Notes: a model not told the origin generated them from the sequence alone. A stretch of 64,000 bases of DNA from Chrysemys picta bellii (GCF_011386835.1 NC_088801.1:14632001-14696000), one strand, 5' to 3'; counted from the stretch's first letter, positions 1 through 64,000 are shown. Translations and numbers: made by a program.

Positions 1-2099
1 GTCTTGCATCTTACAGCTTGGCACCAGTAAACTCTCAGTGTACAGTGTTATGTTACCACTGAGTAATCCTGAGGTTCCTATCCCGTACAGAAGCCAAAGG
101 AAGAAAACAAAGATGTAAAAGGAAATCCAGCAAAAACTGTGAATTGTTCCTTGTGAAAGTTCTATATGGGGGAAGGAGGATGGGGAATAAAGCAATGGAA
201 ACATGTCCCACATCTTTCCTTTTAACACTATGCAGAGTCACTATGTTTTGTAGAACCTTTTATATGTGTAGGAGGAAAGGATACATGTATTGATTTTTTG
301 CTAATAAACTGCATAGCTGTGACTCTCTTCTTGTAAATCTTTCCCTAAGCACAAAAGTGGGCTAAGGGAGGGGGACAGGGACTGTAGGGTAACGAGACTA
401 ATCAGGACTTTACCATCAAAGCGAATACATCCAATTAACAGCTATTAAAGAAGAATTTTATGGCACTGTGCACAGTGAGAGCCATTATATCTAGTGGAAA
501 TTAATCTTCATTATTTGTACCTGTGTACATACATGCAAAGGGAAGCAACTCACATTAATCTACATTAAACATAATACACAGTTGGTGTATTATCTACTCT
601 CAGTCAAAATTGACTGCTAGTCCCTGCATATGTATCTTCGGTGCTAACTCAAGTCATTATAGTACAGCATGTTTCAAAGACACAATTTGTTCCATACATA
701 ATAAATCAATAGTTAGAATCTTTTATATAATAAAATAAAAAAATAGAACTGTATAGGCAAATATCACCTTCTCAGAAAGCTGTGTAAAAAAAAATAGAAG
801 CAGCTATACAGATTTATTATCCATTTTAAAGGAAACTGAACAAATATAAATCTGTGGGTTTCAGAGATTTAATTAAAAGCAATTACCAACTCCACAATGT
901 TGTATTTCATATGCTTTGGACAACAATGTTAAAGCTACCCACGATATTTTGGATTTGGGGATTTTCTGGTTCCAAATACGTTGTTTGTTTGCTTGGTTTG
1001 CAGTAGATGTAAGGGTAATTTTTAAAGGCCTGCACTGTGCTAAAAATAGTGACTAGTGTATTCGTTGCTTTAAATTCCCATCTAGTGATCAGACACATTC
1101 ACAAACAGATGTTTAGAATCCTAAAAAGGTGAAAAAATAAGCAGCAACAGGCTCCAGCTGGTTTTCTCTGCTGTTCAATTGTTCAAGGACATTTCTCGTT
1201 TCAGGAGGTAGCCTTGGGGTCCTGAGGAACAAATGAAGAAATTGATGTTTATCCTTTTTTTTTTTTTTGTAGCAAAGGTACTTCTGATTTAATGGAGATC
1301 ATATATACACGATTGCCTAAGGTAGTCTTATATATGATCACATTTTATAGTACAGTGTTTTTACTGTGTGATGACACAAACTGCAATCAAACAAAATATC
1401 ACTGCAGAAGAGGCTTCGGTTGGAGCTCGGGCTCTGAAGCCCACCCCCATCCCTAGGCTTCGGAGCATGAGCTCCAGCCCGAGCCGCAACTTCCAAGTGT
1501 GGTCTATGCAGCTGTTTTTAGAGTGCTAGTGCAAGCCCTGCTAATCAAATCTGTTGACCCAGACTCCAAAATGCTGTGTAGACATACTCATTGAGACTCC
1601 AGTTCAGGAAAGTGCTTAAAATTAAGCATATCCTTACATGCTTTGTTGAACTGGAGTCAGAGGAGAGAACTCCTTGCTCCTATTTTGGAAGCTTTCAGAG
1701 TGGCAGCACAACAGAGGCCTGTCACTGAGGTATATTTAGCTGACATTGTTCTGATTGTCCGTCTGTCTAAACCTAAGGCATTTCTGTTGTGTCTATCACC
1801 CTAGTATCTACAGACTGGATCTACAAAGGTACGTAGGTTCCTAATCCCCAGATTTAGGCACCATTGAAGTTCATAACCATGGCCAGGAATAATAACTCTC
1901 ATTAATGAGATAACCCCCATAAATTGCATGGGTGGATCAAGGAAAAGTCCCCAGACGTATATTTCTATATATTTGCTCAGGTATTTTAAGAAAGAAAGAA
2001 AGAAAGAAAGAAAAGGGTTAAATTCTGGTCCCACTGAAGTCAGTAGGGTCAGTTTTAAGTCTAGTATCTCAAAGCTTAAACCGCAGAGCAGCTGTTACC

Positions 2100-2770
2100 C
2101 AGACCCAGTCTACAGGACAGGGTTAGGTCAATATAAGCTGCCTTGTGTCGACCTAGCTGTGGAAATGTCTTCTCTTGAATTTGGCTCCCGCCAACATAAA
2201 TCCCTCTCTATGCCAATTTAGGCTACTCTAGCACTTTTGTCAGTAAAACTTTTGTCAGTCAGGGGTGTGAAAAAAAACACATCCTGACTGACATGTTTCA
2301 CCGACAAAAGCGCCGGTGTGGACAGCTCTCCTGCAGACATGGCTACCACCATTCGTTATGAGTGGATTAATTATGTCAACAGGAGAGCTCTCCCGTTGGC
2401 ATAGAGCTGCTACACATGAGACCTTACTGCAGTGCAGCTGCGACAGTACAGCCGTGCCACTGTAAGGTCCGTAGTGCAGGCATAGTAACATCACCTCCCC
2501 AGGCAGCGCAAAGTCACGATCAATGTAATTAGGTCGATGCAATGTCAGTATAGACACTGTGTTGCTTATGTTGACAGTTACTGGCTTTCAGGAGCTGTCT
2601 CGCAATGCTCCACACTGACAATACAATTGACACAAGTGCTCCTGGTGAGGATGTGCACCGCTGACACAAGGATCCAAGTGTGCACACACACACACTAGCA
2701 ATTTAATAACTGCAGTGGCTATAACCCAATGTAAATTAGGTCAATGTAATTTTGTAGTGTAGACATGGCC
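2100..2770. mobile_element. Cluster of nested or adjacent Harbinger-type MITEs
   Basis: Ends TAGTGTAGACATGGCC followed by TAA; internal AGAGCTCTCCC and GTGGACAG motifs shared with the 16041 MITE. Confidence 0.7.
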
Positions 2771-2984
2771 TAAGTTTAGTGGATATGTGATGGTAACCCA
2801 CACTGGGATAAAGTCTAAATATGTATTTTAGTCATATTTTAACATGTTAATTAACATGTCAGCTAATGTGATTTTAAATTCTAGTGTAGACACTACACAG
2901 ATGTTTGTTCTAGGGATTAATGACAATTAGCTGCAAATGTTCAGGGCCTGTCAACACTAGAATTTACAATCACGTTAGCATGTG

Positions 2985-4091
2985 TGTAACAATGAAACCA
3001 GCTCAAGCCCCTACCCAGTGACCTGGGTCAATTACACACCACCTCCTGGGCGCCTCTAAAGGGCAATACTTCCTCTCTCACAAGCACAGAGTCTGAGTGT
3101 AGCAAAGAAACTTTCAATAAAAGGAGGGAAGTAACCTGGCATTAAATTTGGAGAACACCACAAACATGATTCATAACATAAACCATGAGCAAAAGACCCA
3201 CCCCCAAGTAAGTTGGGCAGTGTCCTTTTCCCTCGGGTTCTTAAATCCAGCAACCAAAAGTCCCTTTAACATGCCTGTCCCTTCTCTGCACCCCACTCAC
3301 AGTTGTTGTCCTTGGTCAGGGCAGACTCACAGTTCAGAGGTGCATCTGCAGAGTTCACCTCCCACCCTGGGTGTGGAGGGGAGAGTAAGAAGGCACCTTA
3401 CTCGTTCCGCTGCCTGGGCACTCACTCACCATTCCTCTTCACTGGCCGATTGGCACTCCGCTCCTCTCCGCTAGCCACCCTGCCGGCCGATTGGCACTCC
3501 ACTCCTCTCCGCCAGCTGCCCTGCCAGCTGATCGCCACGCCTCTCCACCAGCCACTCTGCCAGCCAATCACCGATCCACTGGGATGTCTTCAGGTCTCAC
3601 AGCTCTCAGTAATTGTAGCTGTTAGTGGGGGAACCTCACTGCTGGTGCACACTAGACAGTGTCTTACATCAGAGATACTGCCCAAAAACACATCTAATGC
3701 TTAGACCTAGGTATCAGTGATTTCAGGTCTGAAGTGTGTAACAAGACTCTCAGTTAAGTCTAAATTGGCTCTTCTTACACAGTGAAGAGAGCCCACACAA
3801 CCAGGCACATATACCTATCCCCACCCTCTCTCAATTCACTGGGCTTTGGAACCCATGTCCCCCGCCTAGCAAGTGTCATTTAGTTGAGGGTGAGTCCTTC
3901 AATCAGGGTATGCCAAGTACAGTTCTGCTGCCCTTGATTCACACAACAAGGATAACAACCCTTTATTACTCCTGCCCCAATAACAAGAGGACTGGGGATC
4001 CAGCACCAGCCAAAAGTGATCATTTGGGCAAGCTATCCCATCATGCTGAGCACCTAGGCAGGGTGGGTGTGCCTATACAAACGAGATCAGC
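2985..4091. mobile_element. Truncated LTR-like element
   Basis: Starts TGTAAC, carries an internal imperfect ~40-bp tandem repeat (about 3440-3575), and ends abruptly at a hAT fragment. Class inferred from recalled turtle repeats. Confidence 0.55.
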
Positions 4092-4200
4092 CAGTGGGAG
4101 CCGCAATCGGCCGAACCTGCGGACGTGGCAGGTAAACAAATCGGCCCAGCCCGCCAGGGGCTTTCCCTGAACAAGCGGCAGACCAGCTTTGAGAACCACT
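4092..4200. mobile_element. hAT terminal fragment
   Basis: CpG-rich subterminal sequence ending TTTGAGAACCACT (hAT TIR). Confidence 0.7.
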
Positions 4201-5273
4201 ACTATAGAAGAGTGTGAATCTTTGTCCCCCGATAGTGGCTGGTTCACATAAGGTTCATGATTTTAGCTCTGTGGTTGATGTATGGGGCCTGATATCAGGA
4301 AAATATATGTGTTTTATATTTAGGAATGATCATTATTACAAAAATAACAAGGATACATGTTATTCCAATTCATTTAACTAGGATGATGGCAGCAATGGTA
4401 AGAATTTGTTGAAATTTGAAATTTCAATGACATTTTGAATTTCAAAATTCAGAAACAAAATGGCAAGACATTTTCATTAGAGTTTTTCATAATTCATTCT
4501 ATTGTATGGACAAGGTGCGTGAGTGGAACAATATTTCAGTTTTTAAATGATGTAGAACTGTGAGAGTGACCCAAAACTCTATAGGGTGAAATCCTGGCAA
4601 AACTCCTATTGACTTCAATAGCACCATGATTTCCCTCTAAAAGGTCTTCACTAGAGTAAGCAATGTTAAGATCAGTGAATAATGAACACTGCAAAGACCT
4701 ATTCTATTTTGCCTAGGTTCCTATACTGCCCTCCTCACGTGGTATGTAAACACCTTCCAGGAATGAATTAAGCCACATGACTAATATCTGTCATGTGTGG
4801 TTCATTCTTTCTCTCACTCTCTCCCCGGGGAAAGAATTGTGGATTTGAAATTTGGATTCTTTTAAAAAACGTACATGCTGCTCTGTGTTTATGCTAGAAA
4901 AGGCAGGTTGAAATCGTGTGCCTTGCACTTGGAATCGAAGATAGTGAGTTTGTGATGGTTTGTTCCTATGGCAGCTCATGCCACAGACCGGACCCTGAGA
5001 AAGCTTTGTCTCCTTCTGCATAGAAAGCTTTAGTCTTATGGTATAAAGTTCCATTGTGCCTGTTGATCACAGCCCTCACCCCAGAGCTTTAGATGGTCTT
5101 TTAATTACCCTGCGTCCAGGGCATTAAGTACCTTGAAATCAAGGACCTGTATATAAAAACATCAGTGAATTGAGTGAAATCTTTTTTGCAATCCTGTAGA
5201 AAAATTAAACGCCCATTTTTGTTGCTGGCCTTACCAATATGACAATAATGGATATTGTGTGCGCAGGGGTGTG

Positions 5274-5279
<6 letters not shown>

Positions 5280-5307
<28 letters not shown>
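5280..5307. repeat. (CA)n microsatellite
   Basis: Direct reading. Other short (CA)n runs near 36672, 28817 and 51583. Confidence 0.9.
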
Positions 5308-5310
<3 letters not shown>

Positions 5311-6935
5311 GTTTCCACTAACAGCCAAATGCAATTTGAAATCCCCAGTTCATTCCAACTATTTACAAGTATTATACATCATAAACAGACCACCTCTTCG
5401 GTAACATTCTTTAGGAAAGCTGTATAATATATTGGCATAATAGTCTTTTTCAGGGAAAGCATTTCATTTTAATAAAATGTGTGCCACCATATTTAATCAA
5501 TCATATTGATTGACAACAGCAATAGTTGGGTATCCCAGCAGATGCTGCTACTACCTCATTCTTATTCCAGTTTCATTTCTCAATCAAATCCATGTGTAAA
5601 AAAAATATAATGTGCTGCCAAGATAATGTAATAAAACTTCAACTGAAATGCATACCACCAAGACCAAACCTGATAAGTCAAAGTATGGGAAAAGTTAACT
5701 TTAGAAAAATCATTTATGACATGCAAATATTAAAGTTTTATAGACTAGATATGCAAAGACTAGCCCTAATAAAAATGGGAAAGTTTCAGATATCAGTGCT
5801 GAATAATCATTGGGAGATTAGCTCTGAGCATATTTAAAATAGTTTGCAATAAACCTTAAATTTTGTTAGTATTATCTGAGTTGGATTCAACTGTTCATTA
5901 CAGAAGTGAGATGAATTATAACTTTTATCTGAACAGCTGTGTTGTTTCTGTTGTGGCGAACACCAGTTAGCAGTGATGCATTGCTCTATGCCAGGGGCTG
6001 AACTAGCAGGTTTTGAAGTTAATGATTCATATAAGCATACAATGAGCCCTAATTGTTAGTATGTCAAGTACAGTATAAAATTACTGTATTCCAACTCCCA
6101 ACTCCATTAAAGTTCTTTCTAAGCAACCTGCATACCTCACTTTACCAAAATAAGGTTTGATGACCAACCGAGACCAAGTGGATTTGCTTCATCATATAGT
6201 TAGGCCCAGACCCTCAAAGGTATATGGGCACCTAACTCCCATTGATTGGGGTTTCAATATGTTGGATTTTCATGCATATAGTATTATAAATCCATTAACT
6301 GTTAGATCACTATAACGTAATGGGCCAGGTCCTCAACTAGTGTAATTTGGTGTAGCACCATTAATGCTAACACAGCAATGCTGTTGTGCTCCAGCTGAGG
6401 ATCTGACCCAACAAGTCTGTCTCTCTCTAGCAATATATCTTTTCTGAAGTTTCTATGTTTTATGCCATTCAAGTACAATGGCACATTATGTTTTTAAAAC
6501 AGTCAGTATATTAAAAAAAACAGAAAAGATAAGTCTCCAAATAAGTCTCCTTTTATGCCTCAGAATAACTGAGTGGGTTTCTGAGTATCTTGAAATAAAC
6601 TAGAAGATGCAGCCAATGACTATAGAATTAGGCTATGGATGCTAGTATTGTCTGGCATCCTTCAAGCTAACCTCACACCCAGAACTGAGTTTAGCAGGAA
6701 TGATGTTGACAGCAACTAGAAGAACACACAGTTCCTCATAGTAGCAATCACCGTGATGGAATTTCTTATTCTAAAACAATGGAAAGTGAACCGGGAAACA
6801 GGCCAAACGGACCTCAGGAAATTTTTCCCAGAATCATTTTCTCACTGAGATGCCCTCTTTTCTTGTCATTTAAATGATTGTATTGTTCATGACATGAAAG
6901 TTGCCAGATTCGCAGTTCTCCAGACTAAAATCCAA

Positions 6936-7387
6936 ATTGGAAAGGGTTCAGAAAAGAGATACAAGAATGTTTCGTCTGGAAAACATGAGAGATTAAAGAA
7001 GCTCAGTCTATTTAGTTTAACAAAAAGAAGGATAAGAGGTGATTTAATCATGGTCTACAAGTACCTATATGAGGAGGTTTTTGGTGGTAGAGGGCTCTTT
7101 AATCTATCAGACAAAGGCATTACAAGACTGACTGGCTAGAAGCTGAAGCTAGACAAATGTAGCTAAGGCTTAAATTTTTGACAGTGAGGGTAAATAACCA
7201 TTAGAACAACTTTCTTAAGCATGTGGTGGATTCTCCATCACTTGAGGTCTTTAGATCAAGGTTGAATGTCTTTTAAAAATATGCTTTAGCTCCCGGGAAC
7301 CATGCGGTGGAATTCTGTGGCCTATGTTATACAGGAGGTCAGACAAGAGGATTGTAATGGTCCCTTTTGGCCTTAAAAATCCATGAA
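6936..7387 (+). mobile_element. CR1 LINE 3' end
   Basis: Degenerate end of ORF2 (ERLKKLSLFSLTKRRIRGDLIMVYKYL) followed by a CR1-type 3' UTR. Confidence 0.85.
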
Positions 7388-7476
7388 AATCCTCTAGTTA
7401 CACATGAGATATAATTGTGAAATTTTGGGGGGACATGGGGCCTAAACCTGTGAGGTGATGAGTATCTTCAACTCCC

Positions 7477-7666
7477 AAAAAGCAACAGAGAGTCCTGTGG
7501 CACCTTTAAGACTAACAGATGTATTGGAGCATAAGCTTTCGTGGGTGAATACCCACTTCGTCAGACGCAAAAGCTTATGCTCCAATACATCTGATAGTCT
7601 TAAAGGTGCCACAGGACTCTCTATTGCTTTTTACAGATCCAGACTAACACGGCTACCCCTCTGATA
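7477..7666. mobile_element. Penelope-like (Neptune-type) fragment with inverted terminal arms
   Basis: ~63-bp inverted repeat (7477-7539 / 7570-7632) containing GTCTTAAAGGTGCCACAGG; direct repeat TTCAACTCCC at 7467-7476 and 7667-7676. Confidence 0.85.
7529..7568 (-). ncRNA. Minimal type I hammerhead ribozyme motif (Penelope-associated)
   Basis: GCGU CUGACGA A GUGGG-UAUUCA-CCCAC GAAAGCUU AUGC: core boxes, stem I, stem II and palindromic AGCU stem III are all present. Confidence 0.6.
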
Positions 7667-7834
7667 TTCAACTCCCAACCAAACCAAAATAAAATGGTCT
7701 ATAATATAGTTCACCAGGCAGTTAAAGAGTGTAGTCTTGACTTGACTGGGAGTCTAAAGTATTCAGGACTTCACTGGAGGTACTCACAGACTGAAAACCA
7801 TGGACACCTATCCTCTAGAAAATGTAGTGAGAGG

Positions 7835-8231
7835 AAAGCAGGTTGAAACTTTTTGGTGAATAGTAAATTTGCTGAAAAATGTATTTTTGGTGGTATAAAC
7901 TATTCATGAATTCAGGTCAAACTCATTTAATAGTTTTGGCCAACCCCCACCCTACCCTCATCCCCCCCAAAAAACCCCGAAAACAAAAATTTTGAAAGTG
8001 TCAACATTGTTTGTTTTGCAAATATCAATTCAAATCACCATTTTGTTTCAAAATGTCATTTTCAATCCATATCCAAAATGTTTCATTTTTGACCCAAACA
8101 ATTTTTTCTGTTCTTCATTTTGTTGAGAAAAACTGAAAAAATTCAAGTTTCAATTTGAAAGTAACCACATAATTTTTTAGATTTTTTTGGTTTGGCCACT
8201 AAACTGAAAAGACAATTATTCACTTGGCTCT
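7835..8231. mobile_element. AT-rich degenerate MITE
   Basis: Repeated AAATG/TTTC-rich motifs, ending in ATTATTCACTTGGCTCTA. No TSD verified. Confidence 0.45.
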
Positions 8232-10170
8232 AAATGAAACTAACAACTCATTTCACATAGACCACCAACCAATCATATTGTTATATGAAAGGTTTTGCAT
8301 CCCCATACCAGCCTGCTTAGCCATTCATTCCCCTTATTTCTGGCTATATTTAATATACCATAGCAGTGACTAATGTTCAGTTTGTGAACAAAGACAATGG
8401 ACCAACTTTCCCTTTAGTGTTTTAGTCAGGAATACAAAAGCTCTTGGAACATACATGAATACAATTTTATTGACCCATGCATCATGTCTGTCTTTCTAGA
8501 TTTGTATAATGGCACTCATCATTGTAGTAACTGAGTGTCTTCCATGAGAAGCAAACACAGTTATTATAATGCAATGTATTGGGCTGGGATGGAGCAAAAT
8601 GTGCAAGGAGACTTTTGGGTTTGCTTTGATGATGAAGATGATGATGATGAATTTACTGAGCTTCAATCTCTCTAACAAGTTCGTAGCCTACCCATCTACG
8701 CATGTGGAATTTTTAAATGTTCTCAGCTTTGCCTGTAGGTAACTTTTTGAAAGAAACCTTTATATTTTTACCACACAAAACATATTTTTCTTCCCCCATA
8801 TTTTTAAAAAGGCATTATAAATATTTGTGAAAGTAATTGGGGTGAATGGTTGGAGACCACTGACACCATCCATTTACCCACTGAAGAGACACAACTTTGA
8901 CTGTGGCCCTTCCAGCTTCCCCATGCTGCCCTGCCAATGGGCCTCAGCACCCTGGCTAGAAGTTCAAGAGTAGTTCTTTCTTCATGTCTTCACTTCTGAG
9001 ATGCCAACACAAATGCTGATTAGTGTCAGTTAATGAATCGGTGCAGTGGGTTTTCCAATGGGAGGGCCCAGGGGGCAGGGCAGGTGGTGCTGTTATACCA
9101 GGTCAAGGTTTGGCAGGGGCCTGCATTGGCAGTATCATGAGCAGTTCTTGTGCATAGAAATACAACATCATGGCCATGTTTTGGTGGAGCAGCAGGCTGC
9201 CTGCTGCCACCAACACACAGCGGATCCGCCCATGGATAATGTAGCTTGGGTCTCACCAGGCCCAGTGGAGACAGAGAGATTCCAGCTGGAGGTGACAGAA
9301 CACAGCAGAGATCAGACACTTTCCTGAGCACTGGAGGTTTCCTCCTTAAAGAAACATAAATTCCCAGCAGCTCCCCCTTCCCTTAGGGCTTGGAAAGGGA
9401 GAGTGAGTATCCCCTGGCTGCTGTATCTCAACATCCTCCCATAACCTATTCTAAGGCCCCAAGCCATACCATTCCTCACCCTGTATTCGATCTAAATCAT
9501 ATAAATAACCAAAACATCCCAATATCCCAGTAAGTCATTCTTCTTTTAACTGAAAGGGTACACGCTTCTTCCTGCTCTTTCCTACATGGAAACTTTACAC
9601 TAGGGAACCAAAATTAGACTCTCTCTTCATGTCCTCACCTGTGGCCAGTTTACCACATGCTGCCCTCAAGAGCTTATGCATTTAAGGCTGTCATGTCAGG
9701 ACACGCTAGGCTCTGGATGCATAATCGCTAATTGGCAGATCCAGGGGGACATTCCAGCCAGGAAAAGCAAATTAAAAAAAACAACCCCCTTGAACAAGAC
9801 ACTCTGACAGGGTGTGATGTATTGTACACCAGAAGAAAGGAACAGCACTACAGCAGAGCTTTTGGAGATGATGCGGTGAAAAACCTGCCCACCGTTAGAC
9901 TAGAGAAACATCTTGTGAAGTCTTTCTTAGCTTTGCTTTCCTAAAGAAGCCCTGTAACTATTATATTACAAAACTCAGTCACTGGAGTAGTGTTGATCCT
10001 GACACTTCAAATGTGCTGTAAGCACGCCTAGGCTCTTAAAGGGGCTCCAAAGAAAGAACGTGATGAAACAGTCAGTGCTATATAAAAAGGTAGATATCTG
10101 CTGGAAATTTGTCCTGATTTGTCCCCTTGCAATCGCCCACACTATGCCCAGTACTCAGAAGTACTAGACA

Positions 10171-10334
10171 CAGTGGTTCTCAACTGATTTACCATTGTGG
10201 GACACATACGCAGCTCTATGTGTTATGTGGGCTGCATCCACACAATTGATATATTACTTGTATGGCCCTGAGGATGTCACATGGGCCACAGCTGTGTGCG
10301 GATTGGTCCGCAGTCCGCGGGTGGAGAACCACTG
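10171..10334. mobile_element. hAT MITE
   Basis: TIRs CAGTGGTTCTCAAC / GTGGAGAACCACTG. Confidence 0.85.
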
Positions 10335-10341
10335 TATAGAG

Positions 10342-11027
10342 CAGTGGTTCCCAAACTTTAACAACCTGTGAACCCCTTTCGCTAAAATGTTGTCTTGCAA
10401 ACCCCCTCCTAGAAATGAATATTTCCAGGGATTTTCTTCTTTACCGGAGTATAAATTATAAAAAATATAAAATTTGTTTTTATGACATGCTTATTACACA
10501 CTTTATTATTACTTATGATTACAGTATTTTTATTACATTTGAAAATGGCAACACTCTTCCAAGATCTCACTTTCGTAGCTCGTATCACTTTGAATAAGCC
10601 TGTTATAGGACAAGGTTCCTATGTTTCATCACGGAGTATCAGATGTGAAACAGCATGAAGGTATTTAAGAAGCCAACTCAAAGAGTTCCTCCTACACAAG
10701 CATTCAGGTCTTGAGCAGTCCAGGCAAACAACACACGTTACAACAATACTAGCTGCCTATTTAATTTTAAAAACAGCAAAATATATCCACCTCCCTTTCC
10801 ATTTCTTATAAGGAGTCCTTGAAGTTTAAATCTCCTCAGTGTGATAGATTATGCTTGCTTTGATCTGCTTAGCTCTTGGAAGTCCAGGGGCTCCGGGCTG
10901 CTGGCCCCGTGCTGCCCAGGGTCCCTAGGGACAGCTCTGTCTGCCATTAGGGAATTTTTTTCGGAGAACCTCCTGTAACATTTCGCGAACCCCCAGGGGT
11001 TCACAAACCCCAGTTTGGGAACCACTG
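10342..11027. mobile_element. Non-autonomous hAT element
   Basis: TIRs CAGTGGTTCCCAAAC / GTTTGGGAACCACTG; perfect 8-bp TSD GTATAGAG (10334-10341, 11028-11035). Confidence 0.92.
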
Positions 11028-11566
11028 GTATAGAGGAACATGACTTACTTCAAAACTCATCACTGCTGCAATGCCTTAATCAGCCAGAGGGGTCACTGTT
11101 GAGGTATTCATTCCCTGCCTCCAGGATATGAACAAGCCTGCTGCCTTCTTCCTGCTGCCAGCCCCCTGGGAGTAAGAAGCTGAGAATCAAGTCTGCGTTT
11201 CCATCGTGGCCATTCAGAGCAGAGTTCCATTTTCAAAGAAAGCCATTTAGACATGAGAATAACAATATTTTGCATTAAGAATATTAAAGCCCCTCCCCAA
11301 TATTAATGAATTAAACCTCCCAACCGTCTTCTGAGGTGGGTAAGTGTTATTATCCCCATTGTGTAGCTGGAGAAACTGAGGCATGGAGAGGTTAAGAATT
11401 GCCCAAGATCACACATTGAGGTTTCTGGGACAGGAGCTGGTTATCTGGCCTTAATGTCTCTGTGTTCTACAAAACATACCTGCTCCTGACTGATTCACTA
11501 TTCCAGGCAATGAATTATAATTTGGTTGAAGAACTTCAGAATGGAGGACTAGGATCAGCCTCTTCT

Positions 11567-11738
11567 TGGTTTGAGCATTGGCCTGCTAAACCCAGGGTTG
11601 TGAGTTCAATCCTTCAGGGGGCCACTTAGGGATCTGTGGCAAAATCAGTACTTGGTCCTGCTAGTGAAGGCAGGGGGCTGGACTCGACCTTTCGGGGTCC
11701 CTTCCAGTTCTATGAGATAGGTGTGTATATAGATATAT
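11567..11738 (+). mobile_element. Tortoise polIII-type tRNA-derived SINE (5' clipped)
   Basis: B-box-like GTGAGTTCAATCC and a CR1-like tail; near-identical to the copy at 33959. Confidence 0.88.
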
Positions 11739-14700
11739 AAAGACAGAGATGAGCACTATATCAGTCTGGTTCTGATATAGGGAGTCTGGGTTACCTCTTT
11801 AGAAGGGATTCTGGCCTGACCATTGTGTTTCTCTTGGGCTGCTTTTCTTTATTGTGGTTCCAATGCTTCAAAGAAACCTGCAGATCTCTGCATACATGCT
11901 TAGTCTTCACAGCATCAGGGCTTCTATATATGTATTACATACAAAAAACAACATTAAAAGAATGCTGAGGACGCGGTTGGGACAAGAGGGAAGGCTAGCC
12001 TGGCCCCTCTCTCTTTCTTCTCTCCCAGGAGTTGGGGCAGTTCCTGCCCCATGTAGTGCTGCCAGAGGGGACAATGAGCCTCAGGGGCCATGTGCGGGCC
12101 TCTTGGGGGAAGCCTAACCTGGATCTTTCTCTCACCACATCTGCGGTTGGTGGACCTCTGGTCCCATGTGTTGTCCCCCCAGGGAGTGTGGAGAAGAATG
12201 GGCCACAGGGGCCTGATACTAAGAGGAGGGAGGGAGGGAGGGAGGGAAAGGGAAGCCTGGCCTGGCTCTCTTCTCCCTCCAACCTCTATTACACCTGTTC
12301 TAGCTCTTAGGTATTCTCACTGCAAAATGGTTGTAAATATGTTGCACCCTAAAAGTTTGGCTTCAGGATTATTTGCCCTCCTCTACTCCTTCTCATCTAA
12401 GGCAGGGTGATAGGTGACAGCTGCGGTGGTGGCTTTTGTGATGAAGAGAATGGAATGCTACAAACTTGGCCAAAACCACCTAATTCATTTGACATAAGAA
12501 ACTGAACAACATCAGATATGATGTTTCTTTTTCAATACTCTGCAGTGTGGAACAAATGTCTTCCTCTTCAGCGTGAAGAACTCACTTCACACCCTGAGTT
12601 TTTGGATTTTATCTATGTTGCAGCTGTCATTCTGGAAGGTTGCTAGTTTGGAGGCTAATTTTAAAAAGACATGTACACTATGGATTGGGGTGGGAGCCAG
12701 GAAACCTTGTATCAGTCAGTCTTGAGTGTGTGTCGTCTAATATTCTATTGCAAAAATGCATCTAAAGCCATGCCAAATCTTCATGAAGTGACGTATCAAT
12801 ATTTAACTAATTTGACCCTATGCAGGTTTAAACTGCCCAGTATAATCCAGAATATTCCAGGGGTATGAATAAAGGACTGAGAGGCAGGAATTACACAGGC
12901 AGGCAAATTGTGAATACTGTGATTACTGATGCTGATTGGCTGTGAATTGTGCAGTCAGTTATGCTAAAACATTGAATTTTCCTTCCTCACCTCAAACTCT
13001 CTTCCCCTAGTCTTTTATTTGTTTCCTCCAGCTGCTCTGGTTTATTGTTCACACTGCAAATTCTCTGGGGTAGGAACAACAATTTAATATATATTTGTAC
13101 AGCGCAGCGGATAGCACAACAGGACTCTGACTTGAATGAAGCTTTTAGGTATTGCCACAATATACAGGATGGAAATACTTCATTCTAGGTCTGGTTCAGA
13201 TATTGACTTAGTGGGTAACTTCAGTAGCAAATGTTTCAAGCCAAAATAAATAGTTACTGTCCTAATTTATAATCTACACAATATCCTGATTGACTTGATT
13301 TCTTCCCTCAAGTAAAGGTGTAAAGGTTTTGATAAGCTGGAGTTTGATTAGAGCTGCTAAAAGGGACAAGTGCAACTACATGATCTTGACTTTTGAATAA
13401 CACTTCCAAGAGAACTTAAGGCAGAAGTACCAACCCTTAATTGAATCTAAAGATTCCATTTGCCTTGAACTAATAGCTGAAGAATTCAGTATACTTTCTT
13501 CCCCGAGAAAAGTGAGATAAATGATGTGTACATGTCTATCAGGTACAATATTTGATCACTTACCTTCTTAGTCATCATTGATCTTTAATCACTTATTATG
13601 TAATGTTACACCCAATACAGATTGCAATGGAGGAAAAAACATAACAGTCATGCAGCCTGCAGAAGCAAGAAGGTAATTTGTCTCCAGCAGGAAGGTTGCT
13701 CTTTTCTGCACACTTCGTTTACAGCATCATCTATCATCTGTGAAAATCGCCAAGAGGCAGCGGGAACAAAGCTTAGCTGAAGTCACATGAGGCAAACTGT
13801 CTTATTAGAGTCTCATACTGATAGTAGCCAAACCTAAAAATTTCCCAGGGCAAAGACACATGTAAAGCAACGCCAAATCAGTCAATCTAAAAGGGTTTTT
13901 AAACGCTCACCCACTGCTATAGAGCAGAATGATACTGCTCATGCTACCTCTTTGAACACTACTGTGCTGGGATACCAATTACAGTTGCAGATTATAAATG
14001 GGTAACAACATGATCCTTGTAAGGAAAAGCTAAGCAATTTTCATTCGAGAATCAGTATGTTCCCTTATTCCTGTCAGTGTACCCTGAACTACTGATGACT
14101 TTTTCTAGGCTGTGAACTGTCCATTTATTGGGGAGATGGGGAGAAGAAAGAAGTAGAAGAAAAATTATTTCTTCACTAAGAAACTTTCAGATCCCATGAA
14201 ACCTGACAACAGCTTGGCATGTTCTTCCAAGCACAGCATGCAAAAGTAATAAGATTTCATGATGTGATTATTGGACGTTGTGGGCCACAGCCATCTGCTA
14301 AGAGGGGGACGTTCTGCTCTCGGAACATCCTGGTTGTAATTTGCACGGTCCTTGAATTCTTGAAAGTTACCAGGAGTTCTAACTTAGTGTGGATATCAAC
14401 TGGCAATTACAGCATGAAAAACAAAATGACTCAGCAATTTGGTCTTCTTAGGCAAACTGATTCCAGAGCAGGGATAGTCATGGTTTGCATTTAGCTTTCT
14501 CACCCTCTGTAATAGGGATACTGAATTTTCCAATCTGCTGAAGACCTATAACATAATTATTCCTCCCCAAAATGAATGCTGCCTATCTGACAAAACACAA
14601 AGCCCAGTGATAGTGGACAGGATATAATCTTCTTGATTCACAGTTACGGTTGTGTTCATCTTTCCATTAATAAAAATCTCTAATGGCTACACTATTAATG

Positions 14701-16040
14701 TGTGCCGTCAGGGCCGGCTCTTGGCACCATCATTCCAAGCATGGGCTTGAACTAGCACGTGCCGTAGGCAGACAGGGTTCAGTCCCCTACCAAAGCCCAT
14801 GGAGATTCTCTGTGCAATGACAATTTAGTCAGATTTCATTCAGGGATTGTGAACGACTAAATATGAGGAGTGGGATTTTCAAAAGTGTGCAGCATTGGCC
14901 TACCTCTTCTCCCGTTGAAATCAATGGGGTGGGAGTGGTTCATCACTGACTTTGCTATAGCTCTTGGGCTGTGATAGCTTCTGAGGAATTTTCATCCATG
15001 TAGTCAGCTTCATTTGATTGGCTTCCATTGGAGCACTATATGCGGAGGGCTTGTAGGACTGGCCCTATGGTATCGATTTGGTTTATAAGATTTTTGGTCC
15101 TATGTGCAATTAAGTACAACCAAAATTTTCAAACTTTGGGGCTGTGGAAATGCTGCACCTCTGCAAACCAGGCTAATTATTTCGGTGCTCACAATATTGA
15201 TATAGGCTCTGGACTTTAGTTCCCAAGTTTGGAAACTTTGGCCTAATTTAACATTTTTTCAAATATTAGTAACATTTCATTAGCAACAAAGTATGTTGTG
15301 GAGAGCCCATTAGAATGACAACAAGGAGTCATTGTGGGTCTGAAGTGGCTATCACGACAGCAAATGTATTGTAATATACATGAAGGAAGTCTATAAATTG
15401 CAGACGAGAAGTCCTGGCAGGGGTAAAATGGACAGCACTTTGCTTGCTGTAGGAGCCACATCCCCTCATTTCTTGAATGGATACCTCTGGTGATCTATCT
15501 GGTCTCACTTCACCATCAAGCAGTGTATGGATACAAAGACCTACTGCACCTATGCCCACCATGAAATCCTACACTAAACTAAGGGCTGGGCTCTGGGTTG
15601 AACTATGCATCTGCAAAATGCAGGAGTAAGAAATCCTCTTCTGCCTCTACCTTGCCTACCAGGCTCTTGGACAGGGATTGGACTGGTAGAGATGGGGGGC
15701 TGAACAGAGCCTTGACTCCTCTCCCTCACCATTCCAGCCAGCAAAGCTGAGCCAGTAATGGGTAAGAGAATCATAATTTGTCACTGATATAAGCCAGCAG
15801 AAAATTACTAACACCCCCACCTCCACACCAAGGGGAGAGAAGGGAGGGAGTTATGACTCCCTGAGCCACAGTTCCTTCCCTGGGCAGCTCTGCCCTTCGT
15901 ATGGGCTGAGTCCTTGTGGCACAATCTAACCGTAAAGGAGAAGCTGGTGTAAATGGACCATGTTGATTTACATCAGCTGGGGATGTAATTCGTTATCTTT
16001 AAGAGCAGGGAAGTTGGGCAATTTTTTCTTTAATGACTAG

Positions 16041-16347
16041 GGCTATGTCTACACTACACATCTTACAGCAGCGCAGCTGTACTGATGCAGCTGTGCCATT
16101 GCACGCTCTCTAGTGTAGCCGCTCTATGCCAACGAGAGAGAGAGAGCTCTCCTGTCGACATAATTAATCCACCCCCCAACGAGCAGTGGTTGCTATGTAG
16201 GTGGGAGAAACAAGTTCTCCCGATGACATAAAGCACTGTCCACACCGGTGCTTATGTCGGTATAATTTATGTTGCTGAGGGGAGTGGTTTATTCACACAC
16301 ATTCAACGCAAGTTATACCTGACATAAGTGGCAGTGTAGACATAGAC
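16041..16347. mobile_element. Harbinger-type MITE
   Basis: TIRs GGCTATGTCTACACT / AGTGTAGACATAGAC. Confidence 0.85.
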
Positions 16348-19300
16348 ATGACTAAGGTGTGGAGTGCTTGCTGCCGGCAGCGTTGTGTGTGTTGCATTCA
16401 TCTAAGAAGTAAGAAAAGAGAACTTCACTGGATGTGTCCGCTCTGGTAGCAATCAACGCACAGTGGCACAATGTATGCCACTGATGAGGACAAATAACAA
16501 GCATCACAAGGGGAGAGGCGCACCCTGCAGCAATACCCTTCTGAGTATATGTCAAGCAACAAAATGAGAGCTACAAAAGTCAGTTGTAACAGGTCACTGT
16601 AGGACTTCTCATGCGTTTGGAGTTTATCTATGCAATATGAGCCTAAAATCTCTAACCTGAAACCAAAAAACACATGTTGTTCTGAGGCATGGGTACAAAA
16701 ATATATATTTTTCCATAGAAGTATTTCTGATATCAAAACTTAATAATTCTTTCATGTTACAGTAATATATAGCCCACCTAAAATTTCATTATTACCATTG
16801 ACAGAAGGAAGGTGTTAACAGCTGGGAGGGGGAGAAACAGGTGTGGGGAACTGTGGCAAAATTTGAATGGAAACATGTGAGTGATTTAGCCTTTGTTCTT
16901 TATTGTAATAGCGTTTCTCAAACTTGTATAATAGTAATGTAATCATCAACTGCATCCGACACCATTGCATCAAATTATTTCACTCCCCCCTGACTTTCTC
17001 CTCACTGCCACCTCTTACTATCATCAGAAGTATCTGTTAATCCCCAGGGCAATAGCATTTCCCCCAATATAAATGGATTTAGATTTTTAGCAATCGGTGT
17101 TCTAAACTATTGACACCAAAGGGTATGTTAAATTCAGGAGACAAGACAACCGCACATGGATGTGAGAAATACAGATTCATCAGCAAAGAAAAGGAAGATC
17201 TCTGCTAATCAATTAACCTACACTGGACCCATCACTGTGAGAAAGTATTGTGCATAAAGGGACAAAATTCTCTATGACAGATGGCACTCGGCCTCATGCT
17301 ATTACTGGGTTACTGCTCACGAGCTTGTTTACCTCCCATACAGAAACAATAAAATTGCTTATTTATTTTAAAGAGAGAAGTGGAAATGCTTATTTACTAA
17401 ATCAATCAAGGCTTACTAAGGCAGAACAGCCACAATCCTCACTCCCCTAGAACATTAGATACTTCACTGATTTCAAGTGGCAATTATCTAGTGCATTTTT
17501 TGCAGCCCACTCTGACTAGAGGCATTTCATTTGCAGATTTTGATGAAAATTGTCGTATTTTTTAATTGCCTATTTCACCAAACTGAATTTTGAAGCAAGT
17601 GATTAACTGGAAGCTGCTTTTTTTCCCTCGGAGTTGCCTTGGGCAAGCAAGAAAAATATTTGTCAAGACCCATGTCTGGTTATTTCACGTTTGAGCTGAG
17701 AAATGCACAACTGCCTTCAAGTCAACATTAGGTATAACAGAAACATGACTATTATTTAACCATAGCTGAAAATGTCAAAAACAAGCTGTGTCTGGCATTT
17801 TGACAAGACAGTGTTGAAAAGGAACCACTTTTCAACACTTGGGAAACTGTAGAGCAAAACTGTACAGTTATCATTTGGCTCTGGGTAGGACTGTAGAGGT
17901 TTACGTTTAAATTCTCAGGATTGTGTTATTAGGGAGTACTAAATTATTATCATTTGTATTCCAGTAGCACCTAGGAGTCTGAGCCATGGACCAGGATTCA
18001 TTGTGTTAGGCACTGTACATACTGAGAACAAAACTCTGCCCCAAAGCTAGATAAAACAAAGCCTGAAGTCCCAATCCTACAAATGCTTACAGGTATGCTT
18101 GGCTTTATGCACATGAGGTCAATGTAACTGTTCACATGCCTGACAGTAAGAATGTATGTAACTTTTTCTGGATTGGGACCTTAATTATGACTCTGAGTGT
18201 TTGTTAGAAATAAACCAAAAATATTTTAAAGTAGACATCCTCCCTGGAAGTTTATCAAGTATAATCAAAATTTGATTTGGCACATTTTTATTAAAAATAG
18301 CATTGTGAAGGGGAAAAAACCTTTGATACTGGAAAAACGTAGAAAATTTAAAATCAAATATACTTTCTTCCAAACAGAAGAGCAACTTGAGGAAGATCAT
18401 TTTAACCATAGGGTAAAGAAGTGACAGTTCTTGTGATCCAGAATATTGGGTGGGTCAGTGCTAGAAGAAGACAGTACTCTCTCTATATGTTGATGATAGT
18501 TTCAAAGAATTCTAATTAGTAGGATGGACAAGGTGTTATGCAATTAAAACACTCAAAAGCATCAAATATATCTTCTGCATTGTACAAGCAACTGTTGACC
18601 AGCTTCATGTAGGTTAACTGGCTGCATCTCTCTGTGCTTCACCAAGATTCAGGTAAACAATTTCTAACCTGTTCATTTCACCCCACTAGGCAACTTTGAT
18701 ATCAACCAGTTTTAGATCAGGTATTGTATCTCACATAGATTTGTCTGTACAAACATATTTGAACTGAATTTCAGAGTTGTCTGTTGTTGGCTCCCTGAGC
18801 AAAAGCTATAGTCCAACAATTCACACCCATTGATCCTCGGGTGAAGGATCATGATTTCTTCTCTCTACAAACTCCTGCCTGCAATCCTTTAACTTTGTAC
18901 CAAATAAAAGGACAGCTGCACAACAGATCTCTGTTTGTTCTATTAACTGTTTTCTACTTCAGAGTTTAAGTCAAACTCTACTGAGAGTTATGAAGGCTGG
19001 ACTAAATGAACCACTACTCCAATCCAGTGTGAAAATTCTTATGTTCTAGGAGTCATGAAGACTTCCACACCACTTTTGGAGCTTCAGGGAACATCCATAC
19101 AAAGAGAATAGGTATCCTCAGAGCAGAGAGATTCCACATACAAAGAAGTATTTGTTTATTTTTCTGCTGATTTCAGGAAATATATTTCAGTTTCTAATGC
19201 CCTGGAGAACTTTCCCTTCACCGACCCACAGTTTAGCCCACTGGATCAATGCAATGATCAGGGTCTGTAGACATAACATGAAAACTTTACCGTCAGCAGA

Positions 19301-22093
19301 TACCCACCTCAGAGATTTCATTTCTAGATTTCACCAACTCTCACCCAGGGCACCTCTAACTGTCTGTGCTGTTCACTGGCTTCCCAAAAGCAGTGTGCTA
19401 AATGTGGGTCTGAAATCACATGGAACATTATTATTGTTTAATCAGAAGAGACACCGTCCCAAATCAATCTTGAGCTGAATTTCCTACCAGTGAAATATCA
19501 AACAAAAATGCATGAATATGGCAATCTGTTATGACAACAAGCTCTTCAATAGCCAACACTTTGCACTCACATCATCGTTACGCTGCCACATCTGATGCTA
19601 ACAACTTCGTCCCTCTGAAGAGTTGACGTACCCTATAAAAAGTGCACTTTGTAAATCACAGAGAAAGATGACAGCTTCCATCCATGATGAAAGAAGGAGG
19701 GAAAGGCAAATTTCAGTTTGTTCTGGTCTATCTAGGTACATTTCTGACTCCTTATTACCTTAGGAAAAGGACTGAACAATTATTGTAGTATTCTTGAGCA
19801 TTCTCAACCATGGTGGGCTAAATTCTCTGCGGTGAAACTGCTGCAAATCCACTGAGGTCAATGGAGCTGTGCCAGTTTAGCAGAGGACTTGGCCCTGTCT
19901 CCATTCATTCAGCAATGATTGTACTTGACATGCAGTACAGAATGCGCATTTGTTTTTAAAAGTAAAACAGTGGGTTCTTTCAATGCTAACCCACCCTATA
20001 AATAGTCCCAGTTTTCCAAGAACTAAAGTGCCTTTAAATCAAACTCATATGTGTAAAATAGTTCGAAGAGAGGGGCAGAGGAAGAGAAAGGAGAAGAGGA
20101 TATCACTTTTACTTCTTTGGTATTTTTGAGTGACGGGGATCTCAGCAGTGGAGGATGAGCAAGTGAGTGCTTGAAAAGCAAGGCAGCCTGTGTTTCAATT
20201 GTACATCATTAAAACACACACCCATTACAATCAAAGTTATTTCTGCCCCACATAAACCTGATGTACTCTCACATTACCAACAAAATTACTGGGGATCAGA
20301 TCCTCCCAAGACAGCTTTGCACTGCTCCAGCGGGTACTTAAAGTTGCCTAAAGACTGCAGCTAAAGAATGGCCTATGCTAAGGGACTGCTGACCCCTGTT
20401 ATAAGGTGGTATTCCAGGTTGGATTGGGGATGGGGATGGGATGGGGCTGATGCACAACATACTGTGCCAAGTCTAGGCAGCAGAGCTACTCCTTAGGAGC
20501 AGCTACCCATTGTCGTAATTTGAAGCAGGCCCAAAAAGCCGAGAGCGTGTCTGTATGAACACTGGATCTGGCTCCCAATCTTCAAACTCAGGCTGTGAAA
20601 AAAAGCCATTTATCATTTCAAGCTTTCTTGCCCCTTACTGTTCGTCGTGTAGCCCTGTGCAAAGTTTTGTGGTTTCCCTTCCCCAGGGATGGATAAATAA
20701 TTTGTAACAATTCCTTTGCTAAATTTTGTCTCCATTTCTGGTCACGAATTTTCACAGAATAATTCTTGCTTCAGAAACTAGGCACAGCAAATATTCAAAA
20801 ATCTGAAATTCAAGCTGCTTTTACCACAAGGCATATTCCCGTTCCCCGAGTTGCTGAGCATAACTTCGAGTGAAGTGCACAGACACTCACATTTACAAAC
20901 TCAATATTCCCTTGCTGAATATATTTTACAACCTTAGCTTAAATTGCACCATTTCAGCAAACATCGCCACCAGTAAACTTATTTACTAGCGTATTCATAG
21001 AAAGCAAACACAATAGGGGTGTGGGCATAGCCGACGAGAATCTCTTTTAACATTTGGATGAATTCTATTTATCTGTGATTTGGATGTCGTGAGTTCTGTC
21101 TGGGAGCCTAAAACGTAGAATTTTCTGAACGCTCAACTCGTAGATCTGTAATGTACTTACTAGTCTCTCTCTCCCCCATCTTCTCTTTCTTACTATTGTA
21201 TTTGATTTCTTGAAATTATGGTACACTGGGTGCATTAGAAAATACCTAGTGCAAAAGTATTAACAGGACAGTTAATCTTTTGTACCTCACACCTCAGACA
21301 GCAGAGTTCTAATGACTGCTAGGAAAAAAAGAAATCCCTTTCTAAAAAAAAAAAAATGCAAATCTGCCCTTTGGCCTGGATTTAAGCCTGCTAGGAGAGG
21401 TCAGGGGAGAACTACTGCTTCCCCTCAGGACTAACTGCCTTTCAGGAGTCAACACACTAACTGCCAGTATGCTGCCTGCAAATCTGTGCATAAAGTTTAT
21501 ACTTTAATTTGAGGCTGCTACTTGCCTGCTGAAGAAAATTCAGAACAAAGCCGTAGGTCCTTTTGCTCAAAACATGATCATATACATAGTGAAAATGCAA
21601 TGTGACTGCATGAAACAATTAAACTAAGTAATGTTTACTATTCCACTGTTGTTAAGTAGTTGGATTTACCTTTCATTTAAGATTTAGAGTTGGACATTAA
21701 ATTCCAGCATGCCTCCTGCTTTGCATTTAGTGCTGGCATCAGAACTAAGCACTAGATGATTCCTCCCACTGTGAGGCACACACTCCCTTCTTCCCAGCCA
21801 TGGTTGTACTTTTACAAGCACTATATTTCACATTTAACACCACTTAAGTGTGTGATGTTTATCCATTAATGTTATAAATGGGCATTACTAGCAACAAGGA
21901 TTCCAAATGTAAAAAACACACAAGACGGGCAGGGTGATGCATCTGTTATGACAACACTCTTTCCTTAGGAGCCGGGGGAGGGAAGGGGCTGCTAGTCCCT
22001 ACTGCTGCAGAATCCAGCCAAACGCAGCGATGGAAAGCCTAGCTGTGACAGAGTGCTAGGAGCCTACAGCTGACCCAGCACTCTGGTCACTAA

Positions 22094-22340
22094 GATTATG
22101 TCTATATTGGGATAAAAAACCCATGGCTAGCCCGGGTCAGCTGACTTGGGCTCACGGGGCTTGGGATGCAAGGATGAAAATTGCTGTGCAGACATTTGAG
22201 CTCAGGACCACTGCAAGTGGGGAGGGTCCCTGAGCTTGGGTTCCAGCCTAAGCCCAAATGTCTCCACAGCGATTTTTAGCCCTGTGACCCATGGCAGCTG
22301 CAGCCATGTTGCAGGTCTTTTATCCCTGCGTAGATGGACC
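22094..22340. mobile_element. Degenerate Harbinger-type MITE
   Basis: Degenerate TIRs GATTATGTCTATA / GCGTAGATGGACC; TAA on the left. Confidence 0.65.
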
Positions 22341-23115
22341 TGAGGTACTAGCTATTTCTCCCATGGAGCGGAGTTAACTGGGAGATGGGTGCTCAATGGC
22401 TTAATTAGGGGGGGAGGTTGACAAGCTAATGAGAGCAATCAGTTTGTCAGCTGGGAACAGTTACAGGACAGGAAGGAAGTGCTGGGAAGGCTGCCAGGGA
22501 ATACAGGATCTCAGGATGGGGAGATCTTGCCTTCTCCCTTCCCCAGCAAGCGGGTAAGGAGGTTGTTTACTTCCAAGGGTATGGTGCTGCACAAGGCTGT
22601 ACTGGTAAGCTGGTGCCATGGACCCAATAAATAACACACTGGTGTTCATGAACTTGAGAGCATCTAGTCTGTTTGTGGTGGCCTGAGGTGTGGAGAAGGT
22701 GGCCGTGTCACACTGGCTTAGATGGGGGACAGAGAGGAAAGTTGGAAAGGGGTGGAGAGGACACAGAGTAGCTTAGGATGGACACTCCACGGTAAAATTC
22801 CTGCACCTACCTTTTGGCCCATACAGGACAGGCCTGCCTCCAGGAACGGTCATGAGGAGGATCACCAGGCACTGCATGTATGAGCTTCTTCATTGCTGCA
22901 TTCCTACAGGGCAGGGTGGGAACAGGTGACCCCATCAATTATTCAGAGCCATTAATGGCTCAAATCCCACAGACTACATTTCCACATACAAACCACTGGC
23001 AACTGCGATCCCCAGGACATCATAGATCACAAAGCTCAGGACAAGGCATTCTTGAGGTGAGGTTGGGGGAGGGGATCCAGCGGTCCAGGACAGATTAGAT
23101 GAGGCCAGAGTCCTC

Positions 23116-23223
23116 TAGGTTTCTCAACCTTTTTGATACCAGGCACCGGGGTGCTGCCTTCCTACACTGTCAGGGAAATCTCAGGGAACAGTGCCGATCC
23201 AGACCAGTCGTTGAGAAACACTA
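23116..23223. mobile_element. Short hAT MITE
   Basis: TIR-like TAGGTTTCTCAAC / GTTGAGAAACACTA. Confidence 0.55.
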
Positions 23224-24530
23224 CTCTAAGAGATGCTGCCAAGCTTCCTTTTCCACAGCAACAGAAAGACATTCACAGCCAGCTGCTTCTCTCTACCCTT
23301 CCTCCCTCCTCAAGAAAAGAAAAAAGACTCTACCCCAGGCAGAGCTGTCTATAACCTAAGAAAGGAGAAAAACTAGAAACTCAATGAAGCCTGGGACTTC
23401 TCTATTGCCAATCTCAATCTATTGTGTCTGGAAGTTGCTAAGACGATGGGCAGCAGCACAGAATGGATACGTCATTTATGTCTATACAGTGTTTTGAACA
23501 ATGGGGTCCTGGTCTCTAGGTTCTATCATAACAAAATAGTAACAGTCAGACACAGACAACCTACCCACTAAAGCACCCAATGCATCAGCTAAGAAAAAGC
23601 CGCAGGTCAAAACAGCAACAAATTGGGGACTGCAGCCTACAAAAGCCTCTTTCCAAAAGGTCTTCACTGTTCGATGGGCTTAAAAAAAAAAAAAGTAAGA
23701 GAAAAATAAGACAGATCTAAGCCACAAAGCATACAGCAGAAGTTCCATCCAACTTCCAGACACAGAACTCTGGGTCACCACCAAGCCGGTAAATTGATAA
23801 GTGACATCATTGAAAGCTCTGTGCTTTCCTTGTCCATGGGAGAGGACATCAGCATTGGGTTTGGGCTGGCAAGATCAGACCTAAAACCAATCCCTGTTAG
23901 ATCCCCAATAGACAATCTCCAGCTCCTACTATTGTGGTTTATCATTCCTATTTATTTACAGTTCCTTCAACCAGTTTTCACGTGTGTATGACAGTGCCTG
24001 TATTTAAGACCATTTGAATTAAGCTTTCACACACAACAGTGAGGCACTGTATTAAAATGCTTTCATAAAATCCAGATCCATTACACCTACTCCCTTCATC
24101 CAAACAACATCAAAAGAGCAATCACATTCATGTGGCTTGATTTGTTCTTTGTAAACTCATGCTGTCTATTGTTCATAACTGTCACCCTCTATTAAGAAAA
24201 TGAGCTCTCTCTTTCCATATTTGTTCCATTATTTTATTAGGGACTCAAGTGAGCTTTCTACATATTTAATGAAGCACCAATCATCACAGAGTCATAGTAC
24301 TCTTTATCCAAGTGCTCTTGCCAGGGTTTCTTTTACATTAATATTTAAAGGACTGGCATCAGGTTTGCTTTCTTCACAACTGCCAACCCCTGCCTCCCCA
24401 AATCATAGGGTAGCTTGCAGCTTTCCATAGCTTTTTTTGTTTGTTTGTTTTTTTAATTGCAAAGGTCAGTAAATTCATTAGCTAAAGACTTTAAGAAGCA
24501 CACTGCATTGAACCAATGATTTGTCTAGTG

Positions 24531-24840
24531 CAGGGGTAGGCAACCTATGGCACGTGTGCCGAAGGCGGCACGCGAGCTGATTTTCAGTGGCACTCACATT
24601 GCCCAGGTCCTGGCCACCGGTCCAGGGGCTCTGCATTTTAATTAAATTTTAAATGAAGCTTCTTGAACATTTTAAAAACCTTATTTACTTTACATACAAC
24701 AATAGTTGAGTTATATATTATAGACTTATAGAAAGAGACCTTCTAAAAACGTTAAAATGTATGACTGGCACGCGAAACCTTAAATTAGAGTGAATAAATG
24801 AAGACTCGGCACACCACTTCTGAAAGGTTGCCGACCCCTG
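24531..24840. mobile_element. Young hAT MITE
   Basis: TIRs CAGGGGTAGGCAACCT / AGGTTGCCGACCCCTG; perfect TSD GTCTAGTG (24523-24530, 24841-24848). Confidence 0.93.
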
Positions 24841-25860
24841 GTCTAGTGCAATATCCAATCTCAAACAATGGACAGCACTAGATATTTCTAAGAAATGTGC
24901 AAACCTCCCTGGTAAGGACAATTATTCAATAACTTTCCTATGGGAGTGGGGTGGAGTTTTTTCCTAACCCCATGCAACTGTTTGGCATGACCTAGCATGA
25001 GGCAGAGTTGCCAAGTTTGGTTGGATGTATTCCTGGAGGTTTCATCACATAACAATCTCCAATTATAGATTAACCTGTAAGTCCTGGAGACTCCAGAATA
25101 CTCCTGGAGGGTTAGCATGAGGGCTCTGTTCATTGTACATTTTTACCCTGTGTAGCATAACTATGGATAGTCTTATTAATCATTTGTCTAATCTTTAATT
25201 TAATTTTACATGCTCTTTTCCTCAATACTACCTTCTGCCAATGAGTTACAGAAGCAGCCAGAAGCCTCAATTAGGAATTTGGGACCCATTTAGCTAGATA
25301 CTATAATACAAAGGCCTCCCCTTCTCCAAAGAGTATACAATCTATACACCTGTTGAGACAATGAGTGTATAAAACAAATAAATGGGCCTGGAATAAGACA
25401 AGATAGGCAATGAAACAATCCGGTTTATATTAATAAATAAAAGTGTCAGTATGCCAATGGTCTAGCCATTGTGCAGTGATTTATAGGCATCCAGGCAGAG
25501 GTGAGTTTTAAGGAGGAAACAGAATGAGGAAATGTATTGCCTGGCTATTTCATTGGTTTAAATTCCTTCCTACAGCATTGAGAAGAGGTAAAGAAATGCC
25601 CAATTTATGTTCTTTATAACGTTCATTATTGTAAATAGTTCCATTGTACCACATTTTACCTGTCTCCTCTCTAATCTAAATAATCCTAACCCTTTTAGTA
25701 TCCCCCACTTTAGATGTTTATACGGATAACATCATCCAGAGGTGTGCGAGATCTCATTAGAGAAAATGAGGGATGTAAACATTCAATCTTCAGTGCATAA
25801 ATTAACCACTAACTCACAGGTGTTAGGAAAAAGCTTTGAGTTATTCCACAACAGTCCACA

Positions 25861-26000
25861 GAAACATAGGAATTGTCATACTGGGTCAGACCCAAGGTCC
25901 ATCTAGTCCTGTACTCTGTCTCTGACAGTGGCCAACACCAGGTGCTTCAGAGGAAGCTGTAAGAAGGCTGGAGCAAGCAGATATGGGAAAATCTGCCCCT
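25861..26000 (-). mobile_element. CR1 3' UTR fragment
   Basis: Reverse complement resembles the CR1 tail at 58.2-58.4 kb (GATGGACC...GGTCTGACCCAGTATG). Confidence 0.65.
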
Positions 26001-28844
26001 ACATCCTCTCTCAGCCTAATCTCTAATACTTAAAAGGTTGATTTAAACCATGCAGCATGAGGCTTCGTATCCATTCCAAAAATTTTTGTTAGTATTACCT
26101 ATTATGACAACAGGGAAATATGTGTAGTAATTCTTATGTTCAGATGTGAAGTCATTTAATACTGCTGTTTGTTTTCATTGGTTGCAATGCTCTTGACCTC
26201 TTCTATTTCTGTTATATTACTTTTGAGATGTCGTGTCCAAAACAGAACACAGACACTATTATGCCTCAGCCTGAATATTTATCTGTCTTAATACACCTAT
26301 GACTGATTGTTTGTTTGTTTTTTCCCAGGGTTGTTGGGTTTTTTTGGACTAGTACACCATATAGACCAGAAATTTTTATCTGGACTGCCCACAATGACAC
26401 CTCTCTCTCTTTCCGCTAATGTAAGATCCATCAATGTATATGAATAATTCATACTGAACCTTCCAATGTGCATTAGATAATTATAGAAATATAGGGCTAA
26501 CAAGGACCTCAAGAAGTCATCAAGTCCAGGCCCCTCCACATCTGTTTATGAAATGAAAGTTATATATGTACTATAGAATTGCTAAGGGGGTAGCTTTGAA
26601 GCAACTCAAAATTTTAGACTTGATTAACCTAACTAACGCTGCATTACCTAACGTTGCCACCTCACTGTTAACCCCACCCAGTTCAGACCACTGATAAATA
26701 AGTTATACAACACAGGTCCTGTTATGGATTCTTGGGACACCCCACAATTAACCTCTTTTCCATGTTTAAATTACCATTTATTCCAAAATCTTTATTTTCT
26801 GTCTTACGCAGTTTGAGATAAAATTGGTCATTTGTATATATTCTCCCATCCAGCCCTGGTATTCCCCCTTCCAGCTTTCAGATTTAAAATGTCAGAATTT
26901 TAAAGGCAGTTCAGTACCAAAGTTTTGTCAGAATCACTGTTGATTTAAGTCTCACTCCTTATTTAGTAATCCTGTTTTTAATCTAGTAGTTTTAAACAGG
27001 GGGATTGTGAAACCATCGTGCCAGCTCTACAGCTAAAATTAGCATGTGAAACACTTGTGGAGATGTTCAGTATAATTATGAATGATTACTACTTAAAAAA
27101 AAATAAACCTGTCACAAAATATTGTAATTATATTTAATACATATTTTGCTTTTAACAGCAGAAATAAACAGCATAGACCTTACAACTCATAGTTAGTGAA
27201 GAGTTTATAGTGCTTATAAAGTTGTATCTAAAATATACCTTATTCATTCTATACTGAACATTTTGAAGACAGTCTAATATTATAATTACACACTATACAA
27301 TAGCAGCATGTTCACACCACTATAGTTAAGGCTGTGTCAGCATTCCCATTATGTACCTCTTTTTTCAGGTTCTGAGTATTCCAGCCATAAAATTATAATG
27401 CAGTTTGAAAATTTGGCATACAAGGTTTTAGTCCGGCAGCAAATTTATTTTAGTCAAATAAGAATTAAAAAAATAACATCTCTGTAATACAGGAGACCGC
27501 CCAAGTGCATTTTGCACAATCAGCTTAAAGTTGCAAAACTGAAATTTGGAAAGAAGTTAGCTGACAGTATATTCCAATCATTTTTAAATGAATGTGATTT
27601 TAAAATGTTGCAAGGTGGGTGCCACAAATGAACAGTAACCACTTTTCACAAGGATTTTTACTGTACATTTGAATACACGTCCTGTTTTCTATAGGTATGT
27701 AAACCAATAGATAGAAGAACTTATTACTAAGCAAAGAAGAAATGACTTATCTCCAGTTTTAAACACACACAGTGGTCAACATTAAAGCCGTGGAATGAGG
27801 TATCACATTATTTCCCTACAGCTATTGTAAAAATTATGATCAATATCTCAGCTTTTATGCCAATCATTGACTTTTTATGAAGACAACCATGCTGAGGATC
27901 TGATCAGGCAGTCCAACTGAAATCACTTGCCTGAGTAAGGAATGCAGATCAGGCGAAATGTTATGGGAAAAAAAATAAATTTAAAATATATCAGCAGGTT
28001 CCTTGTGAAATGCCAGAACCTGAAAATGGAATTACAACCTTCATTTATGTAACATCCAAGGTTGCATTATTTATTATGACCCTGATGGAGGAGAAACATC
28101 CCTAAACAGGAGTGCACTTAAGCATATGCTTAAGGTTAGCTTAAAGGAAAGAGCCTGCTTAAGTGCTTTCCTGAATTGTGGCCAATATGTGAAAATGTGC
28201 ATGAGGCACTGAAATGTCATGGAGCTGTAATAAGCCAATGAAAAACTGTGGAGCTACTGAACTGAGATCTCCAAATATCATTTGCTTATTTAAAAATTTT
28301 AAAAGCTGCGTCCACGCAAAAGATTTTCCTTCTGGTAACTCTTATTGTTGTTACATGCTATTGGAGGCATTTCACTACATGTGTTCTAGACTTCAGATAT
28401 AAGCACACAAGACTGAAAAAAAGATTGCCTATATCAGGCTTCATGTACAATACATACATAGACATTATAAAACTTATCTAAACATATATTTGTTCTTTGG
28501 ACCAACTTCAGTCTCCTTATGTGACTGTAACGTGTTTTAAAAAATCTTTCATGGAAGATTAAAAATAATAATAATTAAAATGCAATAAAAGAGCTTGCTT
28601 AAACAACATCAAGACAGTGATGGAAGTCAAGAGACAAGAGGTAGGGACGTTCCAGGCCTAATTCACTGCTGGCATAATCAGGCAGAAGTCAACTTAAATC
28701 AATCAGGTGGGTGTCTATTTGAAGCAAAGGTGAGTTTGCCCTATAATCTGAAGGGGGAATTGCAAAGACAAAAAGGGAAACTGGGGGTAAGCCCCAAAAT
28801 ATAGGCCAGATTCCAACACACACACACACAGACAGAAAGAGAAG

Positions 28845-29030
28845 TGGTTAGTGCAATAACCTCCATCTTGGAAGACCTGGGATCAAGTCCCTGCTCTGCC
28901 ACAGATTTCCTGTGTGAACCTTGGGCAAGAAATTTAGCCGCTCTGTGCCTCAGTTCCCCCTCTATAACATGAGGATTACAGTACTTCCCTATCTCACAGT
29001 GGGGGTAGTGAGGATAAATACATTATAGAG
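28845..29030 (+). mobile_element. MIR/CORE-like ancient SINE
   Basis: CTCTGCCAC...CCTTGGGCAAG...CTCTGTGCCTCAGTTCCCC core motif. Similar remnants near 11330-11420 (-), 32990-33110, 38750-38900, 39280-39430 and 61560-61670. Confidence 0.7.
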
Positions 29031-29703
29031 TTTGAGACACTTAGCTATTACACAAGTGGGGCCATACATGTACCTAAAATAGAACTTTCCCCCACCCACT
29101 AGTCCCACAGACTTCAGCCAGACTGCTTGTAGAGTAAGGTATTACTCAGCATGACTAGTAGTGTCAGAATCTGGCCCTAGGTGATGAGTGTCTTTATTAA
29201 TCAGTAGCAAGGCTGTGATTCTGTTCAGGGGAAAAGACATGTTTATGACTAGCTACCAGCAGGAGTTGCAATATCTTCAGCCTTAATTCTGAATTCTCTG
29301 GCTTTTGCTAAACTATCAAAAACTTCAATTCCCCAAATTGCCTAGAAAAACTGAAGCAGAATTTTCGGCTACAGTACAGTAACTCAAAGGTCTGTTTGGC
29401 ACCGAAACATTGTGGAAAAAGATGGTAAACCTAGTTTAGATTGGCAAAAAACCAATCTTGTCTATGAACAAATATTGTCAAATGTATTGCATACGAGTGT
29501 TACTTCACAGGAATCAGACACCAAGGTTTCTAACTGACTTACAGAAGCAGCAATCACAGATTGCAATAACATGTACCATTCAAGGGGAGGGGAGGGGGGA
29601 CTGCATTTTGGCAATTTTAGAGTCAAAATGTTCCTTATAGCGTGTTCTTCCGACAGTTGTTTGTCATATATTTTCCTGTATAAAAGATGTATTTTGCTTT
29701 TCC

Positions 29704-29745
29704 TCAGTCCTGGTGAGATTTTTCTGCAATGACTTTGCATTCATA
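29704..29745 (-). CDS. INSIG2: INSIG2 last coding exon (42 nt including TGA)
   Basis: TTGTTTTGCAG acceptor, then YECKVIAEKSHQD*. E214 and C215 are present and the C-terminus is KxHxx-like. The five exons sum to 678 nt = 225 aa + stop. Confidence 0.96.
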   Translation of the reverse strand, partial: YECKVIAEKSHQD

Positions 29746-30357
29746 CTGCAAAACAACCAAAGAGAGTGAAAATTATTTGAGAACAAGGATTTATACAATT
29801 AAGTTCTGAGTTAGACAGCTGTGAAAGGGAGGGATCTACATAGCAACTGACACAACAGCTCTACCCACACTTTCCCCCAGATCAGTTCAGACCCCCAAAC
29901 TCCCATGCTTTTCAGGGTACCCTCACCAACTACAGTTCTGTAGTAAACATTTTGTACACAATCTATGCACAGAGTGCTAGCATTCTGTGCCTCCTTGCAT
30001 AGCAAAAGAGAGCCTAAGTACATTAGCTATTAACTTAGAGCTTATGCAGCTTTCCTCCCCCGAAACATGGTGTTCTTATTTAGGCCTTAATCCTGCAAAG
30101 GCTTGTGCGTGTACAGAATGGAATGAACACAATGAAATGGGGAACCCTTTAGGATATGTGGGGCACTCAGCAGTGGACAGAACTTCTGCTGGTGGGAGGG
30201 ACATGCTGACCAAACTGAAAAGCACTGTCTCTGGACTCCCATCTTAGTCCACATTTGCAATCTGAATAACTGGTTGATGTTTATTGGGAAATAATTTTTT
30301 GAAACCAGACAATACAAGCTCAGTACCCCCCAAAAAATAAAATAAACTCTAACTTAC

Positions 30358-30457
30358 CATTGCCAGCTGCCTACCAATGTTCCCCACAGTAATGCCACCA
30401 GCAAAAAATATACATGGTAACCAGGAACGAACATAAAGGAAATCTGGAGATGTATAT
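30358..30457 (-). CDS. INSIG2: INSIG2 fourth coding exon (100 nt)
   Basis: Encodes [36 protein letters not shown] acceptor, GTAAGT donor. Confidence 0.97.
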
Positions 30458-30928
30458 CTAGAAAGGAATACAAGTTTGCATTATTATCTGTTTACTGCCA
30501 ACATTGAACTTAACCCTATGCACAATCCTTTCTTCAAAAAAACATATACTTTTAAAGTTAGGCACAGAGACATACTGAGAAATCTGGATATGGGAATATA
30601 TTAGCCTAAAGATACACACACTTGTAGTAGGAAGTTTGATTTCTTACTGCAAATATCAAATTTACTACCCATCCATTCATTCATTCTAATATCCTTTCTC
30701 TGTTTGATCCAGGTTGTTTTGCTGTTGGTAATGTAGCAGTTTTAGAACTCCAAACCAAAATCTCGGTCTTACACACACATAAGCACTCACAAGAATAGTC
30801 GAATTAAAGTTACACACGTTTAAGACTTAGCAAGTTCGGGGCTCAAGTTAAGTCAGATCTACCTTCAATGTTCTTGTTTACTAATCGAACATGAACACCA
30901 CTTAACCAGAAGAAAAATAAAGACTCAC

Positions 30929-31095
30929 TGGTAAACCCCATTGTAGACCAGAAGCTGTGATACCAAGGTGGCCAGAAAAGCAATTCCGATTCCAAGACCA
31001 AAGCCACTTCGTGATCTATCAAAGGTCCACCATAGTCCAATTGAAAGCGCTGCTAGTGTAAGAGACAACTGTATGTTGTTGGCAAAATCCACTTT
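30929..31095 (-). CDS. INSIG2: INSIG2 third coding exon (167 nt)
   Basis: Encodes [55 protein letters not shown](Q), including Q132, T136, W145 and D149 by human numbering. CAG acceptor, GTGAGT donor. Confidence 0.97.
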
Positions 31096-33572
31096 CTGTG
31101 GTCATTTGTTAAGGATCAGTTTTAAAGTGCCAACTTCAGGTGAAGTGCAATAATATTTACTTCATTAACTAACTTTTGATCTGAAAAATAACACAGTCCT
31201 ACATAATAACAACACCTAGCTCTTGCATAAACACGGCTCTCTTCATTTAATACAACTAAATGGTATAAGAATATTATCATAATAATTGTAAAGTATTATT
31301 TTATCTGTGTTAAGAAAAATATTTACTTAAAATGTTATTTTATGTTTACAGTATTTTTTTAAACCCACAATGTTGTCTCAGGACTTCGCTACAAACTGTA
31401 CAAGTGTTTTAAATACAAGGAGACTAGACGGAAATTAAGTAGAATACCAGATTTTTTGACAGATTTACTGTAAAAATATTACTGTTCAGATGAAGAAGTA
31501 CCAACAACAGTCCAGCCTCACCTGTTGCTCCTTTAATATCCTAAGGTTAAAGCTTTAAATCTAGCATTAAATTGCCAAAATGCCATATATCTTATGTTGT
31601 TGCCTACTGAAATAAGGTCATTTGGAAAAACAAAATATATTTAATTTCAATAACTATTACATGTTTTTAATTAGAATAGTATTTTTATCCAGTAAAACAT
31701 TTATTCAGAATCTTGTTTGCTTTTAAAAAAGCTACAGCTATGCAAATATGATAAATTAATAATCCTAGACACTTTTGTAGCACTTTGCCCTCTTCAAAAC
31801 ACTTCGCAAATATCAGCTAATTCATTTTCTCAACATCTCTGTAAGAAAGTACCGTTAAAGAGAGATTGTTAACACTCATAAGCCTAAACTTAGATTTAGG
31901 GGGTGACAAATGTATAGGTAAAAAGGTTGTCCTGGTCTCAACCACAGGAATCCACTGGCCTGGAGAAAGATCTAGTGGAGTAGTCTAACAAGAAATGGGG
32001 TTAACTTGATGGTAACAGAGAGAATGGCAGACACAAGGACACAATGACCAAAGTCAGATCAAATGCTGTTATTTTAAAGTGAGATGAACTGAAGCTCAGG
32101 CTTTTCAGGAAGCCACTTAGAAGAAAGTAGAGTTGCTACACTAATAATAGCTATGGAAGAGGCATTGTTTCCTTAAAAATGTGGAATGGCTGATAGCAAA
32201 CTGCAGAGGTGTTTGCTGAAAGTAATCTGACTCATGAGGAGTTCACCACCCAATTTTCAAGAAACATGTCAGAATTTCTTAGGGTCCTGTATCTGAATGT
32301 GCCCACAGTCAGGGGATGGTCAGAAGTTGGTGGCATCCACGTGACCAGATGGACACGTCTTCAAATATGGGAGAACTGAGGCCCGCAAGAGGATATTAGC
32401 AGACCCTAGCTTTGATAGCTCCAACTTTTCTGGCCACACTAGATAGGATGGGGTATTGTGGGAAAAGAACAATATCCATCCATAAGGTAAGGCCACTTGA
32501 ATGGGAACGCAGCCCATTTTCCATGCCTTCCTTTGGCATCTCATTTCATCCATTCTCTCTCTTCTGGATCTCTTTCAGCTGGAAACAAAAAAGAGAGCCA
32601 ACACCACATGGCCAGGGAGTTTGCATCACATCACCAGCAATTCTCTGCAGACCATAGTCTGGGACCTGATGCTAAAGATGAAAGAATGAGCCTTCTAGAG
32701 ATTCTTAATTTTCCTTTTAATTACTTATCTTTGAGTCTGGGTTTGGTAGACTAGTCAATTGCCTTAACTTGGAGAGGGAGATCCTATACACGATGACACA
32801 AAGCACAACTGCTCATGGGTTGCCAGTGAGACATCACAGTCCATTCTGAGGACATGTTTTTGTCCAATGGGCTTCTGGGAATCATGACTCCTTCATCTGG
32901 GGCTAGTATTAGTCTAGTGTAAAGGTGTACATGGATTTTTGAGAATTGATGCATTTCACATCATGCCACATTGATTCACTTGTAACTTCTCTCCTTTCCG
33001 CATAGGCTAAGTGACTTGCCTTAGAATATCTGCATCTCAGTTCCTCGTCTGTAAAATAGGGATAATAATGCTTATTCGCTTTTGTAAAATGCTTTGAGAT
33101 CCATGAATAACCAATGCCAAGTATTTTTTTCCTACCAATTTTTTCCCGTGCTTAGCAAAGTGCACACTCTTCATTGATGCTGCTGCACATGTGAAGTTTG
33201 GTCTTTAAAACTGTAACTGTATTGAGTTTACAATAAGTGCAAGAAGAGCAACCTTAAAAATTTCTCAGAGCATAAACTCCTTTCCCATATGTACTTGAAT
33301 AAACTCTAAAAAAAGACACAAATATATATTTAAAAAAACAGGGAGATTTCAGTTTAAGTGGTATTTCTAGAAACTTATATGCATAACCTTCATTAACTAG
33401 TGCAGCTACTGACATTCTATAACAGTTTTAACTCTAAGCTACACTCTGTATGTCCTTTTAAAACATTATACATCATATTTTAGAAACAGTTACATTGTGA
33501 GCAGCTATTTAACCTTTGGTTCACCAGAAACTAATTTGTTACTGCAAACTTCATTACCACATAGAAGGATAC
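31096..33572 (-). other. INSIG2: U12-type (minor spliceosome) GT-AG intron of INSIG2
   Basis: 5' splice site GTATCCTT at 33572-33565; branch sequence TCCTTAAC at 31115-31108, about 12 nt from the CAG; no polypyrimidine tract. Confidence 0.93.
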
Positions 33573-33697
33573 AGCACTAGCATGATTGATACCCACAAAG
33601 ACTGCTACACATCGCATTACACTGGACCATTCTCGCTTAAATTTATGTGGCTCTCCCAGATGTCTGTCCATGCAGGGATACAACAACCCAATCACAG
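33573..33697 (-). CDS. INSIG2: INSIG2 second coding exon (125 nt)
   Basis: CAG acceptor at 33698-33700; encodes (A)[41 protein letters not shown]; donor GTATCCTT. Phase matches the previous exon. Confidence 0.97.
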
Positions 33698-33958
33698 CTG
33701 TGGAAATATGAAAGAAAAATTAACAATTAAAGCATCTGCAATATTTAGCTGCACTAGAGACAATCTAGACCAAGGTGGTTCTGCAACCATAAAAAACAAA
33801 TATTTTTCAAACACTGTCAAGATTTAAAAATAAAAAGAAAGGCATTTCAGATAGTTTAGGCCCAAAACATAAGTTATTATTAAACGGCTGCCTTAAAATT
33901 CAATGAAAACAGCTATATGTTTGTCATTTAAAATTCCCTTACAGCATCTTCAGTCACA

Positions 33959-34148
33959 AGGAGGGATAGCTCAGTGGTTTGAGCATTGGCCTGCTAAACC
34001 CAGGGTTGTGAGTTCAATCCTTGAGGGGGCCACTTAGGAATCTGGGGCAAAATCAGTACTTGGTCCTGCTAGTGAAGGCAGGGGGCTGGACTCGATGACC
34101 TTTCGGGGTCCCTTCCAGCTCTATGAGATAGGTGTATCTCCATATATA
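33959..34148 (+). mobile_element. Tortoise polIII-type tRNA-derived SINE, full length
   Basis: A-box TAGCTCAGTGG, B-box GAGTTCAATCC and a CR1-like tail; lies in an INSIG2 intron. Confidence 0.92.
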
Positions 34149-36723
34149 ACAGCTTTGCGCTGGTGCATAATACCAGGAAGGGGTGAAAATAAACTAAATG
34201 TGGGATTTTCTAAACATCGTCAATACTTTTCCTTAAACACTCACTATACCGTAGTTCCACCTATAAAGACAATTCCCACACCAGCTGGGAGGCACACGTG
34301 AAAGTTTAATGTTACGCTGTTTTAGTATGTAAGAAGCAAGGGCTCAGAAGGCAGCTTTGAATTCTAACACCTATTATGGTGATAGGTCGGATGCATCTCA
34401 CAGGAGAGGTTTTCCATGTGCCAGAGAGGAACCTGATCTACAGGGTTTAAGAAATAAATGAAAAATCACCAGTGAAGCAGCATCAGAAATTGCCATGTAA
34501 CCAGCATTCTAGCTGAGGACGTGGGGCCCAACTGATCGCTAACAGTGGTAGATGAAAAAAGTCTCCGTAAATAGCACTGATGGAGGGCTATGAAAAATCT
34601 CTCTTCATTGGTGTCTTTAGGATGAGTAAACTAGGCCTAATGCCTAAGGGGTCGTTCAAAGAATTACAAATATTGTGGTTTTGCAGATCTGTTTACTGGG
34701 GGTGATGGAGAGGGGGAAGTCATACCCCAGAGACATATTAATGTCAATGAGATTGCGTAGGTAGGGATAGCAGAACAACACGAGTTATCCAGCAGATTGC
34801 CTTGAGTAGGTTGCAAACATTATTCCCTCAGGTAGCACTTGTATGCTAGACAGACAAGAGCAGGAGAGGAAGAATTGTGAAACATTCCTACAAAGAGACG
34901 CTGTAGCATTTAAAGCTGGAAGAAATCGACTAAGAACATGCAACCTTGTAAGTCAATTTCAGCATAGAAGCTCAGCTTGTCACCTCAAGACTGTGACAAA
35001 GCCTGAACCTTAGAGTTTCCTGGTAAAGAGTTTGTAGGTATGTAATGGTCTCCATTGCTTGCTAAGAGAGTGACACTATTGCAAGTGGGACACACTCATT
35101 TCAACCCCCAGAACAAATCCTTTAGGTAGAAACAACTGTAGTAGACTGTGCACTGAAAATAGTGTGGGAGCATGGTGTGTAGCTAAATGAGAACAGTAGG
35201 CATACCACTGACCCTTTAAATCTTTTCAGGGCCTGTTTCCCCTCTCCCCTTGTCCCATGGACACAAAAAGCCCATCTTACTAACAGATAATTTTACAGAG
35301 CTACATCCATGTATTCTCTTTTACAAAACAAACCTGAGATCACTTACTGTAAAAAGACATAATAGATATGTTGTTGGATAGCTAAGCCCCGCTACAAATA
35401 GGAAAGAAAAAATCCTTCGAGATGGCCAAATCAAACTGCTCTATCAGTAAATCAAACCCCTCATGAGCTCTATGTCAAGACAACCAATTTAAGCATAAAA
35501 AAATATGCAGCAAATACAGGGTACCATAGCAGCAAGATTAGAGAATAAGAGCTAGGTTAGACAGGCAACTTACAGATACAACAAGTATATAACTGTGACC
35601 AAAATATTCCAAAGACAGAGAGAACAAAACTGACATATTGAGACAGCTATTTGGACAGTTTCCTTTCAGATCAGGCTCTTCTATGAAATCTGTGGTGAAA
35701 TGGTTCAACACCATACCAAAAGAAAAGTAATTAGATAAAATATTCGACTTAAAAATTACCTTTAGCAAAACCTTGATGCCAGAAGTACCCAATAGACCAA
35801 AGGTAAGTTTACTGATTTGTAGTACCACCCAAAGAGGCAAATGGACTCCTCACTCATTAAAATCAAGCTCAAGGAAGATACTGTCTTTAAAATAAAGGTC
35901 TACTTATAATCGAATTCCCCCATCCAGCTGCTCAGAATAATCCACTGGTAAAGTGTTATATTGACCCATGGGAAAGGTCTTACACTGTGTTCTGAAGCCC
36001 AAACTCTGTCAGACTTTTAAAGGGAGCAGATTTCAGAGGACATCCATTGTTAACAATGTACCATTGACAAGAGCAAAGCAGCACCTTGTGCCTATATCTC
36101 CTTAAGATATAGGGGGACAGCTGCATTCCAGACCACGTGGAGCTTTACAGATCTAATCCTGCACCTTGACCCGCTATCAGAAGCGAACAGGAAGCTGGGG
36201 CAAAAATGGCATACTCTCATTACGGCTTACACCAGACAAGGCAAACTACTCCATGCTGCAAAATCTGGGATCTCCAGGTTCCTTTCCAGAGTTGCCCACA
36301 AAGGGCATGGCAGTAATCTAGCCTCAAGGTTACAATCCTTTGGATTTCAGTGGATTGCCAAACTCAGTATTCCTAATCCTGAAAACTGAGCATAATCTTC
36401 TGACTCAAGAATTCAGCACAGCAGGGCTAATATTTAGTCCTGCCTCAGTGCAGGGGACTGGACTAGATGACCTATCAAGGTCCTTTCCAGTCCTATACTT
36501 CTACGATTCTATGATTCACCCTACAACTTCTGTAAAAATGTACAAAGATCTTTTGGAGAGGAAACAGACAGATGGGAAAGGGAGCAGGACTAGATCCAAA
36601 ATTTTAAATCTTCCATATTTTTCTATTAATGAAGGATTTTTAATTTCCTCACTACCACCCCCACCGCCGCGCACACACACACACACACGAAACATACAGA
36701 CAGTTGGCACCTTCTGACATTAC

Positions 36724-36967
36724 CTGAGGCTGTGCCACAGCAAGGTGGTACCCACCAAGCTGAAGAGAAGATGCTTGTGATCACATCTGGTGGAAAGAGC
36801 GTGACATTTCTCTGAATCTGTAGCAAGTTTAATACTAATGCAAGAAACACGCCAATAAAAAACAGCACTAATCCACGAATCACCAAGTTTATGCCATGAC
36901 TGGTTATAGATGAAATGTATGGACCACACTTTTTTGATATGGTTGGTGCTGCATCGCTTTCTGCCAT
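36724..36967 (-). CDS. INSIG2: INSIG2 first coding exon (aa 1-81, 244 nt)
   Basis: Translates [81 protein letters not shown], recognisably INSIG2 (short N-terminus, KKCGPYISS). ATG at 36967; donor G|GTAAT at 36723. Confidence 0.97.
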
Positions 36968-37079
36968 GACGCACGAGGCAATATCCACCAGTGTGACTGG
37001 GGAGGATCCACTTGTAGTCGGTATTTTAACACTCCCAATTTAGGATGTACCCCAAACCCTGTGAAAACAATAGACACAG
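36968..37079 (-). other. INSIG2: 5' UTR part of the INSIG2 first coding exon; acceptor at 37058 or 37079
   Basis: Two AG acceptors: GTTTTCACAG|GG (exon start 37058) and TTTTTTTTTCAG|CT (exon start 37079). Confidence 0.65.
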
Positions 37080-40000
37080 CTGAAAAAAAAAGACATTTTT
37101 ACAAAAATGTATTTTAATCTGTTAAAAAATATATTTAAAAATAAGTCAAGCTTTTCTGAATTGGCAGAAGATAGAATTTACCTTCTGAAGAAGGCAAACC
37201 TCAACAGAACTAGCGCTTTGTGCAACAATGCTATTGCAGTTCTGTCTACAATCATGCGTTAAGCTGATGAATATGCTGCTAAAAATAAAGTTTTAGCAAC
37301 AGCTTTACATACTTTGGAGGGGGAGAAAAACCAAACCCGAGAAGGAGTGGGACGGCATGGCTGATGATGTGGGACCATATGGCGCAAGAACAGGAAATTA
37401 AAACTACTCAGGAGGAGGTGCTTGCTTCAGAGAAAACTGAGTTTGTGATGACTCTGATGTGAAAGAAGACAGTGAAGTGGTACCAGGGTGTAGGTGGCTC
37501 ACAAGAGAATGAGGCATCTAGTTTCAAGGCAGCTGTGGAGTTACACACTTCTTTGATCTTCAAAAGAAGCCAGTAAAAAGCTCACAGTGTAGAGTGGGGA
37601 AATGAAATTTGAGAAAAAATTTGCAGGGTGGAGCCAACAACCTTTGTAATAATTGAGAAGGTGAGTCTTTGAAAGCTAGAAGGGCACACAGTCCCATTAC
37701 ACAGAAATTCTCATGAAGGCAACACAGATTTCATTAAAATTGTAATAGTGGGTTAAGAAAAATGATTCTCAGCTACAAAACAAACAGTGCAAAGAGGTAA
37801 AGAAACTCCATCTTCCCATCAGCATCAGAGCACTCCATACATACATGTCCAGCTCTGTACACACTAGATATGAATGGCAGAATTTCCTTCCCAAGCATCT
37901 TTTTTAAAACCATCAATCAAAACTATTGTTTTACGTGGATTCAACATTACATTCGTGTAGGACAGGGACAGCTTAGCCACCTGGAACTTTAAAGAAAACA
38001 AACATTGTTTTTAAATTTGAAACGGCCAACTAGTGGCAGCTTTCGATAACTGACTCATGGCCACATGGATAGAGACAGAAGTAGAAGACTCCTTGTTTCC
38101 CCATTCCATTCCTAGAGCACACCATACTGTCTTCAATACTGTCTTATGATCCACGGCTAGGCAGAAATCCATACTTTTTGAGAGGGTTACCGAAGAGGCC
38201 ACATAAAAAAAGTGTTGCCCTATCCATATAGAACTTCATTCTTGTGGATTTTGGGCATCAATTTACTCATGTGGACAGTCGTAATGACTCCAATAGGACT
38301 ACACCTGTGAGTAGTTAAGTGTGCGACCCAGGTTTGTGAACTTGAAATGCTGCCGTTATTGTTGCTACAGAGGGCCTACTTTTCTGTCCTCCTGCATCTT
38401 GTGTAGTCATTTACACCAGTGCGAAATTTACACTACCAGATCTGATGCAGCTCTGGCATGATGGCGCAGAGGATAAATCTCCTTATCTCACTGCTGCCAC
38501 TGCAATGTCATGTCTCTTGCCCCTAAAGAGGGGGAAAGAGGAGAGCAGGGCAAGGTAATGAGCATCATACAAAATGAGAAGACAGCAAGAGCAGCAGCAA
38601 AACATTATCAAATCTGATTAGCGGGATAAGCCATGGACCTCTAGCGCAATCACTGAAGTTCCAAGTAAGAATAGGTCATTGCTTAAATAAGTAAAATAAA
38701 AAGCATGGGACTGAAGGGTCAACACTGGGGAGCAATGTGGCCTTCTATTTAGGCCTCTGGAGACCTGGCTTCTATTCTTGGCTCTGCCATTAGCAGGTGA
38801 GGTGATTTTGGGCAAGTCCCTTCACCTACCTGTGCCTCGGTTTCCTCGTCTGTACAATGGGGATAATGATACTGATCTCCTTTGTAAGTGCTTGGAGACC
38901 TACTGGTGAAAAATGTTATATACAGCTTGGTATTATTATTATTAGTTACTAGAGAAAACATATTGGCAGTAGCATGGATAGAGTTTAAGGATGCCAGCAT
39001 ACACAATATTAAAATAATTCAGCAGACAATGATTTATGAAACAACTAGCAACATTCATCAACCAATCACAGGCCTTGCCCATGGCAGGAAATTACTTGTT
39101 TTACAGCAACAGTGCAGCTGCAGTGGTGCTATTAACCGGGCAAACTCTGCTGTGGACTAAACATTTTTACCAGTGTCACCTTGACCACTCAGATCAAGGA
39201 AAGGAATTCCCTAGTGCAGAGGCACTTATAGGGTATGAACATGTTTACAGCAGCGAGTGCTTTGCCTTGAATTAGCAGCATGGTGTATTGGTTAAGAGCA
39301 GGCAACGAGGACACAGGACTCCTAGGTTCTACTCCTGGTTCTGCCATTGATTTGCTGTGTGATTTTAAGGGGAATCAATTTACCTCTGTTCCTCAGTTTC
39401 CCCACCTATAAATAAGGGACAACAACTGACCAATCTTTAAAAAGCACCAAGATCCTATGTTTTTGCAATGTATTATTACTGTGCCTCCTGTATTAATTGC
39501 GGAGATTAAGATTTCTGAGAGAAGTTACAGCTGTGGGTGTGGAAAGAGTGTGTGCCTATATATACACACACATTAATCGAAATCAGTTATATTTTATCCA
39601 AAGCTTCCATCCAGGTCTGAATAACGCCACCACAGTTTACAATTTGACCCTACAACATTGCTGTGCCATCACCTCTTGAAAATGGATATTCAAAGCTGTA
39701 ACAACGCAGGAAAGCTACAGAGCGGGCACCTTTGCAAGACAGGCTCGGCTCCAGTTTATCCCTTCTGTGGCACGCCACTTCAACTTAAACTTTTTAGTGA
39801 GGGGAAACTGTGCTACGTGAAGGCTTTGGGAGTCATGTACAATAATAAAATTATTACCGGAGATTTTTTTCCAGTCACTGCAATGTCTCGAATAGGAAAA
39901 GCATCCTGAAACTGCTCCAAAGTTTACCAGTTGAGCTAATCAATAAGGCTCATTTGTGTGAATCCCACAGATAAACTATTCTTATGCAATATATAGATGT

Positions 40001-40824
40001 TATGCAGAACATGGGGGAGTGGAAAAGAAGACTGAGTTTCTTAAACTAAAAATCTAGCACCAGGTGATGAGAACCAGGAAATGAAAAGCTACCATTCTGA
40101 CACCGAGGGAGTTTTCTAATGTAGACCAGGCCTAAGTTTCTCTCATGACATTAAAATCCAGGAACTTCACCTCAAAGCCAAGTCAAAGTTCCTCCAAACC
40201 AATAGCTTCTCATGCTGAGGTCGTTAAGGCATGTCAGTTTCTTAGCCAACAGTACACAAGCGAGTGATATGGCCAGCATCACATCAGACTGACTTTGACT
40301 GCCCTAACCCAATGAATCAGGTATCCAGTTTGCAGCGGAGTGAACTGGAAGTAGCCTTTCAGTGTGAGATCAAGTTAGACTTGAACCCGAGACAACCTTC
40401 GGGATTGCAGTCAAGCACCTTAACCAGTCAGGCACCGCACCAATAATTATGCAGCTTTCCCTGTCCTGCTCCTTACTGATTCCTGGCCTTGAAAGTCCCA
40501 TTCATTTGGAAGGAGACTCTGAATCATTTTGGATTAATTTGAAGGCTTTTTTTTTTTTATAAAGTCAATGTAGTGCTTATGAGAAGTACCAGCCTGACAG
40601 CCCTGGAAAGCAAAAACATAGAACAAAACAGGTTCAGGACAGACAATAGCAGTGCAAATTTTTCCACTACAGCCTGCCACGGTGGCTTTGGCACACGTTC
40701 AGAGATAAGAGAATAGCTAGATGGCAAGGTGAATTCAGACCTTCATTAGTCTGCCAACTAGAGCATCTGCTGCGGGTGGTGGATTTTTCAGAGAGATGCC
40801 TGTTGTCCGAAGATCACATAGGCC

Positions 40825-41823
40825 CAGGACCGGATTAATGCAGGGACTAAGGGGGGCCCTGGTGCAGCAGGGCCCAGGCAGGTTGCCTGCATGCCGTGGC
40901 CTCACACTGCTCCCGGAAGGGGCCAGCTGCTGGCATGTCCCTGCAGCCCTGGGGGAGGGGGGGAGATGGCTCTGCGTGCTGCCCATGCCCCCAGCACCAT
41001 CCCTGCAGCTCCCCTTGGTCAGTTCCGGCCAATAGGAGCTGCGGGGTGGCGCGGGCAGCACACAGAGACATGCTGTCCCCCTCACCTTTGGGGCGCGCAG
41101 AGACATGCCAGTAGCTGGCCGCTTCCGGGAGCGGCATGGGGCCATGGCATGCAGCCTGCCTGAGCCCTGCTGTACTGACGGCTGGGAGCCACCTGTGGCG
41201 AGTGCCTCCCGACTGTAGCTTGTACCTCACACCCCTTACCCCAAATCAGAATCCCCTCCTGCACCCAAATTCTCTCCCAGACCCTGCACCCCAACCCCCT
41301 GCCCCAAGTCAGAATCCCCACCTGCTCCAAACTCCCTCCCAAAGTTCACACCCCTCACCCTCTCCTGCACCCCAACCCCCTGCCCCAGCCCGGAGCCCCC
41401 TCCTGCACCAAACTCCCTCCCAGACCCTGCACCCCAACCCCCTGCCCCAGGTCAGAATCTCTACCTGCCCCAAACTCCCTCCCAGAGCCCACACTCCTCA
41501 CCCTCTCCTGCACCCCAACACTCTGCCCCAGCCCGGAGCCCCCTCCTGCACCAGACTCCCTCCCAGAAAGAAACTAATATAACAGATGTTCTAAGGTAAG
41601 AAGTAGGCTATTTTGAATTAACTTAACTATATTCTACATGTTTTAAGACTGAAATGTAACCACAGAACGGCTTTGTGTTAAATAAAAGCCGAGTTTAGTA
41701 TAGCGTTAATAACCTCGATGCCATAATTGTGGTCATTTTGTTTTAAACTAGGAAAAAGACTTGTATACAGGGTCCCCACAAAATCTAATAGCCGCAGGCC
41801 ACAGGAGAGTTAATCCGGCCCTG
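40825..41823. mobile_element. Composite non-autonomous hAT element with C-rich tandem interior (INSIG2 intron 1)
   Basis: TIRs CAGGACCGGATTAA / TTAATCCGGCCCTG; 8-bp TSD CATAGGCC / CATACGCC. Confidence 0.88.
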
Positions 41824-42054
41824 CATACGCCAAGAAGTCAGCTGTCGGGTGGCAACAACTTTTAGTGACTGGGACTGGGCCCGGTATGAAGCAGCACATT
41901 GTTATTAATCATTTAGGGCCAAATTCTGCCCTTGGACAGACGTATACAATTCCTGCTCCAGTCAACAAGGGGCTTGTGTGCCCAGAGGGCAGCATCTGAC
42001 CCGTACCCAGGGCCAGATGTGGACGTGGCCCCTTCTGACACATAATATTGGGCT

Positions 42055-42147
42055 TGCGTCTGATGAAGTGGGCATTCACCCACGAAAGCGTATGCTCCAA
42101 TACCTCTGTTAGTCTTAAAGGTGCCACAGGCCCCTCTGTTGCTTTTT
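42055..42147 (+). mobile_element. Penelope-like 93-bp fragment with a degenerate hammerhead motif, in INSIG2 intron 1
   Basis: Same sequence family as 7477. 13-bp TSD ATAATATTGGGCT / ATAATATAGGGCT (42042-42054, 42148-42160). Confidence 0.85.
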
Positions 42148-42159
42148 ATAATATAGGGC

Positions 42160-42935
42160 TGACTCCCGCCTGGGGGAGTTCACTACATAGGATCCCAAAG
42201 AGGGAACCCGGCGCCACCCCACTGAACACGGCATCTGAAGTCACTTCCTCCAGGGGAAAGGTTTTAGCAGCGAGACACCACCAGCCTAATCAGGGGTGCA
42301 ACTCGGCAGCGGCTCTGTCCCATCCCAGCTGCATCCCCCAGAAGGCACAGTCCGTATCTCCCCCCGGCTTACCGCCCTCGCCACTCCCACTGCAAGTGCC
42401 CAGCCCCAGGGCAAGTGTCGCCACAGCCCCCTTACTTACTCTGCCTCCGCCATCTTCTCCCTCCCTTGCCTCAGTCTCCGCCTCGCGCAGGCTCCACGGC
42501 GCTCAGCTGGGCTGGGGCGAACAGCTGACTCGGGGCACGAGGGATTCCGTGGGGCCCGGCCGCTGCAGACGAGCTCGGGGCAGTGGGGCTTCCGCGGGGC
42601 CAGTCAGGGCGCTTGCAAAGCACGGACCGGAACGGAGGTTCCCCTTCGCTCCTGTAGTCACGAAGCAGGAGGCGAGCAGCTGGGAAAAGGGGAGATGGGG
42701 ACGTGCCAGAAACAAGAGAGAGATTCCTGGAAAAAGTGCAAGAAGAATGTAGTCTAGTCTGTAATTTATAGAGAGGTGGGAAATGCACCCATCAAGCAAC
42801 GGCTAAGATAAAGAGATAGCGAGGAAGGAGGTAAAAGTGCAAAAGGAAACAGTAATTCGAAGAAGTAACCAGTGCTAAGAAATGGGAGGGATGCAAGCTA
42901 AAAAAGGCACAGTGGAGAAAAAACGGAAGTGTGAT
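42160..42935 (-). promoter_or_regulatory. CpG island / INSIG2 promoter
   Basis: Dense CpG and high GC at about 42160-42720. ETS-like motifs CCGGAA (about 42627) and CGGAAGT (42924-42930), YY1 motif, no TATA box. Confidence 0.75.
42436..42530 (-). other. INSIG2: Probable non-coding exon 1 of INSIG2 (5' boundary uncertain)
   Basis: Lies in the only clear CpG island upstream of the coding exons. Minus-strand GCAGA|GTAA|GTAAGG gives two donor candidates (42439, 42435). YY1-like AAGATGGCGG sits just upstream. The TSS is inferred. Confidence 0.7.
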
Positions 42936-43740
42936 AGTGCTAAAACGGGGGAAGAGGCAGGAATTATTCAAAGAAAAAGAAATGCAACATCAAAAAAGTC
43001 CTTTAAAAAGACTGAAAAAACGGGAGAGCGAAAGAAGGAAAAACTGCAATAAGAAATAATCTGTAACAATTAAAAAAATACTACAGCTCCGATCCTGCAA
43101 ACAGCTGTGCAAATGCTTAACTGTACTCCCATTGATTTATTTTAAACCTAGCCGCAGTGACTTTGGTGCAACTGGATTTAAAATAATTCAGTGTTTTACG
43201 CTTGAAAAAGAAACTTCAGTTGCAGTCTTTGAATTCTTTTTTCTCCATAATATTATTCTTTACATGTCACCTTCAACTGCATTTTTTTAGATTTTTTTTC
43301 TGTGAACTCATTAGCTCATTGACTTCAATGGGATTACTCCGGAATAACATTGAGGATATGTGTAAAGCATAGGACTGGGGCCTATGAAATGAAAAAAATG
43401 GGGGCTGGGAAGAAATACTAAAAAATAAAAAGAGAATCTGTGCAATAATGCTTAAAATGCAGAAAGAATGTGTAAAGGGGAAGAGTATTAAAATGCATTT
43501 TTAGAAGTCTATTTTTTATATTTTGTATTTTTGCAATTTAAAAGTGTATAACAAATGAATAAAAGAGCAATTAATATATAAAAAAGTAAAATTCAATGAA
43601 TGCAACTGCAGTTCTTTTTAAAATGCAAAACACTGGCCTTTGTTATGAATCCAGTTCATTACTAAAACAGGAAGTGCAAAGCTGAGTTGCTGTGTAAAAT
43701 CCTTTTGCTTTCAGTTTTGTTATTTTGACACATTAAAATA

Positions 43741-43900
43741 TCAGGCTTGGAAGGGACCTCAGGAGATCATCTAGTCCAACTGGCAGGACTAATCCTCAGA
43801 CAGATTTTTGCCCCAGATCCCTAAATAGCCCCCTCAAGGATTGAACTCTTAACCCTAGGTTTAGCAGGCTAATGCTCAAACCACTGAGCTATCCCTCCTC
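43741..43900 (-). mobile_element. Tortoise polIII-type SINE
   Basis: Reverse complement matches the SINE head at 33959 (GGAGGGATAGCTCAGTGGTTTGAGCATT). Confidence 0.88.
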
Positions 43901-45900
43901 CCCCACTATTGCTGTGCTTAATAAATATCACTAACAGAGAGATAAAGATTTACTCATTTGCAATTAATTTCAAAGAGTGCTTAAAAATTGTTGGCCTGAA
44001 TTGGGCCCTTTCTGATACGAAGATTTGTGCACTTACTTAATGTTGTTTAACAGTGTTGGTTTGCTGACTAGGGCAAAATGAACAGCGATTACTAATCCAG
44101 GAATCCCATTTTTATCACTAATTTGTAGACTTCCTTGGGGAGACGCTACAATGTGAGGCACACAACCTCTGGTAAACTAACTTGATTAACAACAAGCAGG
44201 AAGAACAATAAATAAGAACATCCTGAGGCTTGTTATTTATATTTTTATCTATGTGAGAGAAATACCATTGGGAAAGAATACTATTACTCATTCCATTATG
44301 GTGTTAGTCAATGAACTTTCTTTTTATTCTTATTTCACGTGTCTTAAATACAATATAATGGATTTAGAATACTTACAAATCAAGTCGACTATTGCAAGAA
44401 CTTTGCTATATCCACTTTACAAAATCACTTATATGATGATTGGAACGGGGGTTGTTGTTGCACATAAGAGTGCAAACCCCAATACAATTGCAAGAAGACT
44501 GATTGGTTAATATGGAATTATTTTATATTATGTATTACAGTAGCACCCAAGGCCCTAGTCACAGCCAGGGCCTCATTGTGCTGGACTATGTACAAATATA
44601 TAGTAAGAGACAGTCCTTGCCACAAAGCACTTACAATCTAATTTAAGGCAAGACACAAGAGATTGTGACAGATATATTAAGGAATGGGGGAAGGAAGAAG
44701 CCGTTAACTGCGATGGGAGTACATGATTACAGAAGTGTGCTAGGTATGCAGTTACCTACTTTCAAGTCATTCAATGTCTGTTTTTGTTATATACAATAGA
44801 GATGAACAAAAAATATTGATCTCAGTTACTCCTACAGCCAACTGCTTAGTCAGTGTGTTTTATGTGATGATATTTGACTTACAGCTTTTGGATCCCGCAA
44901 GTTTTTTTAATCAGATAAAATGACCTTTTTGGATGTAAGATAAACTTCTTAGGACAGCTGCCTCCCCAAGACAAAGCATACTTATGGCTCAGGAACTTTA
45001 TTCCAAGAGAAGGCCTGTCAGTCCACTGGGAACAACCTTATAGTAAAAGCTTTATACAAACAAAATTAATGCATTCGAGTAAGGAATAGGTTGAATGTAT
45101 GAAGACTACAATTGATTGATGGATCTTTTCCTTCCTTGTCATATATATGGCCTAGTAATGTTTTATCTATAAATAAATTAAGGTTACTTATAGTCCGGGC
45201 CACCAAGTGTTTAGTACAATAAAATTACAAGGAACTAATTTGTAAAGAAAAATTAAATTGATCACATTAGAAATATTGACTGTATGACTGGAGGATGGGG
45301 GGAATGAAAGTCTAATATGTGACAGCATGAAAATAAATCAGTGCAGCTCCAAGAACTTCAGTGGGCTATGCCAATTTGTGCCAGCTGAAGATCTACCCAC
45401 CTTTCAATGTGGCTGTCATAGAAGAGAAGAACATCAAAAAAATGAAGGGGGGGGAGAGATAGGAAGTTGTGTTTGAATTTGAGATTTCAGAAGTAAGCAA
45501 ATCAGAAAAGAGGTAGACATAAAGCCAAAATGTAGACTCTAGGGATTTCGTACTTAGGTTGACATTGACAGGAATTACAATGAAACCACACAGAAAAGGC
45601 ATCTTTTTTGGAGAGCACTAAAAGGCTCTTTCTTTACACAGACCACAGAACAAACAACAAGATTCAGAATATCCTGGATTTAGTCCTCTGAAATGAATAT
45701 TTCCCTTAGTATGATGAACAAGATAACAAAAAGTTGTTTAACATAAAGGAGCGCCCAAGATGATCACATAACTAAAAAAACAAAAAACAAACAACTAGAA
45801 TGGCTTTCCCCCCCGCACATTTGTCTCAGTGTGCATGCTACTTTTAAAAAACACTGGTATTTTGTCCCAGTTTTTATGAATTCCTGCAAATTCTGGCCAC

Positions 45901-45955
45901 CTACCTCCGGAGACCCCTACTAACAAAAACCCAAACCCTGGCTACGAGGAGCCCC
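45901..45955. repeat. Stray degenerate 1.5 units of the 36-bp minisatellite
   Basis: CCCTAC TAACAA AAA CCCAAA CCCTGG CTACGA GGA aligns in register with CCCTAC CCATAG GAA CCCTAA CCCTAG CTCCAA GTA. Confidence 0.6.
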
Positions 45956-46435
45956 CAGCCAGAACCCTCATCTCCCCCAGACTCCAATACTCTGCCCTAG
46001 CCCTGAGCCCCCTTCCACACCCCAACCCCCTCATCCCCAGCCCCTCCGCAGAGCCCGCACCCCCAACCAGAGCCCTCATCCCCCACAATCCAACCCTATT
46101 CCCCAGCCATGAGCCCCCTCCCACACCCTGAATCCAACATCCCTGGCCCCACCCCAGAGCCTTCACCCCTAGCCGGAGCCCTCATGCCTACACCTAACCC
46201 TCTGCCCCAGCCGTCAACCCACTCCCGCACCCCAAACCCTTCTGCCCCAACCCCACCCCAGAGCCTGCACCCCCAGCCAGAGCCCTCACCCCCCACAGCC
46301 CAACCCTCTGCCCCAGCCCTGAGCCCTCTCCCAAACTCCTTACCCCTCGCTCCCCTCCCCCACCACATATCACCTCCATATTGGTGTACATAACAAAATT
46401 CATTACACACATGGACGTAAATAAAGGGAACACTG
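45950..46435. mobile_element. Truncated non-autonomous hAT element (C-rich interior, one TIR)
   Basis: CCCCAGCCC/GAGCCCC-type interior ending in AAAGGGAACACTG (reverse complement CAGTGTTCCC, a hAT-type TIR). No left TIR found. Confidence 0.7.
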
Positions 46436-48639
46436 GTGGGGAGCCCCACCCATAGGAACCCTAACCCTAGGGAGGGGAGTCCTAGCCATACAAACCCTAA
46501 CCCTAGGGCAGGGAGTCCTAGCCATACAAACCCTAATCCTAGGGCGGGAAACCCTACCAATAGGGACCCTAACCCTAGCTCCAGGTACCATCCCCAAAAC
46601 AAAATTAATCCTTGCTCCAAATACCCTACCCCTAGGAACCCTAACCCTAGGACGGGGAGCCCTACTCTTAGGACCTCTAACCCTATGCCGGAGAGCCTTA
46701 CCCACAGGATCCCTAACCCTACCTCCAAGTACCTTACCCACAGGAGCCCAAACCCTACTTCCCAGAACCCTACCAATAGGAACCCTACCCCTACCTCCAA
46801 GTACCCTACCCATAGGAACCCTAACCCTAGGGTGCAGAGCCTTATCCATAGGAACCCTAACCCTAGCTCCAAGTACCCTACCCATAGGAACCCTATCCCT
46901 AGCTCCAAGAACCCTACCCATAGGAACGCTAGCCCTAGGACTGAGAGCTGTACTGATAGGAACCTTAACCCTAGCTCCAAATACCCTACCCATAGGAGCC
47001 CTAACCATAGGGCAGGGATCCCTACCCATAGGAACCATAACCCTACTTTCAAGTACCCTACCCCTAAGAACCCTAACCCTAGGGTGGGAAGCCTTACTCA
47101 TGGGAACCCTAACCCTAGGGTGGGAAGCCTTACCCAGGGGAACCCTAACTCTATGGTGGGCTTCCCTACCCATAGGAACCCTAAACCTAGCTCCAAGTAC
47201 TCTGCACATAGGAATCCTAACCCTAGGGCGGGGATTCCTACCCATATGAACCCTAACTCCAAGTATCCTACCCATAGGAACCCTAACCCTAGGACTGAGA
47301 GTCGTACCGATAGGAACCCTAACCCTAGATCCATGTACTGTACCCAGAAGAACCCTAACCATAAGGCGGGGAGCCCTATCCATGGGAACCTAACCCTAGT
47401 TCATTGTACCCTACCCAAAGGAACCCTATCCCTTGGGCGGGAATTGCTACCCATACAAACCATAACCCTAGTTCCAAGTACCCTCCCAATAGCAATGCTA
47501 ACCAATGCAGGAGCCCTCCCCTTAGCAACCTTAACCCTAGCTCCAAATACCCTAAACTTAGGAACCTTAACTCTAGGGTGCAGAGCCCTACCTATAGGTG
47601 CCCTAGCCCTAGGGCAGGGAGCCCTACCCATAGGAACTTTAACACTAGCTCCACGTATCCTACCCAGAGGAACTGTAACCTTAGGGCTGGGAACCCTATC
47701 CATAGGAATCCTACCCCAACTCCAAGTACCCTACCTATAGGAATCCTATCCCTACCTCCCAGAACCCTACCAATACGAACCCTAACCCTAGCTACATCTA
47801 CCCTACCATATGAACCTTAACCCTAGGGTGGGGATCCCTACCCATAGGAACCCTACCCCTACCTCCAAGTACCCTACCCATAGGAACCCTAACCCTAGGG
47901 TGCGGAGCCTTACCCATAGGAAACCTAAACCCAGCTCCAGAAACCCTACACATAGGAACCCTAACCCTAGCTCAAAATACCCTACCCACAGGAGCCATAA
48001 CCCTAGCTCAAAGTATACTACCCATAGGAACCCTAACCATAGGGTGGGGATCCCTACCCGTAGGAACCCTACCCCTACCTCCAAGTACCCTACCCATACA
48101 AACCCTAACCCTAGGGTGGGAAGCCTTACCCATAGGAACCCTAACCCTATGGTGGGCTGCACTACCCATAGGAACCCTATCCCTGGGGGTGAGAGCCCTG
48201 GCCATAGGAACCCTAACCCTAGCTCCTAGTACCCTACCCATAGGAACCCTAACCCTAGCTCCAAATACCCTACCAATAGGAACCCTAACCCTAACTCCAA
48301 GTACCCTACCCATAAGAACCCTAACTTTAGGGTGCAGAGCCAAACCCATTGGTGCCCTAACACTACCTATACAAACCCTAACCCTAACTCCAATTACCCT
48401 ACCCATAGGAATCCTAACTCTAGGTCAGAGAGCCCTACCCATAGGAACCCTAACACTAGCTCCAAGTACCCTACCCATAGGAACTTTAGCTCTAGGGCGG
48501 GGAGTCCTCCCCAAAGCCACACTAATCCTAGCTCCAAATACATTATTTATAGGATCCCTAACCCTAACTCCAAGTACCCTACCCATAGGAACCCTAATCC
48601 TTAGGTGCAGAGCTCTACCCATACAAACTCTAACCCTAG
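46436..48639. repeat. 36-bp telomere-like minisatellite, about 61 units
   Basis: Consensus CCCTACCCATAGGAACCCTAACCCTAG plus a 9-bp slot (CTCCAAGTA or GGYGGGRAG-like), readable throughout. Length 2204/36 = about 61 units. Confidence 0.95.
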
Positions 48640-48958
48640 TGAGGTTAGCAATTGTTCAGCTTAGCAGGTGATATTGACAACAGGCTGGCTACCAGAACAT
48701 GTGCCTTGAAAGCAGTATAAATGAAGAAGAGGAGAACAATGAATTGATGGATGAGAGAGAAGCAGACAGGAAGAGACTCAATAATCTACATTGGTCTGTA
48801 GGTCACAATGTGGCCACGTGTGACATAAATGGCCAAGTTCCTCCTGGATCTATGTGTGTGTGTGTGTATATTGGGTAAGAAGAGAACGCTCCTTTGCTTC
48901 TGCTCAGCGCAGTGCTGTTGGGGGAGCAGGAATTGCTTCCTGCTAATGCTCCCATGTG

Positions 48959-49318
48959 CAGGGCCGGTGCTACCATTAAGGCAAACTAGGCGGTTGCCTA
49001 GGGTGCCAAGATTTGGAGGCGCCAAAAAGCGGTGCCCCCAATTTTTTTTTACAGCGTTCCTACGCCCCCTCACTGAGCGCACGGTCGCAACTCCACTTCT
49101 CCCACCTCCCAGGCTTGCAGCGCCAATCAGCTGTTTGGCGCCGCAAGCCTGGGAGGGGAGGAGAATTAGAGCGGGGGTGGCGCCTCAGGGCAGGGGGAGG
49201 AGCAGCCGCGGGGGGGCGCCTCAGGGCGGAAGGGGGGCAGGGAGCTGCCGCAGGGCTGGGGGGGGGGCGCAAGGTGGAAGTTTCGCCTAGGGCGCGAAAC
49301 TTCCTTGCACCGACCCTG
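48959..49318. mobile_element. Young GC-rich hAT MITE
   Basis: TIRs CAGGGCCGGTGC / GCACCGACCCTG; perfect TSD CCCATGTG (48951-48958, 49319-49326). Confidence 0.92.
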
Positions 49319-50102
49319 CCCATGTGTTAACTGAATGGGGGGCATAATGAAGCTAGGGCTATATTACTGCCACCTTTCTACACCAGTTAGTGTGTGAGTT
49401 GGTGGGGAGGAGTGCACAGTGCATGAAGTGTAAGAGTGCAGAGATGCCAGGCAGCAGAATGTACTGCTCTAGAGAAATTCTTTCAGAGACCCTATTCTCC
49501 CTAGGGTCTCCCTCTCTATTGCAGCTCTGATGTATCCCCTCCAGCCTGCCTCCGGCTGTCAAATCCAGAATCAAGTTCAAAGGGTTTGGTAATCAAACTC
49601 TTGGTGAGGCAAAACAGCTCCTGAGGTACCAGGCGGAGAATTCAGGAGGTTGAGCCTGAATGGCAAAGAAAGACATTGGGAAAGAAATGAAATGAGCTGA
49701 ATTTAAACAAGATTATAGCAAACAACTAAATCAAAATTCAGAGGCAGTCATTTAAAAGAGTCAGGGGAACTGCTGAGGGAGAAGCTTACAAAAATCCAAA
49801 GGCAAAGCAAATTTAAAGAAACAGACATCAGGGGTGATACATATGTGTGGCTGTCATCATGGCCCACACTGGGGATTGGAGCATGGACATCTAGGAGTAA
49901 GAGTGTAGGTTGCTATAGCTTGGGGCTGTGATAGGCTCACATCCTCTGTGGATTAGGCAAAGAGGGGAAACACTCCCTTTGACTAGTGGAGACGATACTC
50001 AGAAGAAAACCCCTCCTACTGTTGCCTGTATTTTTCAGAGGGCTACAGATATCCAGACAGAGGACTCTGTAAACTGCTTCTTCTCAGGTTTGAGGACAAA
50101 TT

Positions 50103-50190
50103 TGTGGATACACACGTTCGACTTTGTAATATCGGTTCCACAAATTCGCTTTAAGTAAAATCAAACTACTCTCGTAGTGTAGACATACCC
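50103..50190 (-). mobile_element. Inverted copy of the Harbinger left terminus with intact TIR
   Basis: Ends TAGTGTAGACATACCC. 50103-50170 is the reverse complement of about 50195-50262 with 2-3 mismatches. Confidence 0.9.
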
Positions 50191-50298
50191 TTAGGGTAGT
50201 TCAATTTTACTTAAAGCGAATTTGTGGAACTGATATTACAAAGTCGAACGTGTGTATCCACACTAAGGACAGTAATTCGACTTTGTGAGTCCACACTG

Positions 50299-50916
50299 CA
50301 TGGACTGGTGGGACCGCATAGTGCTGCAGGTCTGGGATGAATCCCAGTGGCTGCAAAACTTTCGGATGCGTAGGGAACTTTCCTGGAACTTTGTGAGTTG
50401 CTGTCCCCTGCCCTGAAGCGCAAGGACACCCGGATGCGAGCAGCCCTGAATGTCCAGAAGCGAGCGGCCATAGCCCTCTGGAAGCTTGCAACGCCAGACA
50501 GCTACCGGTCAGTCGCGAACCAATTTGGAGTGGGCAAATCTACCGTGGGGGTTGCTGTGATGCAAGTAGCCAACGCAATCATTGAGCTACTGCTCTCAAA
50601 GGTAGTGACCCTGGGAAATGTGCAGGTGATCATAGATGGCTTCGCTGCGATGGGATTCCCAAACTGCGGTGGGGCTATAGATGGAACTCACATCCCTATC
50701 CTGGGACCGTACCACCAGGCCAGCCAGTACATTAACCGAAAGGGCTACTTTTCAATGGTGCTGCAAGCACTGGTGGAGCATAGGAGACATTTTACCAACC
50801 TCAACGTCGGATGGCCGGGCAAGGTTCATGATGCTCGCGTTTTCAGGAACTCTGGTCTGTTTAGACGGCTGCAGGAAGGTATTTACTTCCCGGACCACAA
50901 AATAACTGTTGGGGAT
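50299..50916 (+). pseudogene. Harbinger (HARBI1-like, DDE_Tnp_4) transposase fragment
   Basis: ...IALWKLATPDSYRSVANQFGVGKSTV...CGGAIDGTHIPI...YINRKGYFSMVLQALV...GWPGKVHDARVFRNS...KITVGD. Frameshift near 50365; C-terminal catalytic part missing. Confidence 0.92.
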
Positions 50917-51078
50917 CTTCTCGTAGATCTTTGCATTCCATTTTTTCGATCGCAGCTCCGAAAGCACGGACTCATCGCCCCACACAGCGATCAGATCCAA
51001 GACTTCCCGATCAGTCCATGCTGGGGCCCTCTTTCTATTCTGCGATTGCATGGTCACCTCTGCTGGAGAGCTCTGCAT
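50914..51078 (-). pseudogene. Harbinger Myb/SANT-like DNA-binding protein, N-terminal fragment
   Basis: MQSSPAEVTMQSQNRKRAPAWTDREVLDLIAVWGDESVLSELRSKKWNAKIYEKI, a trihelix/Myb-like pattern typical of Harbinger ORF2. Convergent with the transposase. Confidence 0.88.
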
Positions 51079-53307
51079 TGTTGCCAGTGCAGCTGAGCTC
51101 GCCACGGTGTCCAAACAGAAAATGAGATTCAAACTGGCCAGACAAGAAAAGGAATTCAAATTTTCCCGGGGCTTTTCCTGTGTGGCTGGTGGCTGGTCAG
51201 AGCATCCGAGCTCGGACTGCTGTCCAGAGCGTCAACAGAGTAGTGCACTGTGGGATAGCTCCCGGAGCTATTAGCGTCGAATTCCATCCACACCTACCCT
51301 AATTCGACATGGCCATGTCGAATTTAGCGCTACTCCCCTCGTCGGGGAGGAGTACAGAAATCGATTTAAAGAGACCTCTATGTCGAACTAAATAGCTTCG
51401 TTGTGTGGACGGGTGCAGGGTTAATTCGAGTTAATGCTGCTAAATTTGACATAACCTCCTAGTGTAGACCAGGCCTTACATGCATGCAGCTCCATGGAAA
51501 TCAATAGGGTTCCACAAGTGTAACAGAGAATAGAGTTTGGCCCAAGGGGTCTGTAGTGTGTGAATGTGAGTGTGTCCCCCCCACACACACACACACACCC
51601 TGTTCTGCAAGGAGCCTCTCACATACATTATGTTGGAGTCTGACTAAGAACGAGTAGTCAGCAGTGTCTGCCTCTTCTTTATTGCAAAATCCAGACAACT
51701 ACATCAGGTACAACTGTGCATCTGAGTATCATCTTAACAGTAAAAAAGGTCTTTATTTTATAAACAGTATATAGCAAATATATCTGTACAAAATACCCTA
51801 CAAATCTCCTGGAAAGCCTTCTTGAAAGTGCTCCATCCATACAGAAGGCCTCTGGAAGGTCTTCAGACATGTGGAAAAGTAAGCACATTTCCCACAGATT
51901 TCCTTTATTCTGGCAGCTAAGGCAGCTGTCTTGTCTCTTCTTCAAAGAAGGAGGCAGACTAGCCATTCTGGTTAGCATGCAGCTGGGACACATGCAAAAA
52001 TCAGAACAACTGATGTGTTTTGCAACATATGGGAAGCTTGTTATGCACAAAGGGGCAGCACACTGTGAATGTTTCCAATATCTCGGCAAGAGTACAACCT
52101 GCTATAGATAAGTTGTATAAAATTGGCTTTTCAACAAGTTTGGCATTTCGTAGACAGAAGCATAACAAAGCAGTAGCAATGTTAAACTATCAGCTCACAT
52201 CTGTTCTTACATGTGAAAAGGGTTATTACTTATCTCACATTATGGATGGAATATAAAATCCTAGGGACGATATCAGTGGCAGTTTTTGTTTGCTTTATTT
52301 GTTTATTTTACTGCTTGCAGAAGGTGCTGGATCACCAGCTCCAGAGACTAAAGCCCTTTATTTATCTACTGAACAGGTGCAGCATGGACAGTCACAGCAC
52401 AAGTTTCCCCACACCAGCCTGCCAACATGTCTCAGCAGTGATCTAGTCTCCATACACGTTCAGTCCTTGGCACCTCTGCTGAGACTGCTACCTAGGGAGT
52501 GGTGTAGTGCCAACGACGCTGGTGGTTTCTGTGATATGGAGACCTGCCCACTAGGAACATGACCAAGACAACCACATTACATCATACACCAAACAGCCAC
52601 AGACACCCATCATATTGTAGGATTTAGGTTTTAAATAATGCCACTGACATTATAGGTTTGATCACTACCAAATTAGGCCAGATTCAGAAGACCTAGACGT
52701 GAAGGGCCTCCTACTGCATTATTAATTCCATTGGACATCCAGATTCTAACAGGAGTTAAACGAAACTAAAACACAGGAAATCAATGCAGGAACAAAGAAC
52801 TTCAGCAGCATACTTTAAAAAAAAAAAAAGAAAAGAAAAGGAAGGTTTGTGCGAATTTAAATGCGCTAAAACAATGAAGAGAAAGGTCACAGAAAGGAAA
52901 TTGAAAATGTATAGACATAAAGTAATGCATTTCCCAAGCATTATGTGTGTGTCATTTGGCAATAAATACAATAGAAATCAAAACAAGGTCAAGATGAATG
53001 GATAAGCAAGTGGGAAGAAAGAAGCACATGCCAGCCTAAGCAAATGACTGGAAGGATTGGAGAATTAAATAAGAAAAATGAGGAGGGAAAAAAGGTAGGG
53101 GGTGCAAATATGGTTGCTCACCCTGGGCCCTAAAATGCCTACTGACTGCGCTGCCCTCATCCCCCAGGGGAAGCCAGCAATCTCACAGGCCTTGGCCTCT
53201 CTGACCTGCCCCTCTCCTCCTCGCTTTTTAAACTCTTTCGTCACCATGGTAGTTTTTGGGAAGGGTGGGAGGACCTCAGTTTCACAATTTGCCCTGGGTC
53301 TCCAAAA

Positions 53308-53759
53308 CAGGGTTGCCACCCGTCTGGTTTTACCTGGACAGTCCAGTTTTTGGCTTCTGTGTCCAGGTGCCATTTAGAGTTCCCAGGTGTCTGGTTTATT
53401 ACCAGAAAGTCAAGTCAAAAAGGGGACCTGGCAGCACACCCAAAGTCTGGTTACTGCAGGGCGGGGGAGGTGCCAGGCCATCAACCTGTGCCAGCCCCTG
53501 CTCAACTAGGGCTGCCTCTTACTTGCAGGCAGGCTCCTTGTCAAGCTGCAGCTGCTCCTGTCCCAGCCCCGGAACAGAGGGAGCCCAGCGGGGGTAGGGT
53601 GGAGGAGGTGGAGACAATCCAACGAGCGACAGGGGGAGGGTGCAGAGGAGTGAGGTACAGTGGCTGGGACCTTAGGGAGGAAGAGGCAGGGCGGAGCCTT
53701 GGGGAAGAGGTGGGGTCTCAAGGGACCAGTTATCAGCAATTAGAAAGGTGGCAACCCTA
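53308..53759. mobile_element. hAT-like MITE
   Basis: TIRs CAGGGTTGCCACC / GGTGGCAACCCTA; TSD degenerate. Confidence 0.75.
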
Positions 53760-53858
53760 TCTGAAAAACCTCTGTGCAGCCATGCTTTAGGAGTCTTAGC
53801 CAATAGCCTCAGTTGAAAGCCTCCTGTCATTATATCATGTTTAACAAACATGCATAAG

Positions 53859-55207
53859 TGTGACGGGATCCCTGCGGTGCAGCCTGGGATTGTGGGACCA
53901 CTGTGCCCCTTTAACTCTCTCCAGCCTAGGCTGTCTCTCACAATGCCTTGCTAGTGACAAGCAGCAAACCACTCCAGGTGCTGTTCTCACTCAGCACAAC
54001 TGCATGTGGAGCCCCACACCCAGCTAGACTGCATGAATGCTCCCAGACCCACTCATAAATCACACAGTAAAAGGCACCAGCCAAATCCCCCCAGCTCCCA
54101 GCGCTGTACCTCAGGAATATACTGTCTTGCACTGCTCAAGACGAGCAGTGCAAATGTATTAATTGGTTCACCACTTCATCAAAGGAAAGTGGATATACAC
54201 CGGCCTTTGTAAACCTAGCAAACATCCTTACCAAACACTTCAGGCAAACTCATTGGTGAAGATAAACAGTTAAACCAATGTATTAACTACGAAAATATAG
54301 ATTTTAAGTGATTATAAGTGATAGGCAAAAAGTCAGAGTTAGGGCTAGGCTACACTGGAAATGTGGCTTGTGTAGTTGCGGCAGAGTGCTGGGAGAGTTC
54401 TCTCCCAGCGCTCTAGAAAAACCACCTCCAGGAGGGGCGTAGCTATGCTCCCAGCGCTGGTGCACTGTCTACACTGGCACTTTACAGCACTGAAATTTGC
54501 TGTGCTCCGGGGGGTGTTTTTTCACACCACTGAGTGAGAAAGTTGCAGTGCTGTAAAGTGCCAGTGTAGACAAGCCCTATGTTACCAAAAGAAAAGAAAA
54601 TATAAGTACGCAGTCTAAACTCTCAACCCTATGTTTTTCTCACCCCACTGAATATTGCAGTTAATAGTACATGGTTTTTACCCTTGAAACCTGGGCCAGT
54701 CCCCTCTGTTGGGGATTTCAGTCCTCTGAGTGTCCTTGTTGCTTGCAGTGTGTTCTGTTTTATACCCTTAGTCGATGTGTTTGGAGAACACAAGTCCAGG
54801 CGTGTCTGGTGGGCATTGCTGAGTCACCAGGCAAGATTGAGCAATTCCCCTGGCATGGACTCATGCAGGCGAGTCATTGAATTGTAACTTGCTTGCTGAA
54901 CAATGGCTGTTGATGGTTGTTTGACACCCGCCTGGGCGTGAGTTACTTTCCTTGCTGTTGTCTCTGGGGAGCTAATATCTGGCTGATTCCCCAACTTACA
55001 GCATGATTTACTGACAACCATACAACACACTCTCATAAGTTCACATGCACTAATGATGTACATATTTAGATAGAACAGTGACTTTCACCAGATCATAACC
55101 TTTCCCTTGATGCCTTATATGTCATGCTTTATATGCAAGATCACAATTATATATAAATGTGGAATATGGGGGTTACAGGATGCTCTCCCAAGGTATAGAA
55201 TGTCACA
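53859..55207. mobile_element. Solo LTR with a nested MITE
   Basis: TGTGAC...GTCACA termini and a perfect 5-bp TSD ATAAG (53854-53858, 55208-55212). Confidence 0.88.
54342..54577. mobile_element. Harbinger-type MITE inside the solo LTR
   Basis: TIRs GGGCTAGGCTACACTGG / CCAGTGTAGACAAGCCC; TTA on the left. Confidence 0.85.
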
Positions 55208-57314
55208 ATAAGCATAAGTAAAAGATGTTTATCTGAACCAGTTTATATCTTGCTTTGGATCTTCATGTAGCCTAAAGCATAGCTTTTTAGTTTGGTTATA
55301 ACAAAGTTCAGAACTCATCCTCACTGACTGGTCAAACCATGTTATAAGTAGTCATGGTCGGAAAGTTTGAAAATTGTCAAATTTTTGAAGCAAAATGGAC
55401 AAAATATTTTCCAATACATTATTTTCCATGGAGATTGATTTCACTTTTAAAGTCAGTTTTACTTATAACGTGTTTTAGCCACAGCTGTATTGAAAAACAT
55501 CTACCAAACGTGTGACTGCAGTTCAGTAGTTGGTAATGTGATTATATAAATGCTTCAGGATTAATGGATCCATAGCCCAGAAACCTACTCGACATAGTTT
55601 TCACCACAACTGTAAAGGGAGGAATTATTCATCTGTATTTAGTTAATTAAACTATTATATTCACAATCGATATGGAGAAATTATGTACTTCACAAATGAA
55701 GGTAATGCCTAGAGTGGCTGCATGATATAAATATTAGCAAAAAGGGCCCTTAGATAGTAGGTTTTGTACTGTAGATTGATCTGGCCTAAACATTAAACCC
55801 TTTTCCCTCCTCCCTTTTAGTTTTGCCGCTTTTGCTATAATCTTTGTTAGAAACTGATTGGAAAGACTTGTCCGAGTCTTCTACAGTCATCCATCAATCA
55901 GTGTCAGCAATGAGTCCTGAAGCAGTCCTGGTTTTACAACTGTCTACACTGTTGTTTTAGCTCCTCTTTCTGGAAAAAGCATTGATAATAATCCAGCTGT
56001 ATTTTTTCAGAACATTGGAGCGGAACCCTTCAAATCTGGGTGGAGTTTGAATCCAGATCTAATCTTTATGCCTTGGGCCCATGTCCAGATTTTCACAATA
56101 ACAAAAAATGTTTCTGTTTTCAGCATTAGCTTTATGATGTTTTACCTTGTTTTATTTAAGGTTGCCCCAGGGCTTTTGAGCATACATTCTTTTTGAAGTC
56201 TGATTCAGCAAGTTACTTATACACGCATTGCACCTTAAACATGTCAGTAGTCCTACTGAAGTCAATGGGAATATAAATGTGCTTAATGACAGGAATGTGC
56301 CTCGATACCTTGGTGATATGGAGGCACTGAATTAAAGCATGGTTTAGACAGGATCTCAGGTTTCCCCTTATCCCTTTGTTCCTGTTTATTATGGCACTGT
56401 ATTTCGGAAACAGTCTCTGATGGTATAAATTGGCCCTACTCCACTGGAGTGGCATTGATTTATACCAGTAAAGAATTTGGGGTGTGTACTCTCAAGGAAC
56501 CCAAATAATATTTCCATACTTGTGTTTGGATTTTTATTTTTTTTGGATGAGATCTGGGCTTCTGATGGTATTTCCATCATCCAAGTATTGAAGTGCTCTG
56601 AGCAGGCCAGGTCTTGCATAAACAGAAATCACATACAAATAGAAATACTGGAAACACAAAGTAGTATTAGAACTTATGTCTTTTATTACTTACTCACTGG
56701 ATCCTTTACAGACTGGAAAAGTAGGATGAGAAACCTCTTCCAAGAACAATATTAAGTCATTCCATAGAAGGTGCTAAAATATAATGATTGACCATCTGTT
56801 TTCAATATGAGCAAGCAGTCTCTTTTTATAGAGTTGTGATCAAATTCCAGTAGGTAACATTCTCTGAGTTATCTGATATTCACATTGTTTTTATTTCTGT
56901 TCCTTAGGTAAGTGTTGAGCTCCATGTCCATTGTTCATATAATATAATCACTTTGCAAAATTATACCAACCTTTATTAGTACAATGTGAGAAATTATCAC
57001 ATATTCCTTCTGAAAGTTTTATGAAGATCTTCCATTCCAAATAAATTCAAAGACACGAACAGGGAGTGGCAGTTGCACATGGTAGAAACAAGACGCATTT
57101 CTGGAGTGTGTAGCGCCAATCTGTTTCAAGGTAACCTTCTCATACAATTTCTCAATGGAAATTCCCCAATGCTTAGCACAATCTTGCTGCCATTCAATGT
57201 GCAGTGGAGCAAAGATAATGTTTCATGCTACTAAATGGGATTCCAATTGTGTACGGTCAAAAAGTTTTATGGCATTTTGTTGCTTTCTGTTGAAAACTGA
57301 AACCTGTTATAATT

Positions 57315-57893
57315 TAGTGCTTCCCAAACATTTTACTACGATGACCCACCAACTGCATTTTGTCTTTTTTTGCAAATCTCCCCCCCACACACACACACCA
57401 TTACATCTATGCACCCTCTGCCCTGGCACCGCAATTCTAATCCCAGGCTGGGGCAGAGGAGAGGCTCCAGGGCTGAGGGTTGGAGAGCAATCCCACCCCA
57501 CTCTCACCCCTCAGTGGCAACTCCTGTCCTGCGGGTCTGGGCCCAGCTTCCTGCTCCAGGCATTGTGACCTAGTGCATGGGATCACAGTGTCACTTGGGC
57601 AGCCGGGCCAAACCTGAATGACACTGAAATCCCATGCACCAGGTCACAACACCCAGAGCAGGGAGCCAGGCCCACCCCTGTGGGACAGAAACTGCTGCTG
57701 CAGGCTAAGTGCAGGGTGGGCTTGCTCTTCAACCCCCTCCTCTAGGCCTCCCGTCCATACTGTGCCAAGAGAAATGTATGTTTGCCTAGGCTGGGGCCCG
57801 GTGGTGGGTTAATCCAGCCTTGGATGTGGTGACCCATCTGGAGCCTTCCCACAACCCACTGGTGGGTCGGGACCCACTGTTAGGGAAACACTG
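57315..57893. mobile_element. Degenerate hAT MITE
   Basis: TIR-like TAGTGCTTCCCAAAC / GTTAGGGAAACACTG; no TSD match. Confidence 0.6.
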
Positions 57894-58079
57894 CATATGG
57901 GGTAAACTGAAGGATGCTTTGTCTAGAACCTCAATGATTATCTGCAGTCTCAGAAATAGTGGTCTAATCTTGACAATCAACTTGATCCTCCATCAAACAC
58001 CTTCAGACAGGACTTGATCTCCAGTGGGAATATTAGAACATTGGTGAGTGAATCATATTTTATTAGTGTCCTTGTGCTG

Positions 58080-58386
58080 CTTCACACAATGCACAACCTG
58101 TGGAACTCATTGCCAGGTGATGTTGTGAAGACCAAAAGTATAACTGGATTCAAAAAAGAATTAGATAAGTTCATGTAGGGTAGGTCCATCAATGGCTATT
58201 AGCCAAGATTGCTAAGACTGTGACTGCCAGAAGCTGGGACTGGATGACAGGAGATGGATCATTTGATAATTGCCTTGTTCTGTTCATTCCCTCTGAAGCA
58301 TCTGGCATTGGCCACTGTCAGAAGACAGGATACTGGGCTAGATGGACCATTGGTCTGACCTAGTATGGCCATTCTTATGATCTTAT
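58080..58386 (+). mobile_element. CR1 LINE 3' end
   Basis: AACCTGTGGAACTCATTGCC (end of ORF2) through the tail repeat TTCTTATGATCTTATG. Confidence 0.88.
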
Positions 58387-58903
58387 GCTTCAGCAATACT
58401 GTCATTACTCCTGGCTTTCTCTTTCACTGCATATAAATAAGAAATCTGATTTGTGTTCTATTTAATTTATTCCTAAATAAGAAATCTCATTCTTATTCAT
58501 TTGGAGGATATGAGCTTCAAATGCTTTACTGAGATTTTCTTGTCTGCTTTGGTAACAAATATGCTACCTGTGCTCAGGACCGTGTCTTCCATCACCAAAT
58601 AAAATGTGTTGTGTTCATTTGACTTTTGTGTATAATAAAACACTCTGAATGAAAGTGTCTCACTGGTGACTAAGCATGCTCAAACACCAACCTTTCATTT
58701 TTAAAGTCCTCCATTCAAATGCTGGCTCTGGCTCAAAATAAAAATATAACCTGTAGTTTTATACTGCTCCATGATGGACATATATCCAAATCAGTAAGCC
58801 ACCCCACTATGTGTGATATCAGAGACTCAGTACTAAATTACTGCATGTCAGGCTTGAAGTTTATTGGTAGAAATGTGTGGGAAAACTTGTACAGGACTGT
58901 TCC

Positions 58904-59462
58904 TGATGATCTGGGAAAAGGGGTAAACAGTGAGGTGGCAAAGTTTGCAGATGATACAAAATTACTCAAGATAGTTAAGTCCAAAGCAGACCGCAAAGAG
59001 TTACAAAGGGGTCTCCCAAAACTGGGCAACACAATGGCAGATGAAATTCAGTGCTCATAAATGTGAAGTAATGCACATTGGAAAACATAATCCCAACTAT
59101 ACATACAAAATGATGGGATTTAAATTAGCGATTACCATTCAAGAAACAAATGTTGGAGTCATTGTGGATAATCTCTGAAAACATCTGCTCAATGTGCAGC
59201 AACAGTCAAAGCTAACAAAATGTTAGGAACCTTTAGGAATGGGATAGATAATAAGACAGAAAATATCATATTGCCTCTATATAAATCAATGGTACCTCCA
59301 CACCTTGAGTACTGCATGCAATTCTAGTTGCCCCATCTCAAAAAAGATATATTAGAATTGGAAAATGTACAGAGAAGGGCAACACAAATGATTAAGGATA
59401 TGGAACAGCTTCCATATGAGGAGAGATTAAAAAGACTGGGAGTGTTCACCTTGGAAAAGAGA
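58904..59462 (+). mobile_element. CR1 ORF2 reverse-transcriptase fragment (disrupted)
   Basis: DDLGKGVNSEVAKFADDTKLLKIVKSKAD (FADD RT motif), then frameshifts and stops. Confidence 0.9.
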
Positions 59463-62195
59463 TTGGTTTGGAATTATATAATGCTATTGTGAACAAATCC
59501 TTTACATTTTAAATGGTGTCTTATGTACAACTTTAGAAACCACAGTTCTTCAGCTCAGAAAGGTGATGCGTGCGCTTTTCGGGGCAGGAACCATATTTTT
59601 GTTGCATGTGTGTATGTATATATAGGGCCTATGGGGATCTCTAATTGCTACTACTATTTCTATGGGACCAGATTGTGAACCCTTAGTCACTTTAGTGAGC
59701 AGTTACTTACATGAGTAGTCCCAGTGAAGCCAATGCTTCCCAACAGGAGTCAGGGGCTCACCAAATGGTCCCTAATAAATAATAATAATAATTATACTAA
59801 TAAATTTTTGCTATATTTAGTTTTTCTAATACTTGTAATGTGCTCAGATACTATGGTGACTGTGGTATGAAATACAGAGATGTTAGATTTTAAAATTAGA
59901 TAATAATAGTATCAAGGGAATTCATGCTTTGAATGATCCACCTCTCCATCCTTTAAAATTGCATATGCCTTTTACAATCTCTCTTGATCAAGCCGTTTCA
60001 TTTGTTGTGTGTGCAGCTAAACATTAAAGGTGACATCATCCAACACTGCTCCATCACTGGTTGAGAACCCAGGCAGAAAGACAGATGAGACTTTCCTTTG
60101 TGACATTCCCATCTACAGATAGGTATGAATGGGTAGAACTAACCTTTTGTAATACCCACAATTTTCTGTAGTTCTAATTTTTATTGTGCCTGCTTCTTGA
60201 AAGATGATAAGACTTATTCATAGAATTCACACTCCAGTGGTTTGATAAATATATAAAAGGCTGAAAAGGTGTTTTTTTGGTGCAGTGCCAGTTATTCATC
60301 AGGTCTCAGTTTTCCTTGCATTTGGTTCTGAGGGTTTTTTTTATTATTATTATTATTAGACATTTTTGGCTGACTTCTTTGATCCTTCCCCTACTAATAT
60401 CCACAAAGAAAAATAGTGCTTGGGTCAAGTAAAACTAAATGTGGCGTGACAAAAATATGTTTATATACTTTTATTATATTATCTCTTATTCCCTATCTGA
60501 CAAATGAGAAGGACAGAATATTGTAAAGCGATATTCTATACCAAGCGCAATGCTTATCAGTTATTTTCCTTTGACCTTCTGCCTTAGAAAATTCATTCAC
60601 TTGAGCTGTTCACACAGAGAACATTAGGGAAAAAATAATGTTAGCACTAGTGAATATAATCTCTGCTGGAAAGCTGGGCAATTATTCAAAGGTCTAATCT
60701 CATCTCTTCTTTCATTTTTATATGGCAAGCCTACATTTAAAAGCACTAGATATACCGTGCTACTGCCTTGCACCTTCAAGCCACGTAAATAAATGATGCT
60801 AAGTGCCACCAAGAGTGAAAGAGCTTATAATGAGAAGTGTGAGTCGACATGTGCCCCATTCATCATTCTGTTCAGTCCTATATTGGGGCTCTTTTTATCA
60901 GCAGTATTCGTAGCAATGTCATCACCTCTGGTATAAATCTTCTGTCAGTGTCTGTCGTCCTGATGCCCTATTAAACTCATGCTCTCACATAATCACTGAA
61001 TGACCTTTGGATGTCTTTCATTAACCTCTGACCTGAACCCTGCTGGCAGCTTGTTGGCAGGTAAATCTGTAACATGACATTTGCTTAAGTATCTACATCT
61101 ATCCTTGCTTAATATTTGGGCCTTTCACATTTTTGTTCTGAAGCTAAGATATAGTTGGGACCACAGAGAACAGTGGGTGTTTTTCTTGGATCTAAAGCTT
61201 TGAAACAAAATATGTTAAGTTACAACATGACCTAAGTGTCCACGAATAGCTTTTCTGACATTTTCTACTGGTGGTTACTGAATCCTATTAATCCTATTAA
61301 TTGTAAATTGAAGCAAGGTTTTAGTCTCACAAATAATATGCTCTTTTCTGACAAAAGTTCATTTTCTTTCAAATATTTTTCTCTTGCTGTGCTCCGCTAA
61401 TGAGACTCGGAACTGATTAATTAAAACTAAATTGTGCAGCTGTGACACAGCTCAGCCTAAAAGTTCTGGCTTTGGAGAGGATGCCTGTTGCACAGTTCAG
61501 TGATTTTAAAGGAGAAAAGTTTTCATCTACTAAACTCAGCATGGACTTGTAGCCAGGAACTCCTGAGTGCTCATCCTGACTCTGCCTTTTTTTTTTTTTT
61601 GCAAAGCCCTGGAAAGTTGTTTGCTTTTTCTGTGTCTCAGTTACCCCATTAGTAACATGGGGTGTTGTAAAAACTGATTACAGTGAAATTCTGCTCGCTA
61701 AAGTGACTTCATAAACATGGAATCTATATACTCAGCAGATCTCCTCCCTCTGTGTATTCATATACATGCTGATAAAAATAAGCTTTAATTACTTTTTATT
61801 CCTACTAAGCCCATAGAACTGATCCAGATAAGAGTGAGGTGGGTTACCTATGCCAATGGGAGAACCCCTCCTGTCAGCGTAGGTAGTATCTACACTGAAG
61901 CGCTACAGTGACACGGTTTAAGTGTAGACATACCCTTAGGCCCAGACCCTCAAACGACATTTAAGTGTCTCATGGAAAGCAATTACGTTAGAGTTATGTG
62001 CCTAAATACCTTTGAGGATATAGGTCTACGTTCCTAGCAGTTACATCTCTGTGAACCATTGAACAAAGGTATCCTCACCAGCTTGCCTCCTGCAGGGGTG
62101 GAGGCGAATGGCTATACTATGTGACTGTCTGGAAGCAGGATAATTATGGCCCCATGTGGCTGTGGGTGACTATGGCACTGGCTAACAGTAACTGA

Positions 62196-62481
62196 GGGTA
62201 TGTCTACACCCAGCCGCTAATTCGGCGGCTGGCAATCGAAGTTCTGGGTTCGACTTATCGCGTCTTGTCTGGACGCGATAAGTCGAACCAGGAAGTGCTC
62301 GCCGTCGACTGCGGTACTCCAGCTAGACGAGAGGAGTACCGCGGAGTCGACGGGGGAGCCTGCCTGCCGCGTATGGACCGAGGTAAGTTCGAACTAAGGT
62401 ACTTTGAACTTCAGCTACATTATTCACGTAGCTGAAGTTGCATACCTTAGTTCGATTTGGGGGTTTAGTGTAGACCAAGCC
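62196..62481. mobile_element. Young CpG-rich Harbinger-type MITE with internal hairpins
   Basis: TIRs GGGTATGTCTACAC / GTGTAGACCAAGCC; three internal inverted repeats. Confidence 0.9.
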
Positions 62482-64000
62482 TCAGGTATTGGGTGAATTG
62501 AGAGTGGTATTGGGTGAATGTTTTTAGCTGCAGTTTCTCTGTGGGGATATGGAAGAGAGAGACTGGCTATTGCAGCAGAATCAGTGGGAATAGAAGACAT
62601 GGAATATGGGGAAAGTGAGACACGTCATATGTGGGGAAAGGGAGTTTTGCTTGAGGGCCCATCCACAAGTCATTATACTCCTGATATACTCTTTTGAAAG
62701 TCGATGGAACAAAAACAGGGTGCATAACTGGCCAAAGCAAATTAGTTTAAAAACCGGAATGATAATTCTTAGAATGTCTTTTGTATTTTCTGCTGAGGAT
62801 ATAAGGCTGTGAACCATCCTTTGAGCAACACCAGCACCACAAACTAAGGAGACTACCAACACTATAAGGTTATAGTAATTTCCTCCTTCCCCCCACAGCT
62901 TTAAAAGACACCTCTCACCATGAGAGCCTAGCAGGTTTAAATGGAAGATAGTTATTTATTATTAATTAGTTTACTGCCAGCAATGTGTTCTGAACTATGT
63001 AATGCACACAAAACGAGAAAGTCCATGTTATGAGGGTTTTACAGTCTAGAAGGTTAAAGAGACATACCGATACTTTTTCTGCATTTTTCTCTCTGTTTTT
63101 ACTACATCCCCATAATGCAAACAATTTATGTTGTTGTTTTGTGTTTTAGTGTGAGGATCTCTGCTCACAGGTAGAGGGTACATCTCACTTCATGACCATG
63201 CACCATCAAGATGCTGGAAGAGTCAGGGGTTGGGGTAGGGGAAGAAGACTGATGATGGTTTTTCTCTAGTTTATTGTATCAGTAACTAGTATTACATGAG
63301 TAATGGTACTTAAACATTACAGGATAATGGGTTCTCTTTTGCCTGGTGAAGCCACAGGACCTCAATACTGTTGTGGCTTTTTTGTCTGCCCTTCTCTGTG
63401 TATTCATCATTTCTACATTCTTTCCACCCGTGCTTGGATATTTTTCATTTCATACAGGGTCAAAAGTCTAGTTGTAATATTCTGTACATAATAAAATGTC
63501 TGAAACAAATTATTTAGATACAGAGAGCAATTAATGAATTGTGGTTGCAGACAGACAGACTTTTGTCAGCAGACCAACAACAGCAAAAAGCCTAGTTCCC
63601 TAACAATCAGCTAAAGGAACAACTCTGTTAATGCTCTGTTATGCAAGAGCCTCTTAATGCTAACTGGCAAGAGAGTGAAGAGGGGTTAAAGGAATCTCCT
63701 GAGTCTGGCACGTACACTCTAGTTCACCAAAGAATGGTCATGTGAGGTCTCCAATGAAAGCTGGTGTCACCCTGGTCATCAATATCATTGTGAAATGTAT
63801 GCATAGATACAATGTAAGGAGTTATTGAAAATATTATTCTTCAAGTCTGTGTCTGGGGTGTTCATCACCCGCAAAGGTGAAAAAACAGGTTTTCTGTCAG
63901 ACAAGAGATGTTTATTCCTCTATCTGTTTACATGTAAATTGAGTATTGTCTTGGTCACAGTGGGTCACCTATCACCAATCTGAAGGGAATGAAAATGAAG

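What the first reader, a model, noticed from the sequence alone, without database searches (positions are those of the whole stretch)
46436..48639. 2.2 kb telomere-like minisatellite whose consensus unit holds a full G-quadruplex motif and a TRF-type site, upstream of INSIG2
Seen: the consensus unit on the minus strand reads CTA GGG TTA GGG TTCCTAT GGG TA GGG + 9 nt. That is four G3 tracts with loops of 3, 7 and 2 nt, matching G3N1-7G3N1-7G3N1-7G3 once per 36 bp; the plus strand is the matching i-motif pattern. The consensus also contains CTAGGGTTA. Many individual units are degenerate. Established: YTAGGGTTR is the half-site bound by the TRF1/TRF2 Myb domains, and G3N1-7 motifs fold into G4 in vitro. 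Inference: this is not a simple (TTAGGG)n interstitial telomeric tract but an amplified higher-order unit. It could act as a shelterin-binding, G4-forming element about 4 kb upstream of the INSIG2 promoter. The G-rich strand is INSIG2-sense, so any upstream-initiated transcript would be UUAGGG-containing and R-loop prone. I do not recognise this repeat family.
Basis: partly seen in the sequence, partly recalled or inferred. Interest (0 to 1): 0.75.

Follow-up and report, generated by a model that had tools for sequence, protein, structure and literature searches.

The report
Old telomere-like 36-bp minisatellite, ordinary
A real 2.2-kb array of about 62 decayed 36-base repeats that contain telomere-like motifs lies 4 kb upstream of a turtle's INSIG2 gene, but it looks like one copy of an old scattered repeat family that is decaying neutrally, not a purpose-built telomere-protein or G-quadruplex element.

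Summary
Window 46436-48639 is a 36-bp tandem array of about 62 units. Its minus-strand consensus has four G3 tracts (loops 3, 7, 2) and CTAGGGTTA. INSIG2 lies downstream on the same strand.

1. G-tract positions are no better kept than the other core positions (0.86 against 0.89). Only 12 units keep a full G4 motif and 26-27 keep YTAGGGTTR. That is what independent column-wise decay predicts (10.2±2.3 and 22.8±2.5).
2. The repeat is multi-locus. In three related species, contigs at least 80% alike pile up to 10-80 times single-copy depth on the array. No 31-mer of the array occurs more than 3 times within it, and paralogous contigs were seen directly.

The scan found the same 36-bp telomere-like family before, on another piece of this genome (s1-320950).

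The array is CpG-depleted (o/e 0.11). It diverges between species like its flanks. It had no coverage in the one possible RNA run. Neighbouring high-copy G-rich repeats carry more G4 motifs per kb.

Verdict: an ordinary, old, neutrally decaying minisatellite. TRF binding and G4 folding in vitro remain plausible for a minority of units but are untested.

The parts
46436..48639 (-). 36-bp telomere-like minisatellite, about 62 units, G-rich on the minus strand
   Evidence: TRF rows with periods 36, 72, 108 and 144; unit table; per-column conservation; no other copy in the window
48330..48639 (-). More degenerate edge of the array (units 1-9), with two register slips (unit spacings of 30 and 33 nt)
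   Evidence: Unit scores of 15-32 out of 36 and spacings of 30, 33 and 30 nt; the TRF period-36 row splits at 48363-48365
46436..48329 (-). Better ordered body of the array. It shows traces of old multi-unit block duplications: units 15-17 against 21-23, and about units 12-20 against 41-50.
   Evidence: Block identities of 0.83-0.96 at lags of 6 and 29-30 units; otherwise no decline of identity with distance
45880..46377 (-). Context, not part of the array: an adjacent, very high-copy G-rich (minus strand) repeat of about 106-bp period, about 60 nt from the array end
   Evidence: TRF 45952-46333; summed contig depth 5.6e4-1.3e5 against single-copy 17 in X1; a related copy at 41253-41567; 7.2 G4 motifs per kb
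48640..48833 (.). Context: single-copy flank on the far side of the array
   Evidence: Depths of 18.5, 39.8 and 3.2 equal single-copy depth in the three DNA runs
42250..42750 (-). Context: CpG-rich, promoter-like stretch of INSIG2, about 3.7-4.2 kb downstream of the array on the minus strand

Best explanation
This is one locus of an old, dispersed, non-coding minisatellite family of turtle genomes. The 36-bp unit is built from two 15-nt telomere-like halves (CTAGGGTTAGGGTTC and CTATGGGTAGGGTAC) plus 6 nt. It was amplified long ago by replication slippage or unequal exchange, including some multi-unit block duplications. Since then it has decayed by ordinary point mutation without homogenisation. 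The G4 motif and the TRF half-site belong to the ancestral unit, inherited from its telomere-like seed, and selection is not maintaining them. Shown here: the array, its anatomy, the neutral pattern of decay, the multi-locus nature of the family, and orthologous presence in related species. Inferred: the amplification mechanism, the telomeric origin of the seed, and the absence of function.
For: The array and unit are shown. The two-halves substructure shows in identity of 0.48 at lags 15 and 21 against about 0.2-0.25 background, and in the second half aligning to telomeric sequence at 10 of 12 positions (shuffle P 0.003-0.04). Consensus frequency is 0.858 at G-tract positions, 0.886 at other core positions and 0.56 in the spacer. 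Intact G4 units number 12 against 10.2±2.3 under the column-shuffle null, and TRF half-sites 26 against 22.8±2.5. Unit identity does not fall with distance (0.65-0.71 at all lags from 1 to 24), so there has been no recent turnover. CpG o/e is 0.11. Summed depth of contigs at least 80% alike is 10-80 times single-copy on the array in three species. Paralogous 2.5-kb single-copy-depth contigs match about 280 nt at roughly 80% (records 6 and 13). Array 31-mers are 96% unique and none occurs more than 3 times. Orthologous contigs in organisms E and I differ by 0.85% and 1.7% inside the array, against 1.4% and 1.8% in the flanks (Fisher p 0.20 and 0.88). There is no Pfam hit and no 3-base periodicity for the long ORFs. 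An earlier scan note, s1-320950, reports a second 1.5-kb array with 36-bp units elsewhere in this genome.
Against: Neutral decay in sequence does not exclude a function that needs only a few intact units or only repeat density. There are 26-27 half-sites, and 8 adjacent unit pairs both keep one; TRF1 dimers tolerate any spacing. The consensus folds as a G4 in silico (-8.4 against -3.9 kcal/mol with RNA parameters). Copy-number figures come from contig depths, which the tool warns are not copy numbers. The only RNA evidence is one run whose RNA status is a guess. The family's genome-wide distribution was not seen directly.
Confidence: 0.8

Rival explanations
1. Functional cis-element: the array recruits TRF1/TRF2 (shelterin) and/or forms G-quadruplexes or R-loops that modulate the INSIG2 promoter 4 kb away.
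For: The consensus has a canonical G4 motif and a YTAGGGTTR half-site. There are 26-27 half-sites and 25 POT1-type TAGGGTTAG nonamers. TRF1 dimers need two half-sites with no spacing constraint (PMC3241663). TRF2 is reported at extratelomeric G4s in human promoters (PMC6879327, abstract). The array is retained in at least three related species.
Against: There is no excess conservation of G tracts or co-retention of intact motifs. The family is multi-locus. CpG o/e is 0.11, unlike a regulatory island. Divergence equals that of the flanks. The putative RNA run has no contigs on the array. Neighbouring junk repeats have denser G4 motifs. Hairpins between units nearly match the G4 energy in multi-unit context (-22.2 against -24.3 kcal/mol).
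Confidence: 0.05
2. The array is the internal tandem-repeat region of a mobile element, and the family was spread by transposition rather than by independent or segmental amplification.
For: The family is multi-locus. The neighbourhood is dense in transposable elements: a high-copy G-rich repeat at 45880-46377, a MITE-like element ending at 49318, and a Harbinger-type DDE_Tnp_4 remnant at 50398-51096.
Against: No terminal inverted or direct repeats, and no target-site duplication, link the two sides of the array. The immediate flanks are at single-copy depth: 48637-48833, and 46377-46435 inside a unique contig. The array begins and ends cleanly at unit boundaries.
Confidence: 0.12
3. Relic of a chromosome end or telomerase-healed break (a true interstitial telomeric sequence) that was later remodelled and amplified in place.
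For: The core holds TAGGGTTAGGGTT, and the second half is also telomere-like.
Against: The longest perfect telomeric stretch is 15 nt and there is no hexamer array. The same composite 36-bp unit occurs at other loci (s1-320950). FISH found no interstitial telomeric DNA in the painted turtle, and ITRs are rare in turtles (PMC4524486; PMC7348932), although short ones would escape FISH.
Confidence: 0.05
4. Protein-coding repeat: the 434-aa (+) and 326-aa (-) open frames across the array are translated.
For: Long ORFs exist because the period of 36 is a multiple of 3.
Against: There are no Pfam hits. Conservation shows no coding-type third-position relaxation (phases 0.83, 0.90 and 0.89 in the core). 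ORFs are open in several frames on both strands. No RNA contigs cover them.
Confidence: 0.01

Closest known systems
Satellites or minisatellites whose monomers embed short TTAGGG clusters (for example the chaffinch satellite cited in PMC7348932, ref. 68; hamster telomere-like satellites, refs 20-21)
   Same: A longer repeat unit that contains one or two telomeric hexamers plus non-telomeric spacer, amplified in tandem at non-terminal sites.
   Different: This is a low-copy, dispersed, kilobase-scale minisatellite rather than a megabase heterochromatic satellite. The unit sequence was not found in the searchable literature. Relation to any catalogued repeat (Repbase, Dfam) could not be tested.
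Human G-quadruplex-forming minisatellites CEB1 and CEB25 (PMC3486850)
   Same: A minisatellite of a few tens of bp per unit whose consensus carries four G3 tracts on one strand.
   Different: CEB1 and CEB25 are GC-rich, subtelomeric and G4-competent in most units, with demonstrated G4-dependent instability. Here only 12 of 62 units keep the motif, one loop is 7 nt, the array shows no sign of recent turnover, and folding is untested.
Short interstitial telomeric sequences (s-ITS/s-ITR)
   Same: Telomere-like sequence at an internal, euchromatic, intergenic position, below FISH detection (PMC7348932).
   Different: s-ITS are runs of the hexamer itself. Here the period is 36 and the longest perfect telomeric run is 15 nt.
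Extratelomeric TRF2/G4 promoter sites (PMC6879327) and human TERRA promoter repeats
   Same: The idea that shelterin proteins bind G-rich, non-telomeric DNA near genes.
   Different: Those sites lie in CpG-rich promoters or CpG islands. This array has a CpG o/e of 0.11 and lies 4 kb from the promoter, and no binding data exist.

Membership tests
Interstitial telomeric sequence (hexamer array) | Tandem run of TTAGGG hexamers (several perfect or near-perfect copies) | tested here: not met
   Period 36; only 3 TTAGGGTTAGGG; longest perfect telomeric stretch 15 nt
G4-forming minisatellite (CEB1/CEB25 type) | Four or more G3+ tracts with short loops in the repeat unit | tested here: inconclusive
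   Met by the consensus, but only 12 of 62 units keep it, no more than neutral decay predicts
G4-forming minisatellite (CEB1/CEB25 type) | Demonstrated G4 folding and G4-dependent instability | not testable with these tools
   Only an in-silico RNA-parameter fold: G4 -8.4 against hairpin -3.9 kcal/mol for the 27-mer, and -24.3 against -22.2 for a two-unit stretch
TRF1/TRF2 duplex binding site | Two YTAGGGTTR half-sites per dimer, any spacing (PMC3241663) | tested here: met
   26-27 half-sites; 8 adjacent unit pairs both intact. This tests the sequence requirement only.
TRF1/TRF2 duplex binding site | Actual occupancy by shelterin in chromatin | not testable with these tools
   No ChIP or CUT&Tag data are available here
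Dispersed minisatellite/satellite family | The same unit in tandem arrays at several unlinked loci | tested here: met
   10-80 times single-copy summed depth in 3 species, and paralogous contigs at single-copy depth; array 31-mers occur at most 3 times internally; a second locus noted by the scan (s1-320950)
TE-internal tandem repeat | Array bounded by shared element sequence with TIRs, LTRs or a TSD | tested here: not met
   No flank-to-flank repeats; immediate flanks are single-copy
CpG-island repeat promoter (TERRA-type) | CpG-rich repeats | tested here: not met
   CpG o/e 0.11, with 14 CpG in 2204 nt
Coding tandem repeat | Family match or codon-position pattern | tested here: not met
   No Pfam hit; no coding-type third-position periodicity

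The most novel reading that the evidence does not exclude
The 36-bp family is a set of dispersed, evolutionarily retained shelterin-docking arrays in turtle genomes. Each offers dozens of flexibly spaced TRF half-sites plus a few G4-capable units, and this copy would tie the INSIG2 promoter region to telomere or TRF2 status. The similar roughly 30-fold family abundance in three species, and retention of the orthologous array, do not exclude this.
Probability: 0.04. Interest if true: 0.55.

Novelty: new member of a known kind. Interest (0 to 1): 0.15.

Why it matters
It matters little as it stands. The finding documents a telomere-like composite minisatellite family in a turtle genome. That is useful for repeat annotation, and as a caution that consensus-level G4 or TRF motifs in repeat arrays say nothing about the state of individual units. 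Cytogenetic work found no interstitial telomeric DNA in the painted turtle by FISH (PMC4524486). Arrays like this one show what telomere-like sequence below FISH resolution looks like in such genomes. If shelterin did bind these arrays, they would be a natural system for studying extratelomeric TRF binding in a long-lived reptile, but nothing here points that way.

Tried and rejected
1. Exact-pattern scans for the 26-nt consensus core found nothing in metagenome contigs or genome contigs.
2. A 16-nt sub-pattern gave 59 single chance matches. Nine contigs from one metagenome (Ga0049107) share an unrelated dispersed repeat that happens to contain the 16-mer. None holds a telomere-like array.
3. 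A literature search for the unit string on either strand gave 0 papers. Searches for turtle satellitome and ITS papers found no description of this unit.
4. Rfam at gathering thresholds found nothing in the window.
5. A search for TIRs, TSDs or direct repeats joining the two flanks found none. The inverted-repeat hits inside the array only reflect the CCCTAGGG and GGGATCCC palindromes at B-type unit junctions.
6. A strict 72-bp higher-order repeat was rejected. Even lags are only marginally better than odd lags, and A/B spacer alternation is not significant (p 0.085).
7. The coding reading of the 434-aa ORF was rejected.
8. The sigma-70 promoter and terminator scan is irrelevant for a vertebrate and gave nothing above its shuffles.
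9. Findings look-up by sequence was blank.
10. I did not build a joined INSIG2 coding model. The exons were searched one by one by reference. They had been located with short motifs recalled from memory, used only inside a local script as a lead.

Full report
**What is there.** Tandem Repeats Finder reports a period-36 array at 46438-48365 (53.9 copies, 69% matches, 1% indels). Alternative rows with periods 72, 108 and 144 extend to 48639. Chaining the best 36-mers in register gives 62 units on the minus strand, from 48639 down to 46435. There are only a few register slips, and the first nine units are more degenerate.

The remaining 9 nt come in two forms: TACTTGGAG in 30 units and CTCCCCACC in 27. 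The two forms alternate only loosely: 34 of 56 transitions, shuffle p 0.085. Unit identity at even lags is only marginally above odd lags. So there is no strict 72-bp higher-order repeat.

The unit has an inner structure of two 15-nt halves (CTAGGGTTAGGGTTC and CTATGGGTAGGGTAC, 12 of 15 alike) plus 6 nt.
- Identity at lags 15 and 21 is 0.48. Background is about 0.2-0.25, and identity at lag 36 is 0.66.
- The second half aligns to telomeric sequence at 10 of 12 positions (shuffle P 0.003-0.04).
- The array has no other copy in the 64-kb window.

**Context.** Four open stretches on the minus strand match Pfam INSIG (PF07281): 36629-37039, 33534-33719, 30928-31101 and 30352-30480. Their E-values run from 5.6e-6 to 2e-14.
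- I located them with short motifs recalled from memory, inside a local script only.
- I confirmed them exon by exon, by reference.
- The first coding exon begins with an INSIG2-like N-terminus. That judgement rests on my own recollection, not on a test.
- A CpG-rich stretch (o/e 0.55-0.79) lies at 42250-42750.

**Is the G4/TRF content more than a property of the consensus?** No.
- There are 12 non-overlapping G3N1-7 x4 motifs in 62 units, 27 YTAGGGTTR sites, 25 TAGGGTTAG and only 3 TTAGGGTTAGGG. The longest perfect telomeric stretch is 15 nt.
- Mean consensus frequency is 0.858 at the twelve G-tract positions, 0.886 at the other fifteen core positions and 0.56 in the spacer. G tracts are therefore not better kept than loops.
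- I shuffled each column independently among units 2000 times. Observed against shuffled: 10.2±2.3 G4 motifs (observed 12, P 0.27), 22.8±2.5 half-sites (observed 26, P 0.14), and 9.0±2.2 units with all twelve G intact (observed 11, P 0.25).
- Intact motifs are thus exactly as frequent as independent site-by-site decay predicts. Nothing suggests that whole motifs are being retained.
- Changes at G are mostly G>A transitions (8.7% per site).
- G4 potential is not special to this array within its neighbourhood. The array has 5.4 motifs per kb. The adjacent high-copy G-rich repeat at 45880-46435 has 7.2 per kb, and its relative at 41200-41600 has 10 per kb.
- In silico, with RNA parameters and G4 energies allowed, the 27-mer prefers a G4 (-8.4 against -3.9 kcal/mol).
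- In two-unit stretches, inter-unit hairpins come close to the G4 energy (-22.2 against -24.3 kcal/mol).
- Those hairpins are helped by the CCCTAGGG and GGGATCCC palindromes at B-type junctions.

**Is it a single-locus curiosity or a family?** It is a family. One run search found the 4-kb stretch in runs labelled as nine organisms (A-I) at word shares of 0.41-0.79, which means close relatives. I laid Logan contigs of three DNA runs (organisms A, E, I) and one putative RNA run on 44500-50400, at 80% likeness or more.
- Single-copy depth beside the array is about 17, 44 and 3.5 in the three DNA runs.
- Across the eleven array bins the summed depth is 178-779, 380-3504 and 33-170. That is 10-80 times single-copy, with a mean near 30 times in all three species.
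- The tool warns that summed contig depth is not a copy number, so I take this only as 'many more copies exist'.
- This locus cannot produce the excess by itself. 96% of its 31-mers are unique within the array and none occurs more than three times.
- Yet individual consensus-like contigs have 11-15 times single-copy depth: 189, 587 and 54 in the three runs.
- Paralogues are also seen directly. Contigs of 2491 and 2528 nt at single-copy depth match about 280 nt of the array with some 50 mismatches and 15 gaps (records 6 and 13). Two further contigs are about 80% alike (records 11 and 20).
- Independently, the scan had already noted a 1.5-kb array of 36-bp telomere-like units on another piece of this genome. 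A follow-up agent judged it one locus of an old family scattered through turtle genomes (s1-320950). My depth and paralogue evidence agrees with that note. I could not see that locus's sequence.

Whether the family is catalogued in Repbase or Dfam could not be tested. Its unit string occurs in no searchable paper.

**Age and turnover.** Orthologous contigs from organisms E and I cover parts of the array. Mismatches are 9 in 1061 (0.85%) and 17 in 1012 (1.7%). The flanks show 39 in 2784 (1.4%) and 28 in 1574 (1.8%). Fisher p is 0.20 and 0.88. The array therefore evolves like its flanks, neither constrained nor hypervariable in sequence.
- Units differ from their consensus by about 13% at core positions and from each other by about 31%. 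This is an order of magnitude more than the between-species divergence.
- Identity does not fall with distance along the array (0.65-0.71 at lags 1-24).
- The only structure is a few old block duplications: units 15-17 against 21-23 at 0.92-0.96, and roughly units 12-20 against 41-50 at 0.83-0.88.

I infer that amplification is much older than the split of these species, and that the array is no longer being homogenised.

CpG o/e is 0.11, with 14 CpG in 2.2 kb. That is the signature of long-methylated, non-regulatory DNA and unlike CpG-island repeat promoters.

**Transcription and coding.** The putative RNA run (X19; its RNA status is a guess) has depth 0 from 46667 to 48833. It does have contigs on the neighbouring high-copy repeats. 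This is weak evidence against transcription. The long ORFs (434 aa on +, 326 aa on -) exist because 36 is a multiple of 3. They have no Pfam match, several frames are open on both strands, and conservation shows no coding periodicity.

**Mobile-element origin?** The neighbourhood is full of transposable elements.
- A G-rich repeat of about 106-bp period lies at 45880-46377, at thousands of times single-copy depth.
- A high-copy element lies at roughly 48960-49318, with short terminal inverted repeats by eye.
- A Harbinger-type DDE_Tnp_4 remnant lies at 50398-51096 (E 1e-15), next to a 70-nt inverted repeat.

However, the array's immediate flanks are single-copy: 48637-48833, and 46377-46435 inside a unique contig. 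No inverted or direct repeats or target-site duplication link its two sides. TE carriage is thus not supported, though it is not excluded for the family as a whole.

**Comparison with known things.**
TRF1 dimers need two YTAGGGTTR copies, with no constraint on spacing or orientation (PMC3241663). The sequence requirement for binding is therefore met at eight adjacent unit pairs and many more distant ones. Occupancy is untested.
- TRF2 binding at extratelomeric promoter G4s is reported in human cells (PMC6879327, abstract).
- G4-forming human minisatellites CEB1 and CEB25 are known (PMC3486850).
- Satellites with embedded TTAGGG clusters are known in birds and hamster (reference list of PMC7348932).
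- FISH found no interstitial telomeric DNA in the painted turtle (PMC4524486), and ITRs are rare in turtles. Short arrays below FISH resolution are expected (PMC7348932).
- That the genome is a painted turtle's is stated only in another scan note (s1-335702). I did not test it.

**Verdict.** The structural part of the interpretation (a composite amplified unit, not a plain ITS) is right. The best explanation is an ordinary, old, neutrally decaying locus of a dispersed telomere-like minisatellite family (confidence 0.8). Interest is low.

Noticed in passing
window 45880-46377 and 41253-41567: A very high-copy repeat, C-rich on + and G-rich on the INSIG2-sense strand, with periods of about 106 and 143 bp. 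Summed contig depth is 5.6e4-1.3e5 against 17 for single-copy DNA. It carries 7-10 G4 motifs per kb, denser than the telomere-like array. One copy sits about 60 nt from the array and the other in the region of INSIG2 intron 1.
   Followed up: partly
window about 48960-49318: A high-copy element of about 360 bp (depth 7e4-1.4e5) with short terminal inverted repeats by eye (CAGGGCCGGTGC ... GCACCGACCCTG) and a sharp right boundary at 49318, where the loose ends of hundreds of contigs diverge. It contains its own 36-bp, two-copy repeat at 49155-49227. It is probably a MITE.
   Followed up: partly
window 50016-51096: A Harbinger/PIF-type transposon remnant. A 232-aa ORF at 50398-51096 (+) matches DDE_Tnp_4 (E 1.1e-15). 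It is preceded by a 70-nt, 94% inverted repeat at 50103-50172 / 50193-50262. The region is high-copy (depth up to 2.3e5).
   Followed up: partly
window 46436-47740 (+) and 46403-47383 (-): ORFs of 434 and 326 aa run through the array only because the period (36) is a multiple of 3. They have no Pfam match. Gene finders could mistake them for repeat proteins.
   Followed up: yes
window 45462-45706: The only unique-sequence contig of the putative RNA run X19 in the laid stretch: 245 nt, 1 mismatch, depth 2.1. It could be a low-level transcript or DNA carry-over between the INSIG2 promoter and the array.
   Followed up: no
loci L001, L008, L014, L025, L031, L036, L042-L044 (metagenome Ga0049107): Nine contigs of one metagenome share a dispersed repeat more than 150 nt long, apparently from a eukaryote, that happens to contain the 16-mer GGGTTCCTATGGGTAG. 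It is unrelated to the turtle array.
   Followed up: partly
window 3444-3546: A 41-bp repeat in 2.5 copies (83% matches), C-rich. Not examined.
   Followed up: no
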